Shown here one piece after another: positions 1-64,000 of a stretch of 64,000 bases of DNA (within the stretch, counting starts at the first letter, position 1; each line of letters begins with the position of its first letter). A model generated the notes under the pieces. It searched no databases. It was not told the DNA's origin and was given only the letters and a program-made list of their open reading frames with translations. Source of the stretch: Macrostomum lignano. Its lineage: Eukaryota. The DNA lies in contig NIVC01001995.1 in NCBI GenBank assembly GCA_002269645.1, positions 124,001-188,000 of the forward strand. The letters run 5' to 3'. The position numbers and the translations under genes were made by a program.

Positions 1-1740
1 ATGATTGTTTACATGACGCTTCTATGATTGTTTATATGACGCTTCTATGATTTTTTACATGACGCTTCTATGATTTTTTACATGACGCTTCTATGATTGT
101 TTACACGATGCTTCTATGATTTTTTACATGACGCTTCTATGATTTTTTACATGACGCTTCTATGATTATTTCATGACGCTTCTACGATTTCTGCAGGACG
201 CTTCAATGATTTTTACATGACGCTTCTATGATTTTTACATGACGCTTCTATGATTGTTTGCATGACGCTTCTATGATTGTTTATATGACGCTTCTATGCT
301 TTTTACATGACGCTTCTATGATTTTTTACATGACGCTACTATGATTTTTACATTACGCTTCTATGATTGTTTACATGACGCTTCCATGATTGTTTACATG
401 ACGCTTCTATGATTTTTTACATGACGCTTCTATGATTGTTTACATGACGCTTCTATGATTGTTTACATGACGCTTCTATGATTTTTAAATGACGTTTTTT
501 TGATTTTTATATGACGCCTCTATGATTTTTTAAATGACGCTTCTATGATTTTTATATTACGCTCTTACGATTTTTTACATGACTCTTCTATGATTTTTAC
601 ATGACGCTTTAATGATTTTTTCATGACGCTTCTACGATTTTTTACAAGAAGTTTCTATGATTGTTTACATGACGCTTCTATGATTGTTTGCATGACGCTT
701 CTATGATTGTTTACATGACGCTTCTATGATTTTTTACATGACACTTCTATGCTTTTTACATGATGCTTCCACGATTTTTTACATGACGCTTCTATGATTG
801 TTTGCATGACGCTTCTATGATTGTTTACATGACGCTTCTATGATTGTTTGCATGACACTTCTATGATTTTTTACATGACGCTTCTATGATTTTTTACATG
901 ACACTTCTATGCTTTTTACATGATGCTTCCACGATTTTTTACATGACGCTTCTATGATTGTTTACATGACGCTTCTATGATTGTTTGCATGACGCTTCTA
1001 TGATTGTTTACATGACGCTTCTATGATTTTTACATGACACTTCTATGCTTTTTACATGATGCTTCCACGATTTTTTACATGACGCTTCTATGATTGTTTA
1101 CATGACGCTTCTATGATTTTTTACATGACACTTCTATGCTTTTTACATGATGCTTCCACGATTTTTTACATGACACTTCTATGATTTTTTAAATGACGCT
1201 TCTACGATTTTTTACATGACGCTTTTATGATGTTTTAGATGACGCTTCTATGATTTTTTACATGACGCTTCTATGATTTTTAAATGACGCTTCTATGATT
1301 GTTTACACGATGCTTCTATGATTTTTTACATGACGCTTCTATGATTTTTTACATGACGCTTCTATGATTTTTACATGACGCTTCTATGATTTTTACATGA
1401 CGCTTCTATGATTGTTTACATGACGCTTCTATGATTGTTTATATGACGCTTCTATGATTTTTTACATGACGCTTCTATGATTTTTTACATGACGCTTCTA
1501 TGATTTTTTACATGACGCTTCTATGATTGTTTACATGACGCTTCTATGATTTTTTACATGACGCTTCTATGATTGTTTACATGACGCTTCTATGATTGTT
1601 TACATGACGCTTCTATGATTTTTTACATGACGCTTCTATGCTTTTTACATGATGCTTCCACGATTTTTTACATGACACTTCCACGATTTTTTACATGACG
1701 CTTCTATGATTTTTTACATGACGCTTTTATGATTTTTTTA
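1..1740. repeat. 22-23-bp satellite array (ATGATTTTTTACATGACGCTTCT variants)
   Basis: Uninterrupted tandem copies read directly, about 75 copies by length. Confidence 0.97.
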
Positions 1741-2346
1741 GTTTTCTTGGCGTTAAAAAGCTTTAATTAAAAAAACTCTACTCTCTAAAAATTCGAACCA
1801 TCGTTTCTGCATTTAGCAGTTCAGTCTGTTTACCTCTAGGCTAGCTCTCATCGTTTTGATAACATGAATTCAGCACTTATAATTATAAGTTTCAAAACTC
1901 CAAGCATAGAGTAAATCACACGAGGCAGTTATTACATAATCAATTTCTCAGTCAGTCAGTATCAGTTAACAATATTGTTGCGCAATCTAAATCAAGTCTG
2001 CAGTGCTACGCTTCCACACTGCATTTTCAATACTGTGACGCAATTCAAGTCGGAGTTACAATTCAGTTATGATGTAATCTATTTCAGAATCAGAATTCAA
2101 CCAGTCAGTTTTTTCTCTAGCATTCTTACAATGCATTTCAAGTCGAAAAGTTTGCTTGACCTTTGCAAAAAAGCATGTTTTTCGAATATTTAATCGCTTT
2201 AACATGGAGCAATTTCTTAGCCAAGATGCATGTACCGTCCCAGGAAAATTTCTGATCGAACAGTGCAAGTTGGAAGAAAATCGGTCCAGCCATTTTTTCT
2301 CTAATCGATTGCGTACAAACAAACAACTCATTTTTAGTATATAGGA
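1..2346 (-). mobile_element. Non-autonomous Helitron unit 0 (partial; runs off the window start)
   Basis: Minus-strand 5' end TCCTATATACTAAAAATGAG at 2346. The ~600-bp region 1740-2346 is homologous to 10000-10590, 11950-12532 and 15150-15745. Confidence 0.75.
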
Positions 2347-2496
2347 CTAGCAATCTTCGCCCCCCGATGGGGGACATCTGGATAGAATCTCTGTTCTCTA
2401 CAATTAACAAAAAGACAGCCAAAAAATCCTTCACAAAGACAACAGACAAACTGCTCAAATGAAGTGAATTGCAATAAGAAATCTTCCCAAGACCAC

Positions 2497-3070
2497 AAGC
2501 ATCCCCCAGATAGCAAGCATCCTCCAGATAGCAAGCATTCTCCCAGATAGCAAGCATTTCCCAGATAGCAAGCATCCCCAAGATAGCAAGCATCCTCCAG
2601 ATAGCAAGCATCCCCAGATAGCAAGCATCCCCCAGATAGCAAGCATCCCCCAGATAGCAAACATCCCCCAGATAGCAAGCATTCCCCAGATAGCAAGCAT
2701 TCCGCAGATAGCAAGCATCCCCCAGATAGCAAGCATCCCCAAGATAGCAAGCATCCCTCAGATAGCAAGCATACCCCAAGATAGCAAGCATCCCTCAGAT
2801 AGCAAGCATACCCCAGATAGCAAGCATCCCCCAGATAGCAAGCATCACTCAGATAGCAAGCATCCCTCAGATAGCAAGCATCCACCAGATAGCAAGCATC
2901 CCCCAGATAGCAAACATCCCCCAGATAGCAAGCATCCCCCAGATAGCAAGCATTCCCCAGATAGCAAGCATTCCCCAGATAGCAAGCATCCCCCAGAAAG
3001 CAAGCATCCTCCAAATAGCAAGCATCCCCAAGATAGATAGCATCCCCAAATAGCAACCATCCACCAGACA
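2497..3070. repeat. 18-bp minisatellite (CAGATAGCAAGCATCCCC) in Helitron unit 1
   Basis: Tandem copies. The same unit occurs at 10735-10905 and 12678-13342. Confidence 0.97.
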
Positions 3071-3159
3071 ATAAGTAGCTAGAGCGACAATTTCCTTAGC
3101 TTTATAGTGGCTCCTTTAAATTGGCATGGCGCTTTATACCTTTACATTTGAAATTGGAT

Positions 3160-6100
3160 ATCTTGAATGTTTGACATGGTGGCTCTTTTATGTTTGACAT
3201 AGTGGCTCTTCTATGTTTGACATGGTGGCTCTTTTATGTTTGACATAGTGGCTCTTTTATGTTCGACATGGTGGCTCTTCTATGTTTGACATGGTGGCTT
3301 TTTTAGGTTTGACATGGTGGCTCTTTTATGTTTGACATGTTGACTTTTTTATGTTCGACACGGTGGCTTTTTAATGTTCGACATGGTGGCTCTTTTAGGT
3401 TTGAACCGGTGGCTCTTTAATGTTTGACATGGTGGCTCTTTAATGTTCGACATGGTGGCTCTTTTATGTTCGACATGGTGGCTCTTTAATGTTTGACATG
3501 GTGGCCCTTTAATGGTTAACATGGCGGCTCTTTAATTTTCGAAATGGTGGCTCCTTAATTTTCGAAATGGTGGCTGTTTTATGTTTGACATGGTGGCTCT
3601 TTAATGTTCGACATGGTGGCTCTTTAATGTTTGACATGGTGTCTGTTTTATGTTTGATATGGTGGCTCTTTAATGTTCGACATGGTGGCTCTTTAATGTT
3701 TGACATGGTAACTCTTTTATGTTTGATATGGTGGCTCTTTAATGTTCGACATGGTGGCTCTTTAATGTTCGACATGGTGGCTCTTTAATGTTCGACATGG
3801 TGGCTCTTTAATTTTTAACATGGTGACTCTTTTATGTTCGACATGGTGGCTCTTTTATGTTTGACATAGTGGCTCTTCTATGTTTGACATGGTGGCTCTT
3901 TAATGTTTGACATGGTGGCTCTATTATGTTTGACATGGTGGCTCTTCTATGTTTGACATGGTGGCTTTTTTAGGTTTGACATGGTGGCTCTTTTATGTTT
4001 GACATGTTGGCTTTTTAATGTTCGACATGGTGGCTTTTTAATGTTCGACATGGTGGCTCCTTTAGGTTTGAAATGGTGGCTCTTTAATATTTGACAAGGT
4101 GGCTCTTTAATGTTCGACATGGTGGCTCTTTTAGGTTTGAACCGGTGGCTCTTTAATGTTTGACATGGTGTCTGTTTTATGTTTGACATGGTGGCTCTTT
4201 AATGTTCGACATGGTGGCTCTTTAATGTTCGACATGGTGGCTCTTTAATTTTTAACATGGTGACTCTTTTATGTTCGACATGGTGGCTCCTTAAGGTTTG
4301 AAATATTGGCTCTTTAATGTTTAACATGGTGGCTTTTCTATGTTCGACATGGTGGCTTTTCTATGTTCGACATGGTGGCTCTTGTATGTTCGACATGGTG
4401 GCTCTTTTAATGGTCGACATGGTGGCTCTTTAATGTTCTTCATGTTGGCTCTTTTATGTTTGACATGGTGGCTTTTTTATGTTTGACATGGTGGCTCTTT
4501 TATGTTCTACATAGCTGCTCTTTTATGTTCGACATTGTGGCTCTTGTATGTTCGACAGGGTCGCTCTTTTAGGTTTGAAATGGTGGCTCTTTAATATTTG
4601 ACAAGGTGGCCCTTTAATGTTTAACATGGCGGCTCTTAAATTTTCGAAATGGTGGCTGTTTTATATTTGACATGGTGGCTCTTTAATGTTCGACATGGTG
4701 GCTCTTTAATGTTCTTAATGGTGTCTGTTTTATGTTTGACATGGTTGCTCTTTTATGTTCGACATGGTGGCTCTTTAATTTTTAACATGGTAACTCTTTT
4801 ATGTTTGATATGGTGGCTCTTTTATGTTCGACATGGTGGCTCTTGTATGTTCGACATGGTGGCTTCTTTAGGTTTGAAATGGTGGCTCTTTAATATTTGA
4901 CAAGGTGGCTCTTTAATGTTCGACATGGTGGCTTCTTTAGGTTTGAAATGGTGGCTCTTTAATATTTGACAAGGTGGCTCTTTAATGTTTGACATGGTGG
5001 CTCTTTAATGTTCGACATGGTGGCTCTTTAATGTTTGACATGGTAACTCTTTTATGTTTGATATGGTGGCTCTTTTATGTTCGACATGGTGGCTCTTTAA
5101 TGTTTGACATGGTGGCTCTTTAATGTTTGACATGGTAACTCTTTTATGTTTGATATGGTGGCTCTTTAATGTTCGACATGGTGGCTCTTGTATGTTCGAC
5201 ATGGTGGCTTCTTTAGGTTTGAAATGGTGGCTCTTTAATATTTGACAAGGTGGCTCTTTAATGTTTGACATGGTGGCTCTTTAATGTTTGACATGGTGGC
5301 TCTTTTAGGTTTGAAATGGTGGCTTTTTAATGTTTGACAATGTGGCTCTTTAATGTTTGACATGGTGGCTTTTTAATGTTCGACATGGTGGCTCTTTTAG
5401 GTTTGAACCGGTGGCTCTTTAATGTTTGACATGGTGGCTCTTTAATGTTTGACATGGTGTCTGTTTTATGTTTGACATGGTGGCTCTTTAATGTTCGACA
5501 TGGTGGCTCTTTTAGGTTTGAACCGGTGGCTCTTTAATGTTTGACATGGTGGCTCTTTAATGTTTGAAATGGTGGCTCTTTAATGTTCGACATGGTGGCT
5601 CTTTAATTTTTAACATGGTGACTCTTTTATGTTCGACATGGTGGCTCCTTTAGGTTTGAAATATTGGCTCTTTAATGTTTAACATGGTGGCTTTTCTATG
5701 TTCGACATGGTGGCTTTTCTATGTTCGACATGGTGGCTCTTGTATGTTCGACATGGTGGCTCTTTTATGTTCGACATGGTGGCTCTTGTATGTTCGACAG
5801 GGTCGCTCTTTTAGGTTTGAAATGGTGGCTCTTTAATATTTGACAAGGTGGCCCTTTAATGTTTAACATAGCGGCTCTTAAATTTTTGAAATGGTGGCTC
5901 CTTAATTTTCGAAATGGTGGCTGTTTTATATTTGACATGGTGGCTCTTTAATGTTCTTAATGGTGTCTGTTTTATGTTTGACATGGTGGCTCTTTAATTT
6001 TTAACATGGTGGCTCTTTTAGGTTTGAAACGGTGGCTCTTTAATGTTTGACATGGTGACTCTTTAATGTTTGACATGGTGGCTTTTCTATGTTCGACATG

Positions 6101-9100
6101 GTGGCTCTTGTATGTTCGACATGGTGGCTTCTTTAGGTTTGAAATGGTGGCTCTTTAATATTTGACAAGGTGGCTCTTTAATGTTCGACATGGTGGCTCT
6201 TTAATGTTTGACATGGTGGCTCTTTTAGGTTTGAAATGGTGGGTCTTTAATGCTTGACAATGTGGCTCTTTAATGTTTGACATGGTGGCTCTTTAATGTT
6301 CGACATGGTGGCTCTTTAATGTTTGACATGGTAACTCTTTTATGTTTAATATGGTGGCTCTTTTATGTTCGACATGGTGGCTCTTTAATGTTTGACATGG
6401 TGGCTATTGAATGTTTGACATGGTAACTATTTTAGGTTTGAAATGGTGGGTCTTTAATGCTTGACAATGTGGCTCTTTAATGTTTGACATGGTAACTCTT
6501 TTATGTTTGATATGGTGGCTCTTTTATGTTCGACATGGTGGCTCTTTAATATTTGACAAGGTGGCTCTTTAATGTTTGACATGGTGGCTCTTTAATGTTC
6601 GACATGGTGGCTCTTTAATGTTTGACATGGTAACTCTTTTATGTTTGATATGGTGGCTCTTTTATGTTCGACATGGTGGCTCTTTAATGTTTGACATGGT
6701 GGCTCTTTAATGTTTGACATGGTAACTCTTTTATGTTTGATATGGTGGCTCTTTTATGTTCGACATGGTGGCTCTTTAATGTTTGACATGGTGGCTCTTT
6801 AATGTTTGACATGGTAACTCTTTTATGTTTGATATGGTGGCTCTTTAATGTTTGACATGGTGGCTCTTTAATGTTTGACATGGTGGCTCTTTTAGGTTTG
6901 AAATGGTGGCTTTTTAATGTTTGACAATGTGGCTCTTTAATGTTTGACATGGTGGCTTTTTAATGTTCGACATGGTGGCTCTTTTAGGTTTGAACCGGTG
7001 GCTCTTTAATGTTTGACATGGTGGCTCTTTAATGTTTGACATGGTGTCTGTTTTATGTTTGACATGGTGGCTCTTTAATGTTCGACATGGTGGCTCTTTT
7101 AGGTTTGAACCGGTGGCTCTTTAATGTTTGACATGGTGGCTCTTTAATGTTTGAAATGGTGGCTCTTTAATGTTCGACATGGTGGCTCTTTAATTTTTAA
7201 CATGGTGACTCTTTTATGTTCGACATGGTGGCTCCTTTAGGTTTGAAATATTGGCTCTTTAATGTTTAACATGGTGGCTTTTCTATGTTCGACATGGTGG
7301 CTTTTCTATGTTCGACATGGTGGCTCTTGTATGTTCGACATGGTGGCTCCTTTAGGTTTGAAATATTGGCTCTTTAATGTTTAACATGGTGGCTTTTCTA
7401 TGTTCGACATGGTGGCTTTTCTATGTTCGACATGGTGGCTCTTGTATGTTCGACATGGTGGCTCTTTTATGTTCGACATGGTGGCTCTTGTATGTTCGAC
7501 AGGGTCGCTCTTTTAGGTTTGAAATGGTGGCTCTTTAATATTTGACAAGGTGGCCCTTTAATGTTTAACATAGCGGCTCTTAAATTTTTGAAATGGTGGC
7601 TCCTTAATTTTCGAAATGGTGGCTGTTTTATATTTGACATGGTGGCTCTTTAATGTTCTTAATGGTGTCTGTTTTATGTTTGACATGGTGGCTCTTTAAT
7701 TTTTAACATGGTGGCTCTTTTAGGTTTGAAACGGTGGCTCTTTAATGTTTGACATGGTGACTCTTTAATGTTTGACATGGTGGCTTTTCTATGTTCGACA
7801 TGGTGGCTCTTGTATGTTCGACATGGTGGCTTCTTTAGGTTTGAAATGGTGGCTCTTTAATATTTGACAAGGTGGCTCTTTAATGTTCGACATGGTGGCT
7901 CTTTAATGTTTGACATGGTGGCTCTTTTAGGTTTGAAATGGTGGGTCTTTAATGCTTGACAATGTGGCTCTTTAATGTTTGACATGGTGGCTCTTTAATG
8001 TTCGACATGGTGGCTCTTTAATGTTTGACATGGTAACTCTTTTATGTTTAATATGGTGGCTCTTTTATGTTCGACATGGTGGCTCTTTAATGTTTGACAT
8101 GGTGGCTATTGAATGTTTGACATGGTAACTATTTTAGGTTTGAAATGGTGGGTCTTTAATGCTTGACAATGTGGCTCTTTAATGTTTGACATGGTAACTC
8201 TTTTATGTTTGATATGGTGGCTCTTTTATGTTCGACATGGTGGCTCTTTAATATTTGACAAGGTGGCTCTTTAATGTTTGACATGGTGGCTCTTTAATGT
8301 TCGACATGGTGGCTCTTTAATGTTTGACATGGTAACTCTTTTATGTTTGATATGGTGGCTCTTTTATGTTCGACATGGTGGCTCTTTAATGTTTGACATG
8401 GTGGCTCTTTAATGTTTGACATGGTAACTCTTTTATGTTTGATATGGTGGCTCTTTAATGTTCGACATGGTGGCTCTTTTATGTTCGACATGGTGGCTTC
8501 TTTAGGTTTGAAATGGTGGCTCTTTAATATTTGACAAGGTGGCTCTTTAATGTTTGACATGGTGGCTCTTTAATGTTTGACATGGTGGCTCTTTTAGGTT
8601 TGAAATGGTGGCTTTTTAATGTTTGACAATGTGGCTCTTTAATGTTTGACATGGTGGCTTTTTAATGTTCGACATGGTGGCTCTTTTAGGTTTGAACCGG
8701 TGGCTCTTTAATGTTTGACATGGTGGCTCTTTAATGTTTGACATGGTGTCTGTTTTATGTTTGACATGGTGGCTCTTTAATGTTCGACATGGTGGCTCTT
8801 TTAGGTTTGAACCGGTGGCTCTTTAATGTTTGACATGGTGGCTCTTTAATGTTTGAAATGGTGGCTCTTTAATGTTCGACATGGTGGCTCTTTAATTTTT
8901 AACATGGTGACTCTTTTATGTTCGACATGGTGGCTCCTTTAGGTTTGAAATATTGGCTCTTTAATGTTTAACATGGTGGCTTTTCTATGTTCGACATGGT
9001 GGCTTTTCTATGTTCGACATGGTGGCTCTTGTATGTTCGACATGGTGGCTCTTTTATGTTCGACATGGTGGCTCTTGTATGTTCGACAGGGTCGCTCTTT

Positions 9101-9975
9101 TAGGTTTGAAATGGTGGCTCTTTAATATTTGACAAGGTGGCCCTTTAATGTTTAACATAGCGGCTCTTAAATTTTTGAAATGGTGGCTGTTTTATATTTG
9201 ACATGGTGGCTCTTTAATGTTCTTAATGGTGTCTGTTTTATGTTTGACATGGTGGCTCTTTAATTTTTAACATGGTGGCTCTTTTAGGTTTGAAACGGTG
9301 GCTCTTTAATGTTTGACATGGTGACTCTTTAATGTTTGACATGGTGGCTTTTCTATGTTCGACATGGTGGCTCTTGTATGTTCGACATGGTGGCTTCTTT
9401 AGGTTTGAAATGGTGGCTCTTTAATATTTGACAAGGTGGCTCTTTAATGTTCGACATGGTGGCTCTTTAATGTTTGACATGGTGGCTCTTTTAGGTTTGA
9501 AATGGTGGGTCTTTAATGCTTGACAATGTGGCTCTTTAATGTTTGACATGGTGGCTCTTTAATGTTCGACATGGTGGCTCTTTAATGTTTGACATGGTAA
9601 CTCTTTTATGTTTAATATGGTGGCTCTTTTATGTTCGACATGGTGGCTCTTTAATGTTTGACATGGTGGCTATTGAATGTTTGACATGGTAACTATTTTA
9701 GGTTTGAAATGGTGGGTCTTTAATGCTTGACAATGTGGCTCTTTAATGTTTGACATGGTAACTCTTTTATGTTTGATATGGTGGCTCTTTAATGTTTGAC
9801 ATGGTGGCTCTTCTATGTTCGACATGGTGGCTCTTCTATGTTCGACATGGTGGCTCTTTAATTTTTAACATGGTAACTCTTTTATGTTCGATATGGTGGC
9901 TCTTTTATGTTCGACATGGTGGTTCTTTAATGTTCGACATGGTGGCTCCTTTAGGTTTGACATGGTGGCTCTTCT
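3160..9975. repeat. 23-bp satellite (ATGTTTGACATGGTGGCTCTTTA) with a ~1.6-1.7-kb higher-order repeat
   Basis: Tandem copies. The rare variant gacagggtcgctc recurs at about 4554, 5796, 7498 and 9085, and near-identical ORFs start blocks at 5005, 6684 and 8294. Confidence 0.97.
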
Positions 9976-10050
9976 ATTGCGCTTTTTTTATGTTTAGCAG
10001 TTTTTTAGTTTTTAAGGTGTTTTAATAAAAAAATTATTTTGCGCTTCTAA

Positions 10051-10107
10051 GACTCGAACCCAGGTCGCTACATTAGCATTCCAGTCTGTTCGCATCAGGG
10101 CTATCTC
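10051..10107 (-). other. tRNA-derived (SINE-head-like) Pol III cassette inside Helitron unit 1
   Basis: Minus strand reads GATAGCCCTGATG (A-box-like) ... GGGTTCGAGTC (B-box), with a T-run shortly downstream. No intact cloverleaf is recognisable. Confidence 0.6.
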
Positions 10108-10590
10108 TTTTCAATTGGAGAACATGAATTGTGGCCCTTATAATTCAATTCTTACAGCAAGTCAATTGGAGTAAAAAGTTATGACATAATCAATTTCTCA
10201 GTCAGCCAGTATCAGTCTCACTTCGAGTTAGCAATATGGTTACGCAATTTCAATCAAGTCGTGTGTGCATTTCTTCGGCACTGTTTTCAACTTGTTGTGA
10301 TGCAATCTTTATCAGAATTGAAATTCAGTCAGTCAGTTTTTTCTCTAGCATTCTTACAATGCATTTCAAGTCGAAAATTTTGCTTGACCTTTGCAAAAAA
10401 GCGTGTTTTTCGAATATTTAATCCCTTTAACATTGAGCAATTTCTTAGCCAAGATGCATGTACTGTGCCAGGAAAATTTCTGATCGAATGATGCAAGTTT
10501 GAAGAAAATCGGTTGAGCCGTTTTTTCTGAAATCAATCGCATACCCATATACATACATACATACAGACAACTCATTTTTAGTATATAGGA

Positions 10591-12532
10591 CTAGCAATCT
10601 TCGCCCCCCGTTGGGGGACATCTGTATAGAACCTCTGTTCTTTACAAGTAACAAAAAGACAGCCAAATAGAGTCTTCACAAAGACAACAGAAAAACTGCT
10701 CAAATGAAGCACAATGCAAAAAGAAAACATCCCAAGACAGCAAGCATCCCCCCTCCCCCCCCAGATAGCAAGCACCCCCAGATAGCAAGCACCCCCAGAT
10801 AGCAAGCACCCCCAGATAGCAAGCACCCCCAGATAGCAAGCATCCCTCAGATAGCAAGCATCCAATTGATAGCAAGTATCTATCCTTAAATAGCAAGCAT
10901 CCACCAGACAAAAAGTATATAGTGCAACATTTCCTTAGCTTTCTAGGGGCTGCTTTATGATTGGCATGACGCTTCTTATTACGTTTGAAAATGTCTCTCC
11001 TGTGTTTGAAATGGTGGCTATTTTATTTTTGAATTCGTGGCTTTTTAATGTTTGGCATTGTGACTCTTTAATGTTCTACATGGTGGCTCTTTAATGTTTG
11101 ACATCGTGGCTCGTTAATGTTCGACATGGTGGCTCTTTAACGTTCGACATGGTGGCTCTTTAATGTTCGACATGGTGGCTCTTTACTGTTTAACATGGTG
11201 GCTCTTTAACGTTCGACATGGTGGCGCTTTAATGTTCGACATGGTGGCTCTTTACTGTTTGACATGGTGGCTCTCTAATGTTTGACATAGTGGCTCTTAA
11301 TTTTTTACTTGGTGGCTCTTTAATGTTTGACATGGTGGCTCTTTAATGTTTGACATGGTGGCTCTTTATTGTTCGAAATTGTGGCTCTTTAATGTTCTAC
11401 ATGGTGGCTCTTTAATGCTCTACATTGTGGCTCTTTAATGCTCTACATTGTGGCTCTTTAATGTTCTACATATTGTGGCTCTTTAATCTTCGACATGGTG
11501 GCTCTTTAATGTTTGACGTTGTGGCTCTTTAATGTTCGACATGGTGGCTCTTTAATGTTCTACATTGTGGCTCTTTACTGTTTGACATGGTGGCTCTCTA
11601 ATGTTTGACATAGTGGCTCTTAATTTTTTACTTGGTGGCTCTTTAATGTTTGACATGGTTGCTCCTTACTATATGACATGCTGGCTCTTTAATGTTTGAC
11701 ATGGAGTCACGTATGTGTTTGACATGGAGTCACGTATATATTTAGCATGGAGTCACGTAAATGCTTTACATGGTGGCTCTTTTATGTTTGACATGGAGTC
11801 ACGTATATGTTTGACATGTAGTCACATATATGTTTGACATGGTGGCTCTTTTATGCTTGACATGGTGGCTCTTTAATGTTCGACATGGTGGCTCTTTAAT
11901 GTTCAACATGGTGGCTCTTCTATGTTTGACATTGCGCTTCTTTTATGTTTCGCAGTTTTGTGTTTTTAATGTGCTTTAATAAAAAAATATTTTTGCACTA
12001 CTAAGATTCGAACCCAGGTCACTACATTAGCATCCCAGTCTGTTCGCATCTGGGCTATCTCTTTTCATTTGGAGAACATGAATTGTGGCCCTTATAATTC
12101 AATTCTTACAGCAAGTCAATTGGAGTAGAAAGTTATGACATAATCAATTTCTCAGTCAGCCAGAATCAGTCTCAATTCAAGTTAGCAATATGGTTACGCA
12201 ATTTCAATCAAGTCTTGTGTGCGTTTTTGTGGCACTGTTTTCACCTTGTTGTGATGCAATATTTATCAGAATTGAAATTCAGCCAGTCAGTTTTTTCTCT
12301 AGCATTCTTACAATGCATTCCAGGTCGAAAAAGCTGCTTGACCTTTGCAAAAAAGCATGTTTTTCGAATATTTAATCCCTTTAAAATTGAGCAATTTCTT
12401 AGCCAGGATGCATGTACCGTCCCAGGAAAATTTCTGATCGAATGGTGCAAGTTTGAAGAAAATCGGTTGAGCCATTTTTTCTGAAATCTATCGCATAGCT
12501 AGTTACAGACATTTCATTTTTAGTATATAGGA
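10591..12532 (-). mobile_element. Non-autonomous Helitron unit 2 (1.9 kb)
   Basis: Same termini, with junction tatagga|ctagc at 10590/10591 and 12532/12533. Short 18-mer array (10735-10905) and 23-mer array (11005-11935, with a gacatggagtcacg variant). Confidence 0.8.
12004..12061 (-). other. tRNA-derived Pol III cassette inside Helitron unit 2
   Basis: Minus strand reads GATAGCCCAGATG ... GACCTGGGTTCGAATC, with a T7 run about 20 nt downstream. Confidence 0.6.
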
Positions 12533-12677
12533 CTAGCAATCTTCGCCCCCCGATGGGGGACATCTGGATAGAATCTCTGTTCTCTACAAGTAACAAAAAA
12601 ACAGCCAAAAATCCTTCAAAAAGACAACAGACAAACTGCTCAAATGAAGTGCATTGCAAAAAGAAATCATCCCAAGA

Positions 12678-13342
12678 CCGCAAGCATCCCCCAGATAGCA
12701 AGCATCCCCCAGATAGCAAGCATCCCCAAGATAGCAAGCATCCCCAGATAGCAAGCATCCCCAAGATAGCAAGCATCCCCCAGATAGCAAGCGTCCCCCA
12801 GATAGCAAGCATCCCCCAGATAGCAAGCATCCCTCAGATAGCAAGCATCCCCCAGATTTCAAGCATCCCCCAGATAGCAAGCATCCCCCGGATAGCAAGC
12901 ATTCCCCAGAGAGCAAGCATTCCCCAGATAGCAAGCATCCCTCAGATAGCAAGCATACCCCAAATAGCAAGCATCCCTCAGATAGCAAGCATCCCTCAGA
13001 TAGCAAGCATCCCCCAGATAGCAAGCATCACTCAGATAGCAAGCATCCCTCAGATAGCAAGCATCCACCAGATAGCAAGCATCCCTCAGATAGCAAGCAT
13101 CCCCCAAATTGCAAGCATCGCCCAGATAGCAAGCATCCCCCAGAAAGCAAGCATCCTCCAAATAGCAAGCATCCCCCAGATAGCAAGCATCTCTCAGATA
13201 GCAAGCATCCCTCAGATAGCAAGCATCCACCAGATAGCAAGCATCCCTCAGATAGCAAGCATCCCCCAAATTGCAAGCATCGCCCAGATAGCAAGCATCC
13301 CCCAGAAGGCAAGCATCCCCCAAATAGCAACCATCCACCAGA
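12678..13342. repeat. 18-bp minisatellite in Helitron unit 3
   Basis: Tandem CAGATAGCAAGCATCCCC copies. Confidence 0.97.
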
Positions 13343-13437
13343 CAAAAAGTAGCTAGAGCGACAATTTCCTTAGCTTTATAGTGGCTCCTTTAAATTGGCA
13401 TGGCGCTTTATACCTTTACATTTGAAATTGTATATCT

Positions 13438-15135
13438 TGAATGTTTGACATGGTGGCTCTTTTATGTTTGACATGGTGGCTCTTTATTGTTCGACATGTT
13501 GGCTCTTTTATGTTTGACATGGTGGCTCTTGTATGTTCGACATGGTGGCTCTTTTAATGGTCGACATGGTGGCTCTTTAATGTTCTTCATGTTGGCTCTT
13601 TTATGTTTGACATGGTGGCTTTTTTATGTTTGACATGGTGGCTCTTTTATGTTCGACATGGTGGCTCTTTTATGTTCTACATGGCTGCTCTTTTATGTTC
13701 GAAATGGTGGCTCCTTAATTTTCGAAATGGTGGCTCTTTTATGTTTGACATGGTGGCTCTTTAATGTTTGACATGGTGGCTCTTTAATGTTCGACATGGT
13801 GGCTCTTTAATGTTCTTAATGGTGTCTGTTTTATGTTCGACATGGTGGCTCTTTTATGTTCGACATGGTGGCTCTTTAATGTTCGACATGGTGGCTCATT
13901 TAGGTTTGAAATAGTGGCTCTTTAATGTTTGACATTGTGGCTCTTTAATATTTGACAAGGTGGCTCTTTAATGTTCGACATGGTGGCTTCTTAATTTTCG
14001 AAATGGTGGCTCCTTAATTTTCGAAATGGTGGCTGCTTTATGTTTGACATGGTGGCTCTTTAATGTTTGACATGGTAACTCTTTTATGTTTGATATGGTG
14101 GCTCTTTTATGTTCGACATGGTGGCTCTTTAATGTTCGACATGGTGGCTCCTTTAGGTTTGAAATGGTGGCTCTTTAATGTTTGACATTGTGGCTCTTTT
14201 ATGTTCGACATGGTGGCTCTTTTAGGTTTGACATGGTGACTCTTAAATGTTTGACATGGTGGCTCTTTAATGTTTCACATGGTGGCTCTTTAATATTTGA
14301 CATAAAGTCACATATATGTTTGACATGGTGGCTCCTAAATGTTTGACATGGTGGCTCTTTAATGTTCGACATGGTGGCTCCTTAATTTTCGAAATGGTGG
14401 CTCCTTAATTTTCGAAATGGTGGCTGCTTTATGTTTGACATGGTGGCTCTTTAATGTTTGACATGGTAACTCTTTTATGTTTGATATGGTGGCTCTTTTA
14501 TGTTCGACATGGTGGCTCTTTAATGTTCGACATGGTGGCTCCTTTAGGTTTGAAATGGTGGCTCTTTAATGTTTGACATTGTGGCTCTTTTATGTTCGAC
14601 ATGGTGGCTCTTTTAGGTTTGACATGGTGACTCTTAAATGTTTGACATGGTGGCTCTTTAATGTTTCACATGGTGGCTCTTTAATATTTGACATAAAGTC
14701 ACATATATGTTTGACATGGTGGCTTCTAAATGTTTGACATGGTGGCTCTTTATGTTTGACATGGTGGCTCTTTTATGTTCGACATGGTGGATCTTTTTTG
14801 TTCTACATGGTAACTCTTTTATGTTTGATACGGTGGCTTTTGAATGTCTGACATGTTGGCTCTTTTATGTTTGACATGGTGGCTCTTAATTGTTTGACAT
14901 AGTGGCTCTTTAATGTTCAAAATGGTGGCTCTTTAATGTTCGAAATGGTGGCTCTTTAATGTTCGAAATGGTGGCTGTTTTATGTTTGACATGGTGGCTC
15001 TTTTATGTTTGACATGGTGGCTCTTTAATGTTCGACATGGTAGCTCTTTAATGTTCGACATGGTAGCTCTTTTATGTTTGACATGGTAACTCTTTTATGT
15101 TCGATATGTTGGCTCTTCTATGTTTGACATTGCGC
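13438..15135. repeat. 23-bp satellite in Helitron unit 3
   Basis: Tandem ATGTTTGACATGGTGGCTCTTTA copies. Confidence 0.97.
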
Positions 15136-15205
15136 TTCTTTGATGTTTAGCAGTTTTGTTGTGTTTTTAAGGTGTTTTAATAAAAAAATCTTTTTGCACT
15201 ACTAT

Positions 15206-15262
15206 GATTCGAACCCAGGTCGCTACATTAGCATTCCAGTCTGTTCGCATCAGGGCTATCTC
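15206..15262 (-). other. tRNA-derived Pol III cassette inside Helitron unit 3
   Basis: Plus strand gattcgaacccaggtc...cagggctatctc, homologous to 10051 and 12004. Confidence 0.6.
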
Positions 15263-16935
15263 TTTTCAATTGGAGAACATGAATTGTGGCCCTTATAATT
15301 CAATTCTTACAGCAAGTCAATTGGAGTAAAAAGTTATGACATAATCAATTTCTCAGTCAGCCAGTATCAGTCTCAATTTAAGTTAGCAATATGGTTACGC
15401 AATTTAAATCAAGTCGTGTGTGCATTTCTTCGGTACTGTTTTCAACTTGTTGTGATGCAATCTTTATCACAATCGGAATTCAGTCAGTCAGTTTTTTCTC
15501 TAGCATTCTTACAATGCATTTCAGGTCGAAAGAGCTGCTTGACCTTTGCAAAAAAGCATGTTTTTCGAATATTTAATCCCTTTAAAATTGAGCAATTTCT
15601 TAGCCAAGATGCATGTACCGTCCCAGGAAAATTTCTGATCGAATAATGCAAGTTTGAAGAAAATCGGTTGAGCCATTTTTTCTGAAATCTATCGCATACC
15701 TACCTACCTACCTACCCACAGACAACTCATTTTTAGTATATAGGATATAGGAAGCTTGTCAAGGTGCCTTAAAGGGTCTACAGACTGAACAAAAAGATAT
15801 TTAATGCGAATTCAAATAAACTGGAAAATCAGCAAGCTTACAAGTATTATTAAGTTACCGGCAGTGATGCTACATGCCAAAATAAAAAAGAACAAACACA
15901 GGGCCAGAAAAAAAACACAGCAAGCTAAGTCTCTAAAATCATTAAAAAATCTACAATAAACTCGAGCTGAATGTGGATTCTTAACCTGGAACTACAGTCA
16001 CACCTCCAACCTTAGCAGATATGACCAGAGAAGCTTCATTGGATTGTGTTGCATAATTCAGCCATCTTAATCAATGGCAGAAAGGTTATTCCTGCTTTCA
16101 ACTATGTGCACATTTTTACAAATCAAGTAAGAAGTTGCTGAAAAACATTCCTGATATCCTGGTACATTCGATGAATGAGAACAGTGCTCGATTGATAAAA
16201 CTTTTTCAAACTCTTCTAGAAGAGGCAGCACTGCTACCAGAAAGTATAAATCAAATATAACTTTCTTGTCCCTTAAATTATCTCAAATAGCAGTTGCTCG
16301 GTCGTTATCAACTGCCCTGGGACCTTATTTTGGAAGTTTTTTCAGAGAGTTGACAGACAACTGGTAGCAGCTGCAGCCACCTAGTTTCAATTTGGCACAT
16401 AAAACGGTGCTCTGCCAGATCTAAAATTTCTTGGACTTTCTCATATCAAGTCCAACTTGAGTTGTACAGGAAGTACACATGGATGTCAATAGCCAGAGAC
16501 TCGGCTTGTTTGTCAAGAGCATCACATGCAGCTCGAGAAGCATTTGAAACGTGATGCAAGCAGCAGGATGACACCTGCAGCAGATTAGGTATGTTTCTGC
16601 ATAAGAGCGATCAGGCCTGAATGGCGTCCCACCATAATGTGTGGTCCGTCCGTCATCAGGATCTGAGACGAAGGACCACTATAAATAAAGTTATGCCTTC
16701 ATGTGCACTCTATTTGCTTACAACTGTTGTGTGCATAAAATACATAAAATACGCTAGATAAAAAACACAGAAAAAATTAACACAGATAAAACACAATAAC
16801 ACAGCAAACCACAAAAAACACAGCATGTAGTAACACTGGTTACCGGAAAAAACGACATGTAATACAATTTAGAAAAGTAAAGTAAACAAAACTATGTCAG
16901 CAATTAAAGACAACTACAAGCTGAAAACAATTTTG

Positions 16936-18378
16936 TCAGATGGAACGGCAGATTCTGAAAATTGATCCATCTTTGTCGCACACGATAATCTCGCCAAGGT
17001 CGCGCATTTCTGGATCAACGAACATGTCTGTTGGATTGGTAGTCCTGGTGGTAATCCTATACACTTCGTCCGACATACCCGTCGCGGAGATAGGTAACCA
17101 ACTGATAACTGCATTAGAACTGGGAGCCCAGGCAACAACAACGACCCGATTATTGGCAATTACAACTGGTATAACAAAAGATGTAATTTCGATATTAGGA
17201 GAAGACATCGCAGTCAGTCTATTGGAAGTGTTACGATAACCCTGAATGCGGTATCCATTGCTTGCCACTCGGTCGACAATCAAGAGGATATTTGATTTAC
17301 AGCACCATGCAAGCCGAATTGGAAAGGTTAGTTTTACATCGGTAGTGCACTCGCTGACGTTTGTGGGATTTTTAAGACGCGCAGAATAAATACCAGCTGT
17401 AGGACAGCACATAAAAAGCTGTTGCCCAGTACTAATGGCGTCATGCAGTTGGCCCTTACGAACACGGACAAAACCCACAAGATAGCATGAATCAGATGCG
17501 CACAACAATACGCGCTTATTAAATTGATCAGCTATAATTACATACTTGCTAATTGGACAATAGCGAACACGATACGGGTTAAATTTCACCGGCGTTGCGT
17601 CTCTATTCATCAATTTTAGAGTGCCGTTTCTGGTACCGTTAGGGCTAAAAAAGCTGATTTGCTTTGTACACTGTGCGAACTCGAGAACAATTATAGAATT
17701 TGGAATGAAGGCTCCAGAAAAAATATTCAAGCTCGATTTAAATATGAGCCTAAAAGCATCGTAAACTGGCGCACTACACTCCGGCAATTTGGAGGTGTCG
17801 ATAAGTGAAACTTCTTGCAACTCTGACTCTTTTTGTGATGATGAATCAATACAATCTCTGAAACTAGAGCAAGCTTCCTCCGAGAGGGCATTTTTGGTAA
17901 ACAGTTCTGTTTGAGAAACGACTGGTGAATAAGTTGATTCACTTTCGCTAATTTTCGAATCCGGATTTTTCCTTGGCTCCCAACGAATTCTTAGAGCTTC
18001 GATCAATTTGGTCGTTTTAACTTGAACGTCAGCTGTGTTCCAGACCCCTCTTCGAGCTAACTTTCTGTCGCTGTTGATAGCATAAACCAACTCAGCTTCG
18101 ATATCGCACAGCTCATCGACAGGCAAAGTGCACTGCGGCAATTCAGAAGCCTTTTGCAGAGCGTCACGCAACTGGACCCACTTTTGTTTCCATTCCGCTT
18201 GCTCTTGAGTCACAGCAGCGCGTCTCCGCTCTAGCGCTACTGAGAGTCGTTCAAAATAATCGTCTGGAGGACCGGGTTCGTGTCCCATAGATTCCAGCAG
18301 CTGGGAGGCTATTAATGCTTTGGCGCGAACTGACTCTTCCAGTTCGCTATAGGAGCAGCCGGACAGATTCGATGCCAT
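16936..18378 (-). CDS. Gene A: single-exon 480-aa protein with an N-terminal helical/coiled domain, an S/E-rich linker and a divergent NHL-like beta-propeller
   Basis: Long ATG-initiated ORF. Motifs LLESMG, DAISTGQQL, PIRLAWC, SWLP and CDKDGS are shared with the paralogs at 19811-23101 and 24337-37688. The fold call is pattern-based inference. Confidence 0.85.
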   Translation of the reverse strand: MASNLSGCSYSELEESVRAKALIASQLLESMGHEPGPPDDYFERLSVALERRRAAVTQEQAEWKQKWVQLRDALQKASELPQCTLPVDELCDIEAELVYAINSDRKLARRGVWNTADVQVKTTKLIEALRIRWEPRKNPDSKISESESTYSPVVSQTELFTKNALSEEACSSFRDCIDSSSQKESELQEVSLIDTSKLPECSAPVYDAFRLIFKSSLNIFSGAFIPNSIIVLEFAQCTKQISFFSPNGTRNGTLKLMNRDATPVKFNPYRVRYCPISKYVIIADQFNKRVLLCASDSCYLVGFVRVRKGQLHDAISTGQQLFMCCPTAGIYSARLKNPTNVSECTTDVKLTFPIRLAWCCKSNILLIVDRVASNGYRIQGYRNTSNRLTAMSSPNIEITSFVIPVVIANNRVVVVAWAPSSNAVISWLPISATGMSDEVYRITTRTTNPTDMFVDPEMRDLGEIIVCDKDGSIFRICRSI

Positions 18379-19810
18379 TTGGAGCTAAATCATTTTTGGT
18401 GCTTTTAACCGCGCTTCTTCATGCATTGTATGAAAATTAACAGACAAGTTGTTGCTTCAATCGGTCATGTATAGTTGGTCAAGAGGGTGATGACTGCAAT
18501 ATGGGTGGAACGCTTTCCTATTCCAAGGAACTAAAAAAGTTCAGTTTCCTAAACTTCTGAAGCCGGAGTCTGTTTGAAAAGAAGATAAACTGGTCCCCAA
18601 GCCAAATACAAGTTAAAATCAAGAAATGATGAGGAAAACACAGCTTCTCGAAGAAAAAGCGAACAATTTATTGATGTTGTTGTCTTAGAGATGATATTAT
18701 ATACAATATTTAGGGCTGCTTCAGACAGAGAATATCAAGACTTGAAAAGTATACTCAGCCAAATGCTAGTCCAATACGTTTCGATAGTTCGCCTACAGCT
18801 GCTAAAGTAAAACCTTTTCAAGGAACTCTTTTCAGGGAGAACGAAAATCTTCGAAACAACTAGCTGTACTACTAACAATAATATTTTATTTACAATTCAT
18901 ATTGTACGAGCTCATTAACATACGACTTAGGATAGTGTTTGGTAAAATAAATAGAAATTATCAGACAATAGACATAAGGCTATAAAAAAATAATATCTAA
19001 TGTGTAATGTGATCTAATATCTAATATGTACATGTGCACAGTGGCTGGAAAAATGATTGGCAACAAAAAATTTTTCCTCAAAGATAAAAAGACAGCATAT
19101 ATAAGAAACCTGATTTGAGCTGGCGAAAAGTTTAAATAACTCGTTACTCCAGAAAAAAGCAAGTGTATTATCCAAATTGCAAATGGAGGAATTGTGCGAA
19201 TTACTAATTTAGGCACCAGATTATTAAGAAAATGAAATTTAATTGAAATTTAAAGCTAATATGTTGACAAATTTAATTCGCGTAAAAGGGAAAAAATCAA
19301 TGGCATAACGATAAGTCAGAAAAATCTCTTATTGAAGCTCAAAACACATAAGTTCATAAAATTTTCACCAGTGAAATATTAACAAAACAAACATTAACAT
19401 AGCATTCCTGCATACCAAAGTACAATAAATAGAATTTCAGAGGGTATCTGCAGATTCAACAATAACAAATACATATTAATGAATTAGGTTACGTATTGTA
19501 ACTCCACTTTGCTTTCGATCAACCAGCTTCACAGCAAGTAGGCCATCTTTTCGAGCAATTGCACATGAGTTTAAAGGAAGAGCCAGCTATCGTAGAAAGT
19601 TGAATTTAGATAGCAGGAACTGGGCCTGTCAAAACAAAAGAAAACCAACTGGACGTGCGTTAGCCAAAAATTAAGATCCAGCTGCTCAGCTTAACCACAA
19701 TGCGCTTGCTGATATAAAGGTGGTCGTGCTCTAATCTTGTTTTCTGCATCCGCACTGGGGATTCAAAAGTTCCCCATAAGCCATGTACCCTTATGTTAAA
19801 GAAAGCAGAT

Positions 19811-22800
19811 TCATCCATAAAGTGGACGCCGAAAGGCTAAAACGGAGCCTTTCGCATCGCAAATAATAGCTTCACCAAAGCTGCTCGTCTCCGGTGGAAG
19901 CCAGCAAATATCTCTTGGGCTAATGTCTTCAATAGTAGCGCTGCAGTGCTCAGCAGCTAGATGCATGGCATTAGTGGGAAGCCAACTAATAGTACATGTT
20001 GAATCTGAAACCCAAACAAGTACCATTTCGTCAGCTTTAAGCAGGACATTCGGCGCCACCGATGACTGAATCGTCAATCTGGGAGCCGGGAGTGCCGTCA
20101 ATTGACAGCTGTCAATCTTAAAGGCTAAAATTCTATACTCCTCAGTCTTTATAGAGGTTCGATCAACTACGAGCAGCGTTTCTGACTTGTTACACCAGGC
20201 CATTCGCACAGGACAGGAGATCTTTAAATCGGTGGAGCATAGCTTAATTTCGGTAAGGTTATCAAAAATAGCCGTGTAAATGCGACCACCAGGACAGGCA
20301 ATAATCAGCTGACGGCTTGTACAAATTGCGTCTTCAAAGCCTCCTTTAGGAACTTTAAGAGAGTGCAAGAGACGACCCGCAGGATTAACACAAGCAATTT
20401 GCTTGTTGGTGGGATGAGAAACTATAATCCACTGTCCAGTGCAGCTAAGTCTAATGCGGTAAGCAGTGATATCAACGGCTTCACCACCAAGCGTGCACAG
20501 ACGAATACTTTCTAACTTTTTACCTGTCAAGTTATAAACACTGAAGCAACCCCGGCCAGATCCTTCTGAAACGTAAATTCGATCGGAAAGAACAGCTGCA
20601 GACTTCGGCTTCGAAACTTTAAATAGTTGTAAAACATTCTGCGCGTGTGAAGCAACCTGTTCAGTTGGACCTTTTCCAGCAAATCTTTCGCTATTTATGC
20701 GAGAATTGCTGTGTAAAGTTGAGTCGCTGTGATTTTTACAGGCGGTTAGAGCTTTCACAGTGTGAGATGCGTTGTCAGTCTTCGGCATGGGACATCCTTT
20801 GATCAGCGTTTCCGAAACAACTTCTGTAAAAAAATCATTGGCAAGGCGAACTACGTCGACTGAAACATCTAAGGTGTGCAGTTCTGCATCACCTGTAAGT
20901 AGCGAAGACGCACCCATGCCAACAGCATGTTCATCCTCTCTGCTCATTACTCCTTCTGCTTCCGTCCTATCAGTTGGAGCTCTATCCGCAGCGATGCCCT
21001 CGGTTGGCTCACATTCATCTTGAGTAAGATTCGCTGCAGAATCAGATTTCGCAGATTGATGCTGCAGGCTGCTGCAAAAAATCAGGGTTTGAAGAAAGAA
21101 TTGCATTTTAGTATACAACTTACGATCTTAACGATCTCGAACTTTAATTTTCACTTAAAAATGAAAGATATAAAAAGAAAAAAATAAGAGCTTACCTGTA
21201 AGAAATAACTATAACGTAGCCTGAGTTCTTACAAACAGCAAACGTGCCCTTTTCTGTAGGCACCCAATTCATGTCGATAGGAAACGACTCTATTCCAGTT
21301 TTACAGCTTTCCAGTTCGAGCAAATCGTATTGAGCGGACATCGAGTCTGAGTTAGATGCTAACCAACTAAAAACTGCCGTAGTACCATTAAGTCTTCCAA
21401 TTACAAGTTCACTGTCATTCATGATAGCGCTGGGAATCACCGATGAGTCAATAGCCAAACTTGGAAAATCCAATAATTTTAAACCCTGATCACATAGCTG
21501 AAATGCTCGAATTCGATAACTGTCAGAGTTAGTTTCGTTAACGTCGACAACAAGCAAGGTTACAGAATTGCTGCACCATGCTAATCTCATTGGAAGCAAT
21601 GGCTCTGGAACGCCAAGAATATCGAGCTGGGATAGTTGCTCAACATTATCTAAAGAGGAAATGAATATGCCACTTGATGGAAAGCATGCAATTATATGCT
21701 GGCCTGTGCTAATCGCATCTTGTAAGCCAGAATGCGTATTTACAATAGCATCGACTATTCCATTAGGTCTGGCGCACACAATTCTATCATTGCTCTGGTC
21801 GATAAGGATAATCCATTGCTTAGTTTGACATGAGCGAAGGATACTTGGAACGCAGGCTACTTGGCGGTCATCGTGTCTTTTAAGGACAAATGCCCCGCGT
21901 GCGAAACCAGAACTCGTATACACATTAATTGGACGAGACGATGTCGATCCCAAAACATAAAACTGCTTCTTCAAGTACGTCACGGAGATGGGATTCATAA
22001 AAGTACGAAACTTCCGCACAGATATAGATCGAGAGTTAGTAAAGTCCGAATGGTTGGAAGAGAATCCATCATCGTGAGTATCAAACAGTTTAGAAGATTT
22101 AACAATGTTTCGATCTTCATAACTGCTTTGTTGGTTATAGAAAAATTGCGACGCTCCAGCTTCAGTGTCAGTGAACAAGCTTCCAGAAATCTCCGAGCAA
22201 GTAATGGCGGAGAAAGGTTCTGACCATTCAAGCCCCTGATCCCTGGAACATACAGACGCGGATTGCTCACAAGTAATGGATACATCTGTGTCTGATTTCA
22301 CAGAAGCTTGATATTCCAAAGATTCTGCATCAACCAGCTCAGTTTCTTTCTCTGTGCTGCTGTCAGCCATCCTGCTACTGATTGTCGGCTTCTCATCGAC
22401 ACTTTTGAGAGCAGATTCGTCACGTGGAGCTTCCATGCAAGCGATTTCTATGGTAGCAGCTAAAGTAGGCTGGTCGATTCTTTTCGACAAAGTATAGTCG
22501 CTTTGGTCCGATGACGCAGCGGCGAGACGGTCACCTATTTCGCTATTCTCGTCACGGTTTACAGAAGAATTCGAGTCTTTTTGGTTGTCTCTGGCACGAC
22601 CCTGAATAGAAGCTGCACATTCAGGGCCTTCTGAGTTTTGACGGGAGGCCGACTCTTTGTCAATAATCTCACTAACTTTACTTCTTCCCAATGAACTGCC
22701 AGGGCTAGCAAAAGCTTTTCAATTTTTTCTTCAATATCGATGGTGTTCCAGAATCCGCGCATGACACTGCCAGACTCTGTGACAACTTTATTGATAGCGG

Positions 22801-23101
22801 AAGTTAAATTTGCCTCAGCATGGCACAGCTGGCTGACAGTGGTGCAGGTGGACTGCTTAGCCTCGGAGGCTTCGGAAACTGCTCTTTGTAATCGCTGACG
22901 TCTCTGCGCCCAGTCCGCCAGCTCTCGGTGGATAAGCGCACGTCTACGCGCAAGGGCAAGCGACAGCTGGTCAAAAAGTTCGCTAGGCGACGCGAGCTCT
23001 GGCCCCATCGATTCCAGCAGTAACTTCCCCATGTCCAACTTGCGTTGAACGTCCAGCTGTAGCGCTTGGAGCGCGTCGCTGTTTGGATTGTTAGAGTCGA
23101 A
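19811..23101 (-). CDS. Gene B: helical domain plus two tandem propellers (~1055 aa if the 1-nt frameshift near 22690 is repaired); start exon uncertain
   Basis: Exons 23101-21196 and 21071-19811. The 124-bp intron has TACAG|GTAAGC and TTTTTGCAG|C, both phase 2, and joins in frame. Acceptor TTCTTGCAG at 23102. Exon 1 is 1906 nt, 1 nt short of the required phase. Confidence 0.75.
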
Positions 23102-23850
23102 CTGCAAGAATATCAACAAGCTACTCGTTTTATTGAATAGTGAGAATAAATCACGCATCATATCAATATCATAGAGCTCTTACACCATTTGGCAAAATAG
23201 TCTTTATGACAGTGGCTACCAAACTCGAACCTAGCTGAATGCTAAGGTCCTGCCCTTAGATATTGGTGGCGTCAAATACGATAATCTGGGGCTTAAAAAT
23301 CAACTATAAAGCTGTAGTAGCGTAAGTCCGATCGTACGTCGGAACTTTTACACTGCGGAGATAGAAGCTAAGAACGATTTTATCTTACGATGGCTTTATA
23401 GAACTTGCCCAAGTCTTTTTCTATACAATGAACCCAATTTCTAACCAGTTTTCAATGCAATCTTAGGAATACGTTTTCTAATATGATAACTACGCCCGTA
23501 CCGACTTACTTTGGTCTCTTCGAAAAAACTAAAGCTCTAGATAATGCTTTAAATGCTTTTAATAAATTAAAAAGCTGAAAGACAGGCTTAGAATTACCAA
23601 AAAGCGCAAGGCAAGCACAACGGAAACAACACAGTTGAAAACACTGGCAGTGTTTCATTTTACTTTTGCTATTTAATAGGCAGCTAATCAACACGGAGAG
23701 CGAAGCTTAGAGAATGCAACTTTAATCACCAACTGAGAAAAGCATTGTTAAATAAAGATAAAAAATAATTAAACAGTGATTTAAAAATACGATGCACATC
23801 TACGAAAACAAATAGGTTTGAAAGGAACGGGTGTCTTTATTTAAATATAT

Positions 23851-23930
23851 AGAAATAGTATGTATATATACATATATATGTATATACGTACGTATATATA
23901 TCATACGTATACGTATATATATATATATGT
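23851..23930. repeat. (TA)n/(TATG)n microsatellite
   Basis: Read directly. Confidence 0.9.
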
Positions 23931-24336
23931 GCTTTGATTGTTTGTTCGTTTTGTGCGGCCGTCTGCCTAAATATATATTATTTAGCCCATACATTTGAAA
24001 CGCAAACTTTTTGATTAAATATTTCTATCAATTTATTAGACTGAAGTTACGAGCCAGCCAATATAAATTAAGTTAATGGAAATGTGAAATAAACAATTAA
24101 CAAACATTGAACGAAAACGGTCGAGACTTTTAGCCGATGATTTCGCTGATCGCTACCAAAAATGGAAGACAGAATACTTAAAGTAATTATTATACGGCTT
24201 TAAAGCGATAGATAGATAAATGCTAATCGAAGCACTCGTGACCGACAGCTCAAGGGAAAACCTCAGAATCTGATCTGGAGCAGTCAGCAAAGTCATTCAA
24301 CGGGCACACATAACCATATGGTAAATCCTCGTGTAC

Positions 24337-27300
24337 TCAACTTAGCTCAGCAATTTGCTCAACCACAACCACACTACCATTTACAGCGTCGCCAAATACA
24401 GCACCTTGACCGTTGCGAAAAGTACACAGAGCAGTTGGACGAGTCACCGAACCAATGGCAGAGTCGACGTCCTTAGCAACGGTAACAACGCCCAACCCGG
24501 AGTTGGCGAGATTAATTAGCAACAATCTGCAGACTTCTCTTATTCCATTGTCACCAAGGCAGACAGCGGCCGGCAGGATTAGTCGATCCCGGCTGTACAC
24601 CATCAGCCCAGTCAGCACCAAAGCCGACGACGTAGCAAATGGAAGCGAATTGAAGTTCAGGCGTCGGATAGGCGAAAAGGACAGCGGCGCCAGCGGAGTC
24701 CGCGCCAGGCCGCAAAGCACTACCGCCGACGGTTGCGATCCGGCCAAGGCCGCTGACGCAACAGCCAGGAGACTGTGGCTTTGGCACCAAGCCAAGCTGG
24801 CAGGCCGGCTGACGCTCAGAGATTCGCCGGACTGACGTTGCCACACGGCCGGGACGAGGCCGGGCTGGCTGGCGGCCAGCAGCAGGCAGTCGGTGTCCGG
24901 ACAGGCCACGCAGACAAGTCCGGCGTCGGATGCGGCAACATCCGTAGCACCGGTGGCAACTTCGGAGCCTTAAACAGTTATTGAAGCGTCGAAGGAGTCA
25001 TTGAAAAGTCATCGGCACTTGGCAAACCAGGGCTATAGTGGTGCATTGGCTAAGACAGGGTTTTTACACTAAGCAGATGTACAGTGGTGCAAATTGTTGT
25101 AAATTACCTTCAAGCGTCCACAGAAGACAACCCGACGGCAACTGGAAGGCGCGCACAGAGGTACTGGATTCGCCAGTTCGCGCCAAAACGAACAGCGCGC
25201 CGCGTCCACCGATGACAGCCGATCGAACCGCGCCGATTCCAGTCAGCGCAGTTAAGCTTGGCGGCAGGGGCTGCTGCTGGCCGCGAATGTCGTAGCAGCC
25301 AAGTCGACCGATTTTTTTAAAATCAGAGTCTTCCTGTTCAACCACGTACAGCCGGTCATTGTGGCAGGCAATAGAGAGCGGCGTGCCGGCGTTGGCGGTG
25401 CGAAAACGCCAGGAGTTTGCGCTACTGGAGGCGGAGGTCGAGGCTGAGACGGCGGAATTGTCGGCGCTTGAGGCAAGCGAATTGGAGCGCTGGGAATTCG
25501 CGAAAATACGAAGACTTAGTCATTGCGCCAACAAACAGATATAGAAATTTGGCACGATTCAACGAGTTTTAAAATAGGATTTTTCGTTTGATTTCATAAA
25601 ATTGTCATTTGATTTCGTCCATAGAAGTTGGCAGCGCGGCCATAGAGTCCACGGCAATAAAGTGCGCTGTTTTCCGATTGAATTCATAACTTTGCCACTT
25701 CATTTCGACTTGACGCGCGGAGTGACTCAAACACTGCCAGAGGGGGCTGGGATATCAGTGGGTGAATATCTATGGCCAAACCTCTCATAGAAATGAAAAG
25801 CCTATATGAACGTGTCCTCTTCTTGGGCAACAGTCACCTTCCTTGTGTGCCTAAAAATGTCTGCATACGCGTCCATTGGAAACGTATAAACGCGGCCAAT
25901 CGTATTCAACTGCGAACTCTGCCACCGTACTCTCCATTTCTTAACGCCGCGGAGCAGGCACACAGTTGTCTCAAGGCTTCGCTTAAACGCCAGCTAGCAA
26001 CACCTGAGCTTCAACAGGAACTTAGCAATCCGCCTGATGGCATCAACCTAACGCAGTGGAGACTCATGGTGCTTTTCCGCTGCGGCTACGTTGCAATAGA
26101 GGAAATTTCCGCCGCGAAGTGCCTTGCCTGCATGGGAACGACATGTGATGCGGTTTTTGCCCCTGTGCATCAATGAGCAGCAGATAATGTGAAATTTGTA
26201 GCGTGTTGCAGCGAACGAGCATTAACTTTGGCGGACATAACTGATTTCACTGTTGCAACTGCCTACTTCCTCGTGTGACTTAAATACACAGCTTTCTGTT
26301 TTTAACAGTTCTTTCTGTACTGGACAAGCGCATCGACTATTCTGTTGCCTTTCTACTGGGTATGTCGAAATGAAGTGGCAAAGCCATGAACTCAATCGGA
26401 AAACAGCGCACTTTATTGCCATAGACTCTATGGCCGCGCTGCCAACTTCTATGGACGAAATCAAATGACAATTCCATGAAATCAAACGAAAAATCCTAAA
26501 TTAATTATAGAGTAATACATCTCCTTTTGAAATCCGTTTGATTTTTACTTGATTAAAATCCCAGACACTAAACTGGTTCATAGACGGCAGCAGTCTGACG
26601 TAGCAGCGTGGGAGATGTTACACAGACAAACCATAGACAACAGAAATCAATTTGGGCATCAATAACTGAGCCACAGGTGGAATGCATGACTAAAGTAAAG
26701 AATGTCACAGAGAGGACCAAAAACGCCGAAATCAGTCTGGTGGAAAGAAAGAGAATCGTGAATGCATGCGTGACTGGTGGTTTGGAGTTTGGTGTTCGTG
26801 AAAGAAAGCAAATCGATGGAGACGACGAATAGAATAAAAACGACAAGATTTCACACTAAAAGGCGCCAAAAGTAGTATTAAAAATCGCCTAGGAGTCTCT
26901 TTTGTAGCGTCTTATTGTCTGCGACTTTGAAACGACTCTGATGCGACGCAAGTGACCCTGCCGCGACGGTATAACGACTCTGGGGCCGTAGACTCGTATT
27001 CGAAGCGTGCTATAGTCGTGTTTGAAGCGCATTTGCGTCGCATGATGAATTAGAGTGACATTTGTTTTTTTTATTAGAGGCAGGGGGGTTGTGTGCACCC
27101 TGGCGCACTTTAAGCGACATAGGCACACAACCGGCGAGAGGCATTGCTGCCCATTCCGCCGACTCCCCTGAGCAGGCATACAAGCGCGCGGATACGTACG
27201 CAGGCACACACTCACACAGGAGTGTACAGCGGCCCTAACTTTATATTATCGTTAGGCATGTACACTTCACTGCGCCTTGGGGGGTTGGTTGGCTCTCAAG

Positions 27301-30300
27301 GCCGTTAATTGCACGAGCAGAGCCAAGCCGAAATTCCAATTCAGCCCCAAATTAATGTGACTGCACTTGGAATCGAGCCTGGGTCGCTGGCACACCAGAG
27401 CAGCTGCGCTACCGCTGGGCTACGGCCCCCCTAGAAAAATGTATGCGGCCAACACACACGATTCTTGGATTCTATCAAGACTTACGCGTTTGAGTCGTTA
27501 AAGTAAGTCACAAAAGTGACTCCAGAGTCGTTTTCTAAAACCTAGTCTAATCAATTTTTCCAAAAAACGAATAAAGTTTCGGACTGAGACTCGACCTTGG
27601 ATAGTTGTGATGCAGAAAATTTTAGAGCTTCTCAATCAATTTTCATCGGGAATGGTCTTGTTTAAGATAAAACGAGCAGCTTGTTTTTGAAGTTTCTTTA
27701 GGGAGTAACCCGTCGAACTTTTCACCCAGAATTTTTTCCGGAATTTCGTGACCCGGGCCCGATTTTTAATTGATTTCCAGGTGAACGCCCGGATCAGCTT
27801 TTTTGGCCCGGAACAGCCCCTTTTCCCGGAAAAAGATCCGGAAATATGTTCCGGTAAAATTACGGGAAAAGGAAAGCTGTTCCGGTTGGATTTTCCGGAA
27901 TTTTTCACTCGGAACACTATGGAATTCTGGGTGTACACCCGAATTTCAGTAGTGTTCCGGGTGAAAATGTTCCGGGTGAGATTTCGGGACTTCAGTCGGA
28001 ATTCTCCAGTGATCCGGACCAAATGATCCGGAAAATTCACCCGGATCAGCTCCCTTGACCCGAATTTCAGCCAAATTCCGGGCGAAGCTGATCCGGGAAA
28101 ATTTCGGGACTTGAGTCGGAATCAATCCGGCATCCATTATACAAGTACCGTGGGGATTTTGAGAGGAAGCCTCCGATGGAAAACCGCTGAATACAGACCC
28201 CAGCAAATGGGTATCCCATCAGGCAATCCCTGGCATCCATTTGGTCAACGGCGCTAATTCCTCTTGGAAAGCGAGGGGTAATAAAGCCTCGAAATTGCAA
28301 TATGAATTGATCTGCTTTTCGGCGGCTCTGTAGTGTCCGTAATGTGAGGCTGAGCCCATCCTCCGTACAGGTGACAATTGAAAAATTGTTGCGCCCTGTT
28401 TGTGTGCGAGAGGTTTGACTTCCACTGGCATGTAGTCTATCACAGCTGCTTAGTGTGTCAACGGTCTGAATGATTCTATCGTCATATTTGACGCTTAGAA
28501 GCATAAAATCAGCCAACCATATTGTTTGGCACAGCTGGGTGTCTAGACGGAGACTGTGGCATGGTTCCAAATAGCTCTAACTGGCCCAGTATGCAAAGCA
28601 GCTTTCCTATTAAGATAGACGCTAATCCGATTTTTGTCGGTACATGCTTCCAGTGGTTTGTCTAAGGCGTTTGCAGTTGCACCAGCCGTGAGCAGATCCC
28701 GTCTAGAGTAGTCTATACGGACTACTATGGTCGGTAACCATATCGTGTGGCTCAAGGCAGCTGATAAGCTGACCCGCGATGGATAATCAATCCTCGCTTC
28801 TGTTGTGGCTCAAGGCAGCTGATAAGCTGACCTGCGATGGATAATCAATCCTCGCTTCTGTTGTGGCTCAAGGCAGCTGATAAGCTGACCTGCGATGGAT
28901 AATCAATCCTCGCTTCTGTTGTGGCTCAAGGCAGCTGCTAAGCTGACCTGCGATGGATAATCAATCCTCGCTTCTGTTGTGGCTCAAGGCAGCTGATAAG
29001 CTGACCTGCGATGGATAATCAATTCTCGCTTCTGTTGTGGCTCAAGGCAGCTGCTAAGCTGACCTGCGATGGATAATCATTAATCAATCCTCGCTTCTGT
29101 TGTGGCTCAAGGCAGCTGCTAAGCTGACCTGCGATGGATAATCAATCCTCGCTTCTGTTGTGGCTCAAGGCAGCTGCTAAGCTGACCTGCGATGGATAAT
29201 CAATCCTCGCTTCTGTTGTGGCTCAAGGCAGCTGATAAGCTGACCTGCGAGGGGTAATAAAGCCTCGCTTTGATGAGACAACTTATCTGCTTTACGGCGG
29301 CACTGTAGCGTCCGTAATGTGAGGCTGAGCCCATCCTCCGTACAGGTGACAATTGAAAAATTGTTGCGCCCTGTTTGTGTGCGAGAGGTTTGACTTCCAC
29401 TGGCATGTAGTCTATCACAGCTGCTTAGTGTGTCAACGGTCTGAATGATTCTATCGTCATATTTGACGCTTAGAAGCATAAAATCAGCCAACCATATTGT
29501 TTGGCACAGCTGGGTGTCTAGACGGAGACTGTGGCATGGTTCCAAATAGCTCTAACTGGCCCAGTATGCAAAGCAGCTTTCCTATTAAGATAGACGCTAA
29601 TCCGATTTTTGTCGGTACATGCTTCCAGTGGTTTGTCTAAGGCGTTTGCAGTTGCACCAGCCGTGAGCAGATCCCGTCTAGAGTAGTCTATACGGACTAC
29701 TATGGTCGGTAACCATATCGTGTGGCTCAAGGCAGCTGATAAGCTGACCCGCGATGGATAATCAATCCTCGCTTCTGTTGTGGCTCAAGGCAGCTGATAA
29801 GCTGACCTGCGATGGATAATCAATCCTCGCTTCTGTTGTGGCTCAAGGCAGCTGATAAGCTGACCTGCGATGGATAATCAATCCTCGCTTCTGTTGTGGC
29901 TCAAGGCAGCTGCTAAGCTGACCTGCGATGGATAATCAATCCTCGCTTCTGTTGTGGCTCAAGGCAGCTTATAAGCTGACCTGCGATGGATAATCCTCGC
30001 TTCTGTTGTGGCTCAAGGCAGCTGATAAGCTGACCTGCGATGGATAATCAATTCTCGCTTCTGTTGTGGCTCAAGGCAGCTGCTAAGCTGACCTGCGATG
30101 GATAATCAATCCTCGCTTCTGTTGTGGCTCAAGGCAGCTGCTAAGCTGACCTGCGATGGATAATCAATCCTCGCTTCTGTTGTGGCTCAAGGCAGCTGAT
30201 AAGCTGACCTGCGAGGGGTAATAAAGCCTCGCTTTGATGAGACAACTTATCTGCTTTACGGCGGCACTGTAGCGTCCGTAATGTGAGGCTGAGCCCATCC

Positions 30301-33300
30301 TCCGTACAGGTGACAATTGAAAAATTGTTGCGCCCTGTTTGTGTGCGAGAGGTTTGACTTCCACTGGCATGTAGTCTATCACAGCTGCTTAGTGTGTCAA
30401 CGGTCTGAATGATTCTATCGTCATATTTGACGCTTAGAAGCATAAAATCAGCCAACCATATTGTTTGGCACAGCTGGGTGTCTAGACGGAGACTGTGGCA
30501 TGGTTCCAAATAGCTCTAACTGGCCCAGTATGCAAAGCAGCTTTCCTATTAAGATAGACGCTAATCCGATTTTTGTCGGTACATGCTTCCAGTGGTTTGT
30601 CTAAGGCGTTTGCAGTTGCACCAGCCGTGAGCAGATCACGTTGTCACGGCTGCTAACAAGAGTACCGGATCCCGGTATTCCGCCACTCTCTGGAAGGGGC
30701 CTTTGGATAGAAAGGCCCAAGCGATTGAAGCGACTGCTTTGGCGCGTGTGCCGTCGCAGCAACCGCAGCCGTCACGAAGCCCGTCATGCACTACAATGAT
30801 GGATCAGATTCGGGCCCAAGGCGAAGCCGAGGACGAACTGTGTACGTTTTTTATGCATATACTAGAAGACGTTAGCAGCCTCGTATATATATAAGTGTTG
30901 TCGATTCTTAAGTTTGAATCTGCTTCGCCACTCTCCTCATTTTTATGTACTTAATAGGCCATCAATTGAGCGGAGTTCGTGAAAAGCTGTCGGAGGCTCA
31001 AGCCGAAAATCGTCAGATGAATGAAAGCTGAAGTTCTTCGATTGGAAGCTATCTCCGCTACGAGCTCGTCGGAATCCGACACGACCGTGGCGAGAAGCCA
31101 GGCAGTGCTCTTTCAATCTCGGCCAGCCGCAGAGCGGCAAAAGAAGGCGGACCAGGTGAAGGCGCGACGAATCGCCAGTGCTGCCGAAAATGAGGGGCCG
31201 ACTTCTGGAAACATATATTTCCAGACGGCGAGCTACTCGAGGAGTGAAATGCGGGCGATGTCCAAGATCGAGTGCATAACACCACCACCGCATTTATTTG
31301 CAATTAATTTCTAGGTTTTTGTTAAGGCCAAATTTGCTGGGTTCGATTTCATTAGAAACGCTCTTCGAGACATTGGCTGTCTACATTTATGAGCCCTGAT
31401 AGGTCCTGGAAAATGAGACAAAAGTCGTTCCTTAATTTTTGCGGAGATCTTTACAATTCTTAAGCAAGTGAATAGACAAGTCAGCTGACTTGAGTTAACT
31501 AGCTAATTAGCTGTATAGCGAGTGACCCACCTGACAGATGCAATCAGAGGTAGGCGATGGGGATCCCTGAAGAGTAGCCAATGTCGCGATAAGGTATATA
31601 AAACCGCATACGGCTTCAAAAAAAGTTAATGGTAGCATCGAAGTCCAGCTGCCCATCCGAGTGACATTCAGAAGGTCAGCATTTTTTGTTTCTGAAAGTA
31701 CGTAGAAGTGCATAGAAATATACGATTTGCAGTTGTGCACAACTGAATTCAGTATTTCTGTTCGTGGACGGCTAAATCGAATTCGATTCAATTCGTAGTC
31801 GTGGAAAATGTATGGAACAATGACCCGTTCTTTATTTAATTTTCTGCTACTGTGATAAGCCCAAGATTTGGCTGCAAATCCGGTTCAATCATCCAGAATT
31901 CACCTGGATTCGTGTGCTAATCCGGTTCACTCTCCCGGAATTCGCCCGGATTTGTGTGCTGATCCGGTTCACTCGAACGGAATTAGCCCGGATTTGTGTG
32001 CTGATCCGGTTCACTCGCCCGGAATTGTGTGCTGATCCGGTTCACTCGCCCGGAATTAGCCCGGATTTGTGTGCTGATCCGGTTCACTCGCCCGGAATAT
32101 TCGATTCAATTCGTAGTCGTGGAAAATGTATGGAACAATGACCCGTTCTTTATTTAATTTTCTGCTACTGTGATAAGCCCAAGATTTGGCTGCAAATCCG
32201 GTTCAATCATCCAGAATTCACCTGGATTCGTGTGCTAATCCGGTTCACTCTCCCGGAATTCGCCCGGATTTGTGTGCTGATCCGGTTCACTCGAACGGAA
32301 TTAGCCCGGATTTGTGTGCTGATCCGGTTCACTCGCCCGGAATTGTGTGCTGATCCGGTTCACTCGCCCGGAATTAGCCCGGATTTGTGTGCTGATCCGG
32401 TTCACTCGCCCGGAATTAGCCCGGATTTGTGTGCTGATCCGGTTCACTCGCCCGAAATTAGCCCGGATTTGTGTGCTGATCCGGTTCACTTGCCCGGAAT
32501 TGTGTGCTGATCCGGTTCACTCGCCCGGAATTGTGTGCTGATCCGGTTCACTCGCCCGGAATTCGCCCGGATTTGTGTGCTGATCCGGTTCACTCGCCCG
32601 GAATTAGCCCGGATTTGTGTGCTGATCCGGTTCACTCGCCCGAAATTAGCCCGGATTTGTGTGCTGATCCGGTTCACTCGCCCGGAATTGTGTGCTGATC
32701 CGGTTCACTCGCCCGGATTCGGCTGCAGATCCGGTTCACTCGCCCGGATTCGGCTGCAGATCCGGTTCACTCGCCCGGAATTCGCCCGGAACTGTCACCG
32801 AAATTTTTTTATTGATCCGGGTCAATTTTCCGGAATTTTTCTTTTTGATCCGGAAAATTCGCCCGGATTCTGTAAACTTTCGTTACAGATCCGGAATTTC
32901 CACCCGGATCGGATTGCATTACTGGAATATGAAAAAATTCCGGGTGAACGCAAAAAATTCCGGGCGAAATTCCGGGTGAAAAGTTCGACGGGAAATATTC
33001 AGAGCACCGGCCCATATAATTCGTACAGAAGTAAATCCCAGGAAGGAGCCGACACCCATGGACAAAATTAACACTAGAATACTCATTAAGTTACCCATAT
33101 TGCATTTTAGGCTGGCATGATTTTGCTTATAGTTCAGTGACCTCTCTGGGGAATATACGCGTATAACATCTATGGCGACGCATTCACTTACGTTAGCTAA
33201 AACAGCACGGTAAGGAGGTTCACTGGCAACCAGTTGCTTTGCCTCATCATTGGCCGTCTTTGCCTCTATTCTGGCGCTGATATTGGCTTTAACTGTGTCG

Positions 33301-36300
33301 CCAGTGCCGCCAGCAGCTGAGAAGGACTCAGTCAACGGTATGAACAGGCTGGAAAGGCGAAGTGCAGCACCTGAGATAACAGTGCTGACTGACCTGATTG
33401 AACTTGCAGCTGGCAAGAGAAGCGGTTCAATGCCGTCAGCGGAACGGAAGCCGCAATTTGGGCAGGCAAGGTCGCGAGTTCGAGAATCCTGTAGCGCGAC
33501 GAGACAAGGTGCGCAGAACACGTGGCCGCAAGGCATCCGTCTCGGATCAATAAACGACGCGTTGCAGACGTTGCAGGTTTGAGTGATGTCCCTCTTCTGC
33601 TGCGCCTTGTCTGGGAGAGCATTTTCTTGACTGGACAGGCTGCAGTTTTTTAGATTGGCTGTGTAACCAGTGTTATTTGTCTCTTCATTAACATTGGATT
33701 GAGCACTAGCCATTTCTGAAGCTTTCACCGACAAAGAAGATACTTTGGGAGCAGCAGCCATCGACGCAGTGATACTAGAGGCACTAAACGTCTCAATGCT
33801 TGGCCCAGCAGAAGATTTTTGCTTACGCGCAGTGGACACAGCAACTGTTGCCACGTCAGCTGTAGCCGACTGATTCGCTAAGTTGGCCGGTTCTCTAAAG
33901 GAAAATGAAAAGAAAGGAAGTTGAAATCTAGTCGCGGAACAAGTCTATAGAATTAATTTAAGAATAAATAACCGAAATTATACTTTTAGCCGAGTCAGAC
34001 ATTCGATTTATCCATCTGATTCTAGATATGCTTACGAAGGTACCTAAAAAGTTTTTGGACTTGACCCTTTTTGAGCAAAGTCAGTGCACCAAACTTTCAC
34101 ACCTTTTCAGAGTACCCCCCACTCTGAATGCAGCGCTCCATACAAAGAAACCAGGCTTGAAAGCACTGGGACCACTTTTTAGGCATAGGCACCTCTTCTA
34201 GAGCCTGTAGGGAGGCTCTGTAGGCTTCCTCTTCGTCATGGAATTAAAGTTTTTCTGTTTTTCCTTGGCTAGTGCAAACAACAAGTAGTCCCACGGTGCC
34301 AAGTCAGGAGAATAAGGCGGATGGGGAAGCAGCTGAATGGATTTCTGAGCCATGAAATCCACATTGCGAGCTGCTGTGTGTGCACAATGGCATTTTCGTG
34401 GTGCCACAACAGACCGCACGTTCCGCTGCGAGGTCTCTTCTCGCGCCACTTCTGCAGAACCTCTGGAACGCATACTGTTGTGTACCATTCTGCATTGACT
34501 GTTCTTTGCTTATTAAGTGGCACAATCGCCAAATCGCCTGTTATGGAGAAGAAAGTGGCGACCATCTTTGAGTTAAAAAGCTAAAAATTTAGGAAATGAC
34601 CGAGGAAAGGATGTTCGAGTCCAAAAAATGTTTAGGTACCCTCGTATAATAGCCAACGCTTCAAATTAGGTTGCCTATTTGCTATAGGAAAGGCACAACA
34701 TATCGAAAGGTGAACATTGGGTCTGCCTCCTATCAGAAGCAATAACAATTTTAATATGAAAAAAGTGAAGTTTCTATCTCCGCAGTGTATTGTTCAGCGA
34801 AAACCAGCCTCTTTAACATTTTCTAAGAAACGTAGTTTACCGCCCTACTACTTTGAGTAGTCCTTGGCCGACACACAAAAGCACTACTCACGCTGGCCTA
34901 TCAATAAACAGTACGGAGCCGAGCTTGTCCCAGACTGCCACAGTCTGGCAGTTGTCATCGTCACTCGTGCTTGTCACATCGGCTGGCAGGCACTGCGCCA
35001 GCTGCACATGGCGCACCGAGTAATCATCTAGCGAGGTGGCGCCCGGCGGCAGCCAGCTGACAACTAACCGGCCGAGCCAGTAGCGCGCCACAACCAGCTC
35101 GCCATCTGCGCGCACCAGCAGCGCCGGCAGAGTGGCCGATTGAAGAGATACACAAGGCCGCTGGGCTGGCCGAAATTCCGCTGTTGAAGTGGCCGAGTTT
35201 GCATTGATTTTATAAGCGCGGATCGAATACTCGGAGCTGCTGTCGGCTAATTGGTCTATGACCAGCAGCAGCCTGTACTGCCGGCACCAGAACAGGCGCT
35301 TGGGCTGCACGGGTGCGTTGGACTTAAATGTGCACCTGTTGGTGATGTTAAATCAGCATTAGGAATGTAAATAGGGAATGTCAACCAAAGCACCGGGATG
35401 TAGCCAATCTATAACTTGTTCGACTAGCCGATTAGAGAGGCCGTGACATCTCACCCATACCCCTCCTTTGAAGAAGCTTTGGACTTTTATAGGATAGGAA
35501 ATTTATCGGAGTCTACAAATTGACTGCCTCAAATTCTAACCAATTTGAAAAAAAGAATATAAAAAAGAAATTAAAGTAACTCTTCATGCGATTTTTTACA
35601 CATCAATACAATGTCGTGTGCTGTCAAGAAAGCTTTCACCAACCCTGTTGTATACCTAAGGTCAACTTTGTTAGAAAGACTGAAACTTTCTAAGCTGTAT
35701 GCCAACATGTGTAAGCCAAGGACTGCTCAACTAGAAGGACGGGGAAACTAATTTTCTTAGAAAACGTTAAGGAGGCCTAAGGTTTTGCCGAAAAATACAC
35801 TACAGAGATAGGACCTTTTCCTTTTTTCATATTAAAATTGCTATTGCTTTCGATAGGAGGCAGAGCCAATGTTCAGCTTTTGATATGTTTTGCCCTTCTT
35901 ATAGCTCTATTGATATTTTTATTCTACGTACAATTGCATATGTCCTGTGCCTAAAAACCATTAAAATGGCACGGCTCGGCTCACTGGTTTTATGAATATA
36001 TTTTAATATCTCAGCTGACTGTGTAAGAATATGTGTGACAGAGATGATAAAATAGATTCATAAAACCAGAGTCGAGCAGTGCCATGCATTTTTATGACTT
36101 CTAGGTACAGGGAATGTACGTAGAATAAAAATCTAACATAGAATCCTAATTTTCTGAAGAAAAAAATCTTTATTAATATCAATAGAGCTATAGGAAAGGC
36201 AAAAAATATCAAACTGCCTCCTATCGAAAGCAATAACAATTTCAAAATGAAAAAGTGAAAAGCTCCTATCTCTGTAGTGCATGTTTTTCGAAAAAACATG

Positions 36301-37688
36301 CCTTTTCGGCCCTTGTAGCTGAGTAGTCCTTGGTGTAAGTTAGCATATTCATGATTGTTTATTCCTACGTACAACATCGTCCAAAAACCGCTAGTTTTAT
36401 AATCATGGTGGCTATGCCACCAAGAAGTGCATCTCGAATCCACCGATGGACTTATTTAGGTCTGGGATTAAGATATTGTTGTATTTTAATCGAAGTAAAA
36501 ATGATGACATGTATTCATTTTGCTAACACACCTGTTCAAACCGCTTCCTTTATCAACAGGGGCAGTGTAAAATTGGTTGCGCTCAGAGCAGACAATCAGG
36601 TGTTGCCCAGTGCTAACAACGTCCACCAAGTCAGCCAAAATGCCAGCCACAGCGGTAACTTGGCCGCTGGTCTTGGCCCAGGCCACCCGCTTGTGCCCGG
36701 CATCGAGCAGGATCAGGCGATTCGACACGCGGCAGGCGGCAACCCGAACCGGCCAGGTCACTTTTTTGTCGGAAAATTTCACTTTTCCAATGCTACGAAT
36801 CGCCGAACAATTTTCGTCGCTACTAAGCGAATAGGCCACAAGGCGAACTTGTTCGATACCGCGAGAACCGGACACTTCTAGGCAGTAGTAGGTGTCCCCG
36901 AGGCGGGTTGCAGAAATCAGAGGTGAAAGAAGACGGACTGACTTGGACTGAGTTATTGCTCCAAAAAGAGCTGCATTTGATCTGCCCGACTCAGCAATAG
37001 AACCTGCATTTGATCTGCCCGACTCAGCAACAGAACCTGCATTTGATCTGCCCGACTCAGCAACAGAACCTGCATTTGATCTGCCCGACTCAGCAACAGA
37101 ACCTGCATTTGATCTGCCCGACTCAGCAACAGAACCTGCAGTTGATCTGCCCGACTCAGCAACAGAACCTGCAGTTGATCTGCCAGACGCCGACTCACTT
37201 AAACACCCAGAATTCGCAACAGAAGAAGCTAAAGTCGAACTGTTTGAATTCGAGGCAGAATCAGAAGAGCTCAGTACAGCATCTGCTGCAGTTTTCGCCG
37301 ACTGTCTCGGTGACTGCACCGGATTTTGGTCAACTTTGCTACCAAAATGTACCAACGAATAGCCGCCCCCAGCAACCGGAACAAAGGCGGCGGTCCTGTA
37401 ACTGTCTGGCACAGGCGTCCATCGCAGTTCTAAACAGCGCATGAGCCTGGCAACTACGGACTTTAACTCGGCATCAGATTCTCTGCTTAATTTGTTCTCT
37501 ACCGAGCAGTTCCGAGTAAGCTGTGCGAGTTGCCCTGAGAGACGGGCGAAAAAAGCATCAATGTTTGTCTGGCAACAGCCGGCCGACTCTGTGGCGTCAA
37601 GGAGTCGACGAACAACGTCAGCCTTCTGACGGAGTCGCTGCCGGGCAAGCCGCACCGGGATCAGCTGACTATCAGCTGACTCTTGCAT
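24337..37688 (-). CDS. Gene D: 5-exon ~1105-aa protein with architecture helical domain - propeller - C3HC4 RING - propeller (probable E3 ubiquitin ligase)
   Basis: Exons 37688-36532, 35335-34892, 33894-33192, 25489-25108 and 24968-24337. All junctions are GT-AG with matching phases (2, 2, 0, 1). Total 3318 nt = 1106 codons. The exon 3-4 join across 7.7 kb is the least certain. Confidence 0.72.
25577..26496 (+). mobile_element. Internally deleted Tc1/IS630-type DNA transposon with ~135-bp TIRs
   Basis: Inverted arms at 25575-25709 and 26364-26498 have TA at both outer ends. The internal ORF 25772-26176 contains LPPYSPFLNAAE, the DDE_3-type LPPYSPxLNPIE motif. Confidence 0.85.
26870..27600. 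repeat. Interspersed element rich in GCGAC/GTCAC motifs, related to 44715-45330 and interrupted by a SINE
   Basis: Shared short motifs (gcgac...gtgac...gcgacggtat; gttttctaaa) with the 45000-45330 region. Ends not resolved. Confidence 0.35.
27200..27431 (-). mobile_element. tRNA-derived SINE
   Basis: Minus strand begins GGGGGCCGTAGCCCAGCGGTAG (A box) ... GGCTCGATTCC (B box). The 3' part resembles 37830-37930. Confidence 0.75.
28272..30640. repeat. Macro-repeat: three copies of a ~470-bp unit (28272, 29249, 30213; the last truncated) alternating with two arrays of a 58-bp repeat (28746-29248, 29721-30212)
   Basis: The 58-bp period was confirmed at 28746, 28804, 28862, 28920, 28978 and 29036. 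Unit copies 2 and 3 are near-identical, while copy 1 differs in its first ~60 bp. Confidence 0.95.
31782..32790. repeat. Subterminal 27/40-bp repeats (GTGCTGATCCGGTTCACTCGCCCGGAATT...) plus a ~318-bp tandem duplication (31782 and 32100)
   Basis: Read directly. Confidence 0.9.
33192..33894 (-). CDS. RING-finger exon (exon 3 of gene D)
   Basis: CNVC...CGHVFC..C...CPNC is a C3HC4 RING. Acceptor TTTTCCTTTAG|A at 33895 and donor AAC|GTAAGT at 33191. Confidence 0.85.
34035..34644 (-). mobile_element. Internally deleted mariner (DD34D-type) element, 610 bp
   Basis: Imperfect ~28-bp TIRs (CGAAGGTACCTAAAAAGTTTTTGGAC / GTCCAAAAAATGTTTAGGTACCCTCG) with TA on both sides. Fragments TVNAEWY, LLWHHENA and HPPYSPDLAP; frameshifted. 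Confidence 0.9.
34680..36345. repeat. Three copies of a ~200-bp intronic repeat: 34680-34875 (+), 35700-35915 (-), 36175-36345 (+)
   Basis: Shared core ctgcctcctatc(g)aaagcaataacaattt...aaaaagtgaa...ctatctc and flank gagtagtccttgg. The middle copy is inverted. Confidence 0.8.
36965..37190 (-). repeat. Coding 33-bp VNTR (AGSVAESGRSN, about 6.5 copies) in exon 1 of gene D
   Basis: In-frame 11-aa repeat in the linker between the helical domain and the propeller. Confidence 0.9.
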
Positions 37689-37829
37689 GGTCGGGCTGTT
37701 GACCTGAAAATGATTTATTAATATTATGACCAGTAAATTAATTGTATGATTAAAAACTCAAGGAACTACACCAATCTAATCAAGTAGTAAGAACAATTTT
37801 GCCATCCTGTCTAAGCACAACTTACACAA

Positions 37830-37930
37830 ATACGTACGCACTCATACGCACGCAGGGTGTACAGCGGTCCTGATTTTCTCATTATCAGCCATGCAGACAG
37901 TCGGCGCCTTTGAGACTGGCTCTAATTTGC
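37830..37930 (-). mobile_element. SINE 3' fragment related to 27200-27431
   Basis: gtgtacagcggtcc...attatc...gccatg matches 27222-27260. Confidence 0.45.
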
Positions 37931-38746
37931 TTGAATCGCCCCTGGGCTAGTGCAAAAGCTGAATTAATTAGGACTAAAATTGCACAATTAGATATGTACA
38001 AGACAGAAGGCAACAATTTATCACAATATGGCACACAAATTTTATTGTATTTAAGCTTATGTTAATAACATGATATAATCCATTAAGTTTACGTGATGCA
38101 TTACATGAGCAGCAAGTAGCAATGAGCAGTTTCAGTAGCAGTAGTACAATTATCAATATAGAAATGCGTTTGCAAGTCTGGGCATTCTGCGACAGTCTTA
38201 ACCTATTTCAGTAAGACAACAAATAAAATTCTTAATTTGTCTGTGAATGGGAAGGGTTCTAAATTAAAAAAAACGAGCATTAATTATTAGTAATAGACCA
38301 CTAAGAGTAGATAAACAGAAAGCTTCGTTTAACGAATATTTTCCAAAGGACTCGCCTTTCTGCGCAAACCTTGTGATGGCGCCTGATTGAGCGCTTCATC
38401 AACAACACACAACAGCAACATCAACAACAAAGCACGGTGTCGCAAATTTCTTAAACGATAACAGTGTCACAGGGCCTTAATTACTAATGTTTATGTGTCT
38501 GCTCCAGATGTTGAAACCAGATGTTCATATCTTGGCCGTGTACTTTCTTGGGAAACGCGGGCCCCTCAAAAAAAGTTCTAAAAAACGCAAAGTGTCCATT
38601 CCATCCACACTTAGCTTCTAGTGGTCCTTGCGATCGGTGCAACAGACAAATTTACACGCAACTGGGGACCAGTTGACAAGACAAAATGCCAGAGAAAATT
38701 GACCCAATAACAAGAGCGCAACAGGATGTACAGCCCCGACTGGCAA

Positions 38747-41700
38747 CTAAATCGGCTGAGCCGCCCACAACTTGAAGGTCCTGTCAAAGCCGCAGGTGAC
38801 GATAAACCGGCTGTCCGGGGCGATGTCCGCGCACATCAAGCGCGACTCGTGCCCGCTCAGCTGGTGGATTGGAGTCCAGTTCGGGTGGCTCCACAGCCGG
38901 GCGCTGCCGTCGTAGGAGGCGGTTAGCAAGAAATGGGAGATTCCGGCTGCACCAGAGCTGCCTGGCTGGAACAGCACCTGCGGGTGGGGACGGGGAAGAC
39001 TGAGGAGCTGGCAGGGCAACAGAGCAACTGAGGATCTGAGAGGCTGGCCCAGCAACTGGGGATCTGGGAGGCTGGCCCAGCAACTGAGAATCTGGGAGGC
39101 TGGCCCAGCAAAAGAGGATCTGGAAGGGTGGACAAGCAACTGAGTAACGAGGATCTGGGAGGCTGGACCAGCAACTGGGGATCTGAGAGGCTGGACCAGC
39201 AACTGACACTCTGGGAGGCTGGCTCAGCAACTGACACTCTGGGAGGCTGGCCCAGCAACTGAGGATCTGAGAGGCTGACCCAGCAACTGAGGATCTGGGA
39301 GGCTGGCCCAGCAACTGGGGATCTGGGAGGCTGGCCCAGCAACTGGGGATCTGGGAGGCTGACCCAGCAACTGAGGATCTGGGAGGCTGGCCCAGCAACT
39401 GGGGATCTGGGAGGCTGGCCCAGCAACTGAGGATCTGGGAGGCTGACCCAGCAACTGAGGACCTGGGAGGCTGACCCAGCAACTCGGGATCTGGGAGACA
39501 GACCCAGCAACTGGGGATTTGAAAGGCTGGCCCAGCAACTAGAGATCGGGGAGTGGCCTGTGGCGGTTCAGCTAGAATTTGGGTGAAACATACAAAATCC
39601 AAAAGTCCAACCTTGGAGACGTTGCTGGTATGCGCAGGCACAGTGTACAGGCAGACTTGCTTGCGTAGATCCCACAGCTTGGCCCCATTGTCTTCGGAGC
39701 CCGTCGCCATGTGATGCCCGTTGGGTGCGAACGCCACTGAGAGGACGCTGCGCTGGTGGCCTTCCAGCAGCATCACACAGCGACCGGTGCGGAGGTCCCA
39801 GACGCGGCCGAAGCTGTCCAGGCCGCCAGTCAGCGCCAGGCTGCCGTCGGGGTGAAATGCGATGTCGTACACCTCCTTGCTGTGGCCCTCCTGGTGCAGG
39901 ATTTCATCGCCGGCCTCGAGATCCCAGAGGCGCCAGGAGTAGTCGAATACGCAGGTGCCCAAGAAGCGGCCGGACGGGTGCCAGGCCAAGCGGCTGACCC
40001 TGGATGGAGCCGCGAAGGGGAGGGGTAATCAATGGAATGAGAGCAGATCCAATCGAAATTGAATGGGTAATGAGACGCGAATAAACAAAATGAGGCGGTA
40101 ATGAACCAGTTGAGGCGGTAATGAACCAGATGAGGCGGTAATGAACCAGATGAGGCAGTGATGAACGAGATGAGGCGGTAATGAACCAGATGAGGCAGTA
40201 ATGAACCAGATGAGGCAGTGATGAACCAGATGAGGCAGTAATGAACCAGATGAGGCGGTAATGAACCAGATGAGATGTCAGCAGCACTAGCCAGCCACAA
40301 AAAGACCCGCACCTATACGGTTCGTGGCCATCCAGCTCAGCATAGGGGGATTCGCTGTCCAAAGACCAGAGCTTCACAGCGCCATCCAGCGAGCTGGACG
40401 CTAGCGCAACCGGGCCAGCCTCAGGCGTGGTGGCCTTCGGATGCCAAGCTACACAGCAGGCGTTGGTTTTGTGGCCGCGCAAAGTGAAGGCCAGCTCGCA
40501 CTCGGGCAGGCGCCAGACCTGACAGAGGCCGGACCAGCTGCTGACAGCCAGCTGGGAGCCATCTGGCGACACCTGGCAGTAGCTGAGCGGCCTCGAATCG
40601 CCAATTTGGCTGGCCTGGATGGCGAAAGAGCGCAGATTGTTCTGCCATTCCAGGTGGCGAGCTTTGCGCACCGAGTCCGGCGTATTGGCGTAGTAGGCTC
40701 GGGCGGCGTCTAGGCGAGCGCGGGCCCTGGGCAGCGAGTACTCAGCCAGCCACAGCCGGCCTGTCTGCAATGTAACGATTGCATGGCAACCAGGTAAGTG
40801 GCTATGGCAACAATCTACCGAAATTTTCGGGTAACTAAAAATTTCACGCTTAGTTTGTAAGTGTACGGTGAGTGGCCGGTTGTAAGTGTACAGTGAGTGG
40901 CCGAAAATGTCCGAATTTCGGCCACTAGTAGTGTAGTTGTTTTCCAGCCGATAGAAGCCGCTTTCGGACAAGTGGCTAAATAAGCGTCTATTAGTGGCCG
41001 AAATTCAAGCACTTCCTGCCGCTTGGCCTTCTCGTTAACTTAAAACCGGCCACCTTTCGTCTAATTTTATCTACTATTTATTTTTAGTGCATGTCAATTG
41101 GACTTTAAAACTCATAAACGGTCTAATTTTATTAGATTATAGCTCCCAGCGGGCCAATTGCAGCGCACCAATCCAAAACTCAAAATGCGGCAGCGTGTGC
41201 AGAATGAAAATTGTACACTTTTGATTCAACAAAACTGACCTTCAGCGCTTCCGGGCCCTCGTGATACCACACCTCCTTGTTAATGGCCGCACCGCTAGCT
41301 GACGTCGAGGCTCCAGCTGTTGACGAGGCGGCCTCGGAGTCGCCAGCGGAGTCGGACGCTCCGGCAGGACGCTTGCGAATCGCAGACTCGCCGTGCAGGA
41401 CAATCAGAGTCTTCAGGCGTTCCCGACGATCGGCTGCATCTTCGCCAAATAGGCAGATCGGCTCGCCAAGCTGGCGCAGGTAGGCGCGCACTTCGCGATC
41501 GTCTGTTGACACCTGGATGATGGGCAGGTGGCTGATTGCTTATCTGAGCTACGTGTATACATGCTGCAAATGTATTACTGGGGTTTTAGCCTAGTGGCCA
41601 GAGCGTCAGACTCGCGACTGAAAGGTCGGGAGTTCGATTCCCGATCCCACTGGAACAATATGCGTCCTTGAGCAAGACACTTAACTCTGCATTGCTTCAG

Positions 41701-44675
41701 TTCACCCAGCTGTAAAATGGGTGCCAGCATTAGTTGGGGGTAATTGAGGGTGTGTGGCGACCCCCCCCCCCTGCCTTGGACGGAACGGCCGTACGCAGCC
41801 TTCAGATGCGCCGCGCAATAGCTGCGGCTGAGCTGTCGGTTGCACATCTGCCCCATTAGGGCAGGTGTCATCAATTATGATTATGATTAATATTATCATT
41901 AGAATTACTTTTAACTAACCAACCAGAGAACTGTCACCTAGACGTCACAAGGCAAAGCATATCAGTCATCAAAGGAGAAGATTTTAGACGAACCCCCTTT
42001 CACTCTCAAACTTTACTCGAATTGCTTGACTAAAAATCAGAAAAAGATATCTGAGAAGCAGTTAAATAATTACAGATATCTGGTTGTTTTCGCTCCAGAG
42101 AGGAACAAAAGATGTACTCAGGAAGCCAGAAATTTCGATTTTTTTCATGACAAATGAGTTTTTCTGCAAACATGTAGGAAATATTAACGCTTTAAGCAAT
42201 GGTTTAATTTGCCAGATCAACAAGAGGTCGTGCGGCACGCTACCAAACCTAAAAAACTTTCTCAACAACAACCTACGCCCGACAAACAAGAACTAGATGC
42301 ACTAGTTCAAATAAGGTTTCCCAGTTCAGAAACCAGCACCCAGATGAATGGCAGCGCTTGGAGTGGATGTCTCCTGAACGAATGGGGCGTATTTACACTC
42401 CGACAACAGCAAACGTCTCCAGGTACTTCATCTTCTTCTGACCAATATTTCGCTTCAACATCAGTAGAAGGCACGAGAGGATAAAATTAGAAAAGCAAAT
42501 CAATAGTCATACTGTTGTGGCGCGCAGATTGAATATTGAATATTTCCATGTGCATCAGTTGTTGTATCATATTCATGATACATTGTATTCAATTGTCAGC
42601 CACTTCAAGTATTACGCAACATACATGCGCAACCTCCAAAATTCGGTCGGCCGTGCGACTTAGTTTTAACAAAAATGCGACGTAGTTTTTGGCCAAAAAT
42701 GCGACTTACATGAAAAAAACCCGAAAGCAAAATTAACGCAACTTTGGGTAAACGGCAGGAGTAACTATGACTGTCTTATTAAGGCAAAATGCGACGTCAG
42801 CTACTTAATGCTACTTTGGTATTTATTTGGGTGGGCATTTTTGCAACTTACCTTGGTTGGCCGCCAAATCAGTCGTCCATATCGGCCGACTGTTGCGCAT
42901 GTATGATTACGCAACATATTTAAGTCAAGCCAATTACTATATACGCACCACGTGCATGATTATTAAACAGTATAAATACGCTCGTATAAAGCAGTTGAGT
43001 CAGTTGAGATTCCAAAATTCTTACTTGCATTAAAAAATCCACGCGTTCAAGACACAAAGTACAACATATACATGTACCAAATGAAAAATCATTGATTTTC
43101 TCGTAGCTCCCCTTGCAACGCAAAACGCAATTCATAACTTATACTCTTTCCTCTTATCTAAGCTGTGGAGAGCTTTATGCTGTTGCAGCCCTAAGCCCTT
43201 CCACAATACGCTGGGCTGGAGGAAAAACTGGCTAACTGCTCGCTCTTAAAACTTCTGCCCACCTCCTCATCTTTCAGAAGCCGTTTCTTCACCCCCCTCC
43301 TCCACAGAAATTTCATTAACTTCTGTCTTAAGATAGCTGTGACTATGAGCAGTACAGGTAATAGTAGGAAAGCTTGAGGGGGTAGTGGAAAAAGAAACAC
43401 AGGGTCGAAATCGCTACAGCTGTCTTTAAGTCTTTGAAGGAACCTCACCCGATCCTCATTTACAATACATACGCAGTTCATTTTCGACCAACTGCTTTTT
43501 ATTGCTACAGTTAATAAGCTCAGAACTTTGAGCAATAGTAGCTTCACCACATCATTCATTTAATTCTCTTTACAACCTAATGTTGCATCGCGTCTACTGT
43601 AATGCACGTATAAAATCTTCAGCATTGTTGCATTGAGATTCATAAATTTGTTTGCGTTTTATCATACAGATACATTCTTCACTCCTCGTTCTCATTCTCA
43701 GAAAGAGAGGAGGAAGTAATTTAAAGTTTTTTGTGTTTTCTATCTAATTAAACAAAACACTTCATCATTTCGTTTGCATGGTGTAGATATACGAGAGCAG
43801 AGAGAAAGAGTGAAAGAGTGCACAACTTGATGTGTTTTCTAAATAAAATCTTAATCGCGCTTTATCACATCATTTCCATCGGGTTGAACAAGGGTTTTAA
43901 AACTTGAAGTCAAGAACCTTTCGGCAGCTGTCATAATGATTAATTATTGCTCGATGCTGTTGAAACCAGTAAGTTTTGGGTGCCTGATTAATATTTGGAA
44001 CGTTAATTTCTACCAGGGGCAGAACTTTTCCATGCACTGTGTACTCGGATTTGTACAAAAGATGTTTAACGTAGCTTGTGACCTGGTGAGACTACTGAAA
44101 ACTTTTTTTTATTGTAAATTACATTCGAATTTGTTCTATTGTAAATTTGTCCTATTGGTAGACAATTTTGGTAGATAAAGCAAGCGGCCAGATAAAGTAA
44201 TGCTGGAACTAAGTCGAACTACGTCGACCTTGTTATTGTTAGTATTGCCAAAAAACTGTTCTAAAAGCCCCCCCCGATGACAAAAACTCCCAGAAAACCA
44301 ACTCAATATTAACCTACACCTTAAAAAACGTAACAGGATTTTAATACTTATTGAAAATCTCCATTACTAAGAGTTTGCACGCACCTGAATCTGTCTAGTC
44401 TTACGACGCAGCTCAACTAACGCCAGCATTTCTCGCCGGCTCTCGCTCTGCTCCGGCGGCTGCGAGGCGTTGCCTTCAAGCAGGGCGCTGCCTAGGGGCA
44501 CATCAATTGCGCCAGATTTTATGCTGTCCCGAAGGATGGACATCTGCTGGCCGCTGGACATGGCTGCTCTATTGCTGAAAAGTGGGTGCGGAAGACATTT
44601 TTTCCTATTATCACCCGATAAAAAGTCCCTAGGCCAAGCATACTTGCTTCGCCCCAGATTCGTTTCAGATGACAT
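38747..44675 (-). CDS. PRPF4: U4/U6 snRNP protein Prp4 (WD40-repeat splicing factor)
   Basis: Exons (44675-44644), 44574-44385, 41512-41240, 40764-40313, 39999-39612 and 38977-38747, with GT-AG junctions in phase. Motifs [49 protein letters not shown] and seven WD repeats. The start ATG is uncertain (44675 or 44561). Confidence 0.95.
39003..39543. repeat. 28-bp intronic minisatellite (GCAACTGAGGATCTGGGAGGCTGGCCCA) in the last PRPF4 intron
   Basis: Tandem copies fill most of intron 39611-38978. Confidence 0.95.
40090..40275. repeat. 20-bp intronic minisatellite (ATGAACCAGATGAGGCGGTA)
   Basis: Tandem copies in intron 40312-40000. Confidence 0.95.
41580..41901 (+). mobile_element. tRNA-derived SINE with a CORE-like central domain
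   Basis: A box TAGCCTAGTGG and B box GTTCGATTC. The central CCTTGAGCAAGACACTTAAC...CAGTTCACCCAGCTGTAAAATGGG resembles the MIR/CORE consensus. (ATT/ATG)n tail. Confidence 0.85.
42620..42905 (+). mobile_element. MITE family copy 1 (14-bp TIR CATACATGCGCAAC)
   Basis: Perfect TIRs; flanking direct repeat ATTACGCAA (9 bp). Confidence 0.9.
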
Positions 44676-44732
44676 GAGGCTAAACAAGTCTAAAATGACA
44701 AACTGTAATGGTACAAGTCGCTAAAAAGTGAC

Positions 44733-44995
44733 CATACATGCGCAACCTCCAAAATTCGGTCGGCCGTGCGACTTAGTTTTAACAAAAATGCGACTTACTC
44801 GTAAAAAAACATGTAGCAAAATTAACGCAACTTTGGGTAAACGGCAGAAGTAACTATGACTGTCTTATCAAGCCAAAATGCCTCGTCAGCTACTTAGTAC
44901 TACTACTTCGGTGTTTTTCGGGTGGGCATTTTTGCGACTTCCTTGGTTGACCGCCAAATCGATCGGCCGGATCGGCCGACTGTTGCGCATGTATG
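44733..44995 (+). mobile_element. MITE family copy 2, about 60 bp upstream of the putative PRPF4 ATG
   Basis: Same TIRs; 8-bp TSD AAAGTGAC. Confidence 0.9.
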
Positions 44996-46374
44996 AAAGT
45001 GACCAAAAGAGTCGCCCAAAAGTCACTTTGAAGCATTTTGTTGTCGCGACTCTAGTGACTCTGAGGCGACGGTATCACTTTGAAGCACATTTGCATTGCT
45101 ATGTAGTTCATATTAGAGTCACAACTCTGGCGGTTCTCCAGTCACAAAAAAGCGCTTTGGCTTTAGCCAACACAACAATTCTTGAACGACTTTTTCAGGA
45201 CTGTTTTCTAAATTCTAAAACTCACATGACGCGCCTGACGAAACAGTCGTCTCTCCATCACATAGGATGCATTTAAGACGTTAAAAAGTCACCAAAGTCA
45301 CCCAAAAGTCGCTAGAGTCACTAAAGAGATATTTGCAACAACATTTAGGCGAATCTTGTTGTATTGTCTTTTCAACAGGCTAAAAACAAACTAAGAAATA
45401 CCATTTTCTACAAAAACATCACTGCATCAAAAAATAAACTCAGTTCACTTGTAACAAGGAATTTTAAACAACAAAAGTGACTGATGATTTTGGTGGGCAT
45501 GGGCACCACTATCTGGTTCTTATGAGCATTTGAAGCACAGTGCCATTTGTCATCCTGTGTGACCTACTACATTTAGTATGCCACATAAAAAGGATCAAGC
45601 TTGCGCAGCAAATGTTAAAAAATTTAAATATTTTAAATTATAGGATATTTGCATAAATATTTTCTTCTACAATTTTAGTCATCTTCATTCTTGAGCAAAA
45701 GGTTATTTGAAATCTAATAACATTATTAATACTTCAAAAAATATTACATTATGAAATAAAGATTAGAACTCAAACTTAATATAATATATAATATAATATA
45801 TATATAAGTTTTAAAAACCAAAAGTCAAAATTTAGAATACCAAAATTTAAGTTGGTCATCTTGATGAAAATGGAATCTAGGGCAAATGTTTTGAAGCCAC
45901 TTAAATCACCCTACTCCCAGAGTTACTTCAAAGTTTCTACAAATAACATAATCAAAATAGCCTAAAAGAAATGACTTAAGACAACTCTAGGCCACTTGAT
46001 ATTAGAAAAACAAACTCTTTATACCAAGTAAAATTCATGCAAAATGCCAAATATTTTATCTTTTTTTGTCAAAAAAATCACAGAAAATTTTTTGTTATAA
46101 ATATATAGGAGAGGAAATGGTAATGGATGGTAATAATTATCTTATGAGCCGTTTAATAAGACTCAAACAATTCAACCTATACATTCTTAGAGCCTTTGAG
46201 CTAGGAGTGAGTTATTCATTTTTGAAGTTGAAGAACCATTTGAAGAAATTACTGAGAAGGAATTAGGAAGCAATCCAAAGAGAGATACTAAGAGTTGCAT
46301 TGTGACCCTCTGATCCCAATATTGCCCAGGTTGGAAAAAGTATATATATAATAAAGATTGCTTAGGCTAGAAAA

Positions 46375-46612
46375 TTACTAGAATGCTACTAGAACATTAC
46401 CAGAATGCTACCAGAACATTACCAGAATGCTACTAGAACATTACCAGAATGCTATCAAAATATTACTAGAATGCAACCAGAACATTACCAGAATGCTACT
46501 AGAATATTACCAAAACTTTACCAGAATGCTACTAGAACATTACTAGAATGCTACCAAAATATTACCAGAATGCTACAAGAACCAAAAATAAAGTTACCAG
46601 AACAGCTACCAG
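46375..46612. repeat. 11/22-bp minisatellite (CCAGAATGCTACTAGAACATTA)
   Basis: Tandem copies. Confidence 0.9.
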
Positions 46613-46821
46613 AAATGCACTATAATTAAATCAAAGGCATTCTAAGAAACACATATGTAGGCTTATAATTACTATTTAGAGACCTGTTACAAATTGGTGG
46701 CTTAATTGTGGGATTAAATTCAATAGGCAGAAATAAGTCCTGCAACGTTTAATATGTTTAATGCAAAAAAACTTAAAATCTCAATAAAAACTTGAATTAT
46801 TATCTTATCTAATCATAAATA

Positions 46822-47569
46822 TGTTGTGTCTCAACCTAATGGCCGCTGGACAGGTCAGGGTTCGGATCCTCCTGCCTAAGACACCCCGGTCCCAGCCCTC
46901 TACCCCGGCTACTCCTACGCACCCTTCACTCGGCTTGGCGAGAGTTCGCCAGACCGATCACCCTGGTATCAGTGAGAGTTCACTGGCCCCAGGTCCCTAC
47001 AGATCCTAGCCCCACCCGGCAACCTAGGAGAAGAAAGCACGCGCTCATCTCTGCATTACAGACTTATTTGCGAAGCATTTATTGGCGAAGCATTTATTGG
47101 CACAAAGCAGAATAATCAGCGATTGTGGGAGTCACAAGTTATTAGCTTGCAGAGAGCAAGTTTGCAGAGGGACGCCGATGGATGGATGGGATAGAATATA
47201 AACAAAAAAGAAAGAAAGAAATGTGGAGTGCAGCACGCTCAGGGCTAGCCCTTAAATAATATAACACAAAAAAGGGGGAAGGGGTGGGGCAGAATGGAGA
47301 GGGCAAGCCAAACCCTGGGGCCCAGCCAGCTTATCAGCCAGCCAGCCAATATGAGCAGCCCCAGGGTAAGGCGGGCAAAGAGGGAGGGGGTAGGGTCAGC
47401 ATCAGTACCCAGATTGGACAGAAGTTGGGCCGGGGGCTGGGTGCAGAAAGGGGTAGGCTAGGGTTAAGGCTTATGCCTCTCACAAACCCTGGCACGGGCG
47501 CGAGACAGGGGACAGGGCGGGGTGGCAAGAAAACTGAAAACACAATCACTAGAAGGGCGCAGCCCAACA
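46822..47569. mobile_element. Probable solo LTR (748 bp)
   Basis: TGTTG...CAACA ends, and a GC-rich island in AT-rich flanks. Flanks AAATA/ATATA form a 5-bp TSD with one mismatch. AATAAA on the minus strand near 47080-47100. Confidence 0.55.
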
Positions 47570-48020
47570 ATATATTAATAATATCTAATCTTTAGCTTTT
47601 ACTTAAGCTAAATACTTAAAATAGGCCTAGTTATTTTACTTTTTATTATCACTCATAAGAAAGTCTTTATTTGCTTTAATATTAATAATAATATGAAGAA
47701 ATAAATGATATTACCAAGATTTATAGTCATGGAAACTCTGGCTCATCTGTGTGTGACAATGATAGCTAGACAATTAAGATTTAGAATGACTAAAAGCTTT
47801 AAGACAAAGACTTAAAGACTTAGAAACAAATACTTAAAAACTCAAAAGTTAAGAAGATAAAAAGGTTTTTTTGAAAAATAGACCATTTTTCTCGTGTACT
47901 TAGGTAGGATATTTGGCACAAAATGAGAAATGAGGGTCATTGGCATTGGGTGCCATTGGCATTGGGTGCAATACTAATAGAGGGTTTAGATTCCTTCGCT
48001 TCTAGACTATAGGCTTAATA

Positions 48021-50093
48021 GGTAGCAAGTCAATTTGCCAAAAGTTGATTTGCCAAAAGTAGGTTGTTTTGCTAAAGGTTGTTTTGCCAAACAAACAAAC
48101 AATGAACAAATAAATAAAATGAACAAATAAAGAAATTAAATGTTAAATGCTAGATATAAAATGATAAAATCAATTGATGACCCTATCTATGAATAAATAA
48201 ATAAGGTAAAATGTAGAATGTTAAATATTAATATATAAAACCACTTGTTTTATAAATAAAGTGGTAAAATACATGCACATTGTGGCTTACAAAACAGTAG
48301 CCTGAAATTATAGAGTTTGCTGCATAGTAAGCCTATCTCAATTCATTATTCATAATTCATAAAATATAAAGTAATAGTTTTATATTATTGTATTGCTTGT
48401 TTATCTGAAAATGTCTTTCTCAAGAAGGAAAAGTGTCTTACAATATATGTTGGCTCAACTGTTATATAGCATGCATATGTGGCAGTTGTAATACAAAAAA
48501 TTATTCTCCCCATATTTCAATATATAAAAATGAAACACTGTGTATCTGTGTGTGTGTGTGTCTATGTATATATTCGCTATGGACTCTTAAATGGTAAGTC
48601 GTAAAAAGATGGGACTTAAACTAATAGACACAAATTTTTACGGGGAATGCTTTAGGCTAATAAAAATAGGGGTCCTAACTAAAGAAATGGCTAAAAATGG
48701 CCTAACACCTGTTTTTTCCTCTCAGTAATGTATTTTTGCTTGCAGAGACTAAAAGCTATGTTTATAGTCGATTTCTCTCTGGCTGAGGCTAAGAAAACAA
48801 GCTACACATACATAGAGTGCTAACATTAAATAGCATTTACCACTGCTTTATTAATGCACATTTTAAGTTTGAAGTTAGCTTTTTTCCTTAAGACTATACT
48901 CATAGGCCTAGACAACAATTGATATGGAATAAAGTTCTTGATAGTTTAGCTTTTATGCTTCCCAAAAAGGGCACTCTTAGAAAGATATTAGCAGTTGCTA
49001 GAAGGCTTAGACAGGCAAGAGATAATGAATCAAAAGAAGCAAGAGAGCAGTGGCAAGCTGCTAACAGAGCTTGCTCAAATGTCAGCTACTTGAAATTTAG
49101 AAACGACAGTGCAGAGAGAACAAAGACTAGCTGCTAACAGAGCTCAAATGTTAGCTGCTCAAAATTAACAAATGATAGCATAGAGAGAACAAAGACCAAC
49201 TGTTAACAGAGCTCAAATGTCAGCTGCTCAAAATGAAGAAACAACAGCATCAGAGAGAACAAAGACTAGGCCTAGCTACTAACAGAGCTCAAATGTCAAC
49301 TGCTCAAAATGAATAAATAATAGCACAGAGAGAACAAAGACAAGCTGCTAACAGTAAAAGAACATCTTAAGCATCTTAAGCAAGGGATACAGAACTACCA
49401 GAAGAATGGCTAGTAAGGCAAAAAGCAAATAGAGAAAGAACTTTGGCCACAAGGCAAAATGCACCTCCTGATCAGATAGACAGGCAGTGTCTCAAAGACC
49501 ATAAGAGAGAAGAAAGAGGAGAGAATAAGGAAGAGTAGAAAGGAGAGAGGAGTGATTGAAAAGTGGAGATGGTTGAGAAGAGTGAGGAGAGGAGAAAAGT
49601 TTTAAAGGCCTCAAATCTTAATTTAATACTATATTTATTCCAATTCTATTTACCTCTATCCCCACTACTTATAAGTGTTCATTTGAGTATGACTTTAGGT
49701 ATGCAAAAACAGTTCCAGGGATTGGAATTCAGTGGGTTAAAATTCACTTAAAAATCTGTGGGTTTTAACAACTCATTTTTGATAAAAATTAAAAGAATTG
49801 TGCTAGCAGGAAATTTTCTATAGTTGATAATCAAAAAAAAATTATTGGCAATGACAAAAAAATCAAACTCACAACCTTATGTACATGACCCCAAATATCA
49901 CACCATGATACCAGAAAAAAATTGTTAGCACTAGGCCTAGGCCTATAGCTAATATTTCTATTTAAATTAGTATTTGGTAGATACATCAGTTTCCAAAACA
50001 GGTTTTTGGCAAATCAACTTTCAGCTAGGCCCTAAAATGTATTTGGTGAATCAACTTTTGGCAAAAAGGTTTTTGGCAAATCATCTAGTATTT
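48021..50093. mobile_element. Old, CpG-depleted TIR element with a 9-bp TSD (MULE-like)
   Basis: GGCTTAATA at 48012-48020 and 50094-50102. Inverted subterminal motifs AAAGTTGATTTGCCAA / TTGGCAAATCAACTTT. No transposase recognised. Confidence 0.5.
49055..49355. repeat. Degenerate ~65-70-bp tandem repeat, about 4.5 copies
   Basis: Recurring ACAGAGCTCAAATGT.AGCTGCTCAAAAT...GAGAGAACAAAGAC. Confidence 0.85.
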
Positions 50094-51025
50094 GGCTTAA
50101 TAGATAATAGGCAACAACATAAAATCCTAGGGCCTACCAAAGATGTATTGAATGGTGAATACTTTAATAAATGTAACATAAAAAGGTTGGTCTAGTCTAG
50201 GCCTACATAACATGAGCCATAGTATATGAATATATACCTTTCCTTATGACTACACTAGGCCTAGTCCACATTACCTAGTCTAGAATCATAGGATTCATAG
50301 ATGTAGAGGCCTAGCTATGCCCTAAATGTATAGGCGCAACGACTATTTGTCTGTGTTTCAATTCCAATGATTAGGCCTATTAATGACATGATATTCGATC
50401 AAAATAAAAATTTTTATTTTCCATTTAAACTAAATTTACATACACAATTTCAGGCCTATTACATCGCATCGGCGTCATTCATCGCATCGGTCGACAATCG
50501 ACATGCTCCATCAATGCAAAATCGAAATCGAATGGATGATGAATTCACGCTTGGGCGATTCTCATCGTAGTAGTAGTAGTAGTAGTAAATTTGGCTTAGG
50601 CAAGGAGCCTGTTTTGCCAGTATTATACGATGTATTTAGTATTTGTTCACAAGGTTATATATTTTTACACGATCGCTGAAAACGAGTTACGATATTTGTA
50701 TAAGTAAGGTATTTGAAAGAGCGTCTGGAATTTTTTTACGGTTTTTTTTTCAGCCGACTAACCACTAACGACAGAACGACAAGATTCTTTCGAAAGAGTT
50801 TGAAATGGAAATCGAAAATTGAAATTTTCCGTAGTTTATTCGTTTAAATCGAAATAAACTCGAATGCAAGATGTAATGAGACTATAGGACTAATAAGAGG
50901 ACAAATATTGTCGCCAATCATTTGCATTTTTATTTATATACTGCGCTAGATACAATTAAAGACAGTTAAAAATAGACAGAAAAATATTTTTCTTAGAAAA
51001 ATGGTTTTGACTCGAGAGAGGATCT

Positions 51026-51859
51026 TGTGGTAGGCGAGGCCTCCCACTACCCCCCACTGAATGTAACCTTATTTTCCACGGTGTGGAGGATTTTACTCAG
51101 TGGATTCCGAACATTGACGTCACTTTCCCTGCGCGGAAAGCGTTTCACGCAAATGTAATTTTCCTTCCCACCCCCTGGCTAATTTGTTTTACTGCGTTTT
51201 CCATAGGGTCCACCCGGTGTTTAGTCGTCACCACCCGGTGTACCCTCCCCTCTCCCCACCGTGTGTCTTTTTGGTCCCACCCGGGGTAACCCGCTTCCGC
51301 CCGGTGGTTCCTATAAGAACCTAATTTAAGAGTCTGCGCCCCGCCTTTCCAGCCAGACTCTCGTGTCCTTTGCCCGAACTCCAAGGAATCCCGCCGACCC
51401 GACTCAGACCACTACTACGAGAGGTTCCTAAGAACCTCTCTAAAGTGTGGTCTAAAGATACATTAGACCCCCCTATCTTGCAGTAAGCCCAGTATCCCGA
51501 CCCGACCAGCTCCTCGTCCACGGCCAATTTAAGTCTAATTTTAAGAGAATTGTTTTGTTATACTTAATCTTGCTACTTAACTTAGTGCCGCCTAATAATA
51601 ATAATTACCCAGTTTTCGGCCAAATATTTATACCGGCCCATTTAGTTCTGTGTGTGAAACGGTGTCTTAGCTTCGTGACCTCGGAAGCACTTTATTTGAC
51701 CCTTAGAGGTCTATCGAGAAGCGCTAGAGCAAACTCGAGCTAGTTTTCCAGCTTTAGAGCTTTTCCCGCGTAAAATCGCGGTGGTGGCAGCGACCTACTA
51801 CTATTAGTAACACACTCGTGAAATTTTAGTTTATTTTGAAGTGCCCCTCATCGGCTACA
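51026..51859. mobile_element. Possible solo LTR (834 bp)
   Basis: TGT...ACA ends; flanks GATCT/AATCT (one mismatch). CpG-rich island with a TATA-like CTATAAGAA at about 51310. Confidence 0.4.
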
Positions 51860-52041
51860 AATCTCTGCATTCGGCCTTCTGAACGTCGGCATACTAGACC
51901 GCTCAGCCGCGACCACAGCTACTCTCCCCCAGAGCCTGAGGAACTCAGCAGCGGAGCTCCCCGTCATCTACAAGCCGAAATCTTCGTTAAGTTTGTTTGA
52001 AACGACAAAGCGCTCCGATTCGAACGGACGAGAACGAACGA

Positions 52042-52386
52042 ATTTCAAGAAGCCCAGTCAGAGAATAGTTTTCAAACCCCCCGACCTCAATCTTATTGTG
52101 GGTCTTTTCACAGTTACCGATTCCAGAACTAAAAATACCGTAAAAATATTCTGGCGCGCTTTCAAATACTTCATCTTTTACAATAACTCGTCAAGTCGTC
52201 TTTATAAACTTCTATTTCGAAAATTCTTCCAAATACATAGCTCTATAATATATTGGCCAAACAGGCTAATTGCCTGAGCCAAATTCTTACTACTACTATT
52301 TCAAGAAGCCCAGTCAGAGAATAGTTTTCAAACCCACCCGACCTCAATCTTATTGTGGGTCTTTTCACAGTTACCGATTCCAGAAC
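52042..52386. repeat. Dispersed direct duplication of ~86 bp (52042 and 52298)
   Basis: ATTTCAAGAAGCCCAGTCAGAGAATAG...CCGATTCCAGAAC occurs twice. Confidence 0.9.
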
Positions 52387-52601
52387 CAAAATCGGTTTAG
52401 ATCTTCCAAAAAAGCAGTATAACAATTTTACTTTGTTGAATGTTTGACTGCCTTAACAGCCCTACTTTGCACAATTTTTCACTTTTTCCTTGGCTATTGA
52501 CTGTCATTCAATAATTAAAAGTTTATAGCATGCATGCATGTGATGTATAGGCCTACGATCCTATCCCTTTGGCTTTAGTTTAAGAGACATGAGGTTAGGC
52601 C

Positions 52602-52899
52602 CATACATGCGCAACAGTCGGCCGAGTCGGCCGATCTGGCCGACCGATTTGGCGGCCAACCAAGGAAGTCGCAAAAATGCCCACCCGAAAAAACACCCAA
52701 GTGGTAGTACTAAGTAGCTGACGAGACATTTTGGCTTAATAAGACAGTTATAGTTACTCCTGCCGTTTACCCAAAGTTGCGTTGATTTTGCTTTTGGGTT
52801 TTTTTACATGTAAGTCGCATTTTTGGCCAAAAAGTACGTCGCATTTTTGTTAAAACTAAGTCGCACGGCCGACCGAAATTTGGGGGTTGCGCATGTATG
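52602..52899 (-). mobile_element. MITE family copy 3 (inverted orientation)
   Basis: Same TIRs; 8-bp TSD GTTAGGCC. Confidence 0.9.
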
Positions 52900-53305
52900 G
52901 TTAGGCCTATACGTTAGAAAATATATATGGTTCTAGAACCAAAACAAGCAATGTATATGAAAAGGCCCCAGATTATGAATCTGAATAGAAAGGTTCAAAA
53001 TGAATTGAAATTGGGCAAAACTGCAAAATATATTGTTTGTTCTAGTTTTGGAACTGAGTAAAATCAGATCAAATTTGTCAAGTAAAACTCTTTTTTCATT
53101 CATTTTTAGTAGCAATGCCACCTATCCATTTTTGCTAAGCAACTAACGTCTAAAGCCTATCACATTACATTATAATGGCCTATTCATGATTCTTAGACAT
53201 AATCAAGAGTTTAAGTAGGCCCCATAGCTTAGTCTATACACGTAGGCCTATAAAACCTATATATAATGTATAATAGTAGAGTAGGCCTAGGATTATATAT
53301 TTCAA

Positions 53306-55199
53306 GGGAGCACGAGAAATGCCCGCAGACAAATTGCCCGCCGAGATTTGCCCACAGGAGATTTGCCCGTGGAGATTTGCCCGCCGAGCTTTTCCCGCGG
53401 AGATTTGCCCGCAGTGCATTTTGCCCGCAAGCGAATTGCCCGCCGAGTTTTTTTCCCGCCGAGGTTTGCCCGCAATGCTTTTTTCCTGCAGCGCATTTAG
53501 CGACGCGGCAGATTTTGTCTGCATTGCCTTCCCAATGCTTAATACGTGTTAATCTCAATAAAGAGATTTACACAATCAAAACGTTTTGATAGTAACTGCA
53601 TATTAAATGCATATTTTTTTTGGGGGGGGGCAATACAGACAGAATCTAGCTGCCAAATGCGCTGCAGGAAAAAAGCATTGCGGGCAAACCTCGGCGGGAA
53701 AAAACTCGGCGGGCAACTCGCTCGCGGGCAAATTAAGGGCAACTCGCTCGTTCGCTGGTGGGCACTGCGGGCAAATCTCGGCGGGCAATTTTCGGCAGGC
53801 AAATCTCCACGGGCAATTCGCTCACGGGCAAAATGCACTGCGGGCAAATCTCCGCGGGAAAAGCTCGGCGGGCAAATCTCCACCCCTATTGGAATAAGTG
53901 GTATTTTCGCGGACGGCGTCCGGCGCACTTTTTCTTTTTCCTCATAGTCATGGCGCATGGCGCGCTACGCGCGCCATGCGCCATGACGCACAGCAGCTCA
54001 CAGGTAAGATGCAAGGAGGACATCACGCGCTACATACAGCGCTGCTGAACAAGGATGAGAAGCATGCACAGGAGAAAGTCAGCAGCACGGTGGAAATTCA
54101 GCAAACTGTAAGTAAAACTTGTTTTTCTAATTTCTATAACTTTGATAATATTGCTATGGGCTATAGTATAGCATATCTCCTATCATATGTATTGATTGCT
54201 GTGTCATCTAGAATATGCATGCAAGTTAATCGTAAAATTGGAAATTGTAGTTGAAAGATCGCAGCAGAAATGTTCTTTATTGCCTCATAAACATTATAAC
54301 ATAGTGCCAAATGCTAATTGCTCTTAATGTTCTCTTATAACGCAGTTGCAAGAAATAAAAAAGTAAACTAAATTCTATTAAAAGTCTCAACAAATTTTCT
54401 GCTTTGTTTAATTATCTTTTTGATTGGTTGCGCGTACATTTATTTATGCTGACATTTAAATGTGAAAATATTCTTCGAAACACCATGCTAAATAGTTATC
54501 AGATTTGATAACCCGACCCGAGCCAAAGTGCTACAACTACTACTGAAAAAGTGTGTGGATAAGGCAAAGACAATTTTGTTTGTTCGTGAACTCTGTGTTG
54601 TTCATCACGGAGTTTCTTCATTTTGTATTAACCGATTAGCCAAATTGAAGTAAAGGGTTTCAGTGTTCGTAATTATTTTAAGTACTCACTGATGCAATTG
54701 CCACACTATTTACATTATTTATTTTTCTTTGAATAGACCAACAATGTAACTTTGTAAGTCAAAAGACGAGTAGACTAAGAATTAAGAAATAGATACAACT
54801 ACAACAGAAGGGGGCAGAAGTACAGTACAGAACAGAGTGCAGTAAAACACAAGTGCGGTAAAACACACAACTTTCTCTCAATCTCTTTAAATCTCTCAAA
54901 AACGAGTGATGCATCATCAGAATGAACATGATAGAGACTGGAGTCATGCACAATATCACCTAAACCTAGAGTGCTATGGCACCCTAGGATTTGAAGATTT
55001 GAATGACACATCGTCCATACCACCTTAGGATTTGAAGATTGTCATGACGCACCGTCCAGGCCACTTTATGATTGCCATGGCGCACTAGATGCACTGTCCA
55101 CAGTGTCTGAAAACTTATTCCAATAGGGATCTCCACGGGCAAATCTCCTGCGGGCAAATCTCGGCGGGCAATTAGTCTGCGGGCAATTCTCATGGACCC
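53306..55199. mobile_element. Foldback-type MITE with long repetitive TIRs, middle layer of the nest
   Basis: 9-bp TSD ATATTTCAA at 53297-53305 and 55200-55208. Termini GGGAGCACGAGAAATGCCCGCAGAC / GTCTGCGGGCAATTCTCATGGACCC. The arms are built from GCGGGCAAATCTC repeats. Confidence 0.85.
53884..55128. mobile_element. Unclassified 1.25-kb TIR element, inner layer of the nest
   Basis: Perfect 16-bp TIR CCCTATTGGAATAAGT; 8-bp TSD ATCTCCAC at 53876-53883 and 55129-55136. Confidence 0.85.
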
Positions 55200-55876
55200 A
55201 TATTTCAATTCTTGGACACTTCATCATCTTACCACTTCGTCATCCACATTACTAATGTGGACACTTTATCATCTACTCCCTGGACACTTTGTCATCCACT
55301 TTTTGTATGAAAAACTTTGCTATATGTAACATGTATACTTGTTTATGCAACTACATGTATAAAGATAAAGATTAAACATTATACATGTATATATAGGCCT
55401 ATCTATATATAGTTGCCTTTCTCCTTATATATTCTGGGCTTGGGACCAGACAAAGGCAAAGTTACAACCCTCAAAGATAGTTGTTAAATACCATAATTTG
55501 TAGCTACAATAGGCACAAAGATCACAAAGTTCTCAAAGCACAAAGAGAATAGCATTAATATTTATATATTTAAATTACTGCAAAATTAATAGTACTAGGC
55601 CTAGCTAGTATTAAGCAAAAATTGCACAATTGCAAGTGTGATTTTTTCCTAACAGAATAATTCCATGGCTGATTTTAAAAATCAAGCAAGAACTTATATA
55701 CATTTAATATATGCTCATCAATGGCCTTGCACTTGATTGCCAAACCGAGGGATATGACCCAGGCAAAAGCAGCTAAGCAGGAAGCTGCAGATGGAAAGTT
55801 TGCCAGCTTGATATTTAGCCCAGTTGCACTCTGCAGACTCCTGTAGCTGCTGGTAATGCAACTTGCACTGGTGCTC

Positions 55877-56385
55877 TTAGGCTCCTTGCTCACACACCAG
55901 GCAGGCGTAAACTGGCACAAGCTTGGCTTCCTTGTGCAGCAACTTCATCAGCAGATATAGAATCAGCTGGGTATGCTCCGCCCGCTGCTTTAGTTGCCAG
56001 TGCCAGCCTTCGCACTTGTTGTTAGTTTGAATCAACTGGGCAAACATGCTTATCTCTTGGACACTATGCATAGAGCTGTCCAGCCAGGTGCTAGTGACAT
56101 ACTCAACAAGGTCGAGTTGTTCTGGAGACTAAACACCAGCAATAACCTAGGCAAGCCCACTAGCCATGTGTTTGCCTGGCAGATAAGGCAAGGCCATCAG
56201 TAAGCGGCAGAATTCTTGCATGCCAGGGTCCTTGAGATAAGCTCGCTGGAGGCCCATGTGCTATACACAGCAAAAATTGCTTGGGAGTAATGGAATAGGC
56301 AGCCCTGCAATTTAGCATGAGGAAAAATGGAGCATAGTGACTGCCAGACAGCAGCTTCAAAATCAAGCATGTATGACTCAGGACC
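55877..56385 (-). pseudogene. MULE transposase pseudogene fragment
   Basis: DFEAAVWQSLCSIFPHAKLQGCLFHYSQAI (second catalytic D plus CxxH), LMALPYLP, LVEYVTSTWL and QTNNKCEGWH. Contains a frameshift and stops. Confidence 0.9.
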
Positions 56386-59024
56386 TGCCTGGCCTCAATT
56401 ATATTCTTAAGTAAATTAAAGATAAAATTATAATCATGCATAGACTCTTTGACATCAAAGCAAATGCAAGCAAGCAGAACATTCTTCAAAGTAGTGCCTT
56501 GGCAATTTGAGGTGGGGGTGGAGAAAGAAAATAAATTGGTTTGGAAATTGCGATTAGGGTTTCCTCGAAACCAGTTAGCGTTACATTTGTACAAATAAAG
56601 CTGTAAAATCGTGCAGACGAATCACAAGGAATTTCTTCTCCTTTTACTCTGACAGCTAGGTTCTCAAGTCTGGAGAGGGTAGTCGTAATTGTAGCAGAGC
56701 AGTTGTAGAGCAGCACGGTCATTCAGATATAGAAACACCAGAGATTGCTGACACTGTAGATTAATGTGTCATTTGCTGAGCTGGTTACTTTTCAGTAGGG
56801 TAGTTGCTGCCACCACCATAATTTAGGTATTACGGAATGTAAAGGGTCTTAGAGCTTTCTTTGAGTTGAGACTTTGGTTATTTTTATGCCCCATGGGCAA
56901 ATGATTCAAGATATATATATATATTAATTCTAGGTGTGAGACCTGAGCTTGCCAACACCGGGGCCATGCAATGGCTATTGAGTAAAACTAACTGAAAATA
57001 TGCAGAAAATGATTAAAAACAACTAATGAAATACATTAGGCCAGAAATTAAGAAAACAAATTTCAATAAATGGTCCATACTTGGGGCCAACAAAGGGAAA
57101 GATGAGGTTATTGAACTACAGTTGGCCGCACGGGTTGGCACTCACGCAAGAAAATATTGGCATGCATTTGAATAAAAATTGAAATAAATTTAATTAACTG
57201 TGGCAACCCTACTGCCACAAATTCAATTAAATTTACAATGAGCACTAGTATCTACACATACATACTCGTACATTAAAGTGTGCATATGCAAACTGTGTAT
57301 AGATTGTGTACATTGGATGCCAATTATAGCGACAAATTGAATCTTTAAATGTGTATTTAATCCTGTATTTTACAGACTAAATTGAATGAATAACAATTTA
57401 TAACAATAACAATCAAAAAACAATTTATAGCTATGCTAAATCTTGAGATGATGAAGTGTCCTCAAAATTTGGTCACTTTGTTATCTAGATTTATTAACAA
57501 TTTTTTGATATGATGAAGCATCCAGAACCATCAAGATGACAAAGTGGTTAGATGATGAAGTGTCTAGAAACCATATATTTCTATATTTATAGCCTATTTA
57601 CACAAAAATTCCTATAATATAGGCTTACAAACTGATATACATGATTCAAAATTAAGGATTAATATATATATATATAATAAGAAAAAATGTATATATACTT
57701 ATTACTTAGGCCTATAGTTATATATTACTTAGGCCTATAGTTATATAATGATTAGACTACATAATTTAGCAGATAGTAAGAGGGACTAGTTCTGTTCTCT
57801 TTGTTTCTTTGTGTAAGTACTTTTATATGGAATATATAGGGTATATGCCCTATAGTACAATTTGTCCTGTATAGGCCTACCCTATAATATACCCTACAAT
57901 TTTGCAATATTACAACAAATTCAAACATAGCAACGTGACCCTTGCATGTCAAAAGTTAGGCGTGGCTGTGTGCATAGTTGGTATGCATTACTCCTAAGAA
58001 AATAGTATATGTAGGCCCTACAAACCTGGTATGCACTTCATAGAATCATGAGGACAATTTAAGATTAAGTGGAAAACAGATTAGAAAGTTCATTTTTAAT
58101 ATATTCTTAATAGATAATAGGTAACAACAAAAAAATCCTAGCTAAGATATGTTGAAAAAAGATTAAGACCTAGATTAGAAAGTTCATTTTAAAAATAAAT
58201 TTCAAGCTTTCTATTTTTTAAAGCTTATAATAAGGCATTTTAACATTGTTTCTGCATGTTAATTTTCTGCTATAAATAGTATAAGCAAGAAAAAAATAAT
58301 CAACCAAATTATTAGCCAATAGGGTCCTTTACATACTGTTGAAAAAAGAAAAGGTCATTTGTTGTCACAACACTAGCTTAGATTTGAAAGTGGGCATGCA
58401 CTCAAAAATTTTTGGTGTGCATTTGTAATTATTTAATTTTTGTTTGGGTGTGCACCTAGCATGATCTGGACTATAGGAGCCTTAAAGATGACTATTATAA
58501 TAGATGGCTTGCCACCAGTACCAACTAGGAAAAAGTTAAGGCAGTAGCTTAACTATTTGATAAGAATTGCCAAAGTCAAGTTGCCACAATTGTACATACT
58601 GGGCATCTTAGATGGGTCAGTGAATAGATAGTGGTTCAAAGTAAAAGTAAACAATGGCTATTTTTGCCATTGTAGGAGACCCTTGCCTTTGTTAGAGACC
58701 TGACATCCTGTTGCATCCACTGCTTAGACTAGTTCTTAATTCTGGAATCAAATGGTAGTCAGGTCAGTGAAATGCTAGAGAAAGCCCAGCTTTCTTGTTG
58801 CATTGTCAAAAATCAGCCTTTAGGATAATGCAATCGTCTATGGTTAAACCATGAGCACATTTATTTATTTTTTCACTTAAACTTCAGGATAATGATTTCA
58901 AACTCGGGATAATGGACACCTATTTTTAGAACAAAACAGCAAACACCAACAACAAAAGATTAGCGCTATGGAAAGTTAATTGTGCAGTATCAATATGGCG
59001 CAATTGTCATAGTGCCGAAGACCA

Positions 59025-59500
59025 TTACAGATTGCAATTGTTGAAAGTGCAGTTGTTCATAATAAAGATATTCCGACCGTTCATCTGACGACCATCAGAC
59101 ACGCTCACTGCTTCTTGCACGATGGAACTTTGTATGCTGATATCAGCAGGCATTGTTACTTGACCGTGGGTCGCGGCGCTTTGTCCCATGTTCAACGCAC
59201 GCGACACTGCATCGCTGCATTGTTGCAGGGACTTGTCCCGTTTAACTGCCAGGTAGCGCCGGACCGTGCTCTCGGACTTTTGACCCGTGATAGCCATGAT
59301 CTCGCTCATCGAATGCCCAGCCGATTCCAGGTCTCAAGAAAGTGCAAGAAGTTCAAAAAATCTTCGTTATCCTTCATGTCCTTCTGAGATGTGGAAAGTC
59401 TTGAGATCCAATTGAGTTCGCTGCTAGATACGTTGGCTAAACTTTCGACAGGCAGATTGCCCCAGTTGATCGGATATGACGTCTGGTTCTCCATGGCCAA
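59025..59500 (-). pseudogene. Crypton-like tyrosine recombinase remnant
   Basis: L..LG...SEIMAITGQKSESTVRRY (YR box II with the catalytic Tyr) and a C-terminal NNCTFNNC. Frameshift at about 59307; the HxxR box is absent. Confidence 0.65.
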
Positions 59501-59708
59501 GCGAATGTAGCTATTTACGTTTTATTCTCTCTTTCTCTCCACATCTCCTTCCTTTCCACCCTCTTAACCCCCAGCCTGTTTGCAACTTCGTTGTCTATGG
59601 CCCAAACTCCAGTAAACCACCTCAGTCTTTATGTCTCTCTCTCCTCGGTAACCCCTCTCTCCTTTCGATGCCCTTTTTGTCTATGGCCCCACTGAAATTC
59701 GACAATGC

Positions 59709-59813
59709 GGTTATTCGTAAGTGAGACTTTAGGATAATAGTCCTATACTCACTCGTGCGCTGCGCGCACTCATGAGCCGGACTATTATCCTAAAGTCTCA
59801 CTTACGAATAACC
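59709..59813. repeat. Perfect 35-bp inverted repeat with a 35-bp spacer
   Basis: GGTTATTCGTAAGTGAGACTTTAGGATAATAGTCC at 59709-59743 and its exact reverse complement at 59779-59813. Confidence 0.95.
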
Positions 59814-60180
59814 AACCATTATCTGATAGAACTCATGAGCAGACATATTCTATGTGGTTCTTATTAGTAAGAAAGTGAGACCCACCTGGCTGCGACATGC
59901 TTGAGCTAGAGGTCATAGACAAAGATGTCATGAATTGATAGTGGTCCTGGGGGTGGTCATTTCCTCAGACTCAGACAGCTTGCAGATGGTCAGTTTTCCT
60001 CATATGTAGGCTTGTGTCTTTTTAAGCTAGCTAATATTGCTACTCGTTTCTAGCCAATGTATGATCTGCTATTGATAAGCATTGATACATAAATAAATAC
60101 AATTAAAATAAATATTCTTGCTCAATAGACAATTCTACTAGAAACTTCATACTATGAATCAATTTCAGCAATATTGAACA

Positions 60181-63100
60181 ATGGAATTTCTCGGAAAGAT
60201 CTACAACACCGTTAGTCAGAATCTGCCTGGCAACCCCATCACAAGAGAATACGATATTCACAAGCAGACTGGCTCGGCTGGCCCCGGCCTGTTCTGGAAA
60301 GTCTTCCTGGCAACTAAAAAGTCCACAAAGCAGGTTGGTTTTGAATAATTCTTCTTTCTAAAAGTTACACACGTGCTCTTTAGTAAGCCGAGTTTGATCT
60401 AACTTGCTCAACAGGAAGCCTCCGTGTGGATGTTTGACAAGAAGTCGCTGGAGCGGTTCAGCAAGCGGGATCGGGAGCTCCTACTGGAAACGGTCAAGCG
60501 TGGCGTCTCCAATTTGACCCGACTGCGGCATCCCAAGATTCTGTCAGTGCGTGTTGGGCGCTGAGGTTGCTAGGGAAACTAACTTACATTCCGTTTTATT
60601 TCGAACAATAATCATCTGAATTTCTAAAGTGACCTACCATCCTAACCACATGGAACCTTCATTTCATTTCAACGTTTCAATTGAATTCCCTCAAGCGGTA
60701 ATCATCACTCCCATTGAAATCCCTGAAGCGGCAATCATCACTCCCATTGAAATCCCTGAAGCGGCAACCATCACTCCCATTGAAATACCTGAAGCGGCGA
60801 TCATCACTCCCATTGAAATCCCTGAAGCGGCAATCATCACTCCCATTGAAATCCCTGAAGCGGCAATCATCACTCCCATTGAAATCCCTGAAGCGGCAAT
60901 CATCACTCCCATTGAAATCCCTGAAGCGGCAATCATCACTCCCATTGAAATCCCTGAAGCGGCAATCATCACTCCCATTGAAATCCCTGAAGCGGCAATC
61001 ATCACTCCCATTGAAATCCCTGAAGCGGCAATCATCACTCCCATTGAAATCCCTGAAGCGGCAATCATCACTCCCATTGAAATCCCTGAAGCGGCAATCA
61101 TCACTCCCATTGAAATCCCTGAAGCGGCAATTATCACGCTGCCCCTCTCCCCGAACCCACAGGTGGTCGCCTCACTGGAGGAGTCGCGGGAGAGCCTGGC
61201 GTTCGCCACCGAGCCGGCCATTGGCTCTCTGGCCAATCTGCTCGGTTGCCATGACAATCTGACTAGCGAAGCGGCGTCCAGCCTTGGCGGCTTCGAGCTA
61301 TTCGACGTAGAAATCAAATACGGCCTGCTGCAGCTGACCGAGGCGCTGGCGTTTCTGCACCAGTCCGGCAAGCAGCTACACGGCAACTTCTGCCCTGAGA
61401 GCATCGTGGTTAACCGGTGCGGCTCCTGGAAGCTGGCTGGCATGGACTTTTGCCAGTCCAACACGGGCAGCGAGCAGTGCCCGATGTTCGCCTGCCACAC
61501 CTGGGTGGAGTCCCTGCCGCCGCAGGCCCAGCCTCGGTATGTTTTTTTTATTTGAAGCTTGATTTTTCCAATGGTCACAAGCGCGCATTTGATAGAATCG
61601 CGCCCAGGGTCACAAGCGCGCATTAGATAGAATCGCGCTCAGGGTCACAAGCGCGCATTAGATAGAATCGCGCTCAGGGTCACAAGCGCGCATTAGATAG
61701 AATCGCGCTCAGGGTCACAAGCGCGCATTTGATAGAATCGCGCTCAGGGTCACAAGCGCGCATTAGATAGAATCGCGCTCAGGGTCACAAGCGCGCATTA
61801 GATAGAATCGCGCTCAGGGTCACAAGCGCGCATTTGATAGAATCGCGCTCAGGGTCACAAGCGCGCATTTGATAGAATCGCGCTCAGGGTCACAAGCGCG
61901 CATTAGATAGAATCGCGCTCAGGGTCACAAGCGCGCATTAGATAGAATCGCGCTCAGGGTCACAAGCGCGCATTAGATAGAATCGCGCTCAGGGTCACAA
62001 GCGCGCATTAGATAGAATCGCGCTCAGGGTCACAAGCGCGCATTAGATAGAATCGCGCTCAGGGTCACAAGCGCGCATTTGATAGAATCGCGCTCAGGGT
62101 CACAAGCGCGCATTTGATAGAATCGCGCTCAGGGTCACAAGCGCGCATTAGATAGAATCGCGCTCAGGGTCGCAAGCGCGCACACAGCCTTTTGATCAAG
62201 GCAAGCTTAACATTCAGTCCCCTCCATTTATTCCCTGACCTGTTCAGCCTGAACTACCTGGCGCCTGAGGCGGCTCTCAGCCACGAGTGCACCTCGGCCG
62301 CGGACATTTTCTCCCTCGGCCTGCTGTTCTACACCATCTACAACAGGGGCCGGCCGCTCATCGAGTCAGTGGCGGACCTGTCCGGCTACAAGCGCAGCGT
62401 AGCCGCTCTGAAAGGCCTCCGGGTTAGCGCGCTGAGCTGCGTGCCCGAGACAGCGCGGGACGATGTTAAACTGGCGCTGAACTGCGACCCGACCGTCCGG
62501 CCGGACGCCAGCCAGTTCGGACGGATTGTGTTCTTCGAGGACTCCGGCGTCTCGGCGCTGCAGTTCATGGACAACTTGTTCCAGCTGGACAACCTGGCCA
62601 AGTCGCAGTTCTACAAGGGCCTGGCCCAGATCTCCGCTAACCTGCCTATGGTGGGTTTGGGCCGCTAGTTTGATTGGCTGGGGGTCATCAGAGTTGTTAG
62701 CGCATAAACTAACTGGCTAGCGGATGATGTTCATTGCATCAGGCCATTAATTATTATGGGAAATTCCATGATAATGTAGATAGGTCTCGCCCATGTTGTA
62801 CAGCGGCGTGACTTACCTTTTTCGATGTCCTTAGACTTCGAGATCTTAATCTTTTTTTACATTTTTTGTATCACGAACAGTATATCAAAGTGAGTATTGA
62901 TTTCTAGTTATTGCAGTAGGTATGTTGCCATTGGACTCTCGACAAGAGTCGACAACTCCGGCACGCTCAAGGTCTTCTCTGGGCTCTCTTGCCTCCTCTT
63001 TTTCCTCTCCTCTCATCTATTTCATATCTCATCTTATCTATCTTCTCATCTCCCGTCCTCTCTCCCTCCTCTATCAATATTGCATTTTAACAACCCGCAG

Positions 63101-63277
63101 AGGGTGAACCTGCTTCGAATAATTCCACAAATATCGGAGGAGTTCGCTAATCCCAACATGATCCCGTTCGTGCTGCCGACTATCCTGCAAATCTCCGAGT
63201 CCGCCTCCGAGGCTGAGTTTAAGGAGCTCATCCTGCCTAAGCTGCTGCCTGTGTTTAAGCTCAGGGAGCCCGTGCAG
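60181..63277 (+). CDS. SCYL2: SCY1-like pseudokinase 2 (CVAK104); continues beyond the window
   Basis: Exons 60181-60333, 60415-60546, 61163-61536, 62248-62650 and 63101-63277, all GT-AG and in phase. Motifs GNPITREYD, KKSTKQEASVWMFDKK, LTRLRHPKIL, LEESRESLAFATEP, EIKYGLLQLTEAL, NYLAPE and KSQFYKGL. Confidence 0.95.
60680..61138. repeat. 33-bp minisatellite in SCYL2 intron 2
   Basis: ATCATCACTCCCATTGAAATCCCTGAAGCGGCA, about 14 near-identical copies. Confidence 0.97.
61572..62183. repeat. 35-bp minisatellite in SCYL2 intron 3
   Basis: GATAGAATCGCGCTCAGGGTCACAAGCGCGCATTA, about 17 copies. Confidence 0.97.
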
Positions 63278-63384
63278 GTAAGCGTGAGGCTTGGCTGAAC
63301 TTATGAAATTATTTTAATAACACCACTATTTTTAATCACTTGGTATAAATGCTTTCTTATCAAACCGAGAGAACCTATTATGTG

Positions 63385-64000
63385 CATTCTAGCGCAACCT
63401 CCTATGTACATTCTAGCCCAGGCTCCTGTGTACATTCTAGCCCAACCTCCTATGTACATTCTAGCTCAACCTCCTATGCACATTCTTGCCCAACCTCATA
63501 TGTACATTCTTGCCCAGGCTCCTGTGTACATTCTAGCCCAACCTCCTATGTACATTTTAGCCCAACGTCCTATGTACATTATAGCCCAACCTCCTATGTA
63601 CATTCTAGCCCAACCTCCTATGCACATTCTAGCTCAACCTCCTATGCACATTCTAGCCCAACCTCCTATGTACATTCTAGCTCAACCTCCTATGCACATT
63701 CTTGCCCAACCTCATATGTACATTCTAGCTCAACCTCCTATGTACATTCTTGCCCAACCTCCTATGTACATTCTAGCTCAACCTCCTATGCACATTCTTG
63801 CCCAACCTCATATGTACATTCTTGCCCAGGCTCCTGTGTACATTCTAGCCCAACCTCCTATGTACATTTTAGCCCAACGTCCTATGTACATTATAGCCCA
63901 ACCTCCTATGTACATTCTAGCCCAACCTCCTATGTACATTCTAGCTCAACCTCCTATGTACATTCTAGCCCAACCTCCTATTTACATTCTAGCTCAACCT
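63385..64000. repeat. 24-bp minisatellite in SCYL2 intron 5
   Basis: CATTCTAGCCCAACCTCCTATGTA tandem copies to the window end. Confidence 0.97.

Follow-up and report, generated by a model that had tools for sequence, protein, structure and literature searches.

We found that three co-oriented minus-strand genes of Macrostomum lignano, referred to here as A, B and D, belong to a previously undescribed and so far M. lignano-only family, which combines a helical domain (H) with very divergent propellers of the TRIM-NHL type (P) and carries an internal RING in one member. The genes occupy positions 16936–37688 of the window, the 64,000-nucleotide stretch of contig NIVC01001995.1 that was analysed, and have the architectures H-P (A), H-P-P (B) and H-P-RING-P (D). 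A literature search found no publications on the H/P gene family and no functional or expression data on it. The earlier note on this DNA had proposed an undescribed system; what we find instead is an unusual form of a known protein type, built of H, TRIM-NHL-type propellers and, in one member, an internal RING. Our favoured reading, in which we place moderate confidence, is that A, B and D represent a functional, transcribed M. lignano-only family of H and P modules that was assembled by fusion and acts as TRIM-NHL-like regulators.

Gene A (16936–18378, minus strand) is a single exon encoding 480 aa, with an identical NCBI protein on NIVC01001995.1, and its open reading frame ends in a true stop without a splice donor. 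AlphaFold, Foldseek and the family profile assign aa 209–480 (16939–17754, minus strand) to a six-bladed NHL-type propeller: the AlphaFold model has 24 strands forming six four-stranded sheets (pLDDT about 90), and its Foldseek matches are propellers. This module of ~270 aa is present in five copies in A, B and D, namely one in A, two in B (B_P1 and B_P2) and two in D (D_P1 and P5). By pairwise blastp, the propeller of A is 33% identical to B_P2 (E 5e-43) and matches B_P1 at E 3e-30, B_P1 matches B_P2 at E 3e-31, and the second half of D_P1, which is interrupted by an intron, matches at E 1e-11 to 1e-12. The recurring motifs described earlier (DAISTGQ.L..C, P.RLAWC....LLVVD, Y.I.AF, SWLP and CD..GS) were all recovered in the four good copies. 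In a neighbour-joining tree, drawn without support values, B_P2 pairs with the propeller of A and B_P1 with D_P1. Three of the propellers are basic (pI 9.4, 9.1 and 8.5) versus two that are acidic or neutral (5.2 and 6.2).

The proposal that the repeated domain is a beta-propeller was borne out by the six-bladed AlphaFold fold and by profile matches to NHL propellers in the PDB. Searched against the PDB, the family profile matched Thin (2.7e-14), TRIM3 (3e-12), TRIM2 (4e-10), TRIM71 and Brat (both 1e-8) and NHLRC2 (7e-6); TRIM-NHL proteins and NHLRC2 were the sole sequence relatives among the matches, and TRIM-NHL proteins were the 12 best of 18. Distant matches in a library of 1.84 billion proteins were NHL-repeat proteins, and the four that were scanned (P0018–P0021) carry Pfam NHL. 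The family member P0011 scores 21.0 bits for Pfam NHL against a cut-off of 20, and none of the window's own proteins reaches this threshold. P is a highly divergent NHL beta-propeller of the TRIM-NHL type.

The second module, H, spans about 130 aa with four predicted helices and is probably a coiled coil. In A it comprises aa 1–140 (17959–18378, minus strand), where AlphaFold places helices at residues 9–30, 38–79, 87–107 and 115–132 with a pLDDT of 50–60. The H domains of A and B are 42% identical (E 2e-24), so that the claim of a shared N-terminal helical domain holds well for these two genes; the copy in D is shortened and its similarity marginal. The N-terminus of D matches H at E 0.17 with a narrow profile, whereas a wide profile gives 2.4e-5 when counted as a single test, and in the family alignment about the middle third of H is missing from it. 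No relatives of H were detected, and it had no significant match in the PDB. Against TRIM_CC one of ten members reached E 0.026, which is not significant, and the AlphaFold model of H is of low confidence.

Gene B (19811–23161, minus strand) is assigned the architecture H-P-P from its gene model and from the homeolog protein P0047 (1054 aa), in which H-P-P is contiguous. Its H (22682–23101, minus strand) was recognised by similarity to that of A, and the annotated N-terminus of the homeolog begins at a 'cttgcag' acceptor near 23103. In the window the reading frame of the H exon does not match that of the rest of the gene, and B is annotated there as an 833-aa P-P protein without H (P0001). DNA alignment with the homeolog places the cause at an AAA run (22677–22679, minus strand), one base short of the AAAA of the homeolog; this 1-nt deletion splits H from P-P. 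A 29-nt micro-intron at this run was rejected. B in the window may thus be disrupted, through either a true frameshift or an assembly error, and as the deletion lies within a homopolymer it is possibly a sequencing error. The first propeller (21196–22007, minus strand) has its TAA stop inside the splice donor CAG|GTAAGC. The 124-nt intron that follows (21072–21195, minus strand; GTAAGC...TTTTTTGCAG) has an in-frame junction that is the same in P0001 (…VIVISYSSLQHQ…), and P0047 has …VIVISSSSLQHQ… at the corresponding junction. The second propeller (19814–20623, minus strand) is the closest copy to that of A.

Gene D (24337–37688, minus strand) was modelled as five exons encoding 1105 aa; the contig annotation gives 1083 aa with the RING, and the junctions of the homeolog P0049 (1055 aa) are identical to those of our model. 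The shortened, weakly similar H-like domain (aa 1–95; 37404–37688, minus strand) is followed by a linker containing 6.6 copies of a 33-nt coding tandem repeat (SVAESGRSNAG; 36971–37188, minus strand), of which the homeolog has fewer. The first propeller is divided between the end of exon 1 (36532–36935, minus strand) and exon 2 (34892–35335, minus strand), and the TGA stop of exon 2 falls inside the donor GC|GTGAGT. Exon 3 (33192–33894, minus strand) encodes a linker, the RING and a further linker. The RING is a C3HC4 finger (aa 641–681, CNVC…CGH..C..C…C..C; 33453–33575, minus strand) identified by Pfam and by its ligand pattern: all eight zinc ligands are present at the correct spacing (C-x2-C-x11-C-x-H-x2-C-x2-C-x11-C-x2-C), and zf-RING_UBOX (34.1 bits, 2.7e-8) and zf-C3HC4 (32 bits) both exceed their cut-offs. 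It was also detected in the homeolog P0002, and its ligands are seen in the sequences of P0025 and P0049. In a Pfam scan of family representatives, only D and its homeolog copies bear a RING. Pfam gave no B-box match in any open reading frame of the window or any scanned family member, and the gene model of D has no Cys/His cluster downstream of the RING.

The fifth propeller, P5, lies beyond a 7.7-kb third intron (25490–33191, minus strand) that has been enlarged by repeats (satellites, three ~965-bp repeat units and a transposase fragment) and measures about 2.8 kb in the homeolog. P5 (24337–25489) is encoded by exon 4 (25108–25489, minus strand) and by exon 5 with the stop codon (24337–24968, minus strand). 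It is strongly diverged, at about 15% identity, and P5 alone showed no direct sequence similarity to solved NHL domains. A family profile built without P5 nevertheless aligned with it collinearly at 22.4 bits, for an E of 3e-9 when taken as a single test and of 2e-4 when the six-frame window is searched. The AlphaFold model (pTM 0.76, with a 54-residue stretch of low confidence) matched the NHL domain of Brat, PknD, Pizza6 and PAL, and superimposed on Brat NHL with an rmsd of 3.4 Å across 218 alignment columns. Because of the low-confidence stretch, P5 may be a propeller that has degenerated.

All 17 family representatives found among 1.84 billion cluster representatives are M. lignano proteins, as expected from the suggestion that the family is lineage-restricted. 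They share H-type N-termini, many are annotated as 5'-partial, and their further module combinations include H-P, H, H-P-P, P-H-P and H-P-P-P-P. A, B and D were described as a three-gene cluster; the genes are present as claimed, but they look like one end of a larger cluster, probably of about ten genes with more architectures. The cluster is found on three homeologous scaffolds, and its co-oriented members may be co-transcribed; in the homeolog, the annotation prefix Mlig024364 is common to B, A and the two genes that follow. The three architectures themselves exist: consensus GT-AG junctions give in-frame open reading frames of 1065 aa for B and 1105 aa for D, and the cis-splice junctions in the window are also used by NCBI's RNA-seq-based models at the homeologous locus (P0047 and P0049). 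RNA-seq-derived NCBI gene models cover loci A, B and D. New architectures would have arisen when units were duplicated in tandem and adjacent ones then fused. In B and D the former stop after the first propeller appears to have been captured within a splice donor, so that splicing would join the H-P unit to the next one, a second propeller in B and the RING with the degenerate propeller in D.

Between homeologs, dN/dS is 0.15–0.30 in the H and P domains, 0.27 in the short linker of A and 0.8–0.9 in the two long linkers of B. The folded domains are under purifying selection, and the rapid divergence attributed to the family is not seen between homeologs, where near-neutral values are confined to the long B linkers. 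These values also bear on whether A, B and D are duplicates left to decay in a neopolyploid genome, still transcribed but without function. The frameshifts in the window's B and in the homeolog's copy of A, the repeat-enlarged introns and the degenerate P5 would all fit decay, but the contrast between the folded domains and the long B linkers, together with the intact long open reading frames of A and D, makes this very improbable; both frameshifts are, moreover, single events in a PacBio-based assembly, and that of B, within a homopolymer, may be a sequencing error. A different objection is that H-P, X-P and RING-P form separate cistrons on one polycistronic transcript, each unit stopping after its own propeller and SL trans-splicing at the same acceptors freeing the downstream units, with the long architectures as minor products. 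A stop does occur within a few codons after every propeller, many of the family proteins have 5'-partial annotations, and M. lignano is rich in operons whose transcripts are separated by SL trans-splicing (PMC8629364). The stops after B_P1 and D_P1, however, lie within strong GT donors that join in frame to the next exon by cis-splicing, and although it cuts transcripts at trans-splice sites, the RNA-seq-based NCBI pipeline still yields fused proteins in two homeologs and, for D, in this contig. We therefore regard separate cistrons as unlikely, and a mixture of fused and separate products as possible.

The family members are probably oligomerising NHL-based regulators, with D as the one putative E3 ligase. 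By analogy with TRIM-NHL regulators, H would mediate oligomerisation and each propeller would bind a target, RNA or protein, and D alone would contribute RING-dependent ubiquitin ligase activity. Brat and similar TRIM-NHL proteins that lack a RING function with no ligase, and the RING-less members could likewise act by themselves, not necessarily via D. It had been proposed that A, B and other RING-less members are instead adaptors or decoys that hetero-oligomerise with D through H, giving a ubiquitin ligase whose substrate receptors are interchangeable; the immune or RNA-regulatory role suggested for such a system is speculative. D and its homeolog copies being the sole RING-bearing members among the Pfam-scanned representatives, the H-type N-termini of all members and their clustered, co-oriented and possibly co-transcribed arrangement would suit such a scheme. 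The H of D is barely recognisable, however, and its shortening and weak similarity make D the least likely partner for the H of A or B; with the Brat-like proteins as precedent, we think the scheme improbable, if somewhat less so than separate cistrons. About as doubtful as the latter is a lineage-specific combinatorial set of regulators with a built-in isoform switch, possibly co-transcribed. Here, intron retention in B or D would yield an A-like H-P protein, owing to the stop inside the donor, and splicing would yield H-P-P or, with the RING, H-P-RING-P; H could also bring different members together in hetero-oligomers that vary in their propeller sets, possibly in germline or stem-cell post-transcriptional control. 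If true, a single gene could let the worm switch from a RING-less binder to an E3 ligase and back.

In flies, worms and mammals, stem cells and the germline depend on TRIM-NHL proteins as key regulators that act post-transcriptionally and through ubiquitin, and M. lignano is a model for stem cells and regeneration in which transgenesis and RNAi are established. If its members are active regulators, as in our favoured reading, this private, expanded family would show how freely the NHL module recombines, with the B-box dropped, the RING moved or lost and up to four propellers strung together, and it would offer a tractable case of gene fusion via stop-codon capture in a splice donor. The finding opens no long-standing question; the annotation of about 20 M. 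lignano 'hypothetical proteins' can now be changed to divergent NHL-propeller proteins.

TRIM-NHL proteins consist of an N-terminal RING, a B-box, a coiled coil and an NHL propeller. Like TRIM2, TRIM3, TRIM32/Thin, TRIM71/LIN-41, Brat and Mei-P26, the family has a C-terminal six-bladed NHL propeller with a helical region upstream, a C3HC4 RING in one member and, as with Brat, members without one. Unlike them, no member was found to have a B-box, the RING is absent (A and B) or lies between two propellers (D) instead of N-terminally, a single protein can contain up to four propellers, H has no significant similarity to TRIM coiled coils, and the window's proteins fall below the Pfam NHL threshold. 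With no B-box, and with the one RING in an internal position, the proteins do not qualify as TRIM members. NHLRC1 (malin), in which a RING is directly followed by an NHL propeller without B-box or coiled coil, resembles the C-terminal half of D (RING, ~120-aa linker, P5) by domain order alone, but D has an H-P unit fused in front of that half. NHLRC2 and generic NHL-repeat proteins, whether bacterial or secreted multi-NHL proteins, share profile-level NHL repeats and several propellers per chain with the family, but they have neither H nor RING and carry other partner domains, and they are more distant from the family profile than the TRIM-NHL domains are (E 7e-6 versus 3e-14).

Genes A, B and D, which combine a helical domain (H) with ~270-aa beta-propellers (P), all lie on the minus strand of the window, amid introns, transposon fragments and satellites. 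Gene A (16936-18378, minus strand) is a single ORF of 480 aa; an NCBI protein annotated on NIVC01001995.1 in assembly GCA_002269645.1, known as Mlig_3_7, has the identical sequence. For B and D, choosing consensus GT-AG sites gave in-frame minus-strand ORFs of 1065 aa and 1105 aa, respectively. The homeologous locus on scaffold NIVC01000089.1 is 87-97% identical to the window at the DNA level and has the same D-B-A gene order. All four junctions of the D model recur in the NCBI protein of homeologous D (P0049, 1055 aa), and the D annotated on NIVC01001995.1 (1083 aa, with the RING) is 22 residues off the model. The junction between the two propellers of B is exactly that of P0001, the B protein annotated in the window, and the corresponding junction (…VIVISSSSLQHQ…) is found in homeologous B (P0047, 1054 aa). 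According to the genome paper (PMC5730564), Mlig_3_7 gene models have RNA-seq assemblies as their sole source, and trans-splice and poly(A) sites mapped by experiment served to cut the transcripts. The loci of A, B and D are therefore transcribed, and transcripts underlie the fused architectures. The three architectures proposed in the earlier note, H-P (A), H-P-P (B) and H-P-RING-P (D), are thus borne out, and the loci are not the untranscribed sequence that would have spoken against them, with the qualifications that H of D is marginal and that H of B is out of frame in the window.

This last feature reflects a 1-nt deletion in an A-run, as the homeolog reads through with one more A in the DNA alignment. 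A 29-nt micro-intron (22653-22681) joining the H exon to the body of B was ruled out, since the homeolog is contiguous here with one extra A. The frameshift may be genuine, or the PacBio-based assembly may contain a homopolymer error here. Because the H exon is out of frame, the annotated B of the window (833 aa) has no H and begins with an internal Met. In the D linker, a 33-nt coding tandem repeat (36971-37188) encodes 6.6 copies of SVAESGRSNAG versus ~2 in the homeolog protein, and repeat number therefore varies between D gene copies.

The repeated domain with recurring motifs is real: all of the motifs were found in four good copies (A_P, B_P1, B_P2 and D_P1), which are related far beyond chance. 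In pairwise comparisons A_P and B_P2 share 33% identity (E = 5e-43), and A_P matches B_P1 with E = 3e-30 and B_P1 matches B_P2 with E = 3e-31; an intron divides D_P1, each half of which gave matches. The proposed fifth, diverged copy (P5; D exons 4-5) shares no more than 13-19% identity with the other copies. Scored with a profile of 20 family propellers from which P5 and its homeologs were excluded, it nevertheless reached 22.4 bits (E = 3e-9, single test) in a collinear alignment, and among all six-frame segments of the window it was the top match outside the four good copies (E = 2e-4). Its AlphaFold model (pTM 0.76) is a propeller with blades at pLDDT 70-88 and low confidence at residues 224-277. 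This model matches PknD, Pizza6, PAL and the NHL domain of Brat, the last with an rmsd of 3.4 Å across 218 alignment columns. The P5 sequence alone found no solved NHL domain in the PDB.

The propeller call itself is supported by modelling. In the AlphaFold model of A, residues 209-480 form 24 strands in six blades (pLDDT ~90) following a disordered linker (96-207), and Foldseek with this model returned beta-propellers of many kinds. A five-sequence P profile matched the NHL domain of Drosophila Thin in the PDB (E = 1e-4). With a larger profile of 17 family propellers, the PDB matches were Thin (E = 2.7e-14), TRIM3 (E = 3e-12), TRIM2 (E = 4e-10), TRIM71 (E = 1e-8), Brat (E = 1e-8), NHLRC2 (E = 7e-6) and Mei-P26 (E = 0.012), with no non-NHL protein among them. 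When the ORFs of the window were scanned directly against Pfam, the RING was the sole match. One family member exceeds the Pfam NHL cut-off, and the seven non-family matches from an exhaustive library search include NHL-repeat proteins, with Pfam NHL in all four that were scanned. On the basis of these PDB, library and Pfam matches, P is a highly diverged NHL propeller, with TRIM-NHL as its nearest type.

The N-terminal helical domain, which had been described as common to all three genes, is clearly shared by A and B (42% identity, E = 2e-24), whereas the N-terminus of D matches it only marginally (narrow profile, E = 0.17; wider profile, E = 2.4e-5 as a single test), and in the family alignment about a third of the domain, in its middle part, is missing from D. 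AlphaFold models H as four helices at low confidence. Searches of the PDB and Pfam with the H profile returned coiled-coil noise and no significant relative, and TRIM_CC gave a single noise-level match in one of ten members (E = 0.026). The internal RING of D, in the ORF at 32919-33854, stands firmly: it scores above the Pfam cut-offs and has all eight C3HC4 ligands. No B-box was found after it.

The gene structures suggest how the longer architectures arose. The stop codon after B_P1 (TAA) falls within the strong splice donor CAG/GTAAGC (21193-21198) and that after D_P1 (TGA) within the likewise strong donor GC/GTGAGT (34886-34893), while A has a plain stop and no donor at the equivalent position. 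In a neighbour-joining tree that carries no support values, B_P2 groups with A_P, and B_P1 with D_P1. Together these observations fit a fusion of neighbouring H-P units, which would have been joined when splicing bypassed the old stop. Loss of H from the downstream unit would have followed, as no H remnant was detected in the linkers of B and D. Since the stops lie inside the donors, intron retention would still give short, A-like H-P proteins from B and D.

Nei-Gojobori comparison of window and homeolog gave dN/dS values of 0.15 for B_H, 0.22 for B_P1, 0.30 for B_P2, 0.28 for A_P (41 synonymous and 44 non-synonymous differences), 0.29 for D_P5 exon 4 and 0.50 for A_H, against 0.81-0.92 for the B linkers. 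These values show purifying selection on the folded modules, and A, B and D are thus working genes; a pseudogene or non-coding reading is rejected on the same ratios. The rapid divergence that had been supposed was not seen at this timescale. The paralogs are old (25-33% identity). We also observed that A_P (16939-17754 versus 10719-11462 in the homeolog) has a dS of 0.26, against 0.02-0.05 in B and D overall, and that the homeolog's A is frameshifted near aa 244; gene conversion or non-equivalent copies are possible sources of this mosaic divergence.

A word-indexed search with A alone returned no match, not even A itself, and an exhaustive profile search was needed. Across 1.84 billion cluster representatives this search found 24 proteins, 17 of them family members. 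All 17 are from M. lignano and are named 'hypothetical' or carry a spurious automatic name, in line with the lineage-specific family envisaged before. No more distant relatives in planarians, parasitic flatworms or elsewhere were present among these representatives, within whose clusters sister-species orthologs >50% identical could be hidden. Other members have the architectures H-P, P-H-P, P-P-P(-P) and H-P-P-P-P. Two accession runs, PAA61801-61810 and PAA91365-91374, and on a third scaffold a shorter series of family members, PAA93908-93913, suggest that ~10 family genes are clustered in tandem on three homeologous scaffolds; the window holds one end of this cluster. After A, three more genes follow in the homeologous locus (12985-20730), with the architectures H alone (138 aa), H-P and H-P-P; in the window, ~11 kb of satellites with 23-nt and 18-nt units takes their place. 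In the homeologous locus, B, A and the two genes that follow share the annotation prefix Mlig024364 (g1-g4) and may come from one transcriptional unit. We found no paper describing the family and nothing relevant on NHL or TRIM-NHL proteins in Macrostomum or flatworms; in a search for expression data, the gene IDs were absent from main texts and from M. lignano supplementary tables, one of them incomplete, so that a missing ID there says little.

Homology between window and homeolog ends just downstream of A. The ~11 kb of satellites lies in 1-15148 and comprises 18-nt arrays and a 23-nt unit (TCTTTAATGTTTGACATGGTGGC) that occurs 296 times at 3161-9973 and is strongly skewed in both GC and AT. 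D intron 3 (25490-33191) spans 7.7 kb, whereas that of the homeolog has ~2.8 kb; the additional length is made up of 58-nt and 42-nt satellites, a DDE_3 transposase fragment (25772-26176) and three ~965-bp repeat units (28067-30509) with a 122-167-aa ORF common to each. D intron 2 contains a mariner-like transposase remnant (34198-34565; …PHPPYSPDLAP…), recognised by eye, of which the fragment tested had no Pfam match. The neighbouring WD40-repeat gene (38784-40971, minus strand; PRPF4-like by eye) and protein-kinase-like gene (60629-63298, plus strand; SCYL-like by eye) are both broken by tandem repeats that are free of stop codons in several frames.

By analogy with TRIM-NHL proteins, H would mediate oligomerisation, the propellers would bind targets and D would contribute RING-dependent ligase activity. 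It is possible that the RING-less members act as adaptors or decoys with RING-bearing D, as the earlier note proposed, an idea weakened by the shortened H of D. As propeller charge differs (pI 9.4 for A_P, 9.1 for D_P1 and 8.5 for B_P2; 5.2 for B_P1 and 6.2 for D_P5), some propellers could plausibly bind RNA and others are unlikely to do so. P belongs to the NHL-propeller superfamily; the family has neither an N-terminal RING nor a B-box and so falls outside TRIM-NHL proper. In its C-terminal half, D has a RING followed by an NHL propeller, as in malin. The family is a real, lineage-specific architectural variant of a known protein type.

Follow-up and report, generated by a model that had tools for sequence, protein, structure and literature searches.

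A Macrostomum lignano gene in which a lineage-restricted NHL-like propeller unit appears fused to a RING finger

The window, a 64,000-nucleotide stretch of M. lignano contig NIVC01001995.1, contains five minus-strand exons (37688-36532, 35335-34892, 33894-33192, 25489-25108, and 24968-24337) that joined into a stop-free ORF of 3318 nt encoding 1105 aa. The sequence-only reading had placed four phase-matched junctions here and a coding total that is an exact multiple of three, and both proposals held: the exon lengths (1157, 444, 703, 382, and 632 nt) sum to 3318 nt, or 1105 codons plus the stop with no internal stops, and every intron is of the GT..AG type. These are intron 1 (36531-35336; AACAG/GTGTGT...AACAG/G), intron 2 (34891-33895; GC/GTGAGT...TTTAG/A), intron 3 (33191-25490; AAC/GTAAGT...CCCAG/CGC), and intron 4 (25107-24969; AAG/GTAATT...TTAAG/GC), with intron 3, predicted at ~7.7 kb, measuring 7702 nt. 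Three sites deviate from the species consensus of GT[G/A]AG and CAG: the donors of exon 1 (GTGTGT) and exon 4 (GTAATT) and the acceptor of exon 5 (AAG). A stop closes the frame of each exon 1-23 codons beyond its splice sites, the sole exception being the exon-3 donor, past which the frame stays open for 90 codons, and the joining of the five exons exceeds chance.

Exon 1 begins with the ATG at 37688 and encodes a helical N-terminus, a Ser/Ala-rich low-complexity region, and the first blades of a β-propeller (propeller 1), the remainder of which is encoded by exon 2 and extends to residue 534. Because the exon-2 donor is GC/GTGAGT, an unspliced read through it gives Ala followed by TGA. Exon 3 encodes a disordered linker, a RING finger, and a short helical linker; exon 4 a Ser-rich linker and the beginning of a β-rich C-terminal domain; and exon 5 the rest of that domain, ending at the TGA stop at 24337-24339. 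Upstream of the ATG, a putative spliced-leader (SL) trans-splice acceptor, TTTTCAG (37704..37710, minus strand), would start exon sequence at 37703, 15 nt before the ATG. It matches the trans-acceptor motif described for M. lignano, [T/C]TNCAG (PMC8629364), and an ATG at the SL end would be in frame with the focal ORF (MVNSPT-MQES...); this acceptor may be in use.

Positions 24337-37688, corresponding to NIVC01001995.1:148337-161688, are the annotated range of BOX15_Mlig007912g2, whose product (PAA61812.1 / A0A267EM25) uses the same joins. The earlier proposal of a ~1105-aa protein agrees with the window sequence but not with the deposited product, which has 1083 aa because PAA61812.1 lacks two 33-nt exon-1 repeat units (22 aa); the two proteins are otherwise identical. 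The M. lignano annotation was built from RNA-seq using StringTie/TACO and a de novo transcriptome, and in the TBONE step its units were split at trans-splice and poly(A) sites that had been mapped experimentally (PMC5730564). Transcript support is second-hand, through a published pipeline that can chain neighboring genes and that joins two of the paralogues described below. GenBank and UniProt have carried the gene model since 2017, which makes the five-exon join a confirmation and not a discovery. The suffix of the gene name ('.g2') implies a multi-gene transcription unit. A literature search on the gene identifiers returned no match, and the product is an uncharacterized, lineage-restricted RING protein.

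A homeologous locus (L001) preserves the same five exons, with GT..AG at each junction, identical phases, and an intact ORF of 3171 nt. Together with the RNA-seq-based annotation, these conserved joins support the reading that the five ORFs belong to one gene. Exons of the two copies are 93.5-99.7% identical, with in-frame indels only, and intron identity is 74-90%, with numerous gaps and with lengths of 3440, 1686, 2786, and 170 nt in the homeolog versus 1196, 997, 7702, and 139 nt in the focal gene. Overall dN/dS between the copies was 0.40, on about 97 substitutions, which indicates moderate constraint only; values of 0.7-0.9 near the RING finger and its preceding linker come from very few changes. 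The C-terminal domain is the most conserved part (98.2% amino-acid identity), exon 5 is 99.7% identical with no synonymous differences, and all eight zinc ligands of the RING are kept in both homeologs.

The large size of intron 3 is ascribed to two DNA-transposon insertions specific to the focal homeolog. At least four elements had been claimed in this intron, which overstates their number: two are clearly bounded by terminal inverted repeats (TIRs). One is 936 bp long (25569..26504), with 141-nt TIRs and a DDE_3 transposase remnant; the other spans 5284 bp (27709..32992), with 38-nt TIRs, and contains 2.4 copies of a ~975-bp unit, inside which lies a 58-bp minisatellite, plus 42/31-bp minisatellites. 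Other repetitive DNA in intron 3 consists of tandem arrays within the larger element. Both elements are missing from the homeolog, which has a precise empty site for 27709..32992.

The proposed order of a helical region, a propeller, and a RING finger was upheld. AlphaFold2 predicted three helices at residues 9-35, 41-64, and 69-89, at low confidence (pLDDT 40-50). These are followed, in the Ser/Ala-rich region, by a 33-nt tandem repeat of 6.6 copies (36971..37188, minus strand) encoding (SVAESGRSNAG)n, of which the GenBank product has two fewer 11-aa units than the window model and the homeolog five fewer. On the coding strand, each 33-nt unit has GT at its start and AG at its end; the 66 nt missing from the GenBank product may be either a real intron or an artefact of mapping. 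Propeller 1 starts at about residue 254 (position 36929, within exon 1), and residues 254-534 were modeled as a 24-strand β domain (AlphaFold2, pLDDT 65-85) whose top Foldseek matches were the NHL propellers of Thin, Brat, TRIM71, and TRIM2 (target-normalized TM-score 0.6-0.7, E down to 3e-10). A profile built from the paralogues matched the NHL domains of Thin (best, E=2.3e-4), TRIM71, Brat, and NHLRC2; the Pfam NHL repeat model gave no match to propeller 1. The sequence profile, the AlphaFold2 model, and the Foldseek matches support assignment of residues ~254-534 as a six-bladed NHL-like propeller.

The RING finger (residues 641-681; 33453..33575, minus strand) is of the C3HC4 type and matched Pfam zf-RING_UBOX (1.2e-7) and zf-C3HC4 (5.6e-7), both above the Pfam cut-offs. 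Its eight zinc ligands are complete and canonically spaced (C-x2-C-x11-C-x-H-x2-C-x2-C-x13-C-x2-C), within the general rule C-x2-C-x(9-39)-C-x(1-3)-H-x(2-3)-C-x2-C-x(4-48)-C-x2-C, and its matches included the RINGs of CBL, TRIM69, and TRIM39. Many active RINGs have an Arg/Lys 'linchpin' after the last cysteine; here that cysteine is followed directly by Gly. We infer a function as a RING-type E3 ubiquitin ligase, in which the RING would bring in a ubiquitin-charged E2 and the propeller or propellers would bind a protein or RNA substrate, in the manner of TRIM-NHL proteins and malin.

A second propeller had also been proposed after the RING, and in this analysis it stays a candidate. The C-terminal 340 residues are β-rich in two AlphaFold2 models, both with pLDDT <50 there; one of these, a single-sequence model of the RING plus C-terminal region, had a pLDDT of 34 and a predicted helix at residues ~733-770 (pLDDT <50). 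Foldseek with this single-sequence model returned no match at E <0.4, Pfam and PDB sequence searches with the C-terminal domain returned none, and hhalign put the probability of a match to the propeller-1 family at 4.6%. The domain has two weak collinear motif matches to the propeller-1 family profile, at a score reached in 2 of 2000 shuffles (p~0.001), and the exon-5 motif RPASLAWCQSHSLLAV resembles the family motif P-x-R-L-A-W-C..S..LLVVD. Judged by these motifs, the C-terminal β-rich domain probably represents another propeller of this family that has diverged strongly.

Downstream of the focal gene lie three tandem paralogous units on the same strand (16936..23161), each comprising the helical and NHL-like propeller part only: A (ORFs 22559-23161 and 21192-22691), B (19811-21118), and C (16936-18378, 480 aa). 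The window thus holds four helical-propeller units in tandem, and GenBank joins A and B as one product. By tblastn (E values of 1e-13 to 1e-17) and alignment, A, B, and C match the focal protein only at its helical N-terminus and at residues ~244-534, and the end-to-end paralogue alignment has 24 invariant columns. The focal gene shares with the family an alignable helical N-terminus and propeller and the P-x-R-L-A-W-C...LLVVD and SWLP motifs. In word-indexed homology searches, queries with the whole protein and with exons 3-5 retrieved M. lignano copies only, and an exhaustive HMMER search of 1.84 billion representative proteins found no relative outside M. lignano, the remaining matches being RING-only or low-complexity.

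In all four copies the propeller domain ends in one alignment column, occupied by a true stop in B and C and by a phase-2 donor in the focal gene and A. Since B and C stop where exon 2 ends, the focal gene has the appearance of a propeller unit fused onto a RING module. The base unit of this Macrostomum-restricted family is a helical N-terminus followed by a six-bladed NHL-like β-propeller; in the focal copy, the point at which B and C stop has probably become a phase-2 splice donor, which joins the propeller unit to three exons encoding a linker, the C3HC4 RING, and the C-terminal β-rich domain. We had also considered the stop codon within the exon-2 donor as a relic of an ancestral stop. This idea was dropped, as any phase-2 GTRAGT donor reads xxG-TRA; an in-frame stop is expected there and says little about history. 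It is the paralogue end points that suggest a fusion.

We consider it likely that the locus is one real, expressed five-exon gene, in which a Macrostomum-restricted propeller unit is fused to the RING of a putative E3 ligase and intron 3 is inflated by transposons. An unlikely alternative is that it comprises two genes or yields two main products, with exons 1-2 encoding a 534-aa helical-propeller protein and exons 3-5 a RING and β-domain protein from Met579, for which SL trans-splicing at the exon-3 acceptor is a possible route, and with the exon 2-3 join being a minor read-through or chimeric transcript raised to a gene model by annotation. The stops of B and C at the exon-2 end column fit this alternative, and retention of intron 2 would lead at once to Ala-TGA, with an ATTAAA 137 nt downstream, although the in-frame stop itself is common to phase-2 GTRAGT introns. 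Polycistronic precursors make up about 7% of M. lignano transcripts (PMC5730564), and the annotation likewise chains A and B through a similar donor; yet TBONE cuts at mapped SL sites, and the gene came through intact in both homeologs. From the exon-3 acceptor up to the in-frame Met579 no frame contains an ATG, which favors two products, but that acceptor is TTTAG and not the [T/C]TNCAG trans-acceptor motif, the terminal ATG of an SL added there would open a 13-codon out-of-frame uORF, and in the homeolog the junction is kept in the same phase, with no indels in the 44 codons that lead up to Met579.

It is less probable still that the locus is a decaying or non-functional fusion, a recent chimera that is transcribed under little selection while intron 3 fills with transposons. 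The overall dN/dS and its higher values around the RING and preceding linker, the lack of homologues among the representative proteins searched outside M. lignano, the pair of transposon insertions, and the occurrence of several splice sites off the consensus would all fit decay. Against it, both homeologs retain an ORF of more than 3.1 kb with in-frame indels only, all splice sites, and intact RING ligands, and it is the C-terminal domain that is best conserved.

As a single gene, the focal protein is most readily compared with the TRIM-NHL proteins (TRIM2/3/32/71, Drosophila Thin, Brat, and Mei-P26, and C. elegans NHL-2/LIN-41), with which it has in common a RING, an NHL-type propeller of six blades, and a helical stretch ahead of the propeller, and which supply the best profile and structural matches of propeller 1. 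The sequence-only reading took the architecture to be novel; what the searches show is the lack of a homologue outside M. lignano among 1.84 billion representative proteins and a domain order that breaks the TRIM-NHL rule. The RING, at residues 641-681 of the 1105, comes behind the helical region and propeller and not at the N-terminus, and a second β-rich domain follows it. TRIM-NHL proteins have one or two B-boxes after the RING, of which a Pfam scan (E up to 1) found none here, and a coiled coil preceding the C-terminal domain, for which the low-confidence helices at residues 9-89 and ~733-770 would be the candidates. The focal protein also differs in having no Pfam NHL match and no sequence-detectable orthology to these proteins. 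In NHLRC1/malin, the RING is followed directly by NHL repeats, and there is no B-box or coiled coil. Focal exons 3-5 alone would give the same minimal layout of RING, short helical linker, and β-rich domain; unlike malin, however, the C-terminal domain has no PDB, Pfam, or Foldseek match to an NHL propeller, and the RING module is fused behind another propeller. The neighboring family members have the tandem location, strand, and domain end point of the focal gene; their identity to it is 24-28% across the aligned part of the propeller and 26-30% in local matches by tblastn. A homologous helical N-terminus and propeller occur both in PAA61810.1 / PAA91373.1 (ordered helical, propeller, linker, propeller) and in paralogue C, and the A+B product likewise joins two propellers through a phase-2 donor. 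In contrast to the focal gene, whose inter-propeller exon carries a RING, PAA61810.1 / PAA91373.1 and paralogue C have none.

A more elaborate possibility, which we regard as doubtful, is a lineage-specific E3 assembled by exon-level chaining of tandem NHL-propeller genes, with its RING between two substrate-binding propellers and with splicing or retention of intron 2 switching the output. If so, retention would yield a non-catalytic helical-propeller protein like the paralogues and splicing a RING-armed double-propeller ligase, and the short form could compete with or regulate the long form.

The five ORFs that had seemed scattered are an ordinary intron-containing gene, and its evolutionary side is mildly interesting. 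Neighboring units of a taxon-restricted tandem family of NHL-like propellers appear to have been linked into chains by splicing where the protein used to end, and one chain appears to have captured a RING finger, giving a RING/NHL protein with a non-TRIM domain order. The locus may thus offer a small, clean example of how a new multidomain E3 architecture would arise through gene fusion in a recently duplicated genome.

The sequence-only reading joined five minus-strand ORFs into one protein of ~1105 amino acids, and all four splice junctions that it quoted were located on that strand. The exons occupy positions 37688-36532 (exon 1, with the ATG at 37688), 35335-34892 (exon 2), 33894-33192 (exon 3), 25489-25108 (exon 4), and 24968-24337 (exon 5, ending in a TGA stop). 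The length arithmetic was also correct, as the 3318-nt join comprises 1105 codons followed by TGA and is free of internal stops. Stops close the exon frames 1-23 codons outside the splice sites, except past the exon-3 donor, where the frame continues into the intron for 90 codons.

A first homology search returned one protein, a 637-residue M. lignano fragment that begins with exon 2's first whole codon and contains junctions 2-3, 3-4, and 4-5 as in our model. A sequence-cluster member listing then gave two full-length GenBank models, PAA61812.1 (A0A267EM25; BOX15_Mlig007912g2; 1083 residues) and PAA91374.1 (BOX15_Mlig013203g1; 1055 residues, partial). PAA61812.1 is identical to the 1105-residue model save for two fewer 11-residue repeat units; its annotated range on NIVC01001995.1 (GCA_002269645.1) is 13,352 nt, the exact length of window 24337-37688, and its neighbors match those in the window (a PRP4 homolog upstream, 833- and 480-residue genes downstream). 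Because the M. lignano annotation was built from RNA-seq (StringTie, TACO) and a de novo transcriptome, with experimentally mapped spliced-leader and poly(A) sites used to split transcription units into genes (PMC5730564), the five-exon join is already public and transcript-derived, with transcript support by way of the published annotation. Its difference from the genomic translation of this contig is exactly two 33-nt units (22 residues) of the exon-1 repeat (window 36971-37188), which are missing from PAA61812.1; the homeolog has five fewer units. This unit has GT at its start and AG at its end on the coding strand, and a 66-nt gap would therefore score as a canonical intron; instead of being a real intron, the gap may be an artifact of mapping a collapsed or allelic transcript.

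Polyploidy in M. lignano is recent, and the five-exon structure recurs at the homeologous locus (contig NIVC01000089.1), where every intron is bounded by GT..AG, the phases are unchanged, and the 3171-nt ORF is intact. Exons of the two copies are 93.5-99.7% identical with only in-frame indels, whereas introns align partially, at 74-90% identity with many gaps, and measure 3440, 1686, 2786, and 170 nt in the homeolog versus 1196, 997, 7702, and 139 nt in the window. By the Nei-Gojobori method, dN/dS was 0.40 overall (44.8 synonymous and 52.2 non-synonymous changes) and 0.26-0.55 for exons 1-4; exon 5 had no synonymous differences and thus no ratio. Judged from sequence, this divergence pattern is that of a coding gene under moderate constraint. 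Exon 5 and its counterpart (homeolog 20619-21250) have ~173 synonymous sites, at which the dS of 0.05-0.08 elsewhere in the gene predicts ~12 differences (Poisson P ~5e-6); the surrounding block is 95% identical overall. The absence of synonymous change in this alignment suggests recent gene conversion between homeologs or nucleotide-level constraint.

Intron 3 has the 7.7-kb size originally reported, but instead of at least four transposons, comparison with the homeolog delimited two insertions specific to the window copy that enlarge it: a 936-bp element (25569-26504) with 141-nt terminal inverted repeats and a DDE_3 remnant, and a 5284-bp element (27709-32992) with 38-nt inverted repeats at its ends and a precise empty site in the homeolog. 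The other repeats lie inside this second element (a ~975-bp unit present 2.4 times with a 58-bp minisatellite, plus 42- and 31-bp arrays), as does a GenBank-annotated 97-residue ORF on the opposite strand (31021-31314, +), which lacks a recorded Pfam match and probably either derives from the element or is spurious. Introns 1 and 2, longer in the homeolog by 2.2 and 0.7 kb, contain a mariner/Tc1-like DDE_3 remnant (LPHPPYSPDLAPWDY...) and related inverted repeat copies (34198-34565, 34681-34875, 35708-35905, and 36187-36294). Most of the first 15 kb of the window is filled by interleaved arrays of a 23-bp satellite, with up to 296 copies and strong GC/AT skew, and of 18-bp repeats (1-1738, 3161-9973, 11003-11950, and 13435-15148; also 2496-3068 and 12680-13342).

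A RING (residues 641-681) was the only Pfam domain found; all eight ligands are present (C-x2-C-x11-C-x-H-x2-C-x2-C-x13-C-x2-C), and PDB sequence matches were to RING domains of CBL, TRIM69, TRIM39, TRIM2, and others. Three helices were predicted with low confidence for residues 9-89, and residues ~130-243, including the repeat, are of low complexity. Residues 254-534 were modeled as 24 beta strands (pLDDT 65-85, from an alignment that included three paralogs in the window). Top Foldseek matches were the NHL propellers of Thin, Brat, TRIM71, TRIM2, Mei-P26, and NHL-2 (E 3e-10 to 1e-7; target-normalized TM-score 0.6-0.7), ranking above seven-bladed WD40 proteins. Independently, an HMM of the four paralogous domains matched the Thin NHL domain best (E=2.3e-4), with TRIM71, Brat, and NHLRC2 next. 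These results establish a genuine, NHL-like first propeller. Of the proposed RING between two propellers, this domain and the RING stand, but the second propeller was not established: the C-terminal 340 residues (exons 4-5) had pLDDT <50 in both AlphaFold2 models, which were beta-rich though poor, and no match in Foldseek, Pfam, or PDB. Against the family profile, this region gave two collinear matches with a score reached by 2 of 2000 shuffles, and its RPASLAWCQSHSLLAV segment aligns with the family's P-x-R-L-A-W-C..S..LLVVD. On balance, these matches tip slightly toward a second propeller.

Searching the window with the model by tblastn revealed three more same-strand (minus) units just downstream of the focal gene: A (21192-22691, plus a helical ORF at 22559-23161), B (19811-21118), and C (16936-18378). 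Local matches covered only residues ~244-534, at 26-30% identity; the N-terminal helical regions are also alignable. In an end-to-end alignment, all four domains share an end column, at which B and C have true stop codons and A and the focal gene have phase-2 donors (AG|GTAAGC and GC|GTGAGT, respectively); therefore, the family unit is helix plus propeller. Neighboring units would have become linked by splicing where the protein used to end, with the chained part carrying the RING in the focal gene. GenBank chains A to B through the phase-2 donor. The resulting two-propeller protein (19811-23161; donor TACAG|GTAAGC, read unspliced as Arg-TAA) has 833 residues here (PAA61810.1, modeled without the helical exon) and 1054 in the homeolog (PAA91373.1, modeled with a helical N-terminus). 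We discounted the in-frame stop inside the exon-2 donor as a trace of this history, as any phase-2 GTRAGT donor has one.

Could exons 1-2 instead be a complete paralog-like gene, and exons 3-5 an independent RING gene whose translation starts at Met579 in exon 3? The exon-2 end coincides with the true stops of B and C, the species makes polycistronic precursor transcripts, and no ATG in any frame of exon 3 precedes Met579. Nevertheless, an annotation pipeline that cuts at spliced-leader sites left one gene in both homeologs, the homeolog keeps the exon 2-3 junction and its phase, the exon-3 acceptor (TTTAG) departs from the trans-acceptor motif [T/C]TNCAG, and the leader's terminal ATG would start a short out-of-frame uORF there. 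We consider two genes improbable; a short intron-retention isoform may accompany the long form. By contrast, the TTTTCAG acceptor that precedes the ATG at 37688 by 15 nt matches the trans-splice motif and would place the leader ATG in frame. The same-strand upstream neighbor, a PRP4-type WD40 gene (U4/U6 snRNP; 38750-41000, minus), has its stop ~1.05 kb from this putative acceptor; the two genes could be organized as an operon-like unit, in keeping with the '.g2' suffix of the gene name. Long spurious ORFs there arise from a 28-bp tandem repeat (39023-39553).

Among 1.84 billion representative proteins searched exhaustively with HMMER, relatives came only from M. lignano; all remaining matches were to the RING alone or the low-complexity repeat. 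TRIM-NHL proteins and malin suggest by analogy that the protein would work as a RING/NHL ligase, its RING binding a ubiquitin-loaded E2 and its propeller(s) recognizing a target, either protein or RNA. Active RINGs commonly have an Arg/Lys linchpin after the last cysteine, whereas this RING has Gly. The protein falls outside the TRIM-NHL group in both RING position and B-box. The gene model is already known; its domain order is an apparently undescribed variant that probably arose by fusion inside a lineage-specific tandem family.
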